In this document: positions 1 through 64,000 of the stretch, piece after piece
Numbering within the stretch: the first letter of the stretch is position 1
How the letters are laid out: the number at the start of each line of letters is the position of its first letter
Notes under the pieces: model-generated
The model's input: the letters and a program-made list of their open reading frames with translations, nothing else
The model's database searches: none
Told to the model about the DNA's origin: nothing
Made by a program: the position numbers and the translations under genes
Assembly: GCA_963756875.1 (NCBI GenBank)
Contig: CAVWPA010000003.1
Span: 1,376,001-1,440,000 of the forward strand
Reading direction: 5' to 3'
DNA: 64,000 nucleotides
Source of the DNA: an uncultured Verrucomicrobiae bacterium
GTDB taxonomy: Bacteria; Verrucomicrobiota; Verrucomicrobiia; Chthoniobacterales; UBA10450

Positions 1-769
1 AGCGGATCACCTCGTGCGCGTCCACCTTCGCAAGCTTCAGTCCAAAGGCCTCGTTCGTGACATGGGTGAAGTCGAGTAACTCATTGACCAGGCGCACGAG
101 ACTTCGAACGTTGCGGCGGATGAATGCCAAGGCGGACTTATCGAACACCGGTGACAATTCCGTCTGGTCGGGCCTGCCGGCGGTATCGTGACCCATCTCG
201 AGCAAGTCGATCATTGAGGAGATGGCCGCGAGCGGATTGCGCAGCTCGTGGAAGAGCACAGCGTTTGCTTCATCTCTTGCTTTGCCCGCGAGCTCGAGCG
301 TATCGGCGTGGCTCTTGGAGGCCGCCTGAAATTGAGCCCGCGCGGTGATGTCGCGGATGTTGCATTGGATCACTTTGGCTGAGCCGACAACGTAGACATT
401 GCTGACAAACTCGACTTGGATCTGCTTTCCAGCCTTCGTCCGGAGCGGCAGATTTTCGTAACGGATGTACTCCTCTGTTTGCAGCTTTTCGAAAGCGGCC
501 TGATTCGCTGCGATGTCCTCGAACAGGCCGATTTCCCAGAGCTGGAGGCCGATTACGCTTTCGAACGGATAGCCGAGCAAATCGAGCAGAAATGGATTCA
601 CGTCGATGATCTTGCCGCTGTCGGCGTCGAGGATCAGGATGCCGTCCTGCGCGGTTTCGAATAGCCGGCGGTAGCGCAGTTCCGATGCAGCCGGGCCGAG
701 TTCCAACGAGTTTCCTCTCCCGTTGGCCGGCATTAGCTTGGCCTGGCTAATCGACGCATTTGATGTCAT
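1..769 (-). CDS. PAS-domain sensor histidine kinase (3' end runs off the window)
   Basis: Manual translation, not in the ORF track: SELRYRRLFETAQDGILILDA (PAS)...VIQCNIRDIT...HELRNPLAAI...LVNELLDF (HisKA). ATG at 769 overlaps the osmC stop (ATGA). Confidence 0.85.
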   Translation of the reverse strand, partial: MTSNASISQAKLMPANGRGNSLELGPAASELRYRRLFETAQDGILILDADSGKIIDVNPFLLDLLGYPFESVIGLQLWEIGLFEDIAANQAAFEKLQTEEYIRYENLPLRTKAGKQIQVEFVSNVYVVGSAKVIQCNIRDITARAQFQAASKSHADTLELAGKARDEANAVLFHELRNPLAAISSMIDLLEMGHDTAGRPDQTELSPVFDKSALAFIRRNVRSLVRLVNELLDFTHVTNEAFGLKLAKVDAHEVIR

Positions 770-1191
770 GGGGCGAGACCTGCGGTCATTGAGATGTTTG
801 TTTTAAGAAGGCGGGCGATGGGACAGTTTGCTTTTGCCGCTAGCGCCGCATCCATGAAACGCGCTTGCGATGCGTCCGGAACGTTTGCTTGGACGTCGAG
901 TTGCACGTGCGTGAGCGTCCACCCTGCGGCCAGATCTTCCAGAGTCGCAGTTGCGGTGGTTTCGATGCTCTTGGGGTGAAAACCGGAAAGACCGAGCTCA
1001 TTGGAAAGTGCCATTGAGAAACATCCACCCAGCGATGCGACGATGAGCTCGTCCGGATTGGTTCCGATGCCTTCGGCGAATCGCGTCCGAAAAGAATATT
1101 GCGTTTTAGAAAGAACGCCGCTTTCAGTGGTTAAAGTTCCTTCGCCCTCTTGAAGGGTTCCTTTCCAAACAGCTGAAGCGTTTCGATTCAT
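766..1191 (-). CDS. osmC: OsmC family peroxiredoxin
   Basis: YSFRTRF..GTNPDEL...GGCFSMAL and CPIARLL motifs. Confidence 0.92.
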   Translation of the reverse strand: MNRNASAVWKGTLQEGEGTLTTESGVLSKTQYSFRTRFAEGIGTNPDELIVASLGGCFSMALSNELGLSGFHPKSIETTATATLEDLAAGWTLTHVQLDVQANVPDASQARFMDAALAAKANCPIARLLKTNISMTAGLAP

Positions 1192-1230
1192 ATTTAGAAC
1201 AGCAAACTGTTACCCCTCCGCTCGTTGTCC

Positions 1231-1271
1231 GGCCAATATCTTGTTGGTAGCACGTAATACCTTTTTGGTAT
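1231..1271. promoter_or_regulatory. Putative LysR operator upstream of osmC
   Basis: ATAC-N7-GTAT at 1257-1271; 34/41 nt identical to 1753-1793. Confidence 0.7.
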
Positions 1272-1393
1272 CGCGGTTTGCTGCGACCACGCGGCCGCTT
1301 GGTGATTGGTAATTCTTCTTGGCACCAATTTAATGGACCGGTTTAGGACTCGGGTACCTCACGCCCGCGGCGTTACGTTGTGACGGGAAAATG

Positions 1394-1421
1394 AAAAAAC
1401 CGGCCCGTGGGCCGGTTTTTT
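1394..1421. terminator. Rho-independent terminator (bidirectional form)
   Basis: AAAAAACCGGCCC-GT-GGGCCGGTTTTTT just downstream of the 1445-1723 gene. Confidence 0.85.
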
Positions 1422-1444
1422 CCTAAACTGCACTGTCCCTTGAG

Positions 1445-1723
1445 TTATCGCCGATCGTTGTCGCGATGATCATCATGGCGTCCATTCCGGTCATGCCGGC
1501 GGTGTTCCCCGCGGATGTACTTGCCATGAATCCAATGATGCCCGAAACGCGACATGTGCCCAGGGACCCAGACCATTTCAAAGTCGCCGTCCCAATAGCG
1601 CGCGCCGTGGTTGTAGAACGGCCGATCGCCAATCTGGATTGAGATGCCATCCGCTCGCACAGCGGCTGGAGTGAGAATGCTCGCCGCAATGATGGCTACG
1701 AGCAGAAGTTTGTTCTTAATCAT
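1445..1723 (-). CDS. Small secreted His/Arg-rich protein with WxxGxW-like repeats
   Basis: Signal peptide MIKNKLLLVAIIAAS...AVRA; WVPGHM and WIHGKY motifs; start reassigned to ATG 1723. Confidence 0.75.
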   Translation of the reverse strand: MIKNKLLLVAIIAASILTPAAVRADGISIQIGDRPFYNHGARYWDGDFEMVWVPGHMSRFGHHWIHGKYIRGEHRRHDRNGRHDDHRDNDRR

Positions 1724-1752
1724 TCTCTTACTGACCACGCGCCCACTTTCCT

Positions 1753-1793
1753 GGCCAATACCGACTTGGTAGTACGTCATACTTTTTTGGTAT
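1753..1793. promoter_or_regulatory. Putative LysR operator in the divergent promoter region
   Basis: ATAC-N7-GTAT at 1779-1793, between the divergent lysR and small-protein genes. Confidence 0.75.
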
Positions 1794-1838
1794 GGCAATC
1801 TGCCCAGAAGGCGACTAGGATCAGATTTTTGGCCTTCA

Positions 1839-2732
1839 ATGGAACTTCGTCATCTGCGCTACTTCGTCAGTGTTGCGGAAGCGCTCAGCTTCACAAAAGC
1901 CGCCGAAAAGCTGCACACCGCGCAGCCTTCACTCACCCGGCAGATCAAAGATTTGGAAGAAGAGCTTGGCGTCCGACTTCTAAATCGTACAAAACAACAG
2001 GTCACGCTGACAGACGAGGGCCGCTCATTCCTCGCCGACGCCAAACGCGTTCTTGCTCTCGCAACCGAAACGGTCGAGTCGGTCCGGCGATTACACAGCG
2101 GCGAGGCTCGATCGCTCAATGTTGGATACGTGAGCAATCTCTTTTACGATCTTCTGCCGAAGACTCTCGCTTCCTTCCATCAATCGTTTCCCACCGTTTC
2201 GGTTAATCTTTTCGACCTGTCGTGCGGTGAGCAGTTTCGTGCGCTCGAGGATGGCAAGCTCGATCTTGGTTTCGTTGGATTGCACGAGCCAATTGCGCGG
2301 CGCGGATTGGAATTCCGAACCATAGCGTCCTACAAAACGGTCGCCGCCTTGCCGAAAGACAACCCGCTGTCTGGCAAAACGGCGGTCGAGCTGAAAGCTC
2401 TCGCGCCTATGTTCTTTATCGGAATGTCCGAAGCGAGTTATCCCGGTTATCGCGACTGGTTGATTAAGACGTGTCGACGTGCCGCCTTTACTCCCAAGGT
2501 GTTGCAAGATGTCGATCTTGAACGAACCATGATTCACGCAGTGGCCGCAGGTTTGGGCGTGGCTCTCGTGCCAGAGCAAGTCAAGAAACTCGATCACGAA
2601 AAGGTCGTTTTCCGGTCACTCACTCCGACGGTTCAGACGGAAGGCTGTGTGGCTTGGAGAACTGAGAATCCATCGGCTGCTCTGCAAGCGTACGTGCAGA
2701 TCGTCGAGGAAGTGGGGCGCAGCATCCGTTGA
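1839..2732 (+). CDS. LysR family transcriptional regulator (BenM/CatR-like)
   Basis: MELRHLRYF...SFTKAAEKLHTAQPSLTRQIKDLEEELG HTH plus substrate-binding domain. Confidence 0.95.
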   Translation: MELRHLRYFVSVAEALSFTKAAEKLHTAQPSLTRQIKDLEEELGVRLLNRTKQQVTLTDEGRSFLADAKRVLALATETVESVRRLHSGEARSLNVGYVSNLFYDLLPKTLASFHQSFPTVSVNLFDLSCGEQFRALEDGKLDLGFVGLHEPIARRGLEFRTIASYKTVAALPKDNPLSGKTAVELKALAPMFFIGMSEASYPGYRDWLIKTCRRAAFTPKVLQDVDLERTMIHAVAAGLGVALVPEQVKKLDHEKVVFRSLTPTVQTEGCVAWRTENPSAALQAYVQIVEEVGRSIR

Positions 2733-3097
2733 GCAGTGGATTGCAACGTCACCGGGATGCCGGAAGGGATCCGATCAACCCAACCGACACAGTGCGGGTC
2801 TGCGTTGGGAGAGCGCGCCCTTTCTTTCAACCTGGCGATGACAAGCCGGACGATGAAGCGTTGCGCGACTGGGAAGCGAAGGCGGCGCCGTGCCTGCCAG
2901 TTCACCAACGCCACCGTAATCCAGTTCTGGGTTGCTGTTTCGAGTTGTAAACCGAGCTAAGTCAGCGATGTGTCCTCGCGTTCACCCGCCGATTACGCAT
3001 TTCCTTAGCGTACGCAAGATTAGGGTCGACTCTGACAATAAGCGGTGAGCGCGATCTACCGAGATGGCTTTAACTCAATCTAGAAAGGTAAATTAAT

Positions 3098-3556
3098 ATG
3101 AATACATTGATAACATGGAATCAGCTTAGAGAGATGGAAGAAGCGACGCAAAATCGCTTCAATCGTATCCTGGGCGGATTTCCGAACAGAATAGGCAGTG
3201 GGGAGACTCACAGCCTGACAGTCGCAGATTGGTCACCAGAGGTCGATATCAGCCAGGATGATCACGAGTACCTGCTCCAAGCAGACTTGCCTGAAATGAA
3301 GAAGGATGACGTTAGGGTAATAGTCGAAGATGGCGTCCTCTGCGTTTCCGGAGAGCGCAAAAGCGAGAAGGAAGATCAGAAAAGAAAATTCCATCGCATT
3401 GAGCGCTCCTTTGGTAACTTCCGACGCAGCTTCACACTGCCTGAAGATGCCGATAGCACGAAGGTGACGGCGGAGTTTCGCGACGGAGTGCTGAAAGTGC
3501 ACCTCCCGACAACGACGAAAGCAAGATCAAAAGCTCTCGAAGTTAAAGTAGCGTAA
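3098..3556 (+). CDS. Hsp20/alpha-crystallin small heat-shock protein
   Basis: WSPEVDI...ADLPEM...ERSFGNFRRSFTLP...DGVLKVHLP. Confidence 0.95.
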   Translation: MNTLITWNQLREMEEATQNRFNRILGGFPNRIGSGETHSLTVADWSPEVDISQDDHEYLLQADLPEMKKDDVRVIVEDGVLCVSGERKSEKEDQKRKFHRIERSFGNFRRSFTLPEDADSTKVTAEFRDGVLKVHLPTTTKARSKALEVKVA

Positions 3557-3674
3557 TGCGCTAACACTTAGGCCTAGCGTGCGGCGGAGCTCGGAGGGTT
3601 CCGGTACGCTAGTCCCAGTGTAAGGCGGCTAACTTAGTCGCCTCCTTAAACCGGCATCGGCCGCTGCTAAGTCT

Positions 3675-4106
3675 ATGGAACAGATAAAACCTAACGATTC
3701 CCGGGAAGCGAATGTCAAAGCCCCCACAGTCAGAGACATTGTCGAGCCTGCGAAGAGCATTTCCAATAAGGTTTCTGTAAAGGCGGCTTTAGACGAAATG
3801 AAGACGCAGCCAGTCGATTCGTCACCTGTAATCGATGAACGCGGCGAATTATTGGGTACTCTGTCGAAGAACAAAATGAATCGAAATGTCGCTGGTTTTG
3901 GACACGATCCCAAGACAGAACCGGTAGAAGCACACATCGAAAAAAACAGTGCTTATTGCTTCGAAGACCAGACGATTGCGGAGGCGGAACAAATCATGCT
4001 CAACGCAAAGGTGAGCGAAGTTCCAGTAGTAACTTTCGAAAAATTGCTGGTGGGAGCAATAAATATTGAAGCGATTGCACGAAAGAAAACGCCGGGGACC
4101 TCCTAA
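3675..4106 (+). CDS. CBS-domain protein
   Basis: Two CBS-like motifs (PVIDERGELLGTLS; VPVVTFEKLLVGAI). Confidence 0.8.
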   Translation: MEQIKPNDSREANVKAPTVRDIVEPAKSISNKVSVKAALDEMKTQPVDSSPVIDERGELLGTLSKNKMNRNVAGFGHDPKTEPVEAHIEKNSAYCFEDQTIAEAEQIMLNAKVSEVPVVTFEKLLVGAINIEAIARKKTPGTS

Positions 4107-4197
4107 GAAACTCCGCGCCTAAGGGCACTACAATAGGGTGTTTGATACCGCTACTCCGCCAACAGATCTCTCAAAGCTAAGAGCGTCGCCAAGGGGC

Positions 4198-5190
4198 TTA
4201 AGCTGCGCCATTGGCCGCTTTTTTGGGGCGCCGCAGCTTCGGCAACGATTCGCGAAATTGCGTGGGAGAACGACCGACGATTCGCTTGAACGCGCGATTG
4301 AAGTTAGTCATGGATTGAAATCCGCAGGCGAAGGCAGCTTCGCTAATTCGCGAGTTGGGGTTGAGTAAGAGCGTCTTCGATTTCTCCACCCGGACCCTCG
4401 AGAGGTAATCGATGAAATTCATCCCGGTCGCTTTCTTGAACATCTTGCAAAAGTAATGCCTGCTGATATTGGCCGCGTGAGCCACTCGCCCGAGTGACAG
4501 TGGTTCCGCCTGATGCTTCTCGATGAATTGCCGCGTTCGCACCATGTTCGCGGACTCTTCCTTCTCGCGGCCTACTACCAGTTGATTCGACAAGATCGAA
4601 AGGTGTTGCGCAAAAATACTCAGGAGCCGCAACATCGCGCGATACCGGTCCGGCGATAAGACGCACGTCCGAAAATAAGCCCGCTCAAGTTGCTTCCAAT
4701 CCGTGTTGTAGCCCCAGGCGCGCAGCTGCCGGGTAATGGTCGCGAAGTGTTTCTTAGTCGGGTTTTTCAGCATCACTTCGCCCGTCTCGAGAAAACCGAG
4801 AATGTGGTCGCCTACATACACTGGCACTGCACTTTCGGAGAGTCCTGCAAACCAGGTAGCGGTACGCCTTGTCGAATCCGGATCGCGAGATGCGTCCGTT
4901 TGGGCCCTTAAACAGGCTGCGCGAGCCTTGTTGAAACGAGCAAGGATTGACGCAAGTGAATCGCGATCCTCTTTTCCATGGTGCGCCGGCGACCAGGAAT
5001 CGTGGCCCCGGATATTCAACGGCAAGCCCATGGCTTCGCTGAAAGCCCGTTCGTAATCTTTGAAAATCTGCGAGCGCGAAAGGTGTCGCATCACTTCCTG
5101 ATCAGAGGATCGGGATGCGCTTCGATTGCTCCCTACACCTCGCGATGTGCTGCGTCTAGCTGCGCGGGAGGGGCGCATCGCCGCGCGCAT
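4198..5190 (-). CDS. AraC family regulator with PocR-like sensor domain
   Basis: N-terminal FAGLSESAVPV...GFLETGEV; C-terminal AraC HTH (ISEAAFACGFQSMTNFNRAFK). Confidence 0.88.
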   Translation of the reverse strand: MRAAMRPSRAARRSTSRGVGSNRSASRSSDQEVMRHLSRSQIFKDYERAFSEAMGLPLNIRGHDSWSPAHHGKEDRDSLASILARFNKARAACLRAQTDASRDPDSTRRTATWFAGLSESAVPVYVGDHILGFLETGEVMLKNPTKKHFATITRQLRAWGYNTDWKQLERAYFRTCVLSPDRYRAMLRLLSIFAQHLSILSNQLVVGREKEESANMVRTRQFIEKHQAEPLSLGRVAHAANISRHYFCKMFKKATGMNFIDYLSRVRVEKSKTLLLNPNSRISEAAFACGFQSMTNFNRAFKRIVGRSPTQFRESLPKLRRPKKAANGAA

Positions 5191-5457
5191 AATCAGAATG
5201 CGAATCCTTTCGGCGACAATTGTTCTATTCGAAGGCCTGGCGCGATGTATCCAGGGCCGAACGTCTGCTGTTTAACATCGCGGGTCTGACTTGTGGATGA
5301 AGCGCGAAGCTGCCGGAAAAGCGCAGCTCGACATTTTGACCGTTTGTGTCTTTGTTTGGGCATTTCCGAAGGTCGATTGGCGCTGCAAAATTAGGGAGCA
5401 ATATACACTACAGAAGCCAATCGCATAACGCTCGCCGGACGCTCGGAGCGTACTAAA

Positions 5458-5687
5458 CAAAGAAAGAATCGATTACGAGCGCGATCAAGAGCAGGAGCTC
5501 GCCGCGGCGACCGGACATGACTCCCGTGACATCCCGGAGCCTGCAAAAGAAAGCAGATCGATCACGAGCATGATCAAGAGCATGAGCATGATTCCCGTTA
5601 CACCCGGAGCCTGCAAAAGAAAGCAGATCGATCACGAGCATGATCAAGAGCAGAGCATGAGCATGATTCCCGTTACACCCGGAGCCT
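5458..5687. repeat. Tandem 70/75-bp repeats carrying the tRNA-Asp 3' end
   Basis: CCCGGAGCCT recurs at 5533, 5603 and 5678 (the last overlaps the tRNA end); a degenerate unit lies at 5458-5532. Confidence 0.85.
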
Positions 5688-5753
5688 ACGGGGCTCGAAC
5701 CCGCAACCTCCGCCGTGACAGGGCGGCGCTCTAACCAATTGAGCTAAGGCTCC
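5680..5753 (-). tRNA. tRNA-Asp(GTC)
   Basis: GGAGCCTTAGCTCAATTGGTTAGAGCGCCGCCCTGTCACGGCGGAGGTTGCGGGTTCGAGCCCCGTAGGCTCCG cloverleaf; no encoded CCA. Confidence 0.97.
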
Positions 5754-5845
5754 TCGCGACCACGATTGTAGAGGCAGGCGCTTTGAGTCGCAACTGCGAT
5801 TCGGGAAGCAAGAGAAGCGGGGTTCGTTTCAGTCGCTCGGAAAGC

Positions 5846-6002
5846 CCAAGTTCCAACTCCGAAAGCCTTCGCGAGCAGGTCTCCAAACCCCAGGGAAACA
5901 TCAAGCTTCAATTCCCAAACGCCATTCTGGGGCGCTTCAACCACATTTGGAGCTTAGAAATTGGAATTTCCCTGGTGCTTGGTGCTTGGGTTTTGGAACT
6001 TT
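5846..6002. repeat. Heptamer-based inverted repeat element (CCAAGCA/TGCTTGG type)
   Basis: CCAA-type heptamers on the left and TTGG-type heptamers on the right; same family as 25432-25570. Confidence 0.65.
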
Positions 6003-6143
6003 CGCCGCAGACGTTGGTTGAACATTTTGCGGGGCACGAGCGTCGAATTCCAAAAGTATTCTTCCCTCGCGGCGGGCAGGATTGCTAATCGGAACAGGAA
6101 AAGATATAGTAACATTTGAGCTGGGAATGGACTGGGAAACACG

Positions 6144-7829
6144 ATGAGCGACGAGCGTAGCACGGATTTTGAAAATTTTGACGAGGGCGCGCGCGATCTC
6201 TCGCTTCTGGGACGATTCGATCGTTTGATCGCTTTGCTTCCACCGGGCGATCCGATTCGTCGCGAACTGCTCGATCTGCGGCCGGATATTGCCGAGGAAC
6301 AGGAGACGATCGTCGAGGCGCGCCAGATGATTGAGAAGCTCGAGGAAGTGGTCAAGAAGGTCACGTCGCCCGCCAATCGCATCGGCACGTTCCTCGGGGC
6401 GACGACGCCCGATACCGCGCACATCGTGGTCGGCGGCGCGGATTATTATTGCAATGTCGATCCGCGCATTCCGCTGGCGAAATTGAAAAAGGGGACGCGC
6501 GTGCTGGTGAACGAGGCGTTCGTGATTGTTGGCGACCTCGGTTTTGAAACGGCCGGCCCGGTCACGAAGATCACCGAGGTGCTGGGCAAAGACCGGCTGC
6601 GCGTCGGGTCGGAGCACGGCACGCAGTCGATGGTGCTGCAACGCTCGTCCGATCTGGCGGCTTCGACTTTGAAATCTGGCGACGAAGTGCGTGTCGATTC
6701 AAATTATCGAATGGCGCTGGAGATGCTCTCCAGCACAAAATCGCACGAGCATTATCTCGACGTTGTGCCCGACTTGCCGTGGGAAAAAGTCGGCGGCCAG
6801 GAACAGGCGCTCCAGGGCATCAAGGACGCAATCGAGCTGCCGCTCCTGCACGCCGATCTATTTGAAAGGTTTCAGCACGCTACGCCGAAAGGTTTTCTTC
6901 TCTACGGCCCGCCCGGTTGCGGCAAGACGCTCATCGGCAAAGCGACAGCTTACAATTTGACGAAGCAACTGCGCGAAAAGACCGGGGAGCAGATGCATGA
7001 ATATTTCATGCACGTAAAAGGGCCGGAGATCCTGAACATGTGGGTGGGCGAATCCGAACGCATGGTGCGCGAAATCTTCGCGACCGCGCGTGAGAAACGC
7101 CGTGAAGGGTTCATGCCGTTCCTGTTCATCGATGAAGCGGAATCGATTCTCGGGACCCGCCGTGCGTCGCGTTATTCGAACATTCTTTCCACGCTCGTGC
7201 CGATGTTCTGCTCCGAGATGGATGGGATCGATTCGTTGAACGACGTGGTGATTATTCTCGCGTCGAATCGCGCGGACCTGATCGATCCCGCCATTCTGCG
7301 GCCGGGTCGGATCGATCGCAAAATCAAGGTGACCCGTCCAAATCGCGAAGGGGCGCGCGAGATTTACCGCATTTATCTCACGGACAATCTGCCGTACGAC
7401 GGCGTGCTGGCGAAAGAGGCCGACAATATCGGCGCAGCGGTGGGCAAATTGGTCGATCGTTTCGTTGATTGGCAATTCGCCCGGCGCGACGAGAACAAAT
7501 TTCTCGAAGTCACGTTCCGCAGCGGCCGCAAAGAAATGCTGTATCGCAGCGATCTGATCAGCGGCGCGATCATTGCCTCAATCGTCGAGCGGGCGAAGGC
7601 CATGGCGATTAAACGCTCGATTGCTTCCGGCCAGTCGGAGGGTATCACCGAGGGCGATCTCCAGTTGGCATTCAATGCGGAGTACGTCGAGAACGATATT
7701 TTCCCAACAACCGACATTACGGAAGATTGGCTCAAGCTCATCGATTACGATCCCGAGAACGTGGTCAAGATTTCGCCCGTAAAGCGAATCGACGAGTCGC
7801 GGTCACGCGGGGCATCGGGAGTTATTTAA
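6144..7829 (+). CDS. arc: Proteasome-associated AAA ATPase ARC/Mpa
   Basis: N-terminal coiled coil and OB domains, GFLLYGPPGCGKT, KGPEILNMWVGESER, ASNRADLIDPAILRPGRIDRKI; adjacent to dop. Confidence 0.9.
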   Translation: MSDERSTDFENFDEGARDLSLLGRFDRLIALLPPGDPIRRELLDLRPDIAEEQETIVEARQMIEKLEEVVKKVTSPANRIGTFLGATTPDTAHIVVGGADYYCNVDPRIPLAKLKKGTRVLVNEAFVIVGDLGFETAGPVTKITEVLGKDRLRVGSEHGTQSMVLQRSSDLAASTLKSGDEVRVDSNYRMALEMLSSTKSHEHYLDVVPDLPWEKVGGQEQALQGIKDAIELPLLHADLFERFQHATPKGFLLYGPPGCGKTLIGKATAYNLTKQLREKTGEQMHEYFMHVKGPEILNMWVGESERMVREIFATAREKRREGFMPFLFIDEAESILGTRRASRYSNILSTLVPMFCSEMDGIDSLNDVVIILASNRADLIDPAILRPGRIDRKIKVTRPNREGAREIYRIYLTDNLPYDGVLAKEADNIGAAVGKLVDRFVDWQFARRDENKFLEVTFRSGRKEMLYRSDLISGAIIASIVERAKAMAIKRSIASGQSEGITEGDLQLAFNAEYVENDIFPTTDITEDWLKLIDYDPENVVKISPVKRIDESRSRGASGVI

Positions 7830-7841
7830 GGCGGAATATCT

Positions 7842-7938
7842 GCCACAGATGGACACCAGCCTACGCTCGGCTCCGGCCCGGCATGCAGATCTTCACAGAT
7901 TTGTCCTTATCCGTGTCGAATCTGTGTAAATCCGTGGC
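7842..7938. repeat. Nonamer-periodic intergenic hairpin (CACAGAT type)
   Basis: GCCACAGATGGACAC...CACAGAT arm pairs with ATCTGTGTAAATCCGTGGC. Confidence 0.6.
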
Positions 7939-7950
7939 GGGATTTTTTTC

Positions 7951-9474
7951 ATGAAACGCGTTTTTGGTCTCGAGACGGAATACGGTATCACCGTGAACGG
8001 CGCGGAGATTGTGGACGTAGTCGCGGAATCCATCGAACTGGTGCGGCATTATACCGATCACGGTGCGCTGATGAAATGGGACTACGAACTGGAAGATCCG
8101 CACCAGGACGCGCGCGGATTTCGCGCCAAGGCGCTTCTCCAGGACACGGACGAATCGGCCTATTACGAGATCGACAAGAACCGGCCGTTGAGTTTCGAGG
8201 AAATTAAAAGCGACCTGGTTCTTTCAAACGGGGCCCGTTTCTATAACGACCACGCACATCCGGAGTATTCCACACCGGAGTGCACAACCCTTCATGAGAT
8301 CATTTCACAGGACAAAGCAGGCGAGCGCATCCTGGCGGAGTGCGCGCGTCGCCGAAATCTAAAACAGGCGGACGGTTACGAAGTTCGTCTTTACAAGAAC
8401 AACACCGATTTTGTCGGACACAGCTATGGATGCCACGACAATTATCTGATGCGCCGGGAGGTTCCGTGGGACCGCATTGTCACTTCCATTCTCCCGTTTC
8501 TAGTTACGCGTCAGATTTTTGCCGGCGCCGGAAAGATGGGTATCGAGGCCGAGAGCGTGGCGAGTCAGCCGGGCATCTATCAAATTTCGCAACGCGCGGA
8601 TTTCTTCAGTGTGGTGGTGAGCATCGACACCATGAACCGGCGGCCTCTTATTAATACGCGCGACGAGCCGCACGTCGACGCCAGCCGGTACCGGCGACTC
8701 CATGTCATCCTCGGAGACTCAAACATGAGCGAATGGGCCACAGCGATGAAAATCGGGACAACAGCTTTGGTGCTCGATCTGATCGAGTGCGGTGAAGCGC
8801 CCCAGCTCGAAATCGCGCAACCGGTCGATGCGAACAAATCGATCGGTCGCGATCAGAACTACGACTGGATCATCGAACTGCGGGATGGCCGCAAAATCTC
8901 GGCCATCGATGTGCAGCGGATTTATTTGCGCGCGGCTGCGCGGAGTGCCAGCCAGTTCAACGACGACGATCGGCAATGGATTCTGCGCGAATGGGAGAAC
9001 GTGCTCAACGATTTGGAGCGGGACGTCATGTCAACGCGCGATCGCGTCGACTGGGCGGCCAAAAAATTTCTGCTCAATGCATTGCAGGACGAAGAGAAGC
9101 TTTCCTGGAGCGATCCCTGGCTGCAATCGATCGATCTCGAATATCACAACGTCGATTTTGAGCGCGGACTGTATTACGAGCTGCTCAGGCAGGGGGCAAT
9201 TCGCCGCATCGTAAGCGAGGAGGAAATCAAGTCGGCGATCTTCAATCCGCCCGAAACGACACGCGCTTTTTTCCGTGGTCGCTCGGTGGCGCGTTTTAAC
9301 GATGAGATCGCTTCCATTCAATGGGATGAGATTGTGTTTGCGACGAATTCGCAATCACATCGTGTCGTGCTTCCCGAAGCTTCCGCCAACGCGCGCCTCG
9401 ACGCGCTGAATCGCGCCGCGCAAAACGGGAAAGATTTTTCCGAATTCATGAGCGCAATCGGCGCGATTGGGTGA
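7951..9474 (+). CDS. dop: Depupylase/deamidase Dop (PafA2 family)
   Basis: GLETEYG, NGARFYNDHAHPEYSTPEC (Dop-type DHAHPEYS), KNNTD..GHSYGCHDNY, RPLINTRDEPH, RRLHVILGDSN. Confidence 0.88.
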   Translation: MKRVFGLETEYGITVNGAEIVDVVAESIELVRHYTDHGALMKWDYELEDPHQDARGFRAKALLQDTDESAYYEIDKNRPLSFEEIKSDLVLSNGARFYNDHAHPEYSTPECTTLHEIISQDKAGERILAECARRRNLKQADGYEVRLYKNNTDFVGHSYGCHDNYLMRREVPWDRIVTSILPFLVTRQIFAGAGKMGIEAESVASQPGIYQISQRADFFSVVVSIDTMNRRPLINTRDEPHVDASRYRRLHVILGDSNMSEWATAMKIGTTALVLDLIECGEAPQLEIAQPVDANKSIGRDQNYDWIIELRDGRKISAIDVQRIYLRAAARSASQFNDDDRQWILREWENVLNDLERDVMSTRDRVDWAAKKFLLNALQDEEKLSWSDPWLQSIDLEYHNVDFERGLYYELLRQGAIRRIVSEEEIKSAIFNPPETTRAFFRGRSVARFNDEIASIQWDEIVFATNSQSHRVVLPEASANARLDALNRAAQNGKDFSEFMSAIGAIG

Positions 9475-9534
9475 TGGAGGGATACGCGCCGTCGTGTCCC
9501 AAATATTTGGGCGCCGACGGCGCGGCGCCCTCCA
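9475..9534. repeat. REP-like 60-bp palindrome flanking RAYT (copy 1)
   Basis: TGGAGGG..CGCGCCGTCGTGTCCCAAATATTTGGGCGCCGACGGCGCGGCGCCCTCCA. Confidence 0.85.
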
Positions 9535-9536
9535 GG

Positions 9537-10013
9537 CTACCATTGAAGAATATTCAATTCTCCTTGGAATGGCCACTCGTTTGACTGGACGACGAGACCG
9601 GCGCGAACGGGATTTTCGACGACGTATTCCCATTTCGAATCATAATTCTCGTGCCGACGTAATTGGGTATCCCAAAAGTCGCGCTGCCAAATCGGATGCT
9701 CCTTGATGCGCGGCCAATGCCTGGACGCCAGATTTTTCCAGTAACGAACCCACTGTTTCAACGGTTCGCGGGGGAAAACGCCGGGTGCACAGAAAAGATG
9801 AATGTGATCCGGCATTATGACATAACGGCCCACAAGCCATGATCTTGAGTTCATCCAAGCATCGACGATTATTTGAGCAATATCTGGCGAATCAAAGATC
9901 CTTTTTCGATCTTTGCTGCAAACCGTAAGGAAAATGATTGTCGGCTGATTGTGTCTTTCAGCACTGGGCATGTGCGCTGGGTGCCTGCGACCAGCCTCGG
10001 GTTGGTGATCCAT
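9537..10013 (-). mobile_element. REP-associated tyrosine transposase (RAYT, HUH/Y1)
   Basis: FLTVC, YVIMPDHIHL (HUH), WQRDFWD..LR, Y..ENPVRAGLV; flanked by two REP palindromes. Confidence 0.9.
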
Positions 10014-10015
10014 TC

Positions 10016-10073
10016 GGAGGAAGGTGCCCGTCGTGTCCCAAATATTTGGGCGCCGACGGCGCGGCGCCCTCCA
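10016..10073. repeat. REP-like palindrome flanking RAYT (copy 2)
   Basis: Shares CCGTCGTGTCCCAAATATTTGGGCGCCGACGGCGCGGCGCCCTCCA with 9475-9534, in the same orientation. Confidence 0.85.
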
Positions 10074-10076
10074 AAA

Positions 10077-12629
10077 TTACGACCAGGTGATCAGGCGCAG
10101 TTCGTGTTCTTGCATGAGATGCGGATGGACGGGGACGACACGCACACTGAACCCATAAGCACCGCTTTCGGATGCGGGCACCTGCCCGTTGTAAATGTAG
10201 CTCCCGTCTCCGTTCCGGCCGCTCTCGTTGAGAATAGTGACCGTAGGATTTTTTACGCCTCCGTTGTCAACCTCGCCGTGATAGGCCTCCACCCGCACGT
10301 TTTGCGGGTCGACTCCGCCGAGATGGACCCGCGCGCTCACCTGCAACGATTCGCCAACCAAAACGTTTTGCCGATCCTTGTTCCCGATCTGCACATCGTG
10401 AATCTGCACCTGCGACCAGTCTTTTCGGATTTTCGATTTCCACTGGCTCAAATTCGTGGCGGCTGCGGAACCGTCGCGCGCGAAATCGCCGTACGATTTC
10501 GCGGCGGGAATGTAAAGCCGCTCCGCGTATTCCTTGACCATTCGGTGGGTGTTGAAGACCGGCGTGACGCTCCGAATCGATTCGCGCATCAACTGGAGCC
10601 AGGCGAGGGGAAGTTTGCCGTCGGGCTTTGCGTAATAGAGCGGAATGATCTGGTTCTCGAGCAACTGGTAGAGACTGCTGGCGTCTACCTCGTTTTGAAA
10701 TTCAATCGTCCCATCGGAAATCTCCGAGCCGATGGCCCAGCCGTTATTGCCGTTGTAACCTTCCGCCCACCAGCCATCGAGCACGCTGAGGTTGAGTCCG
10801 CCGTTCGGCGCCATCTTCATTCCGCTGGTTCCGCTCGCTTCCATCGGGCGCAGCGGATTGTTCAGCCAGAGATCGACACCCTGCACGAGCCTCCGCGCGA
10901 TGTAACTGTCGTAGTCTTCCACAAAAACGATGCGGTTTTCGAACCCGGTTTCGCGACTGAATTGATAGACTTCCTGAATGAGCGCCTTGCCCGCTTCGTC
11001 GCGCGGGTGCGCTTTGCCGGCAAAGATAAATTGTACCGGCCGGGAAGTGTCGTTGAGCATTCGCTTGAGCCGTTCTGTATCGGTGAATAAGAGCGTGGCG
11101 CGTTTATAAGTGGCGAAGCGGCGCGCGAAACCAATGGTCAGAATTTCCGGATCGAGAATGTGATTTACGTCGCGGATCGCCTCGGGCGATGCTCCGATGC
11201 GCTCGCAACGCGCCCGTACTCGTTCGCGCACGAACTGGACGAGGCGCAGCTTTAATCTCTGGTGCGTTTCCCAAAGCTGCGCGTCCGGAATATCCATGAC
11301 GCGCCGCCAGAAATCGGGCTCGGTAAGATGTTCCTCCCAATCACCGAGATGCTTCCGGTAGAGCGCCGAGAACTCGGGAGCCATCCAGGTTTTTGTGTGA
11401 ATTCCGTTTGTAATGCTGGTGATGGGGACTTCATGTGTCGGCACGCCGGCCCAGACATCTTTCCAGAGCAAACGGCTGACTTCGCCGTGCAGTTTGCTTA
11501 CGCCGTTTGCGTGGCGGCTCAGCCGCAAAGCGAGAATAGTCATGCTGAACGGATCGTTCTGATCGAGGCGCGTTTGGCCGAAGGAAAGCAGTTCGTCGAA
11601 TGGAAGCCCGAGTTCCTTCGCGAAGTCGCCGAAATATTTCTTCATCATCTCGCGCGAGAAGGAATCGTTCCCCGCGGGAACGGGAGTATGTGTGGTAAAA
11701 ACGTTCGCCGCCGCTACGACCTGAAGGGCGGAGTAAAAGTCGAGCTTCTTCTCAACGACGTTCAACCGAATGCGTTCCAGCGCGAGAAAAGCCGAGTGGC
11801 CTTCGTTCATATGAAACACTTCGGCGTCGATCCCGAGCGCGCTGAGCGTTTTCACCCCGCCGATGCCAAGAATAAGCTCCTGCCGCATCCGCATTTCCAG
11901 ATCGCCGCCGTAAAGTTCAGCCGTGATCAGGCGATCCTCCGCGTTGTTCTCCGGCGTATCGGTGTCGAGCAAATAGAGATTGATGCGGCCGACCTGGAGT
12001 TGCCAGACCTTGGCGAAAATGTCCCGGTCCAGAATTCGAACCGGGATGAGCAAATTGCCGTCGCCACGTTGCACCTCGCGGATCGGCAAATGGTGAAAAT
12101 TCTGGTTCAGACTGATCGCCTGTTGCGCGCCTTCCTTGTCGATCTCCTGCTTAAAATAACCGTGCCGGTAGAGGAGCCCGATGGCGACAAAGTTGAGATC
12201 GAGATCACTGGCCGATTTGCAATGGTCACCGGCGAGAATGCCGAGGCCGCCGGAATAATTCGGGATCGATTCGTGAAAGCCGAACTCCGCAGAAAAATAC
12301 GCGATCGGTTTCTTGATGGCGTTGCCGGCGCCTGTTTTTCCGTAAGTATCGGTGCGCGCCAGATAATTGTTAAATGCGTTGTGAACTTCCTTGAGGTCGC
12401 GCAGGAACGTTTTGTCCTGCGCGGCTTCCTCGAGCCGCGCCTGCCGCGAAAGTTGGAGCATGCGGACCGGATTATGATTGGTGCGATCCCAAAGATCGGG
12501 GTCGAGTTGCCGAAAGAGGCGCCGCGCTGAAGGCTCCCATGTCCACCAGAGATTCAGAGTAATCTCGCGCAACGGCTCCAGCGCCTTCGGCAGGGTCGGG
12601 ATGACGTTATAAATTTGAAATGTAGGCAT
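10077..12629 (-). CDS. glgP: Alpha-glucan (glycogen) phosphorylase
   Basis: AYFSAEFG...YSGGLGILAGDH, EASGTSGMK (PLP lysine), LSVLDGWW. Confidence 0.96.
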   Translation of the reverse strand: MPTFQIYNVIPTLPKALEPLREITLNLWWTWEPSARRLFRQLDPDLWDRTNHNPVRMLQLSRQARLEEAAQDKTFLRDLKEVHNAFNNYLARTDTYGKTGAGNAIKKPIAYFSAEFGFHESIPNYSGGLGILAGDHCKSASDLDLNFVAIGLLYRHGYFKQEIDKEGAQQAISLNQNFHHLPIREVQRGDGNLLIPVRILDRDIFAKVWQLQVGRINLYLLDTDTPENNAEDRLITAELYGGDLEMRMRQELILGIGGVKTLSALGIDAEVFHMNEGHSAFLALERIRLNVVEKKLDFYSALQVVAAANVFTTHTPVPAGNDSFSREMMKKYFGDFAKELGLPFDELLSFGQTRLDQNDPFSMTILALRLSRHANGVSKLHGEVSRLLWKDVWAGVPTHEVPITSITNGIHTKTWMAPEFSALYRKHLGDWEEHLTEPDFWRRVMDIPDAQLWETHQRLKLRLVQFVRERVRARCERIGASPEAIRDVNHILDPEILTIGFARRFATYKRATLLFTDTERLKRMLNDTSRPVQFIFAGKAHPRDEAGKALIQEVYQFSRETGFENRIVFVEDYDSYIARRLVQGVDLWLNNPLRPMEASGTSGMKMAPNGGLNLSVLDGWWAEGYNGNNGWAIGSEISDGTIEFQNEVDASSLYQLLENQIIPLYYAKPDGKLPLAWLQLMRESIRSVTPVFNTHRMVKEYAERLYIPAAKSYGDFARDGSAAATNLSQWKSKIRKDWSQVQIHDVQIGNKDRQNVLVGESLQVSARVHLGGVDPQNVRVEAYHGEVDNGGVKNPTVTILNESGRNGDGSYIYNGQVPASESGAYGFSVRVVPVHPHLMQEHELRLITWS

Positions 12630-12884
12630 GTGCCGGAGCGACGTGGAAATTCAGCGGGATTTTGTCAGGAAAATGCCGGGCCGCAAGTGCATGGAAGATA
12701 TCGAGCTGGACGCGATTTTGCGAACTGACCCGGAGACATCGATTTGGTTCCTTACTTTATGCCAAAGAAGACCCGCGGCAAACAGGGGAAAATCCTCGCA
12801 TCTGAAAGAAAGTATGCGCGTGGGAAACATGACCGGATTCTCCTGTTGCATAACACGGGCCAATTTTGGCGGTGGAAGTGATTT

Positions 12885-12960
12885 GTTGAATGGTTACAAG
12901 GTTAAAATGGGGCCGGAAGGCTGACCCATTTAACATTGTAACCTTTTTAACGTTTTAAAC
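12885..12960. repeat. AT-rich GTTACA/TGTAAC inverted repeat element
   Basis: GGTTACAAGGTTAAAATGGG pairs with CCCATTTAACATTGTAACC; same family as 13995-14095 and 46864-46975. Confidence 0.65.
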
Positions 12961-12981
12961 TGCCCGACAAATCGCTTCCAG

Positions 12982-13989
12982 TCAGATCGCCATCCGCCTT
13001 TTCGGCGCGATGATGAGGCCGACAACAAATCCAGTGATCAATCCGCAGATGTGCGCTCCCATGCTGACTTCGGGCGTGGAAATATCGAAGGCCGTCTGGA
13101 TCGCGACAATCAGCAGGATATTGAGCAACCGTTCCTTGGCTCGCGGCGCGTAGCGATGCCTGACGAAAAACGCGGCCCACGCGCCCACGATTCCCATGAT
13201 GCATCCGGACGCGCCAATGAGTTCGCCCGGGCGAGTCAGGTGGAGAACAGTCAACACGAGTACACCGGTAGTCGACCCGAGGCCCGAGATGAGGTAACAG
13301 ATGGCAAAGCGCGCCGTGCCGATCGTTCTTTCCAGCGACGGTCCGAGGACGTAGAGGGCGAAGAGGTTAAAAAGAATATGAATGAAATTGTAATGCAAAA
13401 AACAGGCGCTCAGCAGCCGCCAGTATTCATGGGTGATGAGGACCGAAGGATCGAGCGCGCCGAGACGGTATAACCCCAGGGGGCTATTCCAGCTTCTTCG
13501 CGAAATCTCAATGAGAAACATGATTACGTTGAGAGAAGCAAAAACCAAAACAGCGGGCGCGTTAGTCAGGTGCGAAGACCGACCCGGCAACGCACTGTTT
13601 GAAGGAACAGGCGAGGGGGGAACAAGACCGGCGTGCTGTTTTGCTTCCAACGAGCGCAGCAGTTGCACTTGATCGCGCAATTCAGCGGTGGGATGCAACA
13701 CCTGAAGAAGCACCGCGAGTTTTCGTGCCGATTCGTAACGGCGTTGCGCGAACAGGTCGGTTACCTTCCGCAATCCGATTGCCGGAAGAAACAGAAGCAC
13801 GAACCAGGCGCCGCCGCCGATGTAGCCGGCATGGCCGGGAAAAAACATCCATGACGCGGCGGTGATTGCCAGGACGGTCACCGCGGCGATACGCCAGCCT
13901 CGATGTCCTCCGCCTGGGCGCCAGGCGCGGCCCAGGACGAGCAACGGCGAAATGACGGCAACGAAAAGAAAAACGTGATTCAGGTCCAC
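12982..13989 (-). CDS. Rhomboid family intramembrane serine protease
   Basis: EYWRLL...FLH...HILFN, GASG, AHICGL. Confidence 0.92.
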   Translation of the reverse strand: MDLNHVFLFVAVISPLLVLGRAWRPGGGHRGWRIAAVTVLAITAASWMFFPGHAGYIGGGAWFVLLFLPAIGLRKVTDLFAQRRYESARKLAVLLQVLHPTAELRDQVQLLRSLEAKQHAGLVPPSPVPSNSALPGRSSHLTNAPAVLVFASLNVIMFLIEISRRSWNSPLGLYRLGALDPSVLITHEYWRLLSACFLHYNFIHILFNLFALYVLGPSLERTIGTARFAICYLISGLGSTTGVLVLTVLHLTRPGELIGASGCIMGIVGAWAAFFVRHRYAPRAKERLLNILLIVAIQTAFDISTPEVSMGAHICGLITGFVVGLIIAPKRRMAI

Positions 13990-13994
13990 GATGG

Positions 13995-14095
13995 CGTTAA
14001 GAAGTTACAATAGTTACATTGTTACAATGTTCGGGTCATGTGTTCTTCTTCTCGCTTTTAATCTTGTAACTGTTGTAACTTTTTTAACATTCAAA
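13995..14095. repeat. AT-rich GTTACA/TGTAAC inverted repeat element
   Basis: Three GTTACA units on the left, TGTAAC units on the right. Confidence 0.65.
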
Positions 14096-14096
14096 C

Positions 14097-14756
14097 ATGC
14101 GAATCAGCGTCACGTATTATCTTGATGTGATTTCTTCCTGGTGTTTTTGGGCCGAACCGGCGTGGGCGCAGTTGAAAGAGCGTTATGAAGGAAGGGTGGA
14201 ATTCCAGTGGAAAATCGCGCTGATGGACAAATCCGGTCTTCCCACATCCGAGGAGCAACATCAATGGTTTTACCGGCGCAGCGGCGTGATCATGGGATCT
14301 CCGTTCATGCTGAGTACCGCCTGGTGCGACCATTCAGAACCTGAATTGTTGGCGCCAAATTGCGTCGCAGTGGCGGCGAAGGATTTTGGAATCACCGACG
14401 ACCGGGTCCGATTGGCGATCGCGTATGCGGGATTGCGCGAGGGTGAAAGGGTGGGCGAGTGGGAAGTGGCGGCGACGATCGGGGCGCGGGTGGGCGACAT
14501 CGATGTGAAGGAGTTGCTCGAGCGCGCGCAATCGACGGTGGTGGAGGCGCGTGTGCGCGCGGACACGGCCGATTTCCATATGATGCAGGTGACGCAACGC
14601 CCCACGTTTGTGCTCGATAGCGAGATTGGGGACCGCGCGATCTTCTCCGGTTTCGCGAAGCTGGAACCGCTGGACGGAGCGCTGAAGGCGATGCTCGACG
14701 ATGCGGAAGCGTACACGGCGTACGCGGCGCATTTCGGTGGGCCGCCCCAAAACTAA
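14097..14756 (+). CDS. DsbA/HCCA-isomerase-like thioredoxin-fold protein
   Basis: YYLDVISSWCFWAEP N-terminus; VTQRPTFVL near the C-terminus. Confidence 0.75.
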   Translation: MRISVTYYLDVISSWCFWAEPAWAQLKERYEGRVEFQWKIALMDKSGLPTSEEQHQWFYRRSGVIMGSPFMLSTAWCDHSEPELLAPNCVAVAAKDFGITDDRVRLAIAYAGLREGERVGEWEVAATIGARVGDIDVKELLERAQSTVVEARVRADTADFHMMQVTQRPTFVLDSEIGDRAIFSGFAKLEPLDGALKAMLDDAEAYTAYAAHFGGPPQN

Positions 14757-14873
14757 TCCCGATTGAGAATGGATCGGGGATTGCTAGATTACGACGACAA
14801 CAGATTCGCCTTGCCAGCAGCAAAAATGTTACCTACATGTTCCCCTCGGCCCGCGATAGTTAATGTGGGCAGG

Positions 14874-14976
14874 TCGCCGCGGTCATCGCAGCCGCGGCGA
14901 GACAGAGTGCTCAGCGTTTCGCCAGGGGTGACGCTGAGAATTGCGATGAACATAATTACGGCGATGCGGCGCACTC
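14874..14976 (+). ncRNA. Candidate structured (pseudoknotted) leader RNA upstream of infC
   Basis: Perfect 9-bp stem 14874-82/14892-900; its loop is complementary to 14941-49; 8-bp stem 14910-17/14931-38; 14905-10 pairs with 14971-76. Confidence 0.55.
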
Positions 14977-15006
14977 CCGTTTTGCCGGCCAGGAGATCGA
15001 CTTAAT

Positions 15007-15594
15007 CTGCAACCACAATTTCGTGTAAACGGCCGGATTCGCGCTCGCGAAGTCCGGGTTATTATAGGAACGTCTGGTCAGCAACTGGGCGTCATGAAAT
15101 TAAGCGACGCCTTGCGTGAAGCTCAGGGTCGCGGCCTCGATCTGGTTGAGGTGGCGCCCACAGCCAATCCGCCCGTCTGTAAAATCGTGGCACTTGGAAA
15201 ATTCCGCTACGATCTGTCGAAGCACGACAAGGACAAAAAGCCGAGCGGGTCGAAACTGAAGGAAATCAAGTTTCGGGTAAACATCGACGAGCATGATTAT
15301 CTGACCAAGATTCGCCATGGCGAAGAATTTCTGGATCGCGGCAACAAAGTGCGGGTGCAGCTGCAATTTCGCGGCCGCGAGATGGCGCACCAGGAATTCG
15401 GGATGCAACTGATGGAAAAAGTGCGCGAGGATCTTTCCGGCATGTCCCAGGTGGAGATGGCGCCGAAGATTACCGGGCGCAATGTCACGATGACGTTAAC
15501 GCCGCTGCCGGTAAACAAGCGTAAAAGGCGATTCGCGCCGCCAGCCGAGGACGAGACGTCGCCCGACTCGCAAAAGAACGGCACCGCGGCGTAA
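15007..15594 (+). CDS. infC: Translation initiation factor IF-3 (non-AUG start)
   Basis: Conserved RVNGRIRAREVRVI lies in frame upstream of ATG 15094; in-frame stop at 14953-55; CTG at 15007 follows AGGAG (14991-95). Confidence 0.9.
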   Translation: MQPQFRVNGRIRAREVRVIIGTSGQQLGVMKLSDALREAQGRGLDLVEVAPTANPPVCKIVALGKFRYDLSKHDKDKKPSGSKLKEIKFRVNIDEHDYLTKIRHGEEFLDRGNKVRVQLQFRGREMAHQEFGMQLMEKVREDLSGMSQVEMAPKITGRNVTMTLTPLPVNKRKRRFAPPAEDETSPDSQKNGTAA

Positions 15595-15628
15595 GCTGGC
15601 GCTTTGACCTGCTGAGCGCCAGGCGAAC

Positions 15629-16276
15629 TTACTTTTTCTTCTTGTGTGGAGTCGGTGTCGTGGGCGGCGGAGTTAATGGGGCCGTCGGGAGCTGATTCGC
15701 AGCTTTGACTGCCTTTGCCAGCAGCAGGCGCTGCTGGCGCGCTTTGGCCTCGGCATTGTTCGGGTCCAGCTTGAGAACTTTGGTGCAATCAGCCATCGCC
15801 TTTGGGATGTCCTTTTTAACCTCGTAAATGTAACTGCGCCTGAGGTAGTGACCGACTTCATTCGGTTTGAGCTTGATCAGTTTCGTATAATCTTTCAGCG
15901 CCGAGTCGTAGTCTTCCATCATCATCTCGGCATAGGCGCGTCCCTCGTAAATGCTGGAGTTGCCGGGAGTCACGTCGAGCGCGCTAGAGTAGTCTTCGAT
16001 TGCCTGCTTGTATTTGTGCTCGCTGGAGGACGCGAAGGCGCGCTGCTGCAGGGCCACCGAAAGATTGGGCGCATATTTGTGGTCCATCTCTGTCGCCTTG
16101 CGAAATAGTTCGACCGCCTTATCGAAGTTTTTGCTTTTCAGCGCGTCGGCGCCTTCCAGCGCGGTTTTATTCGCTTCCGTGCGTGCCTTGCCCTTGCTGT
16201 GGGACTTCGCGTAGTTCGATTGCGGAAATGTCAGCGCAAACGCGCCAATCAGACAGAGCAAAAATGTTCTTTTCAT
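15629..16276 (-). CDS. Secreted TPR-repeat protein
   Basis: Signal peptide MKRTFLLCLIGAFAL; TPR motifs (AIEDYSSAL, ALKDYTKLI, AMADCTKVL). Confidence 0.85.
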   Translation of the reverse strand: MKRTFLLCLIGAFALTFPQSNYAKSHSKGKARTEANKTALEGADALKSKNFDKAVELFRKATEMDHKYAPNLSVALQQRAFASSSEHKYKQAIEDYSSALDVTPGNSSIYEGRAYAEMMMEDYDSALKDYTKLIKLKPNEVGHYLRRSYIYEVKKDIPKAMADCTKVLKLDPNNAEAKARQQRLLLAKAVKAANQLPTAPLTPPPTTPTPHKKKK

Positions 16277-16355
16277 AATGTGGTTTGACGGTGGATTTAA
16301 TAAATAATTCGCCGCTAACGCCAGCAATAGTTAGTTCACAAAAAAGCAGCGGCCG

Positions 16356-17204
16356 TCACGACTCATCCACTGGCGCCTGTTCGGCGTCAAGCGGCGTATT
16401 TCGTTCCGGCGGTGTTTGCGTTTGCCCGGGCTCATCGACGCGCGTAATCCGCACGGCGCGGCCATTCGTTTCGTCAATCTCGATCACGGCGCCGTGCAAT
16501 CGAGCCTCGCCGGCGGCGACCGGGAACGAAGCCGGCAGATTCGAAATAAAACGGCTCATGATTGGTTCGATGGCGCGGCCAAGGATCGAATGGACTGGGC
16601 CGCACATGCCCGCGTCGCAGAGGAAAGCAGTGCCTCCGGGGAAGATTTGTTCGTCCGCTGTCTGCACGTGAGTATGGGTTCCAATCACGGCGGAGACTTT
16701 CCCATCGAGAAAACGACCGATCGCGATCTTCTCGCTCGTTGTTTCGCCGTGAACGTCAACAATAATGATTCCGGTGTCTTCGCGCATTTTCGCCACGGCC
16801 GATTCCAGGGCGCGGAACGGGTTTTCCAAAATCGGCTGCATAAATGTGCGGCATTGCACGTTGATCACCCCGACTCGCCCCTTGGTCGTTTCCAGCACGA
16901 TCGACCCGTTGCCCGGCGCGCCCGGTGGATAATTGATCGGCCGCAGCAGGCGCGGCTCGGAATCGATAAACCCCAAAATTTCCTTCTGGTCCCAAATATG
17001 GTCGCCGGTCGTAATGACGGAAATCCCGGCCCGCAAAAGGTCGATCGTGATCTTGCCGGTGATGCCGCGTCCTCCAGCTGCATTTTCGCCGTTCACGATT
17101 GTGAAATCGATCCCGTATTGTTGTTTGAGCTCCGGCAGTCGCGAAATCACCGCGCTGCGACCCGGCTCGCCAACGATGTCGCCCAAAAAAAGTATCGTTA
17201 GCAT
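16356..17204 (-). CDS. ymdB: YmdB-family metallophosphoesterase
   Basis: [40 protein letters not shown]. Confidence 0.92.
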
Positions 17205-17266
17205 TTCGTGAGCATCGTATTAAAAAGACGGGAATCCAAGAGGGGATGTATCGTTTCATACGATGG
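17080..17266. repeat. Direct repeat A, copy 1 (ymdB 5' end, intergenic DNA, first 7 codons of the amidase)
   Basis: Matches 21198-21382 with 3 substitutions and a 2-bp A-run deletion. Confidence 0.92.
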
Positions 17267-17296
17267 GCAATCGTTTGGTTCACGGCGGCGACCGCG

Positions 17297-17449
17297 AGCG
17301 GAGCGAGCACGGGCGAGCACGAAGCCTGGGAATTGCGCGACGGCGACAAAGGCGCTGCCGGCCAGATTCACCTCCACTTCCACCGTCGGGTTGCCGCGCG
17401 AATCGAGAATCTCGCGTGCGTGAATTTTGCTGATGCTGGTCGCCGACAT
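17297..17449 (-). pseudogene. eno: Enolase 5' fragment with internal inversion
   Basis: Minus strand 17351-17449 reads [27 protein letters not shown]; the following [18 protein letters not shown] is on the plus strand at 17297-17350. Confidence 0.88.
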
Positions 17450-17514
17450 TTCGTTAGGGACTTCAGCCGCTTTTCGCCGCGGCGCAACCGCTCTTTCGCC
17501 CTGCCAGCCGGGAG

Positions 17515-20265
17515 TCAGCTCGCCTTTTTCCGCCGATAGAGAGAAGGATCGACCGCTGTTATCATTTTCTCCGGCGTCGGCAGCCGCTCAGGGCCGAGAA
17601 ATTCCACGAGTTGATTAACGACTGACGATGGATCGGAAATGAGCGTCGGATAATCGACTTCGAGCATCTCGATATTCTCGCTTGTCTTCAGGCGTTTGCG
17701 GGTCTCGTCGCGATGCGCGGCCATGCCGCGTTCCATCTGTTTGCGATCGAGCTCGCCGCCTTTTGTCCCGAGACGCGTGGTCATTTTCTCCTGCGACGCG
17801 ATCACTTCTTCGATCGGACGGGTCATGAAGATGACTTTGTAGTGATGAAATTGAGGCATCTTCGGGAGCAGCATCGAAATGCATTTTATCGCTTTGCCTT
17901 CGACCGCCGGATCGTCAAGCAGTTCGGGCTCCTTCCCGATACGCTTGATTGCTTCCCATTCGAAGTAGCCGCGCGGGTTGTCGATGTCGGCTTCGCGCTC
18001 GTTGTCGGTCATCGGCGGCAAACCACCAGCCGCGAGCATCTGCATCATGAGGGAGGTGCCGGAACGCGGCAGGCCGGAGACGAGGACAAAAGTTTTCCCG
18101 GAATCTTCCCGCGGCGGCTTCGGGTCGGGTCGCTCTTTCAAGAGTGTCGCGGTCCTTTCCTCTTGCGGCGGGATTTTTGGCAAATCGAAAAGCTTGTCGC
18201 GCTTTTCATCCGACTTTTCATGGCGAGGCCGACGCGAGCGGCTGAGCCGAACTACTTCCTGCCGGTGGAGTTGCACCTTCCCGGCATCGCCGCCATCCGC
18301 TTTGTGCAACATCGCCAGATAGCGATGTGCGTTGAGGAAGTCTGGATTGAAACGAAGCGCGGTCTCGAACGCGACGATGGCGCGCTCAGTCTCGCCCGAT
18401 CGCGCCATCGCGACGCCGAGATTGAAATGAGCGAGCGGCAAGCGATGAAGAAGACTGACCGCTTGGAGGGCGTTGTCGGCCGTCTCCTGGTTTTGTCCAA
18501 AACGGCGATAGACCGTGGAAAGCCCCTGATAGGCAAGCGCATTGTCGCTATCGAGGGCGATCACTTTTTCATACTCCTCCTTCGCCGCCGGCCAGCGGTG
18601 CAAACGCACATAAGTATCGGCCAATTGCCCGTGCACGGCGGGGATGTCGGGATTGACCTTTCCCGCTGCGAGCAAATGTTTCAGCCCCGCCTCGGGTTCG
18701 CCGAGCGCCAGTTTCACACGACCCATGAGGAGGAGGGCGCCGATGTTAGTTGTCTTCTCGAAATCGTAGGCGGTCGCAAGCAGACGTTCCGCCTGTGCAA
18801 GATAGCCTGCCTGGAAATAGGCGTTCGCTAATTGCATGATGAATCGATCCTCCCACGGATGTCGCGCCGTGATTTCGGCCAACAACGGCAGCGCCTGATC
18901 GGGGCGATTCTTCCAAAGGTAGGTGCGGGAAATGTTATATTTGCTCTCGATCTCCGCCGATTGCTGCTGCTTCTCTTTGTCCGCGCCGGGGTCTTCGATA
19001 TATCCGAGAGCCGCGAACTGCTGCATCAATTCCTGGGCCTGCTGGCGATCCATCTGCTTGCCCTCTGGGTGCAGGCCGCTGTCGCCTTCGATCTTCTCCC
19101 AGCTGCGCACCGTCTTCACTGGCGGCGGATTTTCGAAGACTTCGAGCAGCGGCCGCCCATCCATGTCTTCGCCAACAGGCACATCGAGCAGCGTCAAAAT
19201 TGTCGGAGTAATATCGATCAGGCTCGCGCCGTAAATGCGTTCGTCCTTTTTGATGCCAGGCCCGGCGATCACGAAGATGCCATATTGGCGGTGCCAGATC
19301 GCCGGGCCCGCCGGTTCGCGAGGCACTCCGCGAGGACGTTGCGAGCCGGATTCAAAACCGTGGTCCGAGCAGAGGATCACGGTTGTCTCGGGTCCCGCGA
19401 GCTGGATCAGCCGATCGAGCATCATGTCATGGAAGCGATAGGCGCCTTTGACCACGTCCTTGTAAAGGTCGAATTGCTCTTGCTCGATCCACGGCAACTT
19501 AGGCGGATGATAAGGCATGAAGGCGTGGGAGAAATGATCGATCCCATCGAAATAAACCGCGGTGAAATCCCACGGTTCAGTCGCCATGAGCGTCGTTGCC
19601 ACCGCTTGAATCGTGGCGTTATCGCTCAAGACCTTGGCAAACGAATCGAGTTTCTTATCCTTCTTTTGATCGATCTTCGCCGCGTCGGGAATGAAAGGCA
19701 GTATGTGTGCCTCCGTCAGCTCCGTCGGGAAAACCTTGAACCGCGCCAGCAAGTGAGCCTTCTCTTCAGGATGCACTGTGCCTGGCGGGATGGACCATCC
19801 CTTTTCCGGGCTAAACTTCACGCCGCCGAAGGCGTTCGTCACCACCGTGCCGTTGATCGGCTCGGCGGGATGGCTGGCCCACCACCCGACGATGTTGCTA
19901 CGCAACCCTGATTGCGAAAGAATATTCCAGATCGCTTTGCATTTGCGCGACGTGCTCGCGTAAGGGCGCGCGCCGCCGTTGATTGGGTCCGGCTCGATGA
20001 AACCGTGGATGCCGTGTTTGTCTGGGAATTTTCCGGTGGCGATCGAATTCCAGAGCATGGGCGAAAGGATCGGCTGGAGAGTGGCCAGATTTCCCATCAC
20101 GCCCCGATTGATCAAGCCATCGAGCGTGGGCATGAGTCCTTCCTCGAGCAGCGGAGTGATGTGCTCCCAATCCGCCGCGTCCCAGCCGACGAGCAACACC
20201 TTGCGTTGCTTTTTATTTTCTTCCCTGATCCGGAAAGAGTTAGCAGGTTTCGCGCTGATCGGCAA
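17515..20265 (-). CDS. AlkP/phosphodiesterase + TPR + sulfotransferase fusion protein
   Basis: [30 protein letters not shown]; central TPRs; [17 protein letters not shown]-binding loop. Start codon uncertain (TTG). Confidence 0.85.
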
Positions 20266-20276
20266 AAGGGTTGCGA

Positions 20277-20316
20277 AAAAAGAAAACGCGGAGGAATTTC
20301 CTCCGCGTTTTCTTTT
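20277..20316. terminator. Rho-independent terminator after the PEP-CTERM gene
   Basis: AAAAGAAAACGCGGAGGAA-T-TTCCTCCGCGTTTTCTTTT perfect hairpin. Confidence 0.85.
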
Positions 20317-20340
20317 AAGACTTTGCTATTTGAACGTTAG

Positions 20341-21068
20341 TTAGGCAGCCATCGCATTGCTGCGGCGCTTGCGCCAGGCGACAAGACCCGCTCCACCAAG
20401 GGCGAGCAGAGCAAGCGAGCCGGGTTCGGGAACGTCGTGCTGTCCCGCATTGATCATATCCCCGACGTCGCCGTAGGCGTAGTCGACCAGGGTGAAGGTA
20501 TTCCCTGGAGAGCCGTCCATGGTGACGCGAGCCCAGCCGTATTCGGTTCCTGAACCACCATCGAAGCGGAACCCGATAAAGCCCGTGCCGGGAGCAAGCC
20601 ATTGGCTGTTGGCGTAGCCATAAGCAAAAGCGAGCGTTCCAACCGGATACGTGGCGCCGAAATTTGCGCCATTGATATTTGCTCCAGAAGCAAGCTTGGA
20701 AACATACGCGAAATGCCTGCAGAACCGCCTGCAGAAAAGCCAGCGAAGGCACCCGTCGCAGCACCGAAGATGCCGAACCTGGCGATTCCAATCCCGCTGA
20801 AGTGGCTGGTCTGCGCGAGGCCGAAACTGTTGCCCGGTGCGAGGTTAAAGTAAGAAACGACCTGGCTGCTGGATGCAGCATCGAAATGCTGGTTGATGAG
20901 CCCGGAGTAATGGACGTCTGCTTCAGCCGTGGCCGCTGCACCGACGGCAGTAGCGGCACCAGCAGTCGCATAGCCAACCCAGCGGGACGATTTGACAAAG
21001 GCGGATTTTCGCCTGGCGCGAATGAACTTGGTGTTCACGGCGGCGAGGATTGCCGATTCTCGTGTCAA
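20341..21068 (-). pseudogene. PEP-CTERM surface protein, frameshifted near 20715
   Basis: Signal and mature N-terminus (AEADVHYSG) are in one frame; FAYVSKL...GFIGFRF...YGWARV...[24 protein letters not shown] in another; TCTGCAGGC is duplicated at the shift. Confidence 0.85.
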
Positions 21069-21108
21069 AAGTCAATAATAAAATTACGAAATGGTATACT
21101 TGCTAAGC

Positions 21109-21196
21109 TAAGACTTTGCTATTTGAACGTTAGTTAGGCAGCCATCGCATTGCTGCGGCGCTTGCGCCAGGCGACAAGACCCGCTCCACCAAGGGC
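21109..21196. repeat. Direct repeat B: exact 88-bp copy of the PEP-CTERM gene tail (20316-20403)
   Basis: Identical sequence TAAGACTTTGC...CCACCAAGGGC. Confidence 0.92.
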
Positions 21197-21197
21197 C

Positions 21198-21382
21198 GCA
21201 TTTTCGCCGTTCACGATTGTGAAATCGATCCCGTATTGTTGTTTGAGCTCCGGCAGTCGCGAAATCACCGCGCTGCGGTCCGGCTCGCCAACGATATCGC
21301 CCAAAAAGTATCGTTAGCATTTCGTGAGCATCGTATTAAAAAGACGGGAATCCAAGAGGGGATGTATCGTTTCATACGATGG
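21198..21382. repeat. Direct repeat A, copy 2 (degenerate ymdB 5' fragment)
   Basis: Copy of 17080-17266 in which the ymdB frame is broken. Confidence 0.92.
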
Positions 21383-22654
21383 CGGAGGCAAATTATTCTG
21401 GCCGCGCTCTGTGGCTTCCTTTTGGCTCTGCCTTGCGCTTCGGCGGCCATCATCAGCCCGCTCGGCTGGCGTCCGCACTGGGGTGTTCTCGAAAAATATA
21501 AGGAAACCATCACACACGATGAGTTCGTTCATTTGCTTCAGGATGTCTATTGCACGCACGGAATTCCGGACGGCATGATCCAGGTTGGGCCGGATTCTGT
21601 GCGGATTCTCCGGGACAAAGAGAAACAAACCTTTTTAACTTTGCGTTTTGCGCAAGACAACGCCTCACGCAAGCGGGTCCCTCGATGGTGGCATCCGGCG
21701 AGCGCACTCTCGCCCGCCAGGGCCAGCCGGCCGCTTTCCGGCGTCCAGATAGCGCTCGACCCGGGACATCTCGGCGGAAAATGGGCGAAGATGGAAGAGC
21801 GCTGGTTTCAGGTGGACGATTCCAAACCGGTGAAGGAAGGCGACATGACTCTGCGCGTGGCGCGACTGCTCGCGCCGCGCCTGCGAAAACTGGGCGCCTC
21901 CGTCTCGTTCGTTCGTAACCGGACTCAACCTGTCACGCCAAAAAGACCGGACGACTTTGTCGATCTCGCGAGGAAGATATTGAATGGGGCGATACCGGGC
22001 GAGGGTGAGTGGCACGAAGATTATGAAAAGCTGACTCATGCGGAGAAAAGAAAAAGCGTTCGCCACGAAAGCGAGCTTCTCTTCTATCGCCGCAGCGAAA
22101 TCCGCCATCGCGCTCTGCGCGTGAACGGGAAATTGGAACCGGACCTCGTACTCTGTTTGCACTTCAATGCCGAGATGTGGGGCGATCCGAAAGATCCAAC
22201 TCTGGTCGATCAGGACCATCTGCATCTGCTCGTCAACGGTTCGTATCTTGAATCGGAGCTGGAATTCGACGACCAGCGTTTTGAGATGTTGCGCAAGCTT
22301 CTGAGCCGCAGCTATGACGAAGCATTACCGATCGCCGACAAATGCGCCGAGGTCATGGCGACGGAAACGCAACTGCCACCGTATCAGTATCCGACGGCGC
22401 AAACGGCAACCAAAGTTGGAACGAGCGGTTATGTTTACGCGAGGAATTTGCTCGCCACTCGATTGTATCGATGCCCTGTGGTTTATTTCGAGCCTTACGT
22501 GATGAACAGTAAGGAGGCGTTCGCCCGGATCCAGGCCGGGGATTACGAAGGGGAGCGGGAAATCAACGGAGCCGAACGCAAAAGCATTTTCCGCGAATAC
22601 GCCGACAGCGTCGCGGAAGGGCTGGCGGACTATTACTCAAACGCTCGAAAATAA
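21362..22654 (+). CDS. Secreted N-acetylmuramoyl-L-alanine amidase-like protein
   Basis: IALDPGHLGG, EGDMTL, LCLHFNA, VYFEPY (Amidase_3-like Zn ligands); start reassigned to ATG 21362. Confidence 0.7.
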   Translation: MYRFIRWRRQIILAALCGFLLALPCASAAIISPLGWRPHWGVLEKYKETITHDEFVHLLQDVYCTHGIPDGMIQVGPDSVRILRDKEKQTFLTLRFAQDNASRKRVPRWWHPASALSPARASRPLSGVQIALDPGHLGGKWAKMEERWFQVDDSKPVKEGDMTLRVARLLAPRLRKLGASVSFVRNRTQPVTPKRPDDFVDLARKILNGAIPGEGEWHEDYEKLTHAEKRKSVRHESELLFYRRSEIRHRALRVNGKLEPDLVLCLHFNAEMWGDPKDPTLVDQDHLHLLVNGSYLESELEFDDQRFEMLRKLLSRSYDEALPIADKCAEVMATETQLPPYQYPTAQTATKVGTSGYVYARNLLATRLYRCPVVYFEPYVMNSKEAFARIQAGDYEGEREINGAERKSIFREYADSVAEGLADYYSNARK

Positions 22655-22656
22655 AT

Positions 22657-22715
22657 TGTAGGGCAACCGCTCCGGTTGCCGATTCGGAAACGGCAGGCGA
22701 TGCGCCTGCCCTACA
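22657..22715. repeat. GTAG-headed REP doublet (REPIN)
   Basis: TGTAGGGCAACCGCTCCGGTTGCC...GGCAGGCGATGCGCCTGCCCTACA. Confidence 0.85.
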
Positions 22716-22754
22716 AATTGGTCGAAAGGCAACGATCTCAATCACGTGCTTCTT

Positions 22755-22818
22755 CTGTAGCGGCGGTCTATGACCGTCGCTCGAATAATAATGCGGCGCT
22801 CATAGAGCGCCGCTACAG
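22755..22818. repeat. GTAG-headed REP doublet (second family)
   Basis: CTGTAGCGGCGGTCTATGACCGTCG...CGGCGCTCATAGAGCGCCGCTACAG; includes the aroB stop codon. Confidence 0.85.
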
Positions 22819-23892
22819 CTGCTCAACCGCTTCGCGAATATCGTCCATCATCACATCATCCGATACGTATGCGGAGCCGATGCTCTGCGTAAGAACGAAA
22901 CGGATTTGACCCGCCTGGAACTTTTTGTCGAAGCGAAGAGCAGCGAGGATTTCGTCACGCGGAAAACCCACCCGTAACATTGTTGGCAGTTCGAATTGGC
23001 GCAAAAGATCGATGATTGCGTCGCATTGTTCGCCCGGCAGACCCGCTTTCTTGACTGAGATCGCGCAGGCGGCAACCATCCCAAGGCTGATCGCTTCGCC
23101 GTGCAGAAACTCGCGGTAGCCGCCCGCGCGCTCGATTCCATGGCCAATTGTGTGACCGAAATTGAGCAGCGCGCGTTGACCGGTTTCGTCGAGTTCGTCC
23201 CCGGCGACGAAGCGCGATTTGATTTCGATATTGCGGCGGATCAATGATTGCAGCGCCGGCGCGTCGTCCTGGATCTGCTGCGTTGCCTGGAGTTGCGCAA
23301 ACATCTCCGGATCGGCGATGATGGCGTGCTTGATGATTTCCGCGAATCCCTGCTTGAACTCGCGGTCCGGCAGCGTTTTCAGAAGATCGACGTCGTCGAT
23401 CACGAGCGACGGATTGTGAACGGCGCCGATCAGGTTTTTTCCATCGCGCGTGTTTACGCCGGTTTTTCCACCGATTGAACTGTCCACCATTGCCAGAAGT
23501 GTTGTCGGAATCTGGACGTGCGGAATGCCGCGCTGAAAAATGGCGGCCACGAACCCCGAAATATCGCCGATCACACCGCCGCCAAGTCCGATCACAAATG
23601 ATTGCCGATCCAGGCCGTGCTCGATCATGGCGTCGCAAACGGTGCCGGCTTGCTCGAGCATCTTCGATTCCTCGCCGGCTGGAATCACGATCTCGATTGG
23701 GGCGAACCCCGCCGAGATCAAGCTTTCGCTGACTCGATCGATGAAAAGCGGCGCAACATTTGCATCGGAGATGACCGCGCAGCGGCCGGGATTGAAGATT
23801 TGCCCGATCTGAGCACCGATTTCGGCCACCAGATTCGGACCAACGATTGCGTCGTAGCAAAAAGTGCTCCTGTGGTCTGCGAGGTTGGTCAC
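22813..23892 (-). CDS. aroB: 3-dehydroquinate synthase
   Basis: GGGVIGD, PTTLLAMVDSSIGGKTGVN, LNFGHTIGH, HGEAI, DKK; start tentatively GTG 23892. Confidence 0.95.
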   Translation of the reverse strand: MTNLADHRSTFCYDAIVGPNLVAEIGAQIGQIFNPGRCAVISDANVAPLFIDRVSESLISAGFAPIEIVIPAGEESKMLEQAGTVCDAMIEHGLDRQSFVIGLGGGVIGDISGFVAAIFQRGIPHVQIPTTLLAMVDSSIGGKTGVNTRDGKNLIGAVHNPSLVIDDVDLLKTLPDREFKQGFAEIIKHAIIADPEMFAQLQATQQIQDDAPALQSLIRRNIEIKSRFVAGDELDETGQRALLNFGHTIGHGIERAGGYREFLHGEAISLGMVAACAISVKKAGLPGEQCDAIIDLLRQFELPTMLRVGFPRDEILAALRFDKKFQAGQIRFVLTQSIGSAYVSDDVMMDDIREAVEQL

Positions 23893-23902
23893 AACAATGG
23901 TG

Positions 23903-24595
23903 CTAAGGATCCCAACGGTACTTTGCGTCGGGGTCGTTCGCATCATTTTGCGAATCATTGATGAATCGCGTCCACATCATGTTTTCAGTGTGCATGTCCG
24001 CAAAGACCGCGTTGATTCTTGTTCTCCCATTGTTTGTGCCATGAGGAGTTGCGCCCAGGGAGCTGCCGCCCGGCGTGCTCCGCCCTTTATAAACAGTCAC
24101 CCCGGGCGCGCCTTGGGCAGCCGTTCCACTAAAAGCGACCGTAGAACTTTTTCCTTGTGTTTGCGCTGGTGCGAACAAAATAAATGCGGATGGGTTTGTG
24201 ATCTTATCGGCGAGCATTCCCGTGACGCCCGCCGTTCCAATATTTGTATTGCCGTTTAATCCGTAACTGACGGGCGCAGTAGCGTCGCTTTCGGAAGCCG
24301 CTCGTTTGTCGAACGGCGACTGAAACACTTTCCAGCTCGGGAGATATTTCGGGTGCAATTGGGCCATCCAGTTGTCCGCATTCGCATCGGCTGAAAAAAT
24401 CACTCCGTCGTTGTCGTTCATATACATCTGCGTCGCCAGCCCGATCTGGCGCAGATTGTTCATGTCCTGAGTGACACGCGCTTTTTCCAGGGCGGATTGC
24501 GCGGCGACGGAAACCAGCGCAACAAGCGTTGCGATGATGGCGATGACGATGAGCATCTCGATCAACGTAAAGCCGCGCAAAGAATTTTTCTGCAT
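23903..24595 (-). CDS. Prepilin-type N-terminal cleavage/methylation protein (DUF1559-like)
   Basis: [35 protein letters not shown]. Confidence 0.88.
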
Positions 24596-24747
24596 CGCTA
24601 AGGAATCTAGCGCAATCATCCCGCCATGCGACAAAAACAAAGGGAGATTCTTGAGCTTGAGCTGCAAGCTGAAGCGTTGCTTTTTTTCTTATTTAGCAGC
24701 CGGGACGGAAATTCGTAGTCGTCCCGAGCACCAGGCGAAACGTCCGC

Positions 24748-24868
24748 TCTGGGGAGCGCACGCGCCTCGCGTGCCCATTTCGGCGCCCTCGCCGAAATGC
24801 CCGGGGGCAAAAGTTTGCGATGGCGTGGGCGCCATCGCCAGCACGCGAGGGCGCATGCGCTCCCCAGA
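24748..24868. repeat. Long palindromic element, AGCGCACGCG family
   Basis: TCTGGGGAGCGCACGCG...CGCATGCGCTCCCCAGA with two internal hairpins. Confidence 0.8.
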
Positions 24869-24940
24869 TGTCAGCAATCGGATAAAAATCGAAGTCCGAG
24901 TTGGCTTGACAAATCGGCCTCCGCTCTTCGTAAATATGGC

Positions 24941-25393
24941 ATGCCTGACCCCGAACCCAGTCAGTCGCCACCGCCACCGCCACCGCCCACTCCTGAACCC
25001 GCACCAGGCAGCGACCCGTCATCGATGGATCTGCCGCCGAACGTGGCCGCGGCCATTGCCTGTGTGCCGCTCGTCGGTGGAATCATCTTTTATATGCTCG
25101 AGAAGCGAAACGGGTTCGTCCGCTTTTATGCCATGCAGTCGATCATTTTCGGCGGTGCCTGGCTTCTTTTTATTATTGTTTCCAACGTGGTCCGCGCGGT
25201 CTTCTACCAAATCCCGGCGATCGGCAATATCCTGGTGTTTTTCTGGTCGATTCTGGCAGCGCTGATTCAGATCGCTTTTATTGTTCTCTGGCTCGTGGCG
25301 ACTGTGAAAGCGTTTACCGGCGCGCGTTGGGAGATTCCCTACGTCGGGCCGGTGGCCCGGAAACAGGTCGAAGGCGAGACACCGCACGTGTAG
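24941..25393 (+). CDS. DUF4870-like membrane protein
   Basis: Pro-rich N-terminus, FVRFYAMQS, three TM segments, KAFTG..WEIPYVG. Confidence 0.8.
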   Translation: MPDPEPSQSPPPPPPPTPEPAPGSDPSSMDLPPNVAAAIACVPLVGGIIFYMLEKRNGFVRFYAMQSIIFGGAWLLFIIVSNVVRAVFYQIPAIGNILVFFWSILAALIQIAFIVLWLVATVKAFTGARWEIPYVGPVARKQVEGETPHV

Positions 25394-25431
25394 GCGGTTT
25401 ACAAGGCTTCCGTCGGGGCGGACGTCGGATG

Positions 25432-25570
25432 AACCAAGCACCAAATCCCAAGAACCAAGCACCAGAGAAATTCCAATCGCCAAACTTCAATCACCAAGTG
25501 GTTCGGACACGTTTTGGAAGTTGTTGATTGAAGCTTCTCTGGGGCTTGGAGGTTGGTGCTTCGGGGTTTT
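25432..25570. repeat. Heptamer-based inverted repeat element
   Basis: ACCAAGCACCAAATCCCAAGAACCAAGCACCA...TTGGAGGTTGGTGCTT; related to 5846-6002. Confidence 0.65.
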
Positions 25571-26693
25571 ATTTCTCCAGCAGTTTCACCACGACCTCCG
25601 TTAAAACCAGTTCGTGGTCGAGTTGCGTGGTGACCAGTTGCAGATTCGCCTGCAAACACCATTCCATGGCGGCGACGAGCCGGTCGACCTCGAAACGATG
25701 CGTATTTTGTGCGGCAATCCCCAGCGCGTAAGCGTTGATCGAGCCGTCCTTCTTGCGCGGTAAATGCTGGGTCGCGGCCGCCGGTAACCGGTTCAGCGTC
25801 GAAGCGAAATGATACGGTGCGTGCGGCCGCGGCAATCGATGCCGGTCCATCAGATCTTTCGCCAGGAGCAGATTGCGAACGGTCGGCAGAATGGCTACGA
25901 GCAGGATACCGATGGCGGTTTCGCCTTGATCGAGCAGCCTTTTGACCAGCACGAGGCCGCGTTTGAGATCGCGTTCCGCCAGCGCGTTGCCCAGTTCGAA
26001 AATGACGCCGGCGCGCGCCAGAGGAACCAGCTCGCGCACCAGTTCGGCGGTCACTTTTCGATCTTCGCCAAGAAAGAGATCGATCTTCTCCAGCTCGTTA
26101 TCGATCTGGCGCGTGTCGCCCCCGGTTAACAGGACGAAAAGTTCGAGCGCATCTTCATCGAACTGCAACTTCCGTTTTTTTACGTGCGCCCGCACGATTT
26201 CCGTTGCTTCCTCTTCCCAGCCGCTCCGGCTCGAATCGAGCTTGTCAAAAACCTGCACCTCGGCACGCTTGGCGAGCGATTTGTAAAACGAACGTCGTTT
26301 GTCCGTTTCCGTCGCGCTCAATAAAAATGTGATCCCGTCCGGAAGATCGAGATCGAGCAGGCCGGACAATTCTTCCAGCGCGGATTGGACGCCGGCCGCG
26401 CGGCCGATCGGGCTGTCGGCGAGAAAATTTGCATTTTTCACCCAGACCAGTTTTGCGCTGCCGAAAAATGGCATTGTTTGCAGGGCCTCGATTGCCGATC
26501 TGATACGCGCTGCGGCCTGCTCGGCGTTATCGGCGGCGCCGTCGATTACTTCCAAACCGAAATCGCCTGCGCCGGGCGGCGTCAACTTTTCGGCCAGTCC
26601 CGCGGCGACACTTTTGACCTGCGATTCGTCGGAGCCGACGACCGCATGGATCTTCTCGATTGTGACGGCAGGCTTAGTCTTCGTCTTCGGCAC
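25569..26693 (-). CDS. holA: DNA polymerase III subunit delta
   Basis: TMPFFGSAKLVWVKN, DKRRSFYK, NELEKIDLF, IFELGNAL; the ORF-track 5' extension is repeat-derived. Confidence 0.85.
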   Translation of the reverse strand: MPKTKTKPAVTIEKIHAVVGSDESQVKSVAAGLAEKLTPPGAGDFGLEVIDGAADNAEQAAARIRSAIEALQTMPFFGSAKLVWVKNANFLADSPIGRAAGVQSALEELSGLLDLDLPDGITFLLSATETDKRRSFYKSLAKRAEVQVFDKLDSSRSGWEEEATEIVRAHVKKRKLQFDEDALELFVLLTGGDTRQIDNELEKIDLFLGEDRKVTAELVRELVPLARAGVIFELGNALAERDLKRGLVLVKRLLDQGETAIGILLVAILPTVRNLLLAKDLMDRHRLPRPHAPYHFASTLNRLPAAATQHLPRKKDGSINAYALGIAAQNTHRFEVDRLVAAMEWCLQANLQLVTTQLDHELVLTEVVVKLLEK

Positions 26694-26717
26694 AAGCCGA
26701 GTTTCACGGCAGCCAGG

Positions 26718-26898
26718 CTGTAGGGCAAGCGCATCGCTTGCCAAATTTGGGTAGCGCACGCGTCCCGCGTGCTGGTTTTGGCGTCACGCCGAAACGAACT
26801 TTCCTTCAAGTCAGATTTCCAGCAATGGGAAGCGCCGCAAGCAAAGTTCGCTATCGCGAGAACGCGATCGCCAGCACGCTAGACGCGTGCGCTACCCA
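26718..26898. repeat. Single REP (26718-26742) plus long GGGTAGCGCACGCG palindromic element (26748-26898)
   Basis: CTGTAGGGCAAGCGCATCGCTTGCC resembles the 22692-22715 arm; TGGGTAGCGCACGCGTC...GACGCGTGCGCTACCCA. Confidence 0.85.
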
Positions 26899-26931
26899 GG
26901 CTTTTCGCCAGAAACACGCGTTGCGCGATTT

Positions 26932-27855
26932 TTAGTTGTCGTTCACCTGCTGCAAAGAGGTTCCGAAATCCTTTGAGGCGTACGCGCGGAATTTTTCGCC
27001 GAGCATCGAGAGGTTTGCGAATTTTCCGGCGTAGAAGCTAGAAAGGGCCGTTTCGAGTGGTTGATGACGCCCGAGCGCATCGAGTAAAGCGAGGAAGCTC
27101 GGCTTGTCTGTTCCAGCGAGAAAACGCACCAGACGCTCCGATTCGTCATAAAAGGTTTTTACATGATCGGACGGCGGCTGCGTCATTGCGGTCAGGGTCG
27201 ATAACGGAATGAAATCCTGCCCGGCAATCGCTTCCGAGCGCGGTTTGGCAAGGTAACCGCGGGCGCGTTGATAGCTGGAGTGCGCGTTCTTGGAAATGTA
27301 TTGCGCGAGCCCTTCGTCCAGCCAGCACGGAATGCCTTCGGTATAAAAACGGTGCAGAACGAGATGAACAATCTCGTGTCCGAGAAGATTACCGCTGAAT
27401 TTGTAAGCCGGATTGCGCTGGATAAAAAGACTTCCAGCCGAGTGAATGCCGCCGGTCCACGGTTCCAGTTTGCCGTGCTTTTGAAATTCGTGCCAATCCT
27501 GCGGCTGTTCGAAAATGTAGATGTGCGATTTGATATCGCCGGCCGGCTGATCGCGCTCCAATTCTTTTGCGATCACACGGTAATCAAACTCGGCTTCCAC
27601 GGAAACTGGCGTCGCCACATAACCATGCACGAAATGATAAATGAAATGTTCGGTTTCGCCGTGTTTCCATTGCTCCGGATGGATTGCGAGCGCCTTTGTG
27701 CCAAGCGGATTGGGATCGGTCTGGCTCAATTGCGAAAACTCGACCTCGGGAAGGGAATCGAGTCCGGTGACCGGCATATCTTGCGCCGCCAGCGGCACGA
27801 TCGGCAGAGAGAGTACAAACACCGTCGCGGCTGCGTAATCGAGGAGCGATCGCAT
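26932..27855 (-). CDS. Secreted gluzincin (peptidase MA-like) protein
   Basis: Signal peptide; HEIVH followed by WLDEGLAQY; start reassigned to ATG 27855. Confidence 0.75.
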   Translation of the reverse strand: MRSLLDYAAATVFVLSLPIVPLAAQDMPVTGLDSLPEVEFSQLSQTDPNPLGTKALAIHPEQWKHGETEHFIYHFVHGYVATPVSVEAEFDYRVIAKELERDQPAGDIKSHIYIFEQPQDWHEFQKHGKLEPWTGGIHSAGSLFIQRNPAYKFSGNLLGHEIVHLVLHRFYTEGIPCWLDEGLAQYISKNAHSSYQRARGYLAKPRSEAIAGQDFIPLSTLTAMTQPPSDHVKTFYDESERLVRFLAGTDKPSFLALLDALGRHQPLETALSSFYAGKFANLSMLGEKFRAYASKDFGTSLQQVNDN

Positions 27856-27897
27856 CGCCCATAATGAAGCTAATCCTGTGCGAGCGGCGTTGTGTTC

Positions 27898-28011
27898 CGG
27901 GTAGCGCACGCGTCCTCGCGTGCTGGTTTTGGCGTCTCGCCAAAACAATCTTCGGAAAAGGTCGCGATCGCGGGACGCAATCGCCAGCACGCGAGACGCG
28001 TGCGCTACCCG
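27898..28011. repeat. Long GGGTAGCGCACGCG palindromic element
   Basis: CGGGTAGCGCACGCGTCCTCGCGTGCTGG...CCAGCACGCGAGACGCGTGCGCTACCCG. Confidence 0.85.
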
Positions 28012-28020
28012 AACCTTCCC

Positions 28021-30283
28021 CTACACCCGCGACCGGCGGCGGCCGGAGTTGCGCGTGTATTTTACCGGTTTGCGCTTCGGCTCGATCCTGTCGATGCCAG
28101 TCCCGCTTTTCACTTCCATGATTTGGTCGCGCAAAAGTGCGGCGCGTTCGAATTCGAGATTCGCCGAGGCGTGCTGCATTTCTTCTTCGAGCTCGCGCAA
28201 CAGCTCCGTCACATTGAAATCGGCGCCGCTCTCGCGAATGACCGAAGCTTCCACTTCGCGCCCCCGCAGGATTGTGTGCAGACTTTCCTGGACAGCGCGA
28301 CGGACAGTTTGTGGCGTGATGCCATGTTTCTCGTTGTACTCCATCTGCCTGGTACGCCGGTATTCGGAGATCGATATCAGCGCTTCCATGCTTCGAGTGA
28401 CCTGGTCCGCGAACAGCACCACCTCGCCATTGATGTGCCGCGCGGCGCGTCCCGCGGTTTGGATCAACGATGTCTGGCTGCGCAGAAAGCCTTCCTTGTC
28501 GGCATCGAGGATGCAAACGAGCGAAACCTCGGGGAGATCGAGACCTTCGCGAAGCAGATTGATGCCGACGAGAATGTCGAATTCGGCGGCACGAAGGCCA
28601 CGCAGGATCTCCACGCGCTCGATTGTGTCGATGTCGCTGTGCAGATAACGCACCTTCAATCCGACGTCGCGCAGATAATCGGCAAGATCTTCAGCCGTCC
28701 GTTTCGTCAGGGTGGTAATGAGGACGCGCTCGCCTTTTTCGACGCGTTGACGGCAAAGCTCGATCGTGTCGTCGATTTGGTTTTTCAGCGGCTTGATCGT
28801 GATCCTTGGATCCAGCAGTCCGGTCGGCCGAATGATTTGTTCGACCACCAGCGGCGCGCCTGGCGTATGAACATCGAATTTTTCCGGCGGTTCGTCCGTG
28901 CGTGAAATCTGCGTTTCCGGATTGGACGTTGGACGTTGGACGTTGGGCGTTGGCCTCTGGCTCGGAGAAGCCGACGACTCGGAGAGGCGTTTTCCGCCTG
29001 GAAGGAGAAACGGCACCGGCTCGTCCCGCCCAATCCGTTGTCTTTTGTGCGGAACGTATCCTTTGTTTCCAACCACGCTGTTTTGAATCTCGAACTCAGC
29101 CGGGGTCGCGCTGACGTAGATGTTCTGATTCGTTATTTTCATGAACTCGTCGAAGTTCAGCGGCCGATTATCGAGCGCGCTCGGCAGACGAAACCCGTAT
29201 TCGACCAGCACCGTCTTGCGCGAGCGGTCGCCCTCGTACATCCCGCCGATTTGCGGAATGGTGGCGTGCGATTCGTCGACAACGACGAGAAAATCTTTTG
29301 GGAAGAAATCGATGATCGTGTATGGCTTCGAGCCGGGCGGCCGGCCGGACAGGTGTCGCGAGTAATTCTCGATGCCGTTGCAAAATCCCATTTCCTGCAA
29401 CATTTCGAGATCGTACTCGGTGCGCATCCGGAGCCGTTGCGCCTCGAGGAGCTTGTTTTGCGACTCCAACTGCACAATGCGTTGCTCAAGCTCTTCGCGA
29501 ATGGAGCGCAGGGCGCGATTGAGTTTGTCGGCCGGGGTAACGAACTGTTTTGCCGGGTAAAATGTAAGCACGCTGAGCGATTCGTGTGCGTGGCCGGTGA
29601 GGGGATCGAACCGGGTAAGAGCGTCGATCTCGTCGCCGAAGAACTCGATTCGAATCGCTTCTTCATCGGCTGTAGCCGGATACACCTCGACCACATCGCC
29701 GCGCACGCGGAATTTTCCGCGCGTGAAATTCATGTCGTTGCGCTCGTACAACATGTCGATCAAACGGCCGAGCACCGCTTCGCGGCCGATGTGCTGGCCG
29801 CGTTTTACGGTGAGCAACATGTTTAAATAATCTTCCGGCGAGGTGATGCCGTAAATGCATGAGACACTGGCTACAACGATGGTGTCGCGGCGGGAAAGGA
29901 GCGCGCTGGTCGCAGCGAGCCGGAGCCGCTCGATCTCTTCATTAATGGACGAGTCTTTTTCGATGTACGTGTCCGAGCGCGGGATATACGCTTCCGGCTG
30001 GTAATAGTCGAAATAGCTGACGAAATATTCCACCGCGTTCTGTGGAAAGAATTGCTTGAACTCGGAATAAAGCTGCGCGGCCAGCGTTTTGTTGTGCGAA
30101 ATCACCAGGGTGGGCCGGTCGAGCTCGCGAATGACATTGGCGACGGTGAACGTTTTGCCCGAACCGGTCACGCCGAGCAGCGTCTGATGGCGATTGCCGG
30201 CTTCGACCGACTTGAGGAGTTTGGCAATGGCCTGGCCCTGGTCGCCGCGCGGCTTGTAATCTCGATTCAAGCTGAAAAGGCAT
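28021..30283 (-). CDS. uvrB: Excinuclease ABC subunit B (apparent +1 frameshift at ~30262)
   Basis: [40 protein letters not shown]; removing one base gives the typical start [15 protein letters not shown] from ATG 30283. Confidence 0.95.
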
Positions 30284-30337
30284 TCACCAACGTAACACCA
30301 ACCCGGGTTACCTGAAAAGGTAGCATCGTTTGGAGGC

Positions 30338-30570
30338 ATCTGCTTCGGTCTGCCGACCAACTGATGCGGCCCACATTCCGCAATCTGAACGGTTCGTTCG
30401 AAAGCCGGGCCTGTCGCAACGGATTGTTAGAACAAATTGCCCTTCTCGAAAAAAAGCGGTTTATGAAACGCGAGTCGGGCGCCGTGGATGCTCGCGTCTA
30501 CCGTCTAACCGCCCACGGCCGTCTGCATGCATTGGGCGGACGTGCTCCGGCTGCCCGGTGGTCGCGCCCG
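30338..30570 (+). pseudogene. Truncated PaaX-like winged-helix regulator
   Basis: [13 protein letters not shown]...VYRLTAHGRLHALGGRAPAARWSRP ends where the WDG.W..v.FD motif is expected, at the start of AT-rich DNA. Confidence 0.6.
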
Positions 30571-30578
30571 TATTGTTC

Positions 30579-31301
30579 TCATTCATTTTGATCTTTGTAT
30601 CTCGACAAACTGTCAAATGTGTATCCGAAAAGAGCAATTTCCCTTTGGCAAATCTTTTCAATCAATTCTCTCTCTTTTGTGCTTATTACTTCCTGGTAGG
30701 GCCGTTTATCTTTTCGAAATCCTGCTTTGGTCATCGGGAGAGGAGGGATTTCGGGAAACCTAAATTGCTGGCAAATTGCTTCCAACTCCTGTGGCAAGTC
30801 TTCATAAAAGCAGACTCGATCCACAGCTAAATTGTCATTGAGCGTATAAACTGGATAATTCGTTAACTTTGGTAGCTCTTCTGGCTGCTGAAGAAACTCT
30901 TCCAACGGGATTTTTTCTTTGTAAAATGTGGTTGCGAAACTATAACGCGAAATGGCCTTGTCCCACGGATTTCGTTCAAAGCAAAATTTGTAGTAAGTGT
31001 CCCATATTTCTCTGCCTATCCATCTGCGAACGTCATAAGCAGGAATATGGTTGTAGAATCGCCGCCTCTTCCTCTCTCGAAAAGATTGGATCCAATCTCT
31101 CAGGTTATATCGGCTATATGAAACGAAATAATTTTGTGGGCCTCGGTAACCGAGTTTTTTTCGTATCTGCTCATCTTTTCGTGCGATCGGAGTGATCACA
31201 TCATTTTGTCCGCAAAATTTGGATAAGGCGATCTCGATACTTGTGCCAGCAGTCTTACGGGTTTTCAGGAAGATAAATTTATATTTATGTGAAATAATCA
31301 T
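30579..31301 (-). CDS. Sulfotransferase family 2 protein (AT-rich, foreign-looking)
   Basis: MIISHKYKFIFLKTRKTAGTSI, KFCFERNPWDKAIS, C-terminal EIALFGY. Confidence 0.85.
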   Translation of the reverse strand: MIISHKYKFIFLKTRKTAGTSIEIALSKFCGQNDVITPIARKDEQIRKKLGYRGPQNYFVSYSRYNLRDWIQSFRERKRRRFYNHIPAYDVRRWIGREIWDTYYKFCFERNPWDKAISRYSFATTFYKEKIPLEEFLQQPEELPKLTNYPVYTLNDNLAVDRVCFYEDLPQELEAICQQFRFPEIPPLPMTKAGFRKDKRPYQEVISTKERELIEKICQREIALFGYTFDSLSRYKDQNE

Positions 31302-31358
31302 ATTTCTTCTGTTTTCCTCTTGCAGTGGCTCTCGAACACTTCAAAACCTGGCAGGATT

Positions 31359-31510
31359 TCAAGAACCAAAAGGTTTTATCGCAAGGGTCGTCAAAACGGT
31401 CGCGACAGCGGTTCCCTTAATTCCCCAGTATTTGGTGAGAAGATAGATCAGGACAGCCAAACCATCAGTGGCGAACATTGATAAAGCCAGGGCAGATTGG
31501 GTTTGCCGGT
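31359..31510 (-). pseudogene. Possible fragment of a polysaccharide flippase/exporter
   Basis: Hydrophobic LIYLLTKYWGIKGTAVATVLT resembles the G..GAA.AT motif of MATE/Wzx proteins. Confidence 0.35.
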
Positions 31511-31730
31511 TGCCTAAAAAGCGGAACCTGGTGTCGCTCCCTCGGATGTTAGCAAGCCCTGCAGTGCAATGATTTGAAGCGAAACAATCATTTGGCATTC
31601 CATATTTTGTTTCATATGCGACAAAAGATGGGAAGATATAAAGCTCGGGTAGCATCGGGCTCCTTACCCTGAAAGCGAAGCTGGCTTTGGTTGTCACATT
31701 TGATACAGGGGAGCTACATTTGCGAGCAGC

Positions 31731-34103
31731 ATGACAGAAGGTCCGGATTCAGACGTCCAGTTAAAGATCGGACACGTCCTGTTCATGGACGTGGTCGGTT
31801 ACTCCACATTGCTCCTCGACGAGCAGCGGGAGCTTCAGGAAGAGCTCGCCCAAATCGTTAAAAATACGGAACAAGTCCGCATCGCGGAAGAAGCCGGCAA
31901 GCTCATTCGGCTTCCCACAGGCGATGGAATGGCGCTCGTCTTCTTTAGTGGCCCGGAAGCGCCGATTCGCTGCGCCGTGGACATCGGCAGCGCATTGAAG
32001 AGTCATCCTGAAATTCGTCTACGCATGGGGATTCATAGCGGCCCGGTCCATGAAGTGAAGGATGTCAACGATCGGGAAAATGTTGCGGGCGCTGGAATTA
32101 ATACTGCGCAGCGTGTGATGGATTGTGGCGACGCGGGTCACATTCTCCTTTCCAAGCGTGTAGCGGACGATCTTGCACAGTCGCGGCAATGGCGCCCGTA
32201 TCTGCATGAGCTTGGCGAATGCGCGGCCAAGCACGGCATGCCGATTTTCGTGGTGAATCTCTACACGAATGAAGTAGGCAACCCCGAAGCGCCGCAGCGT
32301 TTCAAGCAATTGCAGTCAGCCTGGCGTCCGTCGCCAGTTTATTATCGGCGCAAGGCAGTACTCCTGGTAGTCGGAGCGTTCGTTGCCGTGGCGCTGGCCC
32401 TGGGTGCATGGTTTCATTTTCGGCAAACGCTCCAGCCGGAGAAAAGCATCGCGGTTCTGCCGTTTGAAAATTTCAGCGACGACAAGGAGAACGCCTTTTT
32501 CGCCGATGGAATTCAGGACGACATTCTGACCAGTCTGGCAGAGATCAAAGATCTCAAGGTCATCAGCCGTTCCTCGGTGATGCAGTTTCGCAATATCGCC
32601 GGGCAAAAACTGCGCGACATCAGCAAAATCCTCGATGTCGCGAACGTTCTCGAAGGAAGCGTCCGGCGAGAAGGCGACCGGGTCGTAGTGAACGTGCAAC
32701 TTATCGATGCGTTGGACAACCGGCAGATCTGGGCGAATCGCTACGACCGGACACTGGTCGATTCGTTAGGTCTGCAAGGCGAGCTGGCCACTGAAATTGC
32801 CGAGGCCCTGCGGGTGCGGTTGAGCCCCGAAGAGAAGGCGCGAATCGAAACCAAGCCGACGGAAAACCCGGATGCCTACGTCTTTTATCTGCGGGCGAAC
32901 CAGATTGAACGCAACCCGGACACGCTGCTCGAAGATTACAAGGTGGCGAAGGAACTTTACATGAAAGCCATCGAGCTCGACCCGAATTTCGCGCTGGCCC
33001 ACGCGCGCCTGGCATCCACTGTCGCAGCAATCTTTCATTTCTGCGAACCGCTCGATCGCTGGAAAAAAATGGCGCGTGCAGAGGCCGATACGGCACTGCG
33101 CTTGCAACCGAACCTGGCGGGGGCGCATTTCGCCCTGGGCGAATGCATTTACTGGTTCGATCGGGATTATGACCGTGCGCTGGAGCAGTTCGACATCGCG
33201 TCGAACCTCTCGCCAAACAATGCCGAAATCGGACGCTTAATTGCGGCGATTAAACGCCGTCAGGGAAAATGGGAGGAATCGCTGAAGGCATACGAACGTG
33301 TTCAAAAGATCGATCCGCAGAATCCCAATACCGTCCGGGAACTTGTCTTCACGAACACTGCGATGCGTCGCTGGCAAGAAGCCGCCCGATGGGCGCAACG
33401 AATGCGAAATATGGCGCCTGCGTCGTTGGTGGCCAAGATTCAAAGCGGTTATGTCGATTTTTGGTGGAAAGGCGACACCCACTCGCTGAAGTCGTTGTTG
33501 AACGAAGTCCCGCCCGGAGTCGATCCGGACGGAGTGATCACGGCTACTCGATGGGACGTGGCGATGATCGAGCGCGACTATGCCGCAGCCAGACATGTGC
33601 TCGACACTTCACCACTTCAGTCCGTGTCGTACATGAATGGTGGGTCGACGCCGAAAAGTTTTCTGGAGGGCTGCATCTATCTCGCGCAAAACAACACGAC
33701 TGAGGCGCAAAAGAGTTTCGAAGTGGCACGGCAGATTTGGGAGAAGGAAGTCAAGGAAGCGCCTGCCAGCGCTGAGCGCCACGCCAATCTGGGCTTGCTC
33801 TACGGGTTTATGGAGCGCAAGGACGACGCGGTCCGGGAAGGGCGCCTGGCCGTGGAATTGAAGCCGGAATCGAAGGACGCGGTCGATGGCGCGATCATGA
33901 ACTCTTATCTGGCGCTGATTTACGCGCGGGTCGGCGAAAACGATCTTGCCGTTTCATTAATCGGACGATTGTTGAAAACGCCGGGCGCAGTGGACAGCGT
34001 CGATTACAGCATCACCGTCAACGATCTGAAGCTTCGATGGGAATGGGATCCACTGCGTACCGATCCGCGTTTTCAGAAGCTCATCGAGCAGGGGTCACGT
34101 TGA
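31731..34103 (+). CDS. Adenylate/guanylate cyclase + TolB-like + TPR protein
   Basis: LFMDVVGYS, TGDGM, RMGIHSGPV, INTAQRVM; TM helix; SIAVLPFENFS; TPRs; WDPLRTDPRFQKL. Confidence 0.92.
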   Translation: MTEGPDSDVQLKIGHVLFMDVVGYSTLLLDEQRELQEELAQIVKNTEQVRIAEEAGKLIRLPTGDGMALVFFSGPEAPIRCAVDIGSALKSHPEIRLRMGIHSGPVHEVKDVNDRENVAGAGINTAQRVMDCGDAGHILLSKRVADDLAQSRQWRPYLHELGECAAKHGMPIFVVNLYTNEVGNPEAPQRFKQLQSAWRPSPVYYRRKAVLLVVGAFVAVALALGAWFHFRQTLQPEKSIAVLPFENFSDDKENAFFADGIQDDILTSLAEIKDLKVISRSSVMQFRNIAGQKLRDISKILDVANVLEGSVRREGDRVVVNVQLIDALDNRQIWANRYDRTLVDSLGLQGELATEIAEALRVRLSPEEKARIETKPTENPDAYVFYLRANQIERNPDTLLEDYKVAKELYMKAIELDPNFALAHARLASTVAAIFHFCEPLDRWKKMARAEADTALRLQPNLAGAHFALGECIYWFDRDYDRALEQFDIASNLSPNNAEIGRLIAAIKRRQGKWEESLKAYERVQKIDPQNPNTVRELVFTNTAMRRWQEAARWAQRMRNMAPASLVAKIQSGYVDFWWKGDTHSLKSLLNEVPPGVDPDGVITATRWDVAMIERDYAAARHVLDTSPLQSVSYMNGGSTPKSFLEGCIYLAQNNTTEAQKSFEVARQIWEKEVKEAPASAERHANLGLLYGFMERKDDAVREGRLAVELKPESKDAVDGAIMNSYLALIYARVGENDLAVSLIGRLLKTPGAVDSVDYSITVNDLKLRWEWDPLRTDPRFQKLIEQGSR

Positions 34104-35844
34104 ATCCGAAAGAATTCTTCGCCGAACTAAAGCGGAGAAAAGTCTACAGCGTCGCGATTGCGTATGCCGTGGGCGCCTGGGCGCTGGCGCAGGGAATCGC
34201 GCAGGTTTTTCCCGTGTTCGACATTCCGAACTGGGTGGTGCGTCTCATCGTCTTGCTCATCATCCTCGGATTCCCGGTGGCATTGGCACTTTCCTGGTTT
34301 TTCGATCTCACCCGTTACGGGATCGTACGTACGCCTAAAATGGATCGCGAAACGATGCCACCGGCGGTCGATCTGGATCGAGCGCACTCTGACGAAAAAT
34401 CGATCGCGGTTCTGCCGTTCCGCGATCTTAGTTCAAATCGGGACCACGATTATCTCAGCGACGGTATTGCGGAGGAAATTTTAACGGCTCTTTCGAAAAT
34501 CGACAATTTGCACGTTGCTGCGCGCCGCTCTGCATTTTCGTTCAAGGGAAAAGAAGCCGATCTGAGCGAGATCGCGGACAAATTGAACGTGGAGCACGTT
34601 CTCGAAGGGACCGTGCGTCAAGATGGGGACCGCATCCGCATTACGGCGGAGCTGATTAACGCCTGCGACGGGTTCACGATTTGGTCGGAAACGTTCGAGC
34701 GGGAAATGCAGAGCATTTTCGCGCTCCAGGACGAGATCACGCATTCCATCGTGGACGCGTTGAAACTGAAGTTGGCGATATCGCCCCCATCCGCGATGCG
34801 CAGCGCCGACGCTTACGATTCCTATTTGCAGGGCCTTTTTTATTCGGACAAAAGTACCCGAGGATGCTCTGCGGAAGAGCCTGGAGTTTTTTCAGCGCGC
34901 TCTGGAGCAGGATTCGCAGTTTGGGCGCGCATGGACTGGAATTGCCAAGGCATGGCTCTGGCTGGCGGACGCCTACGTGTCGCCGCTCGAAGCTTATCCG
35001 AAGGTGCGCGAAGCTGCGTTGCGCGCATTGAGGATCGACAAAGAGCAGGCCGAAGCGCACGTCTATCTGGCTGAGACGAAGCGGATACTCGATTGGGACC
35101 TCGATGGCGCCGAAATGGAGTTTAATCGCGCGTTCGAGATCGACCCGAATTCAACGCCTTCGAACTATTTTATCGCTGCGTTTTACGCGGCACGCGGGGA
35201 CCGGGAGAGAGCATTGGCCTACCTGCAGCGGACATCCAAGATCGATCCCGCGTCGCTATGGGTGAACAATTTTGCCTGCGAACTCTATCGCTACTTCGGG
35301 CTTTATGATGAAGCGATTGCCGCCGGCGAGCGCGCGTTGCAACTCGATCCGGCGTTTGCTTATGGCGAGCCACTGCTAGCCGCGTTGTATCGCGAAATGG
35401 GTCGTTTCGATGAGGCGATCGCGCTTTATGAAAAATCGGAGAATCTCAGCGGCAGGCCGCCGTTTGGGCTTGCGATTGCATACGCCCGAATGAATCAGCG
35501 CGAAAAAGCGTTGCGGTCGCTCGATATGGCCGTGAAACGCCGAAGTGTACACCGCCGGTGACGCCATCGCGCACGTGCATGTCGCACTCGGCGAGCACGA
35601 CGATGCCATTCGAGAACTGGAACGCGCCTGCAAGGAGCATTCCTCATCGTTACACACGGTCGGCATTGCGCCGGAGTTTATCCCACTTCGATCCGACGAA
35701 CGTTTCCTGTCGATCCTGCACAAAATCGGTTTGGAGCCGAAGAAAGTCTTCGCGGTCTCCGCCATCCCAGCGCAAAATTCATCCGCCCGCGGCCAATTCT
35801 CTCCCTCTCTCCCTCAGGGAGAGACGGACGCGAAGCGCCAGTGA
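34100..35844 (+). CDS. Membrane-anchored TolB-like/TPR protein (two apparent +1 frameshifts, ~34858 and ~35547)
   Basis: FFAELKRRKVY, SIAVLPF, TPRs and PLRSDERF are spread over three consecutive frames. Confidence 0.82.
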
Positions 35845-35868
35845 GGCCAAGGAGAGGGCATGGGAGAG
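35800..35868. repeat. CCCTCTCTCCC/GGGAGAG palindromic repeat
   Basis: CCCTCTCTCCCTCAGGGAGAGA...GGAGAGGG overlapping the end of the TPR gene. Confidence 0.5.
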
Positions 35869-35913
35869 ACGGATCCGGCGGCTGCCGGACCAGCGAAGCG
35901 ATGCGGAGCGCAG

Positions 35914-36783
35914 TTACTGGACGATCACGTCGCGTCCGTGGCCATGAGAACGGACGCCCATTTTGTGCAGATCGCGCGTGGCGAGTTGCATGGCGACGAG
36001 CAGCGCGGCGATCAAACCAAAATACAGGATCGACATGGTCCAGCGTTGCGCGGTTGTGACTTCAAAATAACGGCGTTCGTCTTCGCTGCGTTTGCGGAAG
36101 AGCGAAATAACGCGCGGCAGGGAGAGGGCCACCATCAGCCAGACGATAAAGTTCGGATATTTCCATCCGAACCAGATAAGAAGCGCAAAGCCAGGCAGCC
36201 AAAGCCAGCGCGACAATGCCGTGACGATCCGGCCGCCGTCCAGCATGCCCACCGGCGTGAGATTAAACAGGTTCAAAAAATAACCGAACCAGGCGAGAGC
36301 GATAAAAATAGGCGCGCCGAAGATTTCGCCTAACGAATTGCAGGCAAGTGCGCCCAGGGAACCGAGCATCGGTCCGCCGATGCCGACGCACGCTTCCATC
36401 CAGGCGTTGCGCGGCGCTTCTTTCAGCGCAATGAACGCGCCCATGAACGGAATGAAAACCGGTGCGCCGACCTTGAGACCGAATTTCTTCGCGACGATCA
36501 AGTGTCCGCATTCGTGCACCAGGAGAAGCAGAACGAATCCAGCGCCGAATTTCCAGCCCCACAACGCGGTGTAAACCCAGACCATGAGCAACATGGTGCC
36601 GCCGGACTTCAGGAGAATGGGCAAAAACTTGAGCGCCGGCAGGAGCAGAAACTTCAGCTTCGCGAAAAACTTCGCGATGATCACTCCGGCGGCAGCCAGC
36701 GGCCCGAGCGTTTTTCTGGTGCGTTTCCAGAAGGTCTCGCGCTGGGGGCCGGCCAGCTCGGTGCTTTGAATTTCACCATTCAT
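35914..36783 (-). CDS. Site-2 protease (M50)
   Basis: HECGH, GGP, NLTPVGMLDGG. Confidence 0.92.
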   Translation of the reverse strand: MNGEIQSTELAGPQRETFWKRTRKTLGPLAAAGVIIAKFFAKLKFLLLPALKFLPILLKSGGTMLLMVWVYTALWGWKFGAGFVLLLLVHECGHLIVAKKFGLKVGAPVFIPFMGAFIALKEAPRNAWMEACVGIGGPMLGSLGALACNSLGEIFGAPIFIALAWFGYFLNLFNLTPVGMLDGGRIVTALSRWLWLPGFALLIWFGWKYPNFIVWLMVALSLPRVISLFRKRSEDERRYFEVTTAQRWTMSILYFGLIAALLVAMQLATRDLHKMGVRSHGHGRDVIVQ

Positions 36784-36789
36784 CGGTTC

Positions 36790-38316
36790 TTAAACCGGCG
36801 GGTCGCGGATCTCATTGAATGCCGCCCCAAGATGGTCGAGCACATCGCCGGCCAGAAGCGATTCTTCGCTCGCCCCCCCACGGAAGACTGCGATCTCGGC
36901 CGCGCGTCCGCACACCCATGCACCGACGCGGCCGGCATCGTAAGGCGCCAATTTCCGCCCGAGCAGTCCAGCGCACACTCCCGTCAGAACATCACCCATT
37001 CCGCCGCTGGCCATTCCCGGATTTCCAGTCGTGTTGTAGCAGATCGGCTTGCTTCTTTCGCAGACAATGGTGCGGCTTCCTTTGAACAGAAGCGTCACCG
37101 GAAACGCGTCGCAGAAATTTCTGGCCAGGCCGGCCCGCGACATTTTTCCGACATCGACCAACCGGCTCATCTCGCCGGGATGCGGCGTGACGAGGCGCGG
37201 CCCGCGACACCGTTGTAAAACCTCGATCTTTTCAGCAAGAATGTTTAGCCCATCGGCATCGACAACCATTGGCTGCTCGGCCCGTTCGATGAGTTGAAGG
37301 ACTTCGCCGGCCCGCGCTTTTCCCAAACCGGGGCCAACGGCCCAGATCTCGATATTTTCGTCCAGCAGATTTTTGTAGGAGCGAACCGGTTTGACCATCG
37401 ATTCAACCGGCGCGGCCGAGGCGACAATCTCGTAAATATCTTCCGGCACGAAAACTTCGACCAATCCCGCGCCTGCGCGTAATGCGCCGCGTGTAGTCAT
37501 AAGGGCTGCGCCGATGAATCCCTTGGAGCCGGCAACAACCCCGATGCGGCCGAATTGGTTTTTGTAGGCGTCAAATTTTCGCCGGGGACAAAGTGCATGG
37601 AGGGAATGTGCGGTGGCGACCAACTCGTTCGGCGCGCCTTCTTCCGGCACGAGGTCGGCGAGCGGGACGACTTCAAGTCGTCCGACAAAATCGAGCGCGG
37701 CATCGAGAATCAATCCATGCTTGGCAAATCCGACGGTGGCGGTGAAATCGGCGGCGACCGAGTCTTCCGGATCGGTTTCACCGGTATTGCCATCGAGGCC
37801 GGTGGGCAGGTCGACCGCGAAGACAAAAGCGTTTTGTTCGCGACGCAGCCGGTTAATCTCCTGGGCGGCGGTGCGGATCGGTTCGCGGAGAAAAGATTTT
37901 GCGCCGATGCCGAGTAAACCGTCGAGAATGATGGTGTGGCATGAGCTTCCAGCCGATGTAATGCCAGTTCGGTTCGGACCATCGGCAGGCTGCAGATGCC
38001 ACAAATCAGGCGCGTCGCGCAAGGCCTGCAGCTTTTTGCGCGTCAGTTCGCTGCAATCGCTTTCGGAAAACGGCAGGCGGATATCGATCTTCCATCCGGC
38101 CCGCTTCAAATGTTCCGCCGCAACCAATGCGTCGCCGCCGTTGTGACCTTTGCCCGCGAAAACGATGCAGGTCCCCGGGCGTGCGAAAAATTCCTGAACG
38201 GAGCGTGCGACGCCGGCGCCGGCCTGGTCCATTAAAGCTTCGACGTTAACGCCCCGAGCGAAGGCGGCTTCTTCCGTTGCGCGCATTTGCGCTGAGCTTA
38301 GAATTGGCGAGTCCAA
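36790..38316 (-). CDS. nnr: Bifunctional NAD(P)HX epimerase/dehydratase
   Basis: GKGHNGGDA, DLPTG, GPGLG, DADGLN, TPHPGE, GGMGDVLTG. Confidence 0.93.
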   Translation of the reverse strand: MDSPILSSAQMRATEEAAFARGVNVEALMDQAGAGVARSVQEFFARPGTCIVFAGKGHNGGDALVAAEHLKRAGWKIDIRLPFSESDCSELTRKKLQALRDAPDLWHLQPADGPNRTGITSAGSSCHTIILDGLLGIGAKSFLREPIRTAAQEINRLRREQNAFVFAVDLPTGLDGNTGETDPEDSVAADFTATVGFAKHGLILDAALDFVGRLEVVPLADLVPEEGAPNELVATAHSLHALCPRRKFDAYKNQFGRIGVVAGSKGFIGAALMTTRGALRAGAGLVEVFVPEDIYEIVASAAPVESMVKPVRSYKNLLDENIEIWAVGPGLGKARAGEVLQLIERAEQPMVVDADGLNILAEKIEVLQRCRGPRLVTPHPGEMSRLVDVGKMSRAGLARNFCDAFPVTLLFKGSRTIVCERSKPICYNTTGNPGMASGGMGDVLTGVCAGLLGRKLAPYDAGRVGAWVCGRAAEIAVFRGGASEESLLAGDVLDHLGAAFNEIRDPPV

Positions 38317-39225
38317 TCAGTCCTCCGCCGCTTTTGAGGTCGATTTCTTTTTCTTGGCGGCCGTTTTCTTCGCGTGGGAACCGGATTTCGATTTCGCGGT
38401 TGATTCCGACTTTTTGTGCTTGTGCGATGTGGATTTTGCCGAAGATCTGGAACTCTTTTTTGACGAGTGCCTGTGATGGTGCCGATTCCTGTGATGAGAA
38501 TGAGAGATATCGGGATCGTGAAAGTGCGTTTGATCGATGAACGGTTGCAGGGGCACTGCATTCGCAGCAACGCGCGCTGAACTCGAAGAGCGGACGACCT
38601 CCGAGCGAGAGCCGATGCCCCGGGCGATTTCGTCAGCTAGTTTTTGCCGGTAGGCGGTGTTCAGCACATACCTGGCCTCCGTCGGATTGGTGAGAAAGCC
38701 GCATTCAACCAGAACGGCCGGAATTCTGGTCCTGCGCAGAACATAGTAGCCGCGCCGGCGCACCCCGCGGTTCGGCGTGGGAGCGCCTCCAGCGACGTAA
38801 TAATGGATCGCGGAAGCAAGCGGCAGACTATGGGAACTGTAAAAATATGTCTCAATGCCATTCGCTCCGGCCCGTTTCGCCGAGTTGAAATGAATGCACA
38901 CAAAAATGGCGTTGCGATACCTGTTGGCGATTGCCACTCGCGTCGGTAATGGCACGAAAACGTCGCTGTCTCTGGTCATGACGACGCGATAACCGTGCGC
39001 TTGCAGCACATTTCTGAGACGCACCGCGACGTCGAGCGTCATCGTCTTTTCGGCAATGCGCTGCCCTGGGATCCCGCCGCGATCGAAGCCTCCATGGCCG
39101 GCATCGATCACGACGACGGTGGAAGAATCGGACCTGGAATTACTGGACCGCGCCAGGGTCGGAACGCTGCCGGCAACTGAGACTGCGGCAAGGATCAAAT
39201 TGAGGCGGTAAACCTGTGAGAACAT
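38317..39225 (-). CDS. N-acetylmuramoyl-L-alanine amidase (Amidase_3)
   Basis: IDAGHGG, EK, IHFNS, LVECGFLTN; His/Lys/Ser-rich tail. Confidence 0.92.
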   Translation of the reverse strand: MFSQVYRLNLILAAVSVAGSVPTLARSSNSRSDSSTVVVIDAGHGGFDRGGIPGQRIAEKTMTLDVAVRLRNVLQAHGYRVVMTRDSDVFVPLPTRVAIANRYRNAIFVCIHFNSAKRAGANGIETYFYSSHSLPLASAIHYYVAGGAPTPNRGVRRRGYYVLRRTRIPAVLVECGFLTNPTEARYVLNTAYRQKLADEIARGIGSRSEVVRSSSSARVAANAVPLQPFIDQTHFHDPDISHSHHRNRHHHRHSSKKSSRSSAKSTSHKHKKSESTAKSKSGSHAKKTAAKKKKSTSKAAED

Positions 39226-39227
39226 CT

Positions 39228-40107
39228 TTACTGGTCCTTCGGCATGTTGGTCGGACGCTCGGAAAGCTTCTGCACGGACTTGCGCACTGCCTGGCTAAGT
39301 GGTGCATCCATCATGCCTCCCGCGATTTTTATTTCGCCGTCGGCGACGCGAATGAGATGAGGCCTGGATTTTGTCTCCATGAAGGTCGCCCTGGAAAGAA
39401 GCTCGCCGTTCAATCCAATGCGAGCGTAAGCCCAGGTGCGCGGCGCCGCGCAATAGAGCACGTGCAGTTGATTGGCGCGGTCGATCTCTTCGTGCGGCTC
39501 GTCGAAAGAGATGATCCGGCCTAACGAATAGGTCGCGTAAACAAAGCCCTGGTCCTTGTTTTCGACGCGCACGTAGAGCGAAGTGTGGTCGGGAAAGCGA
39601 TTAGTTAATAGCGAGTAGGTGCGCACATCTCCCAGCGTGCCACCGGCTTCCTGTGGAACCCCGACCGTTTTCTGCCAGATCGGCCGGGCATCGGTTACTT
39701 CGAACACTTTTGTCTGCGAATAAAAATACTTCTTCAGGTCGGCGAAATACACATGCGCCCGGAGGCGATAAGTTCCGAAATCGTGGACGGGATAAAGCGG
39801 CGTGATATTGATCTTTCGCGTCACCTGTTTGCCGGTTCCGATCGTTAGCGGGGCTTCCCCCTTGGCCATGGAGACCGGCCCGATCGGCTGGCTCTCGGTC
39901 CCGGTCACCTCAAAGCCAAACCAGTTTTGTCCGTTCTCATCGCGGAGATCGATGTCGCGCCCGGCCAGATTGGTGATCACCAGATGGGCCACCACCGGCT
40001 CGTACGCGATGTATTGGAGACGCGTCAATTTGAGATCGACCTGAATCTGTCCGAATGCTGGGGACGCGAGCAGTACCGAGGCTCGCGCAAAGCGGCGTGA
40101 ACTTCAT
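39228..40107 (-). CDS. Secreted hypothetical protein (apparent +1 frameshift in the signal peptide, ~40077)
   Basis: MKFTPLCASL / VLLASPAFG-QIQVDLKLTRLQY join if one base is removed. Confidence 0.7.
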
Positions 40108-40165
40108 GAATCGATAAAGTAACGCAACTCGCCGCATAGGAAAGCAGATGTCGAATTCTCTCGAC

Positions 40166-40849
40166 TCAGGCGCTTTGCCGGCGCGCAGTGACGGATTTTT
40201 GCTGCTTGTGAAGATTAAGCGCTTCAATCAACGCTTCGTCCCATGGCGCGGTGATCGTTTCGACCGGTGGCCTTACGCTGCGATCGTAGGCGAATTCCAC
40301 GTAGCCCCACCCAACGAGTTCGAACAGAGCGTCCGCTCCGCGCGCGGCGCTCGTCTCGGCATGGATCAACCTCCCGCCGCGCAGAAAAAGAAAACCGCTT
40401 CGTTCCTCTTTCACCATCTGAATGGCGCCGCTGCGACCTCCCAGACAGCACATTTGCAGGACATCGACAACGTGAAATAAGTCAGGCGCGTCCGCGCTCG
40501 CATTTTGCGCGCGTTGAATCGCCTCAAGCAGCGCGTCACCGTCAATCGGTTCCGGAAAAACTTTCGTTTCCGCCACTTCCAGTCGTTGTTCGGATACGGG
40601 GTAGGTCGGGAGAAACAATGTTTGCAGGCCGGGAAAAATTTCGCTGAGCGACCCGCCCAGTGATAATCCGTCGATTCCATCCGCTTCCAGTTGCGTAAGG
40701 AGCAGCGCGCATTTCGAATGGTGCCGTCCCCATTTAATGGCGTCGTCGTCACTGCCGACGAGGTCGCAACCGTGCCCGGAGTACTCCTTGACCATTCGCA
40801 CCAGTTGCTCGCCCATTTCGGCGTCACTGTGCACGATCAATAATTGCAT
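40166..40849 (-). CDS. Receiver-like + DUF4388 domain protein
   Basis: Degenerate REC domain; DVLQMCCLGGRSG...G.LIHAE...G.DALFELVGW. Confidence 0.78.
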   Translation of the reverse strand: MQLLIVHSDAEMGEQLVRMVKEYSGHGCDLVGSDDDAIKWGRHHSKCALLLTQLEADGIDGLSLGGSLSEIFPGLQTLFLPTYPVSEQRLEVAETKVFPEPIDGDALLEAIQRAQNASADAPDLFHVVDVLQMCCLGGRSGAIQMVKEERSGFLFLRGGRLIHAETSAARGADALFELVGWGYVEFAYDRSVRPPVETITAPWDEALIEALNLHKQQKSVTARRQSA

Positions 40850-41988
40850 TACTGCGAAGAAGCGGTGGAGGGCGGCGGGTAAAGTTTTAGTAACTTGCTG
40901 GGATTAGCACGAGCGGCTTGTAACCGGTCATTGTAATAAACCCGGACGATATAGCCTAGATATTTTCGCTGCCCGGCGTCCGGCGGCGGCGTTGCCTTGG
41001 CGATCGCCTTGCTTTTCTTCGCAGGATTAATCGCGGCCGCGGCTGCGGTCAAGGCTGCTTCCGAGGACAAAACCCGGTTTTTGGGACGAACGTAAGTCAC
41101 GGCAAGGGTTTCTGTGTCGGTATTGGCCCAGTCGTGATTCGGCGTGAGCCATTCGTAACCGACGTCGGCATCGGTCAACACGGGTTGCGGGTTTTCGCCC
41201 ACGGTATCGTAGAAGAAGACCTGGATTTTCACCTTCGTATGGTCGATCAGCGCATTTGCCCGCTTCTTTACACCGATTCGCAGCATCAGATTCGTATCGG
41301 CATCGGGATCGGGCGTCTCCGTTTCCTGCACGTCGTTGATCGCAAGCGTCGAACCGGCGGACAATCCTTTCTCGTCAGGATGCATTGCCACCGTGCTAAG
41401 GGATGGGGTTCCGGCTATCCCGGGGCCCATGGCCGAAGGCAGTGGCACGCCCGTCTTCAATTTTGTTTCCGCAAGTTCGTAGGCGGGCCCGGCGGATGGA
41501 CCGATGTCCACGATTCTGCGCCAGGTAGCAGCCGAGCGGTCAAAATTCTGGATCGATTCGTAGATCGTCGCCATCTCGGCAAGGATCTGCGCGTTTTTGG
41601 GGTCCTTCTCCGACGCTTCCTGCAAACGGGCAAGGGCGGTCGTGGTATCGCCGCGTTGGCGCAATGCGGTTGCCTCCTTGAAAAGCCGGGCCGCGGCGGA
41701 TAACGCCGCCGTCGACGGGGGAATTCCCGGCGAAATTGCCGGTGCGACTGGCGGTAGTGGCATCGGCGATGCGACCGTCAGTTTTACCGGTGGTGCAGAG
41801 GGCGCAGCCATTTTCACCGGGACGACGGCAGGAGCCGTTGCAGTGCGAACGGGATGCATTCGGCCGAGACCGAGATAATAAAAGCCTGCGCCTAAAATTT
41901 CCGCCACTGCGAAAAGGACAACCAATCCAAGGCCGATGTTAAAGCTTCTGTCGGCGCGTGGCGATGAATGGAAGGTGAGGGCCCGCAT
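40849..41988 (-). CDS. Membrane-anchored TPR-containing hypothetical protein
   Basis: N-terminal TM, Pro/Ala linker, TPR pair; stop overlaps the next start. Confidence 0.75.
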   Translation of the reverse strand: MRALTFHSSPRADRSFNIGLGLVVLFAVAEILGAGFYYLGLGRMHPVRTATAPAVVPVKMAAPSAPPVKLTVASPMPLPPVAPAISPGIPPSTAALSAAARLFKEATALRQRGDTTTALARLQEASEKDPKNAQILAEMATIYESIQNFDRSAATWRRIVDIGPSAGPAYELAETKLKTGVPLPSAMGPGIAGTPSLSTVAMHPDEKGLSAGSTLAINDVQETETPDPDADTNLMLRIGVKKRANALIDHTKVKIQVFFYDTVGENPQPVLTDADVGYEWLTPNHDWANTDTETLAVTYVRPKNRVLSSEAALTAAAAAINPAKKSKAIAKATPPPDAGQRKYLGYIVRVYYNDRLQAARANPSKLLKLYPPPSTASSQ

Positions 41989-42107
41989 CGTAGTGAATTA
42001 TATTTTTTAACTGGGCAAGGCTGTCAAATGCGCAAATCCGAAGACCTGGTCATCATTAGACTCATGATTTGCGGCGGCGCTCGAAAAAAAGGCCCTCTCG
42101 AGTGGCT

Positions 42108-42578
42108 TTAACGCGAAATATCGGTCTGGCTCAGGATCCTGAATCCGGCCCCTGTCAGCACGGAGGAGGCGCACTCGTTGTCGTCGACGTGTAATGCGAG
42201 CGCAGCCAGACCGCGGGGCCGGGTCAGCAGGGGATAGGTAAAATGGACGTTCACTTCAGCGGTGAACAGGGTGGCTAAAAGCTTGGCCAGTTGCGTGGCG
42301 ACCTCGTGCAACTCGACCACGACGACCTCGCACATGCCAAATGCGATATTGTTTTGCTTGAACAACTGGGCCACCCCGTCGGGATCGCTGACTACGATCC
42401 GAGCGATGGCCGAGTCGGTTGATTCCGAGACGCTGATTGCCACGACATGACTATGGTGAGAGTTGAGCAGTTTCACCACTTCCAGCATCGCGCCGACTTT
42501 GTTCGGCAGGAAAACCGAGAACTGTTTCACGAGCGGTCCGCTCAGCTTCGAAGTTGTTTCTGGTAGATCGACTGGCAT
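42108..42578 (-). CDS. Tandem ACT-domain protein
   Basis: QFSVFLPNKVGAM...RIVVSDPD...EVNVHFTYP. Confidence 0.8.
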   Translation of the reverse strand: MPVDLPETTSKLSGPLVKQFSVFLPNKVGAMLEVVKLLNSHHSHVVAISVSESTDSAIARIVVSDPDGVAQLFKQNNIAFGMCEVVVVELHEVATQLAKLLATLFTAEVNVHFTYPLLTRPRGLAALALHVDDNECASSVLTGAGFRILSQTDISR

Positions 42579-42892
42579 ATGAGATGGAACGAGTCCCGCC
42601 ATGGCGGGACTTGATGCTAAAAGTAATGCGCCTTTGGCGCCGAGTTAGCATCGCCCGACGGAGCGGCCGATCCACTCTGGACTATTTCTTGTCGCTGTTT
42701 GCTTTGCAAACCAATATCTCGATCCCATCGAATCGCCGTCCGCTCGGACGGTCGGTCTTGTAGCGGCATTTGTGTCAAATGCCGAATCATCTACAGAGGC
42801 GCCAAACGCCTGAAGCTGGTTTCGCTGTAGTCGGTTGCTCTCTACAATATCAGACTGTTCATTTTACGTCGGCGATTTAGATTCGGCCAGAA

Positions 42893-44350
42893 ATGGAGCC
42901 GGAAAATGAACTAATCGCGCTGCGGCGCAAAAAATTGGAGGACCTTCGCGCGCAAGGTGTGGAACCGTTCGGCGCCGCTTTCCAGACGTCGGGCTCGATC
43001 GCGGAGCTTCGGGAAAAATTCAAGGAAGGCGAAGTCTTCCACGCGGCCGGACGCATCACCGCGCACCGCGATATGGGCAAGAGCCACTTTGTCGATCTCC
43101 GCGACCTCACCGGGCGGATCCAGGTTTATCTGCATGCCAAAGAAATCGGCCCGGAAGCGATGGAGGTTTTTCAGCTTCTCGATCTTGGAGATTTTATTGG
43201 AGTAGAGGGCGTTTGTTTTTTGACCAAGACCGGCGAACCGACGCTGAAAGTGGGGAAGTTCGAGGTGTTGGCGAAATCGTTGCGGCCGCTTCCGGAGAAA
43301 TGGCACGGCTTGCAGGACGTCGAAGCGCGATACCGAGAACGCTATCTCGATCTTCTCTCCAATGAACGCTCACGCGAAGTCTTTACCAAGCGCATCGCGA
43401 TGGTGCGCGAGATCCGGCGGTTTCTCGAAGACCGCGACTTTTCTGAAGTGGAAACGCCAATCCTGCAAACTGTGGCCGGCGGCGCCGCGGCCGAGCCGTT
43501 TCAGACGCACCACAAAGCGCTGGGCATCGATCTTTATCTGCGCATCGCCCCTGAGCTTTATTTGAAACGCCTCCTGGTCGGCGGTTTCGACAAGGTCTTC
43601 GAGCTCAGCCGCAACTTCCGGAACGAAGGAATCTCCCGGAAACACAATCCCGAGTTCACCATGCTCGAAGTTTACTGGGCTTACGCCGATTTCGAAAAAA
43701 TGGCGAATCTGGTTGAAGAACTGATTTGCCATGCGGCGGAAAAGGTTTGCGGTTCGCTCCAGATCGAGCACAGGGATGCTGATGGAAAAATCGTGCGCAC
43801 GATCAATCTGCAGCGTCCGTGGCGTCGCGCTCGTTATGCCGATCTGGTGCGCGAAGTAGCCGGCAAGGATTGGTTCGAACTGAACAGCGAACAGCGGCGC
43901 GATCGGGCCACGCGCCAGTTTGATCTGGAGATTCTGCCGCAGTTGGCCGATTTCGAAGTGACACAGCATGTCTTTGAAAAACTGGTCGAAGAAAAAACGT
44001 TCGACCCGCTTTTCGTGACGCATTGTCCGAAGGAGTTGGTCCCGCTCGCCAAAGAAAATCGCAAAGACCGTGCGCTGGTCGATGTTTACGAACTGATCAT
44101 TAACGGTGCGGAAATTTCGCCCGGCTACACCGAATTGAACGATCCGGACGCTCAACGGCAGCGTTTGCTCGAGCAAGCGGGCGAGGAGACGCAAAAAATC
44201 GACGAAGACTTTCTGCTCGCGCTGGAGCACGGCATGCCGCCGGCGGGCGGTTTTGGGCTTGGCATCGATCGGCTGGCAATGCTGCTAACCGGGGCGGAAT
44301 CGATTCGCGACGTGATTCTGTTTCCGCTGCTCAAACCGAAACAGAACTAA
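42893..44350 (+). CDS. lysS: Lysine--tRNA ligase (class II)
   Basis: YLRIAPELYLKRL, FRNEG, HNPEFT, GMPPAGGFGLGIDRL. Confidence 0.97.
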   Translation: MEPENELIALRRKKLEDLRAQGVEPFGAAFQTSGSIAELREKFKEGEVFHAAGRITAHRDMGKSHFVDLRDLTGRIQVYLHAKEIGPEAMEVFQLLDLGDFIGVEGVCFLTKTGEPTLKVGKFEVLAKSLRPLPEKWHGLQDVEARYRERYLDLLSNERSREVFTKRIAMVREIRRFLEDRDFSEVETPILQTVAGGAAAEPFQTHHKALGIDLYLRIAPELYLKRLLVGGFDKVFELSRNFRNEGISRKHNPEFTMLEVYWAYADFEKMANLVEELICHAAEKVCGSLQIEHRDADGKIVRTINLQRPWRRARYADLVREVAGKDWFELNSEQRRDRATRQFDLEILPQLADFEVTQHVFEKLVEEKTFDPLFVTHCPKELVPLAKENRKDRALVDVYELIINGAEISPGYTELNDPDAQRQRLLEQAGEETQKIDEDFLLALEHGMPPAGGFGLGIDRLAMLLTGAESIRDVILFPLLKPKQN

Positions 44351-44379
44351 CGGCGTTGGTCCCGCGCGACCGAAGAGAG

Positions 44380-44472
44380 TCCGCCAAATGACGCCAAAAA
44401 ACGCGAACAATTCGGAATTAGAGCTCGGAAAAACAGCACCATCTTTTGGCGTTATTTGGCGTGTTTGGCGGA
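44380..44472. repeat. Nonamer-periodic intergenic hairpin (CGCCAAA type)
   Basis: TCCGCCAAATGACGCCAAA arm pairs with TTTGGCGTGTTTGGCGGA. Confidence 0.65.
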
Positions 44473-44591
44473 TCAATTCTTTTCGTATGGAGGCAGCAAA
44501 ATGCGGCATGAAAGATTTTAACCGGGGTGGATTTCAGGTATAGCACTCCAGCGCTCTTGCAATTTTTCCGGATCCGGCTAAAGCAATCGCA

Positions 44592-44662
44592 CGGCAATGG
44601 AGTTTGCCGCCTCGCAGTTTGATGGAAACCGTCCCGCGGCCGCGGGACTAATGACTCCTACC
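44592..44662 (+). ncRNA. Fluoride (crcB) riboswitch
   Basis: GGCAATGGAGTTTGCC...AAACCGTCCCGCG-CGCGGGACTAATGACTCCTAC matches the crcB motif and lies directly upstream of crcB. Confidence 0.9.
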
Positions 44663-44684
44663 GTGATAAAACGGTTGGAGTATT

Positions 44685-45074
44685 ATGCTGAATTATCTGA
44701 GCATCATGTTAGGCGGAGCGCTTGGAACAGGCGCGCGCTTTTGGCTGTCGGGATTTGTCGCGCAACGTTACGGCGAATTTTTTCCGGTGGACACCCTGGT
44801 CGTAAACATTACGGGATGTTTTTTGATCGGCATATTTGGCGGATTGGCCGAGCCGCCCAGTCCGTTACTGGTTTCTCCCGCTCTGCGGCAATTTTTTATG
44901 ATCGGGCTTTGCGGCGGCTACACCACATTTTCGTCGTTTGGTCTGCAAACTTTAAATCTCGCGGAAAATGGCGAGCTTTGGAAAGCTGCGTTGAATGCCG
45001 CGCTCTCGCTTGTTTGCTGTGTCGTTGCAGTTTGGCTTGGCAGAATCGTTGCCCTTAGCGTTAGCGCCCGTTAA
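44685..45074 (+). CDS. crcB: Fluoride channel FluC/CrcB
   Basis: GGALGTGARF, TLVVNITGCF, GLCGGYTTFSSF. Confidence 0.95.
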   Translation: MLNYLSIMLGGALGTGARFWLSGFVAQRYGEFFPVDTLVVNITGCFLIGIFGGLAEPPSPLLVSPALRQFFMIGLCGGYTTFSSFGLQTLNLAENGELWKAALNAALSLVCCVVAVWLGRIVALSVSAR

Positions 45075-45080
45075 AAAATA

Positions 45081-45425
45081 ATGAATCTTCCCGAAGACGC
45101 GGTTTTGCTGCGAATTTTCATTGGCGAAAGCGACAAGTGGCAGCATCAGCCGCTTTACGAAGCGATCGTAATGAAGGCGCGCGAACTGCATCTTGCCGGA
45201 GCAACCGTGCTGCGCGCTTCCATGGGCTTCGGGGCGGCGAGCCGCGTGCACACAGCGAAGATCCTTCGCCTGTCGATGGATTTGCCAATTGTCGTCGAGA
45301 TCGTCGATTCCGAGGAAAAGGTGAACATGCTGCTGCCGGCGCTGGACGAAATGATGGGCGGCGGTTTGGTTACCCTGGAAAAGGTGAAAGTCATTCATTA
45401 TCGCCACCAGAAGGAGTCGGATTAG
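45081..45425 (+). CDS. DUF190 (PII-like) protein
   Basis: LRIFIGESD, LAGATVLR..MGFG, DLPIVVEIVD; a usual crcB partner. Confidence 0.9.
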   Translation: MNLPEDAVLLRIFIGESDKWQHQPLYEAIVMKARELHLAGATVLRASMGFGAASRVHTAKILRLSMDLPIVVEIVDSEEKVNMLLPALDEMMGGGLVTLEKVKVIHYRHQKESD

Positions 45426-45446
45426 GAGTCCCGCTCCGCACGGTTC

Positions 45447-45610
45447 GGAGAGCGCACGCGTCCCGCGTGCAGTTTGCGGCGCCTCGCCGCAAACATGAAA
45501 TCAAACCGCGAAGCGGCACTTTCCTCACCGGAAAGCGAGGTTTCGCGTTTTTGATGCAGGCTTTTCGGTGAAGGCGTCGAAGAAGGCACGCCAGGGCTCG
45601 TACGCTCCCC
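45447..45610. repeat. Degenerate AGCGCACGCG palindromic element
   Basis: GGAGAGCGCACGCGTCCCGCGTGC...GCACGCCAGGGCTCGTACGCTCCCC. Confidence 0.7.
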
Positions 45611-45676
45611 AATCCCGCGCCATTATCCCTTTCCAGACCCATTGTCATAATTCTAATCGCTTCTCATCTTTCTGGA

Positions 45677-46336
45677 ATGGAACGCAACTTGACAATGGCA
45701 AAGCGCGACAAGAATTTGCCGGGGGAGGGTGAGATGTTAAGGCCCGACATGGATTTAACGGCGATCTCAGGGGTCTCGGATGATCAACTCATGGAGCGGA
45801 TCACTGCGCAACAGCCGCAGGCGCTCAATGAGTTTTTCTCGCGTCATGCCAGCCGAATCAGATCGGTCATCGGCAACGTGGTGCATGAGAAGGCAGACAC
45901 GGATGACGTGCTCCAGGAAATCTTGCTGCAAATTTGGCGCGACTCCGGACGTTACTCATCAAAATCCGGGAAGTTGCTCGGCTGGGTCGTGACCTTGGCG
46001 CGCCGGCGCGCGATTGACCGGTTGCGGCGCAAACAGGCTTACTGCAGGGCAAAAGAGCAGTACGAGGAGTATTTGAATCGGCAGCCGGCGTTCGAGCCGC
46101 ATTCCTTCGAGGAAATTTCGCGGTCCGACCTGCGGCGGTTCCTGCAGCGACGCCTTAAAACGCTTCCGCGTCATCAACGGCAGGCGATCGAGCTTTCCTT
46201 TTTTACCGGGATGAGCCATCGCGAAATTGCTGCGGTCACTCGGACCCCGCTGGGGACGGTAAAAACACGCCTCGAGCTTGGGCTGCAAAAATTGACCCAT
46301 TCGCTCCGGCCGATGCGGCACAAAATCTGCGGTTAA
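45677..46336 (+). CDS. ECF sigma-70 factor
   Basis: DDVLQE, WVVTLARRRAIDRLR, SHREIA...PLGTVKTRL. Confidence 0.92.
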   Translation: MERNLTMAKRDKNLPGEGEMLRPDMDLTAISGVSDDQLMERITAQQPQALNEFFSRHASRIRSVIGNVVHEKADTDDVLQEILLQIWRDSGRYSSKSGKLLGWVVTLARRRAIDRLRRKQAYCRAKEQYEEYLNRQPAFEPHSFEEISRSDLRRFLQRRLKTLPRHQRQAIELSFFTGMSHREIAAVTRTPLGTVKTRLELGLQKLTHSLRPMRHKICG

Positions 46337-46524
46337 GTTCACCGCAAACGATGCACTAAAGATCTAGGGTTGCCGGGGCTCCGAAATGGCCTTGGGGAAA
46401 ATAATCGGAGTCCCGGCAAAGGGTTTTTAGACGGCCGCCCGAATGGTGTCGATCTTTCTTTCGCAAGAAATTGAGGGTGTGTTCCGGGCTGTAAATCTCC
46501 GTTTCTCGTGCTAACTTTGCACAA

Positions 46525-46860
46525 ATGGACACGCCTCAAATCACTGCTTATCTCAAGACTTATTGCGGCTGGAGCGCCGGTGTGCGCGCCATTCTCGCCA
46601 AATACAATCTGAAGTACATAGAGAAGGATATTATCCAAAACCCGGCTTTCCGTTGGGAAATGGAAACGAAAAGCAGCCAGCCGCTCTCGCCGTGTGTTGA
46701 CATAAATGGACACATGCTCGCGGACGTCAGCGGGGAAGAAGTCGAGAAGTATTTGATCGACAACAAGATTGTTCAGCAAAGCGACGCCCAGACTGATGTG
46801 CCGCTCAATGCTCCCTGTGCCACCGAGGAGCATGAGAGCAACGTGCAGCTTAATTTCTGA
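46525..46860 (+). CDS. Glutaredoxin-like protein
   Basis: YLKTYCGWS (CxxS), QPLSPCVDING. Confidence 0.82.
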   Translation: MDTPQITAYLKTYCGWSAGVRAILAKYNLKYIEKDIIQNPAFRWEMETKSSQPLSPCVDINGHMLADVSGEEVEKYLIDNKIVQQSDAQTDVPLNAPCATEEHESNVQLNF

Positions 46861-46863
46861 TCT

Positions 46864-46975
46864 TGTTAAAAAGGTTACAACGTTAAAAGCGTTGAATCGT
46901 TGCAGAGTTAAAGGGGTCAAAAGGTCGGATCCTTTGTAGCTTTGTAATACCTGTAACTTTTTTTAACCCTTCAAC
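46864..46975. repeat. AT-rich GTTACA/TGTAAC inverted repeat element
   Basis: GTTAAAAAGGTTACA arm pairs with TGTAACTTTTTTTAAC. Confidence 0.65.
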
Positions 46976-46976
46976 G

Positions 46977-49139
46977 ATGAAACTTTTCGCGCGCGCGCGT
47001 CCGCGAAAGAAACGGAGCAAACTCTTCCGTTACGGCTGGAAGATCACACTCATCGGCCTGGTCGGAGGCTCCGTGCTGTCCGTTATTGTGTTCTACGGAG
47101 TTTGGGCCGCGACTTTCGATATGAAGAAGGTCGGTGAAATGCCGGAGCGCAACACCGTGTTCGATGTGGACGGAAGAATTTACAGCCGTCTCGCCGGGGC
47201 GAACCGTTTGAGGGTCCCGCTCGATCAGGTCTCACCGCTTTTCATCAAGGCGTTGCTCGCCCGCGAGGACACCCGTTTTTATCAACACCCCGGGATCGAC
47301 TGGCATGGGATCGCTCGCGCGCTGATCCGCGATCTTCTAAGCGGTTCGGCAAAGGAAGGAGCGAGCAGCCTCACCCAGCAGCTTGCGCGCAACAGTCTCC
47401 CGCTGGGGGGTCGAACCATTAGCCGCAAGTTGCTGGAAGCGATGGTGGCGTTACGCATCGAGCAAACGTTCACCAAAAAACAGATTCTCGAGCTTTATGT
47501 GAACCGGATTTATTTTGGCTCCGGCTGTTATGGCGTTGAAACCGCTTCGCAGGCTTACTTTGGCAAGCACGCCTCAACCCTGAATCTTTCCGAAGCCGCG
47601 TTGCTTGCCGGTTTAATCCGCAGCCCCAATCGCTTTTCGCCTCTGAAAAATCCCGAAGGCGCGGCGCTCCAACGCGATGCTGTCCTGGACCGAATGGTCA
47701 AATTGAAAAAGATCTCGCTTGCCGATGCGATGCGCGCCAGGGCGACCAGGGTCAATACGCATCCCAAACGGATGCTCCAAATCCAGGAGAACTACGCGAT
47801 GGACGCCGTCCAGCGTGATTTAAACCTGCTCCTCAGTCAGGACCAGATCGATAACGGCGGTCTCTCTATATATACTACGCTCGATCCCGCCGTGCAGAAT
47901 GCCGCCCAGCAGGCGCTTGAGACTCAGCTCGCCAAAATCGAGCACCAGGCGAATTTCCACCATCCTATCAAGGCCAATTATCACCCGGTGGAAGGTCAGG
48001 AGGAGTCCTCCATGCCTTATTTGGAAGGGGCCGTAGTTTGCATCGATGACAAAAGCGGCGGCATTCGCGCGCTCGTGGGGGGTCGCGATTATTCGCAAAG
48101 CAAATTCAATCGCGCGCTTCCTCCCGCCAACCGGCAGATCGGGTCCGCTTTCAAGCCATTCGTTTACACGGTTGCGTTTTCGGAAGGCCTTCTTCCCGGT
48201 GCAGCCATCAGCGATGACCGCATCCAGCCCGGCGAAATCCAGGGCGCGGGAAATTGGTCGCCGGGGAATTCCGACGGCACTTATCGCGGCATAGAGTCCT
48301 GCTCTTATGGTTTAATTCATTCGCGCAACACCATGAGCGTGCGCGTCGGCCAGTTCGCCGGACTCGATGCGGTCCAGAAAGTCGCCACCACACTCAATCT
48401 CGGACAGAATATTCCGCGCGTTCCGGCGATCTATATCGGGTCGTTTGAAACCGACCTGAAAGATCTCACGGCGGCCTACACCGTGTTTCCCAATGCCGGT
48501 GTGCGCAAGCAGGCGTACATCATCGAGCGCATCGATGATCCCGAGCATCTGCCGATTTATCGCGCCGCGCATATTTCCGCGCCGGCGCTCAACCCGAGCG
48601 CTTCCTGGATGACTTCGCGTTTGATGGAAGAGGTGCTCACCCGCGGCACGGCTGCCAGCGCGCGTTCGTTAGGCTTCAAGCTGCCCGCCGCCGGGAAAAC
48701 CGGAACGACCAACGATTACAAGGACGCATGGTTTCTTGGTTATACCAGCGCACTTACCTGCGGTGTCTGGGTGGGGTTCGATCAGCCGACAACGATTATT
48801 CCCCACGGTTACGGGTCGGCGCTGGCGCTCCCGATCTGGGTGCAGGTGATGAACAAGGCCGCGCAACGATATCCGGCACAGGAATTTCAGCCCACCATGC
48901 CCATCGTACGCGCGCTGGTTTGCTCGGTTTCAAATCAGCTTGCCACAACCGGTTGCGAAGCGGCCGGCACAGCCTACGAAATTGATTTGCCCGCCGATAA
49001 AGTGCCCACCGTAGCATGCGAACTGCATGGCGGTCAGGAAATGCAGTTCGCGCAAAGACCGGGGGACATTGGCAAAAAGGCCAGCGAGCTTCCAAACAAG
49101 CTCTTTCAATCGCTCAAGAAACTGTTCGGCGGGAAATAA
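46977..49139 (+). CDS. Class A penicillin-binding protein (PBP1A family)
   Basis: EDTRFYQH, GASSLTQQL, RKLLE (GT51); SAFK, SRN, KTG (transpeptidase). Confidence 0.95.
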   Translation: MKLFARARPRKKRSKLFRYGWKITLIGLVGGSVLSVIVFYGVWAATFDMKKVGEMPERNTVFDVDGRIYSRLAGANRLRVPLDQVSPLFIKALLAREDTRFYQHPGIDWHGIARALIRDLLSGSAKEGASSLTQQLARNSLPLGGRTISRKLLEAMVALRIEQTFTKKQILELYVNRIYFGSGCYGVETASQAYFGKHASTLNLSEAALLAGLIRSPNRFSPLKNPEGAALQRDAVLDRMVKLKKISLADAMRARATRVNTHPKRMLQIQENYAMDAVQRDLNLLLSQDQIDNGGLSIYTTLDPAVQNAAQQALETQLAKIEHQANFHHPIKANYHPVEGQEESSMPYLEGAVVCIDDKSGGIRALVGGRDYSQSKFNRALPPANRQIGSAFKPFVYTVAFSEGLLPGAAISDDRIQPGEIQGAGNWSPGNSDGTYRGIESCSYGLIHSRNTMSVRVGQFAGLDAVQKVATTLNLGQNIPRVPAIYIGSFETDLKDLTAAYTVFPNAGVRKQAYIIERIDDPEHLPIYRAAHISAPALNPSASWMTSRLMEEVLTRGTAASARSLGFKLPAAGKTGTTNDYKDAWFLGYTSALTCGVWVGFDQPTTIIPHGYGSALALPIWVQVMNKAAQRYPAQEFQPTMPIVRALVCSVSNQLATTGCEAAGTAYEIDLPADKVPTVACELHGGQEMQFAQRPGDIGKKASELPNKLFQSLKKLFGGK

Positions 49140-49221
49140 GAGATTCCCTCGGACAAAGGTTGCCAGGGATGGCGACGGAGTTCCTCTGCGGTCGCTCAAC
49201 ATCCAACTTGAACCAAGCGTC

Positions 49222-49242
49222 AGCGGGCGAAGGGAATCGAAC
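49222..49242 (-). repeat. att-like copy of the tRNA-Gly 3' end
   Basis: AGCGGGCGAAGGGAATCGAAC vs AGCGGGTGAGGGGAATCGAAC at 62333-62353 (19/21, same orientation). Confidence 0.8.
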
Positions 49243-49253
49243 GTGAGAAAGGC

Positions 49254-49283
49254 TTGACACAAATTGCGACAAAGTAGTATCTG
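49254..49283 (+). promoter_or_regulatory. Possible sigma-70 promoter of the six-gene operon
   Basis: TTGACA at 49254-59, followed by TAGTATCT at 49275-82. Confidence 0.4.
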
Positions 49284-49309
49284 GCCTGTCAGGCCCACCA
49301 ACCCAACTT

Positions 49310-49837
49310 GTGATGAAAATCTCCCGCAGCATCGTGGTAGCGCTATTAATCAGCGGAATAATCGTAGCCTCTACCCAGGCCGCCGGGCATGGAGGCGCTC
49401 TCACTCCGCTCCATAATACAACCAAACGCGGCGGTTACGTTATCGAGACGGTGGGCGACACCCTGCACCAGGCGCCGCCTCAGGATACCCGTCTGATCAT
49501 TCGCGTTTCCGCCGACAAAAAGCTGATTAAGCCGGCAAGCATCGCGCTGATCGACAAGAGCGGTGCTGCGATCAAGCCGGTGTTTCGTGAGGACCGAAAA
49601 GTTGGCCACGAAGAAAATACGGGGTTGCCCTTGTCGGTCGGCGGATACGGGGACACGTCGGGGGTTCATTCCACGGGCGTCGGAATCAATCTCAACAAGA
49701 TCTTTGGACCGCACGGCAGCTACGCCTACACGAAAGTGGATTGGCCGAAGAACGTGTTCACTGCGGACAAAAAACTGCAGATCGTTTTGCCCGGCGGGCA
49801 GGCGCTTCTTCTTCCGCTGACTGCAATCGCCCAATGA
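49310..49837 (+). CDS. Secreted hypothetical protein (operon gene 1)
   Basis: Signal peptide; ATGA overlap with the next gene. Confidence 0.75.
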   Translation: MMKISRSIVVALLISGIIVASTQAAGHGGALTPLHNTTKRGGYVIETVGDTLHQAPPQDTRLIIRVSADKKLIKPASIALIDKSGAAIKPVFREDRKVGHEENTGLPLSVGGYGDTSGVHSTGVGINLNKIFGPHGSYAYTKVDWPKNVFTADKKLQIVLPGGQALLLPLTAIAQ

Positions 49838-50316
49838 AACCCCATGCTTTTATCTGCTCGCTCGCGATCGCTGCAATTGGTTTCATTCTGACCGGAAACG
49901 CATTCGCGAAACCGGCCGGCTGTCCCTGCAATCCATGCAAATGCGGCGTCTGTCATTGCGGTGGCGGCGGCGGCGGTGGTGGTGGTGGCGAGAAACAGGC
50001 ACATAAAAAGGAGGGCGGCAAAAAAGAGGGCGACAAACATCACCACGGGCGAGGGAATCATGAAGGAGGCAGCAGCGTCGGAGTGGGATTCGATGTCGAT
50101 CTTGGCGGCGTCGGACATCGTACGCGGGAACCGGATCCGTTTGCCGTTTCCGAAGGATCGTCCAGCTCACAAACACACGAGCGACATACGGCGAAAAACA
50201 AGGAGACCCATGTCGCCAACTCCAATCCATTTGCCGATATAAAGCTTACGGGGAAACAGGCCAAAAACATAGCCGCATCGGAAGGCTCTTCCGGGACGAC
50301 GTTGCCCAAAAAATAA
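49834..50316 (+). CDS. Secreted Cys/Gly/His-rich protein (operon gene 2)
   Basis: MKPHAF...GNAFA signal; CPCNPCKCGVCHC, Gly run, His-rich segment; NPFADIKLTGKQAK. Confidence 0.75.
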   Translation: MKPHAFICSLAIAAIGFILTGNAFAKPAGCPCNPCKCGVCHCGGGGGGGGGGEKQAHKKEGGKKEGDKHHHGRGNHEGGSSVGVGFDVDLGGVGHRTREPDPFAVSEGSSSSQTHERHTAKNKETHVANSNPFADIKLTGKQAKNIAASEGSSGTTLPKK

Positions 50317-50364
50317 TCATGGCATCGCCGTTTCCACAAAGGGGGCCAGCGCGAGGCGTTCCCA

Positions 50365-51861
50365 GTGGATCGGATTAGCTTGTTCGCGGCTGGTTGGTCC
50401 GCTGTTGCGGCGAGCCTCGTCTTTATCGGCAATCCCATTCTTGCCGACACACTGACGTCGCAAGTGCGGATCGACGTCAAAATCGTCGAGGTCAGCCGCA
50501 ACTCGACACGCGAGCTCGGCATTGATAATAGCCTCGCTGAAGCTCTTTCAAAGTTGCCGCCGGACGCTTCCAAGCTGCCCGCGCCCCAGACGTCGGTTCC
50601 GGTTTTGGGGCCGTCTCCTTCTGCCGGCGTCATTGGTCAGCGCCTTTTTCCCAACGAGGAAGCACCGTACAACATCACATTTAGCACGATGCTGACAGAC
50701 CCTCAGCTTGAAGCCATGCTGAAAGCGTTCGACCGTGCGAAGAACGCCAAAGTTCTTTCGGTGCCGACCGTCATGGCTCCGTATAATCAGCGTGCAAGCA
50801 TCGTCATTAATCCTTCGGTCCCGTTTCCCAACCAAACGCTGATCCTCGACGCGACGCCGCACCTCGGCGCGGATGGCAGCATCCTGATTACGATTGTTCC
50901 CAAAGTGTCGGAAGGGAACATTCTTCAACAGCCCACAGTGCAGCCACGGGAAGTCGCGAATCCGATCACCGTGGGGATCGACCAGGTTCCGGTGCTGGGC
51001 GGACTTTTCAAGAAGACTCAGACTCCCGAGCACAAGGAGAACCTGATCGTTTTCGTTACCGCTCAACCCGTCGATGTGTTTTCGCATTCCAGCAGTGGGA
51101 ACGGGTCGGATCCGGTTAAGGTGGATGCGGTCGGCACCGGCGAAACCATCGGACACGTCGGGGATCTGAACATTCAAAATCTTACGGATGGTCCGCTGCA
51201 TTTTTTCGTCCCGCCGATGATCCTCGAATCGATTAATGGCTCCGACCAGGATTACGTTTGTCCGCACGGCGAGAACGTGTCGATTCCCGCGGGTCAAACC
51301 AAAACGGTTCCCATGGATGGCGTTTGCATCAACCGGAACAAGCCGCCTGTCGGCAAAGGTGTCAGCGGCGCGCTCGTCGTGAACACGGTCGAACCCAATA
51401 TTGCCCAACATCCCGATTGTCATCTGCCCGCGAAGGCAGCCGGCAATTTGTTGCTCATTTGCGATTCGATTTATCAGGCGGCTGAAAAACTGCAGGAAGA
51501 AGGCGAGCTAAAGGAATTCCCTTACAAGAAAAAGAAGGAGCAAAAGGAGATCCTGGTGCAATGGAGCACCTGGGCCAACCCACGGATTTCCGAAGTCACA
51601 AAAGAACCGCCGGCGACGAAGGACGATCTAAAGAAGGTCGTTTACAAACAGGTTGAAGAAAAGGGAAAGCCGAGTCCCGGAACGAAGAAGAAGCTCGACC
51701 AGGGCATCGACACCATCTTCGAAAAAGTGGAGCTCACCTCAACGAAAGCCAAAGAGTTGGAAAAGCCCGATCCATTCGCCGGCGTGGAGCTAACAGGCGA
51801 GAAGGCCAAGAACGAGCAAGAGCCGGCCGCCCAAAGCCCGGCTCCGTCTCCAAAGGGATGA
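50365..51861 (+). CDS. Minimal secretin-like domain fused to the repeated ~220-aa domain (operon gene 3)
   Basis: QVRIDVKIVEVSR...ELGID, AKVLSVPTV...NQRASI, L..TPHLGADGSI, VPVLGGLFK, NLIVFVT; repeated domain at ~51130-51810. Confidence 0.8.
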   Translation: MDRISLFAAGWSAVAASLVFIGNPILADTLTSQVRIDVKIVEVSRNSTRELGIDNSLAEALSKLPPDASKLPAPQTSVPVLGPSPSAGVIGQRLFPNEEAPYNITFSTMLTDPQLEAMLKAFDRAKNAKVLSVPTVMAPYNQRASIVINPSVPFPNQTLILDATPHLGADGSILITIVPKVSEGNILQQPTVQPREVANPITVGIDQVPVLGGLFKKTQTPEHKENLIVFVTAQPVDVFSHSSSGNGSDPVKVDAVGTGETIGHVGDLNIQNLTDGPLHFFVPPMILESINGSDQDYVCPHGENVSIPAGQTKTVPMDGVCINRNKPPVGKGVSGALVVNTVEPNIAQHPDCHLPAKAAGNLLLICDSIYQAAEKLQEEGELKEFPYKKKKEQKEILVQWSTWANPRISEVTKEPPATKDDLKKVVYKQVEEKGKPSPGTKKKLDQGIDTIFEKVELTSTKAKELEKPDPFAGVELTGEKAKNEQEPAAQSPAPSPKG

Positions 51862-53356
51862 GAGAGCAAGATAACAGTCCGAAAGCCTGGCACCGGCGAC
51901 TTGGTCCATCACCGCGACCAGCATTGCGCGTGCTCTTCGTTCTGGGCTGGCTCTGTCTCGCTATTTCCGTTCTCGCCGACGAACCGAAGGTCACTAAGAA
52001 CGCTGATGGCAGTACCACCACAACTGAAAACGTGACTGTTACAGAAATGAATCGTCAGGGTGGCCTGAGTTACAAAGATTACCAGAAATCCACAACGCGG
52101 GACATCCGCGGAAAAATTACCAAAATCGAATGGTACCATCTGGGGAAGAAAGGGAAACGTCGCGCGCTCGGGCGCGTCTTGTTTCGTTCAGTCAGATCCC
52201 AAAACTCAACGGACCGTGATCACGACGTACACATATCAGAAAAATGGGACTCTCGTGAGTAAAGGGGAGGAGGTTTATTCGAACAAGGATGGAAGCCTGC
52301 TCCATGAGAAATCTGAGAACTATGACCCGACCGGGAAAAATGTGAATGCAGGCATAAGGCACGAATGGGAAGGTTGGGAGGACGGTAACACCAAAACATG
52401 GAAATCGGAGCAGTGGAATCCCAAGACCCAGGAATGGCAGCCGTTACCCATTAATCCCGGTCCTGAGACCCATCCTAAACTCGACAAGGCACTCGATGAC
52501 TACGCAAAGGATCACGGTAACGCTTCTCCCCTCGAGCCATCCGAGTCGGCTTCACCGTCTCCGACCAAACCGCCACCAAAGACGATCTCCTCTCTGCTTT
52601 CTAATAAAGAGCCTGAACCTGGCGATTGCCGGGACCGGCCAGACCATCGGGCACATTGCTGATTTCAGGCTCCAAAACCAAACGGATCAGCCGGTCAGTT
52701 TTGTCATCCCGGCGATGGTGTTGGAATCGAGCAGCGGCAAGAACCAGCATTACGCCTGTCCAAAAGGGCAGACGGTCGATCTTGGACCAAAACAGAGTAA
52801 AACCGTGCCAATCGATGGCGTGTGCCTCGACCGAAGCAAACCGCCGGCAGGCAAAGGCATGACCGGCGATTTGGTCATCAACGAAGCCAGCCCGGGAGGG
52901 ACAGCGATGGCCGGTTCGCATGTTCCGCTCAAGGACGCGAACAAAATGCTTCGGATCGCCAAATCCAAGTACGATGCGGCCGAGAAATTGGAAAAGGAGG
53001 GCGAGCTCAAGGAATTGCCTTATCACGACAAGCAAAAGCAGAAAGACATCATGGTTCAATGGAGCATCTGGAGCGACCCGCAGATTTCCGAGATTACCGG
53101 TGCGCCGCCGGCCACCAAAGAGGATTTGAGGAAAGTCGTTTACAAACAGGTGGAAGAAAAAGGGCCGATGACGCCGGCGACCAAAAAGAAAGTGGACAAG
53201 GGCATCGGCACCATCTTCGAGAAAGTCGAGCTCACTTCAGCAAAAGCCAAAGACCTCGAGGCGCCCGACCCATTTCAAAACGTCGAAGTCACCGGCGAAA
53301 AGGCGAAAGCTGAAAATGAGTCGCCGCCAGTCGAAAGCCCGGCTCCATCCCCGTGA
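51858..53356 (+). CDS. Secreted repeated-domain paralog (operon gene 4; apparent +1 frameshifts at ~52183 and ~52607)
   Basis: Three track ORFs join into one protein collinear with 53376-54812. Confidence 0.78.
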
Positions 53357-53375
53357 GCTTTTCGTCCCTGAAAAT

Positions 53376-54812
53376 ATGAAACAACAGATACACCACCCGA
53401 GAGCTCGCCCTCAGCTACGGCTCTGGCCCAACGTGGCGCCGGTGCTTGTCATTTTAGGTTGGTTCTGTCTTACCGGCACAATTGTTGCCGACGAACCGAA
53501 GGTCACAAAAAATCCCGACGGAACCACTACCACGATCGAGAAAGTCTTCTTCGACAAACTCTTCGGGAACCCTTTTGTCGGCCGCGGCAAGAAACGGACC
53601 ACTCGGGACAAAGATGGGAACCTCACCAAGATCGAGTGGGTGCGCGGGGGAAAGAAACGGGAACGCCCGGTCGTGGCGATATTTGTCGAACGTAATCCCA
53701 AGTCGAATCAGACGACGATAGCAACCTATACCTATGAGAAAGATGGAACTCTGCAATCAAAGAAGGAAGAGGTTTATAACAAAAATGGCGCGTTGATTCT
53801 GGACCGTTATGAGACTCACTTCCAGATGGGAAAAGCAACCACTTTCCAGACGGGAAAAGCAACCACTCCCGCTCCCTTAACCTTCAGCCATTCCTACGAG
53901 GGGAAGAGCTTGGTCGGGGGGCAACTAGACAATGCCTTAAAGGATGTTCAAAATAGATGGAGCTCGGCAACTCCGGCTTCCGAGGCGTCCCCGCCTTCTG
54001 CCACTCCGTCGCCTTCGCCGAAAGAAACGACTCCGGCAACAATCTCGTCGCTAATTCTCCAGAAGAAAGTGGGCTTCGCGATTGCCGGCACGGGCGAAAC
54101 CATCAGGCACATTGCCGATTGCATAATTCAAAATCAAACGGACCAGCCGGTCAGCCTTGTGATTCCGGCGATGGTGCTGGAATCGAGCAGCGGAAAGAAT
54201 CAGCATTACGCCTGTCCAAAAGAGCAGACGGTCGAACTCGGACCAAAGCAAAGCAAAACGGTGCCGATTGATGGCGTTTGCCTGGACCGAAGCAAACCGC
54301 CGGTTGGTAAAGGAGTGACCGGCGATCTCGTCATCAACGAAGCCAGCCCGGGAGGGACAGCGATGGCCGGTTCGCATGTTCCGCTGAAGGAAGCCAACAA
54401 AATGCTTCGCCTCGCCAAATCCAAGTACGATGCGGCCGAGAAATTGCAGAAGGATGGCGAGCTTAAGGAGCTGCCGTACCACGACAAGCAGATGCAGAAA
54501 GACATCATGGTTCAATGGAGCATCTGGAGCGATCCGCAGATTTCCGAGATTACCGGTGCGCCCCCGGCGACCAAGGACGATTTGAGAAAAGTCGTTTACA
54601 AACAGGTGGAAGAAAAAGGGCCAATGACGCCCAAGACCAAAAAGAAGTTGGACAAAGGCATCGACACCATCTTCGAAAAAGTCGAGCTCACTTCAGCAAA
54701 AGCGAAAGAGTTAGAGGCGCCCGATCCGTTCCAAAACGTCGAATTGACCGGCGAAAAAGCGAAGGGCGGAACTGAATCGCCGCCCCAAAAAGAGAAGGAG
54801 CCGCAACCATGA
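53376..54812 (+). CDS. Secreted repeated-domain paralog (operon gene 5)
   Basis: Signal ...LGWFCLTGTIVA-DEPKVTK; beta-rich N-terminal region; Pro/Ser linker; repeated domain. Confidence 0.85.
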   Translation: MKQQIHHPRARPQLRLWPNVAPVLVILGWFCLTGTIVADEPKVTKNPDGTTTTIEKVFFDKLFGNPFVGRGKKRTTRDKDGNLTKIEWVRGGKKRERPVVAIFVERNPKSNQTTIATYTYEKDGTLQSKKEEVYNKNGALILDRYETHFQMGKATTFQTGKATTPAPLTFSHSYEGKSLVGGQLDNALKDVQNRWSSATPASEASPPSATPSPSPKETTPATISSLILQKKVGFAIAGTGETIRHIADCIIQNQTDQPVSLVIPAMVLESSSGKNQHYACPKEQTVELGPKQSKTVPIDGVCLDRSKPPVGKGVTGDLVINEASPGGTAMAGSHVPLKEANKMLRLAKSKYDAAEKLQKDGELKELPYHDKQMQKDIMVQWSIWSDPQISEITGAPPATKDDLRKVVYKQVEEKGPMTPKTKKKLDKGIDTIFEKVELTSAKAKELEAPDPFQNVELTGEKAKGGTESPPQKEKEPQP

Positions 54813-56656
54813 ATTACCGATTTTCTAGTCATAGATTGGGGGAGACAAGACACGAGCGTAGTTGGCGAGTCGTCTTTGGTTTGCTTTTTATTATCACTCT
54901 TGCGCTCCCTGCACCTTTTTTGCGCGCCCAGACGGACGCAAAGGGCAATCCAATGAGTGCCGAGGATCTCGTCAATAATCATGATTCTTCCACGACTCCG
55001 AAGGGCCGGTCCACTCAGGTTGACCGCAATCCCGACAGCCAGAACATCGATCATGTGTGGGTTTACGATCCGAAAGGGCGCAAGCGCCGGGAAATTCGTA
55101 TCGATCGTGATCCGCTCGGAAACGCGCATGTGGAATCCATCGATTTTCGACCGGACGAGAAGACTGCGAGCACGGAAACAACAACGAGCTTTGCTCCCGG
55201 TTTCGATGGCCAGCGCCATCCGACGGATCGCAAAACTATCGTGTACCCCACCGCCGGTGGGTTCGTTACGCCTGACGAGAAGCTGAAGCATTCTACCGGC
55301 TGGCAGGAAAAGTGGGAGGATGGACACTGGGTCCGCGTTGCGGAGTTGAAAGATGGTCAATGGGTCTCCACGCAGAAGCAACCGCCGCCGCAGGAAAAGA
55401 CGATCTCATCTCTGCTTTCCAATAAAAGCGTGAACCTGGCGATTGCCGGTACCGGCAACACCATCGGCGACATTGCCCATCTCAAGGTCCAAAATCTTAC
55501 CGATCAACCAATAAGTTGCGTTATCCCGCCAATGATCCTCGAGTCCACCAGCGGCAAGAATCAGCATTACGCCTGTCCCAAGGGCCAGACGGTGGCGATC
55601 AAGCCCCATGATACCGCCACAGTCCCCATTGATGGCGTTTGCATTAACCGCCACAAACCGCCGGTCGGTAAAGACGTAACGGGCGATCTGGTGATCAATA
55701 CCGGCGATCCTACCGCTCCGCAAAATCCCGATTCACATCTTCCGGCAAAGGACGCGAACAATCTTCTGCGCATCGCCAGGTCGAAGTATGACGCCGCCGA
55801 CAAGCTGCAAAAGGACGGCGAGCTGAAGGATCTGCCCTACCACGATAAGCAAAAGCAGAAGGACGTTGTCGTGCAATGGAGCACCTGGACGGATCCGGAT
55901 ATTTCGGAAATCGTGGGCGGGCCTCCCGCAACAAAGGACGATTTGAAAAAAGTTGTCTACAAACAGGTGGAAGAGAGCGGGCCGATGACCCCGGGCACCA
56001 AAAAGAAGGTGGACAAGGGGATCGACACCATCTTCGAAAAAGTCGAGCTCACTTCAAAGAAAGCCAAAGACCTGGAAGAGCCTGATCAGTACGCAGAGAC
56101 GGGGACTCCGCCCAACACGGTCGAAATCGCGGATCATTCCGGGGATACAACGACCCAGGAAAAGCCAAAAGGAAAAGGAAGAGGAAAGGGTAAAGGGAAA
56201 GGCAAAGGCGGAAAGAAGTGGCCCAAACCAATCCAGGATTGGCTGGATAAAAAGAAAGCCGCGGATGATGCCGACAACGCGAAAAAGTGGGCACAGGATC
56301 AGTGGGACAGGGACCTTGAAAACTACTGCTTGCGAAACAGCGAGCATTACCGCGAGCTAAGACCAAAACAAGATGAGAAGTCGATAAAAGCCTTCAGAAA
56401 GAACGGCACGCAGACAGATAAGGATGATTTCGAAAAGGGTGAGCGCGAACTTAAGACACTCCGGCAACAATTCGCGCGGGACTTCCAGAAGACGGATCAA
56501 GCCAAGGAAGATTCTCAAATAATCCGTGATTCTGAAAAAGCGGCCGACGCCGCCCACGAAGCGGAGCAAAAAGCCGGAAAAAACATAGATCCGGCAACCA
56601 AGTCAGTGGTGGAAGCAGAGGAACCCAAATCCGAGATCGTTCCAGGTGTGTGGTGA
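54809..56656 (+). CDS. Secreted repeated-domain paralog with extra charged helical C-terminus (operon gene 6)
   Basis: ATGA overlap; signal peptide; repeated domain at ~55438-56082; GK-repeat linker. Confidence 0.85.
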   Translation: MNYRFSSHRLGETRHERSWRVVFGLLFIITLALPAPFLRAQTDAKGNPMSAEDLVNNHDSSTTPKGRSTQVDRNPDSQNIDHVWVYDPKGRKRREIRIDRDPLGNAHVESIDFRPDEKTASTETTTSFAPGFDGQRHPTDRKTIVYPTAGGFVTPDEKLKHSTGWQEKWEDGHWVRVAELKDGQWVSTQKQPPPQEKTISSLLSNKSVNLAIAGTGNTIGDIAHLKVQNLTDQPISCVIPPMILESTSGKNQHYACPKGQTVAIKPHDTATVPIDGVCINRHKPPVGKDVTGDLVINTGDPTAPQNPDSHLPAKDANNLLRIARSKYDAADKLQKDGELKDLPYHDKQKQKDVVVQWSTWTDPDISEIVGGPPATKDDLKKVVYKQVEESGPMTPGTKKKVDKGIDTIFEKVELTSKKAKDLEEPDQYAETGTPPNTVEIADHSGDTTTQEKPKGKGRGKGKGKGKGGKKWPKPIQDWLDKKKAADDADNAKKWAQDQWDRDLENYCLRNSEHYRELRPKQDEKSIKAFRKNGTQTDKDDFEKGERELKTLRQQFARDFQKTDQAKEDSQIIRDSEKAADAAHEAEQKAGKNIDPATKSVVEAEEPKSEIVPGVW

Positions 56657-56680
56657 GGCTCGAAAGCAACTAGAGTGCTT

Positions 56681-57280
56681 CTAGGGCATCACGGTAACCG
56701 GGGTCCCGACGCTCACCTCGTCGAACAGTTCGGCAATGTCCTTGTGCAACATGCGAAGGCATCCATGTGAAACCGATTTTCCGACCGTTCTCGGATGCGG
56801 CGTGTCGTGGAAGCCGACCGCGATCTTCCCGTTGGTCCATATCCCGATCCAGTAGCGCCCGAGTTCGTTTCCAGGGGCGCCGGCAGGAAATATTTTTCCC
56901 GTGATCGGGTGTTTCCACGCGGGATTTTCAATCATCTGAAAGACGCGGAAATCGCCGAGCGGGGTTTCCCATCCGGGGCGCCCCACGGCGATGGGATAGG
57001 TTGTGATTTCCGTGTCGCCGCGATAAAGCGCGACCTCATGACGGCTGCGACTCACCTCAAGGTGGACCAGCGCTGTCGGCACCTGATCTGAGACGGTCGG
57101 GATCTCGATGATCTGTCCGACAGCAGAAGAAACTCCTGCGATCACCACGATCGGGAGCAAACTCCACCATGCGGCCGATGGACGCCATGCGCTCACTGCT
57201 TTCAAATCACATCGTCGATGGAGAAGAAATGCAACAGGAAAAATTGCCGGGAGCGCCAAACCTCTCGAGCGCTGGGCCAA
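56681..57280 (-). CDS. L,D-transpeptidase (YkuD family)
   Basis: YPIAVGRPGWETPLG, GFHDT...SHGCLRM; start uncertain. Confidence 0.88.
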   Translation of the reverse strand: MAQRSRGLALPAIFPVAFLLHRRCDLKAVSAWRPSAAWWSLLPIVVIAGVSSAVGQIIEIPTVSDQVPTALVHLEVSRSRHEVALYRGDTEITTYPIAVGRPGWETPLGDFRVFQMIENPAWKHPITGKIFPAGAPGNELGRYWIGIWTNGKIAVGFHDTPHPRTVGKSVSHGCLRMLHKDIAELFDEVSVGTPVTVMP

Positions 57281-57516
57281 CAGTTTTTACCTTGCGACTC
57301 TGGTCGCTAACGGAGAAATTATTTGTATGCCCCTTTTTTCGGCGATTCCCCTCGTAAGCCCCGGAAATAGACTGCAAGATGCCGACTAGCACGGATCAGG
57401 GAACTTCTGCAGAGAGACCGCACGCCGGGATTTTATCGCTCCCGCCGCAAAACATCCGGTGACAATGTTAGGAACGATGCCATTACTTTGAAGCAACGCC
57501 CTGTCTGGCTCTTCTC

Positions 57517-59127
57517 ATGACTCAAGCCTCTTCTTTGAAATTGCCCGACGGTGTTGAGATTCGAGGAAACGTCGGGCCGCGGTTCGACCATATTCTCACC
57601 CCGGAAGCGCTCGCATTTGTGGCAAAGCTTGAACGCGCGTTCGGCATTCGGCGGCTGGAATCGCTGGAACGGCGGGCAGGGCGCCAGGCAGAGTTGGATC
57701 AGGGTGGGTCACTCGATTTTTTACCCGAGACCAAATCAATTCGGGAGAGCGAATGGCAATGCGCTCCCATTCCGCCGGATATCCGGGATCGGCGGGTCGA
57801 GATCACCGGGCCGACGGATCGAAAGATGGTGATCAACGCACTCAATTCGGGCGCGAAAATTTTCATGGCAGACTTCGAGGACGCAAATTCACCCACCTGG
57901 CGGAACATGGTGGAAGGCCAGATTAATCTGTGGGATGCCATTCGGCGGACCATTGAGTTTACCAATCCCGAAGGAAAGGAATACAAACTCAACCAGGAGG
58001 TTGCGGTTCTGATGCCGCGGCCGCGCGGCTGGCATCTGGTGGAGAAACACATGCTGGTGGATAGCCGGCCCGTTTCCGGCGGTCTTTTCGATTTCGGCCT
58101 GTTCTTTTTCCATAACGCCAAAGAACTGATCGCGCGAGGAAGCGGTCCTTATTTCTACCTGCCGAAGTTGGAAAGCCATCTGGAAGCGCGGATTTGGAAC
58201 GACGTATTCAAGGTCGCCCAGGACGAATTGGGAATCCCGCAGGGGACGATTCGCGCCACCGTTCTGATCGAAACGATTCCGGCCGCTTTCGAGATGGACG
58301 AAATCCTGTACGAGCTGCGGGATCATTCCGCCGGCCTCAACTGCGGACGATGGGATTACATTTTCTCCTGCATTAAAAGGTTCCGGAACAAGCGCGATTT
58401 TCTGCTGGCTGATCGGGCGCTTATTACCATGACCACGCACTTCATGCACAGCTACTCATTGTTGTGCATCAAAACGTGTCATCGCCGGAATATCTTTGCG
58501 ATGGGCGGTATGGCCGCGCAGATCCCGGTAAAAAATAATCCAAAGGCTAACGAGGAAGCATTCGCCAAGGTCCGGGCGGACAAGGAGCGGGAGGCGGGTG
58601 ATGGGCATGACGGCACCTGGGTGGCCCATCCCGGCATGGTCCAGCTGGCCACCGATGCGTTTAACGAGAAAATGCCGCAGCCTAACCAGATCGCCAGGAA
58701 ACGCGATGACGTGAACGTCGCGGCGCGCGATTTGCTCGATTTTCGGCCATCGCAACCGATCACCGAACAAGGTTTGCGCACGAATGTCAGCGTGGGCGTG
58801 CAATACCTCGAGGCCTGGCTTCGCGGTCACGGTGCCGTGCCCATTTTCAATCTAATGGAAGACGCCGCCACTGCCGAAATTTCGCGGGCTCAGGTCTGGC
58901 AATGGATCCGCCACCCGCAGGGCGCGCTGACCGACGGGCGCAAGGTGAGCAAGGAACTGTTCCGATCGGTTCTGGCGGAAGAGCTGGACAAAATCAGAAA
59001 TGAGATTGGGCAGAAAAGATTCGCGGCCGGGAAATTCGACGCTGCTCGGCAGTTGTTCGATGAAATTACAACGAACGACGAGTTCGTGGAGTTTCTAACC
59101 CTGCCCGGATACGACAGGCTCGATTAG
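57517..59127 (+). CDS. aceB: Malate synthase A
   Basis: [40 protein letters not shown]. Confidence 0.96.
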
Positions 59128-59131
59128 CAGA

Positions 59132-60403
59132 ATGGTTCCGAAAAATAGAGCGGCAGGCGACGATTGGGAATCGAATCCGCGCTGGCGCGGCATTCACAGA
59201 ACCTACTCGTTAGGGGACGTGAAGCGGTTGCAGGGAAGCGTGACAATCGAGCATACGCTGGCCCGGCGCGGAGCGGAGAAATTGTGGCAGCTGTTGGAAG
59301 CCGAGCCTTACCTCCACACTCTCGGCGCGCTAACCGGGAACCAGGCGGTTCAACAGGTTCGCGCAGGATTGAAGGCGATCTATGTCAGTGGCTGGCAGGT
59401 AGCAGCCGACGCCAATCTCGCGGGTCAGATGTATCCCGACCAGAGTCTTTATCCGGTTAACAGTGTGCCGGTGCTGGTGAAGCGGATCAACCAAGCCTTG
59501 CAGCGGGCCGACCAGATCGCGCACGCCGAGGGCAACAATCAGATCGACTGGTTCGCCCCGATTGTGGCCGATGCCGAGGCGGGCTTCGGCGGGCCGCTCA
59601 ACGTCTTTGAACTGGTCAAAGCGATGATTGAAGCCGGCGCGGCTGCGGTTCACCTCGAAGACCAATTGGCGAGCGAGAAGAAATGCGGTCACATGGGCGG
59701 CAAGGTTCTGGTGCCGACGCGCAGCGCATTGACGCACCTGACTGCGGCGCGCCTGGCCGCCGATGTTTCGAATGTTCCGACCATCATTCTCGCCCGGACC
59801 GATGCCAACGCGGCTTCGCTATTGACCAGCGATGCCGATGAGCGCGATCACGCCTTTCTCACCGGCGAGCGGACGCCGGAAGGTTTTTATCGCGTGCGGG
59901 CCGGAATTGACCAGGCGATCGCGCGCGGTCTCAGTTATGCCCCGCTGGCCGACATGATTTGGTGCGAAACGGCTGAACCGAATCTGGCGGAAGCCAGAAA
60001 ATTTGCAGAGAGCATTCGAGAGAAATTTCCGGACAAGCTGCTGTCCTACAATTGTTCGCCGTCCTTCAATTGGAAAAAGAAGCTGGATAGCGCCACGATC
60101 GGAAAGTTTCAGCGAGAACTAGGCGCCATGGGTTACAAGTTTCAATTTGTGACCCTGGCCGGTTTTCACGCACTCAACTACAGCATGTTTCACCTGGCCC
60201 GGGGATACACGGAACGCGGGATGGCTGCCTATTCGGAGTTGCAGGAGGCGGAATTTGCCGCTGAATCGCTCGGCTACACGGCTACCAAACATCAGCACGA
60301 AGTCGGCACCGGTTATTTCGACGATGTGGCGCACGTGATTGCGGGCGGCAAAAGCTCGACCGTCGCGCTGCATGGATCAACCGAGCGGGAACAATTTCAT
60401 TAG
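59132..60403 (+). CDS. aceA: Isocitrate lyase
   Basis: KKCGHMGGK signature, [16 protein letters not shown]. Confidence 0.97.
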
Positions 60404-60443
60404 CCTGTAATAAACAGCCTCGAGCCGGTCCTTAGAACTCAGT

Positions 60444-60511
60444 TCACCACGAAGAACACGAAGCAAAGCAAATACATGTCATCTTCGTGACCTTCGTGTT
60501 CTTCGTGGTGA
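60444..60511. repeat. Nonamer-periodic hairpin (CACGAAG type) between aceA and aceK
   Basis: Perfect 20-bp inverted repeat TCACCACGAAGAACACGAAG / CTTCGTGTTCTTCGTGGTGA. Confidence 0.8.
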
Positions 60512-60541
60512 TTAAGAAATTCCGGTGCGACTGACTGGAGA

Positions 60542-62311
60542 ATGGATTCGGGGAATGCAACATCGTTGACCGATAGCAGGCTGGCCGCGCTTTGCGCCCA
60601 AACTGTTCAGGACGCATTCAACATTTATCAACGGCGTTTCGACGAAATTACCCTGCGGGGACGGGACCGGTTTCTGGCTCGGGATTGGGCAGGATCATTC
60701 GGTGATGCTGCCGCTCGGCTCCAACTTTATACGAAGGTCCTGGACGACCTCACCACCGCCATCAAATGCCTGATGGAATCCCGTTTGCCGGATCGCGCGA
60801 TCTGGAGCGCGATTAAAGCGGTTTACTCTTCACTAATTGCCGGGTCCGCCATGTGGGAGGTCGCTGAGAGTTTTTTTAATTCTCTGACTCGCCGTGTGTT
60901 CGCAACGGAAGGCGTCGATCAGGCGATCGAGTTCGTGGATACCGATTTCGATCCACCGCCTGACCCGGAAACCAATCAGCAGCGATCATATCGCGGCCAG
61001 CCTCTCGATCGATTGTTGTTTGCCGCCCTGACGGATACGACCGGCGGAGGTTTCGCAGAGGAATGTTGGTCGGATCTCAAGGCAACCGTGAGGGTGGCAG
61101 GCGAACGGCTGGAGGCAGCGTTCTTCGAGAGTGGCGCGGAGCGCGAAGCGAACGGCGATTGGCGGCTCGAGATGGCGGGCCGGGTCTTTTATCGCGGACG
61201 AGGCGCTTACTTTGTGGGACTTCTTGGATGCGGTTCCGCCAGTATGGTGGAATTGCCCATCGCGCTTTGCCTGCGGCATCCAAGCAAACAGGGAATCAGT
61301 CTGGACGCCGTCCTGCATGGAGAGAGCGATCTGGCGGTGCTGTTTTCCTACACCCGGGCTTATTTTCGGGTAACAGCGAAATGTCCGCACCAGCTGATCC
61401 GGTATCTCGAACAGCTAATGCCCCGCAAACGAAGGGTGGATCTTTACAACGCGATCGGATTTCATCGCCATGGCAAAACGGAATTTTATCGCGATTTCGT
61501 GAGTCATCTGCGCGATTCGACGGATCGGTTCGGGCTCGCCGAAGGAGTGCCCGGGATGGTGATGCTGGTTTTCACTCTTCCGAGCTACGACGTCGTGTTC
61601 AAGTTGATCAAGGACCAGTTCGATTTTCCGAAGGATAGCACGCGTGCCGAAGTGATGAGTCGCTATCGCCTGGTGTTTGAGCACGATCGGGCCGGCCGGT
61701 TGGTGGAAGCCCATGAATTTGAGCATCTCCGGATCGCGCGGGAGCGGTTCGACGAGCGCTTGCTCGACCAACTTCTGCGGGAAGCCCGCCAAATCGTGCG
61801 AGTTGAGGGCGACGACGTGATGATCAGCCATGCTTACGTCGAGCGTCGGATCAAGCCGCTGAATCTGTTCTTCAGGAACGCCGACGAGATCGAGTCCGCC
61901 ACCGCGGCGATCGATTATGGCCAGGCCATCAAGGACATGGCCGCGTCGAACATTTTTCCCGGCGATTTGCTGACCAAGAATTTCGGGGTGACGCGGACCG
62001 GCCGGGTGGTGTTTTATGATTACGACGAGCTTTGTTTCCTAACGGATTGCAATTTCCGCGATCTCCCGAAAGCAACGACATACGAGGAGGAAATATCTGC
62101 TGAGCCATGGTTCTCGGTCCGCGCTAACGATATTTTCCCGGAGGAGTTCCCCCGGTTTCTATCGCTGCCCGGTCCGGCTCGGACCGCGTTATTCGAACGG
62201 CATGCCGATTTGTTTGGCGCCGATTTTTGGCGGGGCGTTCAACAGAAACTTCGCGACGGCGAGCTGCCGGAGATTTTTCCGTACAAAGCAGAGCGGCGGC
62301 TAAAGACGTAA
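60542..62311 (+). CDS. aceK: Isocitrate dehydrogenase kinase/phosphatase
   Basis: AESFFNS, GKTEFYR, GMVMLVF...VFKLIKD, NIFPGDLLTKNFGVTR..RVVFYDYDE. Confidence 0.95.
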   Translation: MDSGNATSLTDSRLAALCAQTVQDAFNIYQRRFDEITLRGRDRFLARDWAGSFGDAAARLQLYTKVLDDLTTAIKCLMESRLPDRAIWSAIKAVYSSLIAGSAMWEVAESFFNSLTRRVFATEGVDQAIEFVDTDFDPPPDPETNQQRSYRGQPLDRLLFAALTDTTGGGFAEECWSDLKATVRVAGERLEAAFFESGAEREANGDWRLEMAGRVFYRGRGAYFVGLLGCGSASMVELPIALCLRHPSKQGISLDAVLHGESDLAVLFSYTRAYFRVTAKCPHQLIRYLEQLMPRKRRVDLYNAIGFHRHGKTEFYRDFVSHLRDSTDRFGLAEGVPGMVMLVFTLPSYDVVFKLIKDQFDFPKDSTRAEVMSRYRLVFEHDRAGRLVEAHEFEHLRIARERFDERLLDQLLREARQIVRVEGDDVMISHAYVERRIKPLNLFFRNADEIESATAAIDYGQAIKDMAASNIFPGDLLTKNFGVTRTGRVVFYDYDELCFLTDCNFRDLPKATTYEEEISAEPWFSVRANDIFPEEFPRFLSLPGPARTALFERHADLFGADFWRGVQQKLRDGELPEIFPYKAERRLKT

Positions 62312-62332
62312 GTGGCGGATAATGAATATGAT

Positions 62333-62403
62333 AGCGGGTGAGGGGAATCGAACCCCCGTGTGCAGCTTGGGAAGCTGCCGTTCTACCATTGAACTACACC
62401 CGC
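62333..62403 (-). tRNA. tRNA-Gly(CCC)
   Basis: GCGGGTGTAGTTCAATGGTAGAACGGCAGCTTCCCAAGCTGCACACGGGGGTTCGATTCCCCTCACCCGCT. Confidence 0.97.
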
Positions 62404-62533
62404 GGAGGCAGAGGTTGAGGGTTGATAGTTGATGGTTGAGAGACTCCAAAGTCAAGCGCCGACCATCTTGGATTATGGGTCTTCGATTTGCTTCGTGTCC
62501 CAGCCTCTTAACCCATTTAACCGTTTCAACCGG

Positions 62534-63916
62534 TCACGTCCATTTCCTCATCTGCTCTGGGAAGGGGCATTGCGCGCAGTCGGAATTGTCCTCAAGGCAA
62601 AAGTCCTCGTAGATCTGAAGCAGACCTTGTTGATGCGCGATTGTCTTCAGGAATTCCTTGCGGCGCGGGTCGTCCCCGAACAATCGCGTGGCGCCGGTTT
62701 CCAATCGGCGATTGGTCAATCGCGCCGGCAGCTTCGCGTATTCACTCCAAACGTCGATTTCTTCCGCGCACCAGAACGGGAAGATCACGTTCGCCAAGAT
62801 CTCCGCCGCGCGCGATTCGCCGATCAAGGCCATCGCTTTAGGCGAAGCTTCCGCCGTGAGCGTGTAATGGAATTTCCAAAACGGGTGATCTAGTCCACCT
62901 AGAAATTCGGTGACTCTGGTAGCACGCGTGTCGCCTGCGCCATTTTTTCCTAACCATCGCCGAAACGCCGGCCATTCGCGCGCCAGCATCGACAACGCGG
63001 CCAGGCGGCGCTGCGGGTGGTTGACCGGACGGGTGCCGCTGATTCTCCAAAGTTTCGGCGGCAACATTACTCGTTGGAATTCGTCGCGATGAGGCCACCA
63101 CCTGTCCCAAAGCTCGCGCACGTAATTTCTGCTCGATTGTTTGTAGACCGCGAGATCGGGCGCTTGCAAGAATCCGGCCGCGCCGAAGAGTATTGCTTCA
63201 CAATTGTCGCCATGGTCCCGCAGAAATTTCAACGGCAAACGTTGTGACAGCAGGGTGAACGGCAATTTGTTTTCCTTGTAACCAAGCGCCGCCGCCAGTT
63301 CTTGGAACAGTGCTTCGTCCCGACCGTGGTTCTCTATCCGACTACGAATGCGCGCAGCTTTTTGCTTCAGCCGGAATTGCGCGGCAGCATCGAGAACACC
63401 ACGGACCTGCTCTTCCGGCAAGTTTCTCAATGGCGCCTGGCAACGCCCGGGTCGCGCCAGCGGAATGTTTGCACTGAAAGCATCTGGCAACGCCGCCGGA
63501 TCGATGCGTACCTGCGGCACATTGCGGTTCGACGTGGTCCGGCTGAAAAATTCGAGCTCGCTCTTATCGACGAACACATGCAGTGCGGTCTGTTCGAACG
63601 CCGGATTCGTTGCATGCCCATGTGTCTCCCAGTTGCGATCGAGCAGATCGATCTCGATGCAACCGCGGAGCGCTTCGCTGCCGTTGATGCGAACGGCCGC
63701 GTCACGAAAATCCGGCCCGGCTTCGCGGTTCCATGTGCCGAACTGAACAACCTCGATCTTGTCGCCGGCCGTGGAAACGAACTTGTGCCCGAAGTCTCCC
63801 GCAAACCAGCGGGCCTGAAGGTCCAGTTCGCTGATTGTCCGGGGTGTCGTAAACAACGCACGTTCGCGAACACGAGCGGCGGTGCGTAAATCGGCGTATC
63901 GCTCTGAAAACAACAT
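62534..63916 (-). CDS. DUF2851 family protein
   Basis: G.WN.EAGPDF, GCIEID, W..HGH..NP, GYKENK.PF, RPVNHPQRRL. Confidence 0.85.
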   Translation of the reverse strand: MLFSERYADLRTAARVRERALFTTPRTISELDLQARWFAGDFGHKFVSTAGDKIEVVQFGTWNREAGPDFRDAAVRINGSEALRGCIEIDLLDRNWETHGHATNPAFEQTALHVFVDKSELEFFSRTTSNRNVPQVRIDPAALPDAFSANIPLARPGRCQAPLRNLPEEQVRGVLDAAAQFRLKQKAARIRSRIENHGRDEALFQELAAALGYKENKLPFTLLSQRLPLKFLRDHGDNCEAILFGAAGFLQAPDLAVYKQSSRNYVRELWDRWWPHRDEFQRVMLPPKLWRISGTRPVNHPQRRLAALSMLAREWPAFRRWLGKNGAGDTRATRVTEFLGGLDHPFWKFHYTLTAEASPKAMALIGESRAAEILANVIFPFWCAEEIDVWSEYAKLPARLTNRRLETGATRLFGDDPRRKEFLKTIAHQQGLLQIYEDFCLEDNSDCAQCPFPEQMRKWT

Positions 63917-64000
63917 CAGAAAAGCTGTATCGCCGTTTGTAACGCAGCGAGATCGGAAGAAGAAAGCTGTTTCGCCGCAAACGCGATTCTACAGGGAACT

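What the first reader, a model, noticed from the sequence alone, without database searches (positions are those of the whole stretch)
49310..56656. Six-gene operon: a secretin fused to a domain repeated in three exported paralogs (candidate novel surface-display or secretion system)
Seen: six co-oriented genes, three junctions being ATGA overlaps, all with signal-like N-termini. Gene 3 has recognisable secretin core motifs but no periplasmic N domains, and the core is much shorter than usual. It is fused to a ~220-aa domain (GTG.TIG...Q.Y.C...VP.DGVC..R.KPP...VQWS.W...KVVYKQVEE...TIFEKVELTS). That domain recurs, highly conserved, in genes 4, 5 and 6 behind divergent N-terminal regions. Known: secretins of T2SS, T3SS, T4P and Tad systems work with ATPases and inner-membrane platforms, none of which is present here. 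Inference: a self-contained module in which the shared domain mediates co-assembly on an outer-membrane ring, and the variable N-termini are interchangeable cargo or adhesin heads.
Basis: partly seen in the sequence, partly recalled or inferred. Interest (0 to 1): 0.85.

Follow-up and report, generated by a model that had tools for sequence, protein, structure and literature searches.

The report
Exported thioester-like proteins, optional truncated secretin
The repeated domain looks like a rearranged version of the 'chemical harpoon' (thioester) domain known from Gram-positive adhesins, here in exported proteins of a two-membrane soil bacterium, and the shortened secretin is an occasional add-on rather than the core of a secretion system.

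Summary
The six-gene unit is real; gene 4 is split by two frameshifts here. The repeated ~216-aa domain has no Pfam or NCBIfam hit but folds confidently (pLDDT 97). Its only whole-domain structural matches are bacterial thioester domains (TEDs; best Z 6.1, modest). It keeps the four TED hallmark residues: Gln295 (208/208), Cys321 (207/208) and a Q-x-x-Φ-W helix. The Gln strand lies before the Cys, not after the helices. A related family passes the Pfam TED cut-off with the same order, and ARPP-1 shows the three motifs in that order too. Genes 1 and 2, not the secretin, are the conserved partners: gene 1 occurs in 14 of 17 family genomes with the domain; the secretin fusion in 3 of 18 loci, as one derived clade. 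That secretin piece lacks N domains and ~70 core residues. Best reading: an exported covalent-capture module with swappable heads (0.55). The thioester bond, its target, the location and any ring are untested.

The parts
49310..49837 (+). Gene 1: exported ~175-aa protein of no known family; conserved core partner; holds a Gly-rich putative beta-hairpin
   Evidence: 406 homologues, listed ones 66-100% identical; in 16 of 355 family genomes, 14 shared with the domain; no Pfam/NCBIfam hit
49834..50316 (+). Gene 2: exported, largely low-complexity 160-aa protein with CPCxPCxC, VGVGxxVDLGG and F..V.LTG..AK motifs; the last resembles the domain's final helix and the tails of genes 3-5
   Evidence: follows gene 1 in the loci examined; its profile hits the tails of genes 3-5 at E 9e-8 to 1e-5
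50365..51861 (+). Gene 3: signal peptide + truncated secretin-like domain + thioester-like domain (498 aa; start could lie a few codons upstream)
50449..51078 (+). Truncated secretin-like domain (residues 29-238): no N or S domains, shortened gates, keeps the AHL-type motif, lacks the G-E-T-x-V-x-G-G strand
   Evidence: PilQ E 1.8e-14; hhalign 98.7% to the genome's own full secretin; median 198 aa against 268-270
51115..51762 (+). Thioester-like domain, copy 1; Gln295 at 51247-51249, Cys321 at 51325-51327, Gln399/Trp403 at 51559-51573
51858..53356 (+). Gene 4: signal peptide + beta-rich head + thioester-like domain (52613-53260); split by frameshifts near 52184 and 52605 in this assembly
53376..54812 (+). 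Gene 5: paralogue of gene 4 (open frame from 53316; likelier start 53376); domain at 54069-54716
54809..56656 (+). Gene 6: signal peptide + different head + thioester-like domain (55430-56077) + charged helical tail shared with 41 other proteins

Best explanation
The locus is a small exported covalent-capture module of Chthoniobacterales-like Verrucomicrobiota. Its constant parts are gene 1, gene 2 and one or more proteins with a thioester-like domain. Shown: the domain is a beta-subdomain plus helical bundle with invariant Gln, Cys and a QxxΦW helix, related to TEDs and to ARPP-1, with the Gln strand placed before the Cys. Inferred: after Sec export the domain forms an internal Cys321-Gln295 thioester that reacts with an amine on a target (envelope polymer, foreign protein or surface), as TEDs do. 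The variable N- and C-terminal modules act as stalks, anchors or specificity heads. One lineage recruited a cut-down secretin domain as such a head; it probably serves for oligomerisation or outer-membrane association, not as a gated secretion channel. Genes 1-2 are inferred to anchor or assemble the proteins, which carry no lipobox or C-terminal sorting signal.
For: Whole-domain structural matches are all TEDs: 7 of the 50 rows (5a0g rank 1, Z 6.1, rmsd 3.7, 128 aligned; 6fwv 5.8; 2xi9 5.6; 5a0n 5.3; 5dcq 5.2; 6fwy 5.1; 5a0l 4.9); the other rows match essentially one subdomain. Gln295 208/208, Cys321 207/208, Trp403 207/207, Gln399 202/208; Gln+Cys together in 239 of 240 rows; the nearby Cys299 is missing in 47 of 208 while Cys321 stays. 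Motifs V-C-[LVI]-[ND], Q-[DH]-Y-[AV], V-Q-W-S-[TVI]-W parallel the three TED motifs of Walden 2015 and Miller 2018. Bridge protein L090 passes Pfam TED (23.6 bits, cut-off 22), has the Gln-first order, and its family aligns to the domain at hhalign 83% (92% with distant members; 60 shuffles at most 2.6%), Gln on Gln and Cys on Cys. ARPP-1 shows Gln, Cys and QxxΦW in the same order in 10 of 10. Secretin is optional and derived. 183 of 194 domain proteins have a hydrophobic N-terminus, 1 a lipobox-like motif, 0 PEP-CTERM/LPxTG.
Against: Z of 5-6 is within the range the tool calls common, rows are tied with unrelated Ig-like domains, and Foldseek found no match at E<=0.001. The window's domains do not hit PF08341 or TIGR03934. 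Direct hhalign to pLS20-type TEDs gives under 1% probability, though it does align the Cys motifs. The bridge passes Pfam only narrowly. Target and location are unknown. The link to ARPP-1 is weak (25.7%).
Confidence: 0.55

Rival explanations
1. The Gln/Cys pair is reactive but not a TED-type resting thioester: it acts as an enzyme or sugar cross-linker, as proposed for ARPP, on envelope or environmental polysaccharide.
For: ARPP has invariant Cys and Gln in a beta-barrel and was proposed to cross-link sugars, in one case exported with a polysaccharide deacetylase (PMC9503650 passages); weak alignment Gln on Gln, Cys on Cys; atlas lead 0.85; the locus sits beside PBP1A and, in three loci, an L,D-transpeptidase.
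Against: PF20208 does not hit the genome; no sugar-active gene is a conserved neighbour in the loci examined; the PBP1A link is explained by a fixed chromosomal site; the ARPP function is itself only a proposal.
Confidence: 0.2
2. One reading: gene 3 forms an outer-membrane secretin ring on which genes 4-6 co-assemble through the shared domain, a self-contained display or secretion system.
For: Secretin homology and fold; fusion kept in 28 of 207 full-domain proteins at 43-73% identity (set enriched by the query); this copy keeps the AHL-type motif; a more truncated mitochondrial GspD without N domains still assembled in liposomes (PMC8134430 passages).
Against: 15 of 18 genome loci and 49 of 52 metagenome loci show no secretin (some are cut by contig ends). 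N3 is reported as required for pore assembly and is absent. Each copy keeps either the AHL-type motif (14 of 26) or the GETxVxGG-type strand (11 of 26), never both by pattern, so membrane insertion is not conserved. The most conserved residues are the Gln/Cys/Gln/Trp set.
Confidence: 0.15
3. The domain is a non-reactive structural or adhesion module; Cys321 forms a disulfide and the TED resemblance is convergent.
For: Low Z and no sequence hit to solved TEDs; Cys299 is predicted opposite Cys321 and is the only other Cys in the domains of genes 4-6.
Against: Cys321 and Gln295 stay where Cys299 is lost (47 of 208); Cys366 occurs almost only with Cys299 (122 of 127), suggesting that pair instead; the bridge family has one Cys and passes Pfam TED.
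Confidence: 0.1

Closest known systems
Bacterial thioester domains, class I/II (PF08341; SfbI, Cpa, CpTIE 5A0G, BaTIE 6FWV, pLS20 p34)
   Same: Beta-subdomain plus helical bundle; Cys at the end of a strand in CΦζ; QxxΦW helix; a QζΦΦ strand; modular exported proteins.
   Different: Gln strand precedes the Cys instead of following the helices; domain is internal, not at the N-terminal tip; no isopeptide stalk or LPxTG; diderm host; below Pfam cut-off. The papers read describe TEDs as Gram-positive.
ARPP-1 (PF20208; Iyer et al. 2022, PMC9503650)
   Same: Invariant Gln then Cys in a beta-barrel, then QxxΦW (10 of 10).
   Different: No PF20208 hit here; ARPP is ~297 positions with a further beta-meander core and is mostly linked to ADP-ribose systems; described as unrelated to known domains.
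Secretins PilQ/GspD/RcpA (PF00263)
   Same: Residues 29-238 align over the C-domain from first to last strand; PilQ is the best match.
   Different: No N0-N3 or S domain, ~70 residues shorter, gates cut, one of two C-terminal segments deleted, fused to a reactive-type domain, no ATPase, platform or pilotin gene in the locus.
Mitochondrial GspD (PMC8134430)
   Same: A secretin reduced to part of the C-domain.
   Different: It keeps T2SS partners and separate N-domain proteins; independent origin.
Bacterial alpha-2-macroglobulin (recalled; search listing only)
   Same: Cys-Gln thioester in a diderm envelope, an analogy for a periplasmic trap.
   Different: Unrelated complement-type fold.

Membership tests
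Thioester domain (TED class I/II) | Invariant Cys in a [YFL]CΦζ strand | tested here: met
   Cys321 207/208, followed by L/V/I then N/D; position -1 is mostly Val rather than Y/F/L, Tyr in distant members and the bridge family
Thioester domain (TED class I/II) | TQxxΦW helix after the Cys | tested here: met
   V-Q399-W-S-[TVI]-W403 in a predicted helix; Gln 202/208, Trp 207/207
Thioester domain (TED class I/II) | Bond-forming Gln on a strand C-terminal to the helical subdomain | tested here: not met
   The only fully invariant Gln (295) is 26 residues before the Cys; no strand follows the helices in the model
Thioester domain (TED class I/II) | Beta-barrel plus three-helix fold | tested here: inconclusive
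   Seven TEDs are the whole-domain matches but Z 4.9-6.1; Foldseek none
Thioester domain (TED class I/II) | PF08341 / TIGR03934 cut-off | tested here: not met
   No hit; one homologue E 0.05; bridge protein 23.6 bits over cut-off
Thioester domain (TED class I/II) | Cys-Gln thioester bond (-17 Da) | not testable with these tools
   No coordinates or mass data; covariation noisy
TIE adhesins | Isopeptide/ester stalk and LPxTG anchor | tested here: not met
   0 of 194 with LPxTG or PEP-CTERM; no stalk families among the top 25 Pfam families of 79 members
ARPP-1 | PF20208 cut-off | tested here: not met
   No match in the genome at E<=10
ARPP-1 | Conserved Gln and Cys in a beta-barrel | tested here: inconclusive
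   Aligned, hhalign 8.7-25.7%; 40 shuffles at most 1.5%
Secretin of T2SS/T4P/Tad/T3SS | Secretin C-domain homology and fold | tested here: met
Secretin of T2SS/T4P/Tad/T3SS | Periplasmic N domain(s), N3 | tested here: not met
   Secretin match starts right after the signal peptide in the 26 aligned fusions
Secretin of T2SS/T4P/Tad/T3SS | Complete double barrel with both C-terminal segments | tested here: not met
   ~40-residue deletion; either segment alone; full-length NCBIfam cut-offs far missed
Secretin of T2SS/T4P/Tad/T3SS | Linked ATPase and inner-membrane platform | tested here: not met
   None in the window locus or genome loci inspected; no Walker-A pattern hit in 52 metagenome loci; present elsewhere in the genome
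Secretin of T2SS/T4P/Tad/T3SS | 12-16-mer outer-membrane ring | not tested
   The single complex job went to another pair

The most novel reading that the evidence does not exclude
A Gln-first superfamily of self-forming thioester domains joins Gram-positive TEDs with ARPP-1 and gives diderm bacteria their own covalent adhesion or capture system; in one lineage a minimal secretin-derived ring holds a crown of these harpoons at the outer membrane, assembled with genes 1-2 and without ATPase or pilus.
Probability: 0.2. Interest if true: 0.9.

Novelty: new variant of a known kind. Interest (0 to 1): 0.72.

Why it matters
The papers read treat bacterial thioester domains as Gram-positive surface adhesins with a fixed Cys-then-Gln order. 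A Gln-first version in Verrucomicrobiota would add a third topology, extend covalent capture to diderms, and offer a testable chemistry for ARPP-1, whose invariant Cys and Gln are unexplained. It would also be a natural case of a secretin domain cut down and reused outside a secretion machine. One mass measurement on a 216-aa domain tests the core claim.

Tried and rejected
Complex prediction of the domain with gene 1 gave no answer (score 0.00): no evidence either way. Sequence searches of solved structures with the domain and bridge alignments found nothing relevant. Pfam, NCBIfam, PF08341, TIGR03934 and PF20208 gave no hit for the window's domain. Foldseek gave no hit for the domain alone. 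Gene 1 has only sub-0.9 atlas leads and was not folded. No plasmid record matched the domain. No RNA holder was listed. Promoter and terminator scans were at chance level. Covariation (effective depth ~126) was too noisy to place Gln295; its rank-19 pairing with Cys321 is probably an artefact of invariance. The careful tree did not finish; the quick tree was used. The bridge family was found in only 1 of 301 phylum genomes. No earlier scan findings were returned. Literature searches showed no description of this family, of a secretin-thioester fusion or of a Gln-first TED; the library lacks most subscription papers, and searches were swamped by unrelated hits. Rejected: mobile element (fixed chromosomal site; GC like the rest); lipoproteins (no lipobox).
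Full report
Observation. The six genes, three ATGA overlaps and four domain copies are in the sequence. The copies are 57-63% identical to gene 3's and occur nowhere else in the 2.69-Mb, 88% complete genome. Gene 4 is split into three frames; intact orthologues exist, and a near-identical contig is one base shorter across the first break, so an assembly error is likely there. The second break is covered only by a divergent contig. Named homologous loci are Chthoniobacterales and related Verrucomicrobiota, including Candidatus Udaeobacter; the host is inferred to belong there.

What is conserved. Among 355 family genomes the domain is in 17 and gene 1 in 16, with 14 in common. Of the five genomes with only one, four have the hit near a contig end; one (G023) has two domain genes with no gene 1 found. 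In 18 distinct genome loci, window included, gene 1 is adjacent in 14 and the secretin fusion occurs in 3. Of 52 metagenome loci, many short, 28 show gene 1, 28 gene 2 and 3 the secretin, although the query was the fusion alignment. Comparing lists, 10 of the best 150 representatives carry it. On a quick tree of 84 domains the fusion needs 3 changes against 19.6 for shuffled labels and is nested among unfused proteins. Most long loci lie between PBP1A and a pilin-like/DUF2851/serS block: a patchily kept cassette at a fixed site. Distant members in three other families of the class had no gene 1, gene 2 or secretin in the regions fetched. Heads and tails fall into many unrelated groups and some occur on either side.

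The secretin part. It passes Pfam, matches PilQ best and folds like secretins (Foldseek E 2.5e-4; Z 7.2, rmsd 4.7, 115 aligned). It begins right after the signal peptide and is about 198 residues against 268-270 for the genome's two full secretins. The alignments show a 12-16-residue cut in the first gate region and a ~40-residue cut near the end. Of 26 copies, 14 keep a G-x-I-P-x-L-G segment and 11 a G-[QE]-T-x-V-x-G-G segment, none both by pattern. That the first segment is the amphipathic helical loop is recalled; its role in membrane insertion and the need for N3 come from passages of PMC6155069 and PMC8134430. The latter also shows that a truncated secretin can still oligomerise, so a ring is not excluded. 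Full secretins and GspE/PilB-type ATPases lie elsewhere in the genome and could act in trans.

The repeated domain. It has 413 relatives at E<=0.001 among 50%-identity representatives and no family hit. The model (pLDDT 97.3, pTM 0.92) has a beta-subdomain and a helical bundle. In a search of 48,161 chains seven TEDs appear among 50 rows and are the ones spanning both subdomains; the best is 5a0g, Z 6.1. These scores are modest and Foldseek finds nothing. The residue pattern is stronger. [quoted passage not shown] Here Gln295 and Cys321 are kept in 239 of 240 rows that cover both; the exception looks frameshifted. Gln399 and Trp403 form the helix motif. The difference is order: the Gln comes first. 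A Pfam TED search of 301 phylum genomes gave 3 hits; one, L090, has this order, with AQNMA, YCLD and IQSALW, and ends after the helices. It passes the cut-off, and its six-member family aligns with our domain at 83-92%, far above shuffles. ARPP-1, an atlas lead, was described with an invariant Cys and Gln and a proposed cross-linking role (PMC9503650 passages; its structure supplement was not seen). Ten ARPP-1 proteins from 301 phylum genomes all show Gln, Cys and QxxΦW in the same order; the profile match is weak but in register. Against: no direct profile match to pLS20-type TEDs beyond the Cys motif, and the Gln-Cys distance is unmeasured.

Mechanism. Shown: export-type N-termini by a crude hydropathy rule, no lipid or C-terminal anchors, modular architecture, fixed partners, invariant Gln/Cys. 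Inferred: self-formed thioester (about 0.65-0.7), covalent capture of an amine, heads as stalks or anchors, genes 1-2 as anchor or assembly factors. Gene 2 and the tails of genes 3-5 repeat the domain's last helix, which could dock into a neighbouring domain; this is speculation. Whether the proteins stay in the periplasm or reach the surface is open. OmpA-family neighbours in two loci hint at the envelope.

Comparison and novelty. It works like a TED protein but fails the class I/II strand order, the Pfam cut-off and the anchor test, so it is not filed as a member. It is not a canonical secretin system. Passages of PMC13685950, PMC9210967 and PMC8092201 place TEDs in Gram-positive bacteria or give no diderm case; bioRxiv 10.64898/2026.10.19.760177 (passages) concerns the complement-type fold. 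Searches showed no description of this family; coverage is incomplete. Verdict: new variant of a known kind, interest 0.72; the bold reading (thioester crown on a minimal secretin ring, uniting TED and ARPP-1) has probability 0.2.

Noticed in passing
L157-L166: ARPP-1 proteins carry a QxxΦW motif after their Gln and Cys (10 of 10), the TED helix motif; ARPP-1 may itself be a Gln-first thioester domain.
   Followed up: partly
L090:928-1533 (-): Stand-alone 202-aa exported protein that is a minimal Gln-first TED-like domain, over the Pfam TED cut-off.
   Followed up: yes
L088, L089: Two further Pfam TED hits in Verrucomicrobiota genomes resemble ordinary Cys-first TED proteins with stalks; transfer or binning contamination not checked.
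   Followed up: no
window 6144-9474: Proteasomal ATPase next to a Pup-ligase family gene.
   Followed up: no
window 56684-57280 (-) and 46977-49139 (+): L,D-transpeptidase and PBP1A flank the locus; the L,D-transpeptidase is also adjacent in the two other secretin-bearing genome loci, L013 and L073, and in none of the other loci checked.
   Followed up: partly
window 57517-62311: AceK (Pfam) after two genes that look like malate synthase and isocitrate lyase (recalled, not scanned).
   Followed up: no
G000:C3:1633186-1635843 (L018): A third secretin gene in the genome appears broken into several frames.
   Followed up: no
L011:5744-6685 and L155:8789-9745: An OmpA-family gene (Pfam for L011, by likeness for L155) lies directly upstream of tandem domain genes.
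   Followed up: partly
P0235-P0248: Several distant 570-930-aa proteins hold two or more beta-subdomain copies with Gln and Cys and a separated helical part; one other member, P0236, has a weak C39 peptidase hit.
   Followed up: no
window 49834-50316: Gene 2 begins with a CPCxPCxCxxCxC motif kept in many but not all orthologues; possible metal or disulfide knot.
   Followed up: no
window 30001-32000: GC dips to 0.49 around a sulfotransferase-family gene.
   Followed up: no
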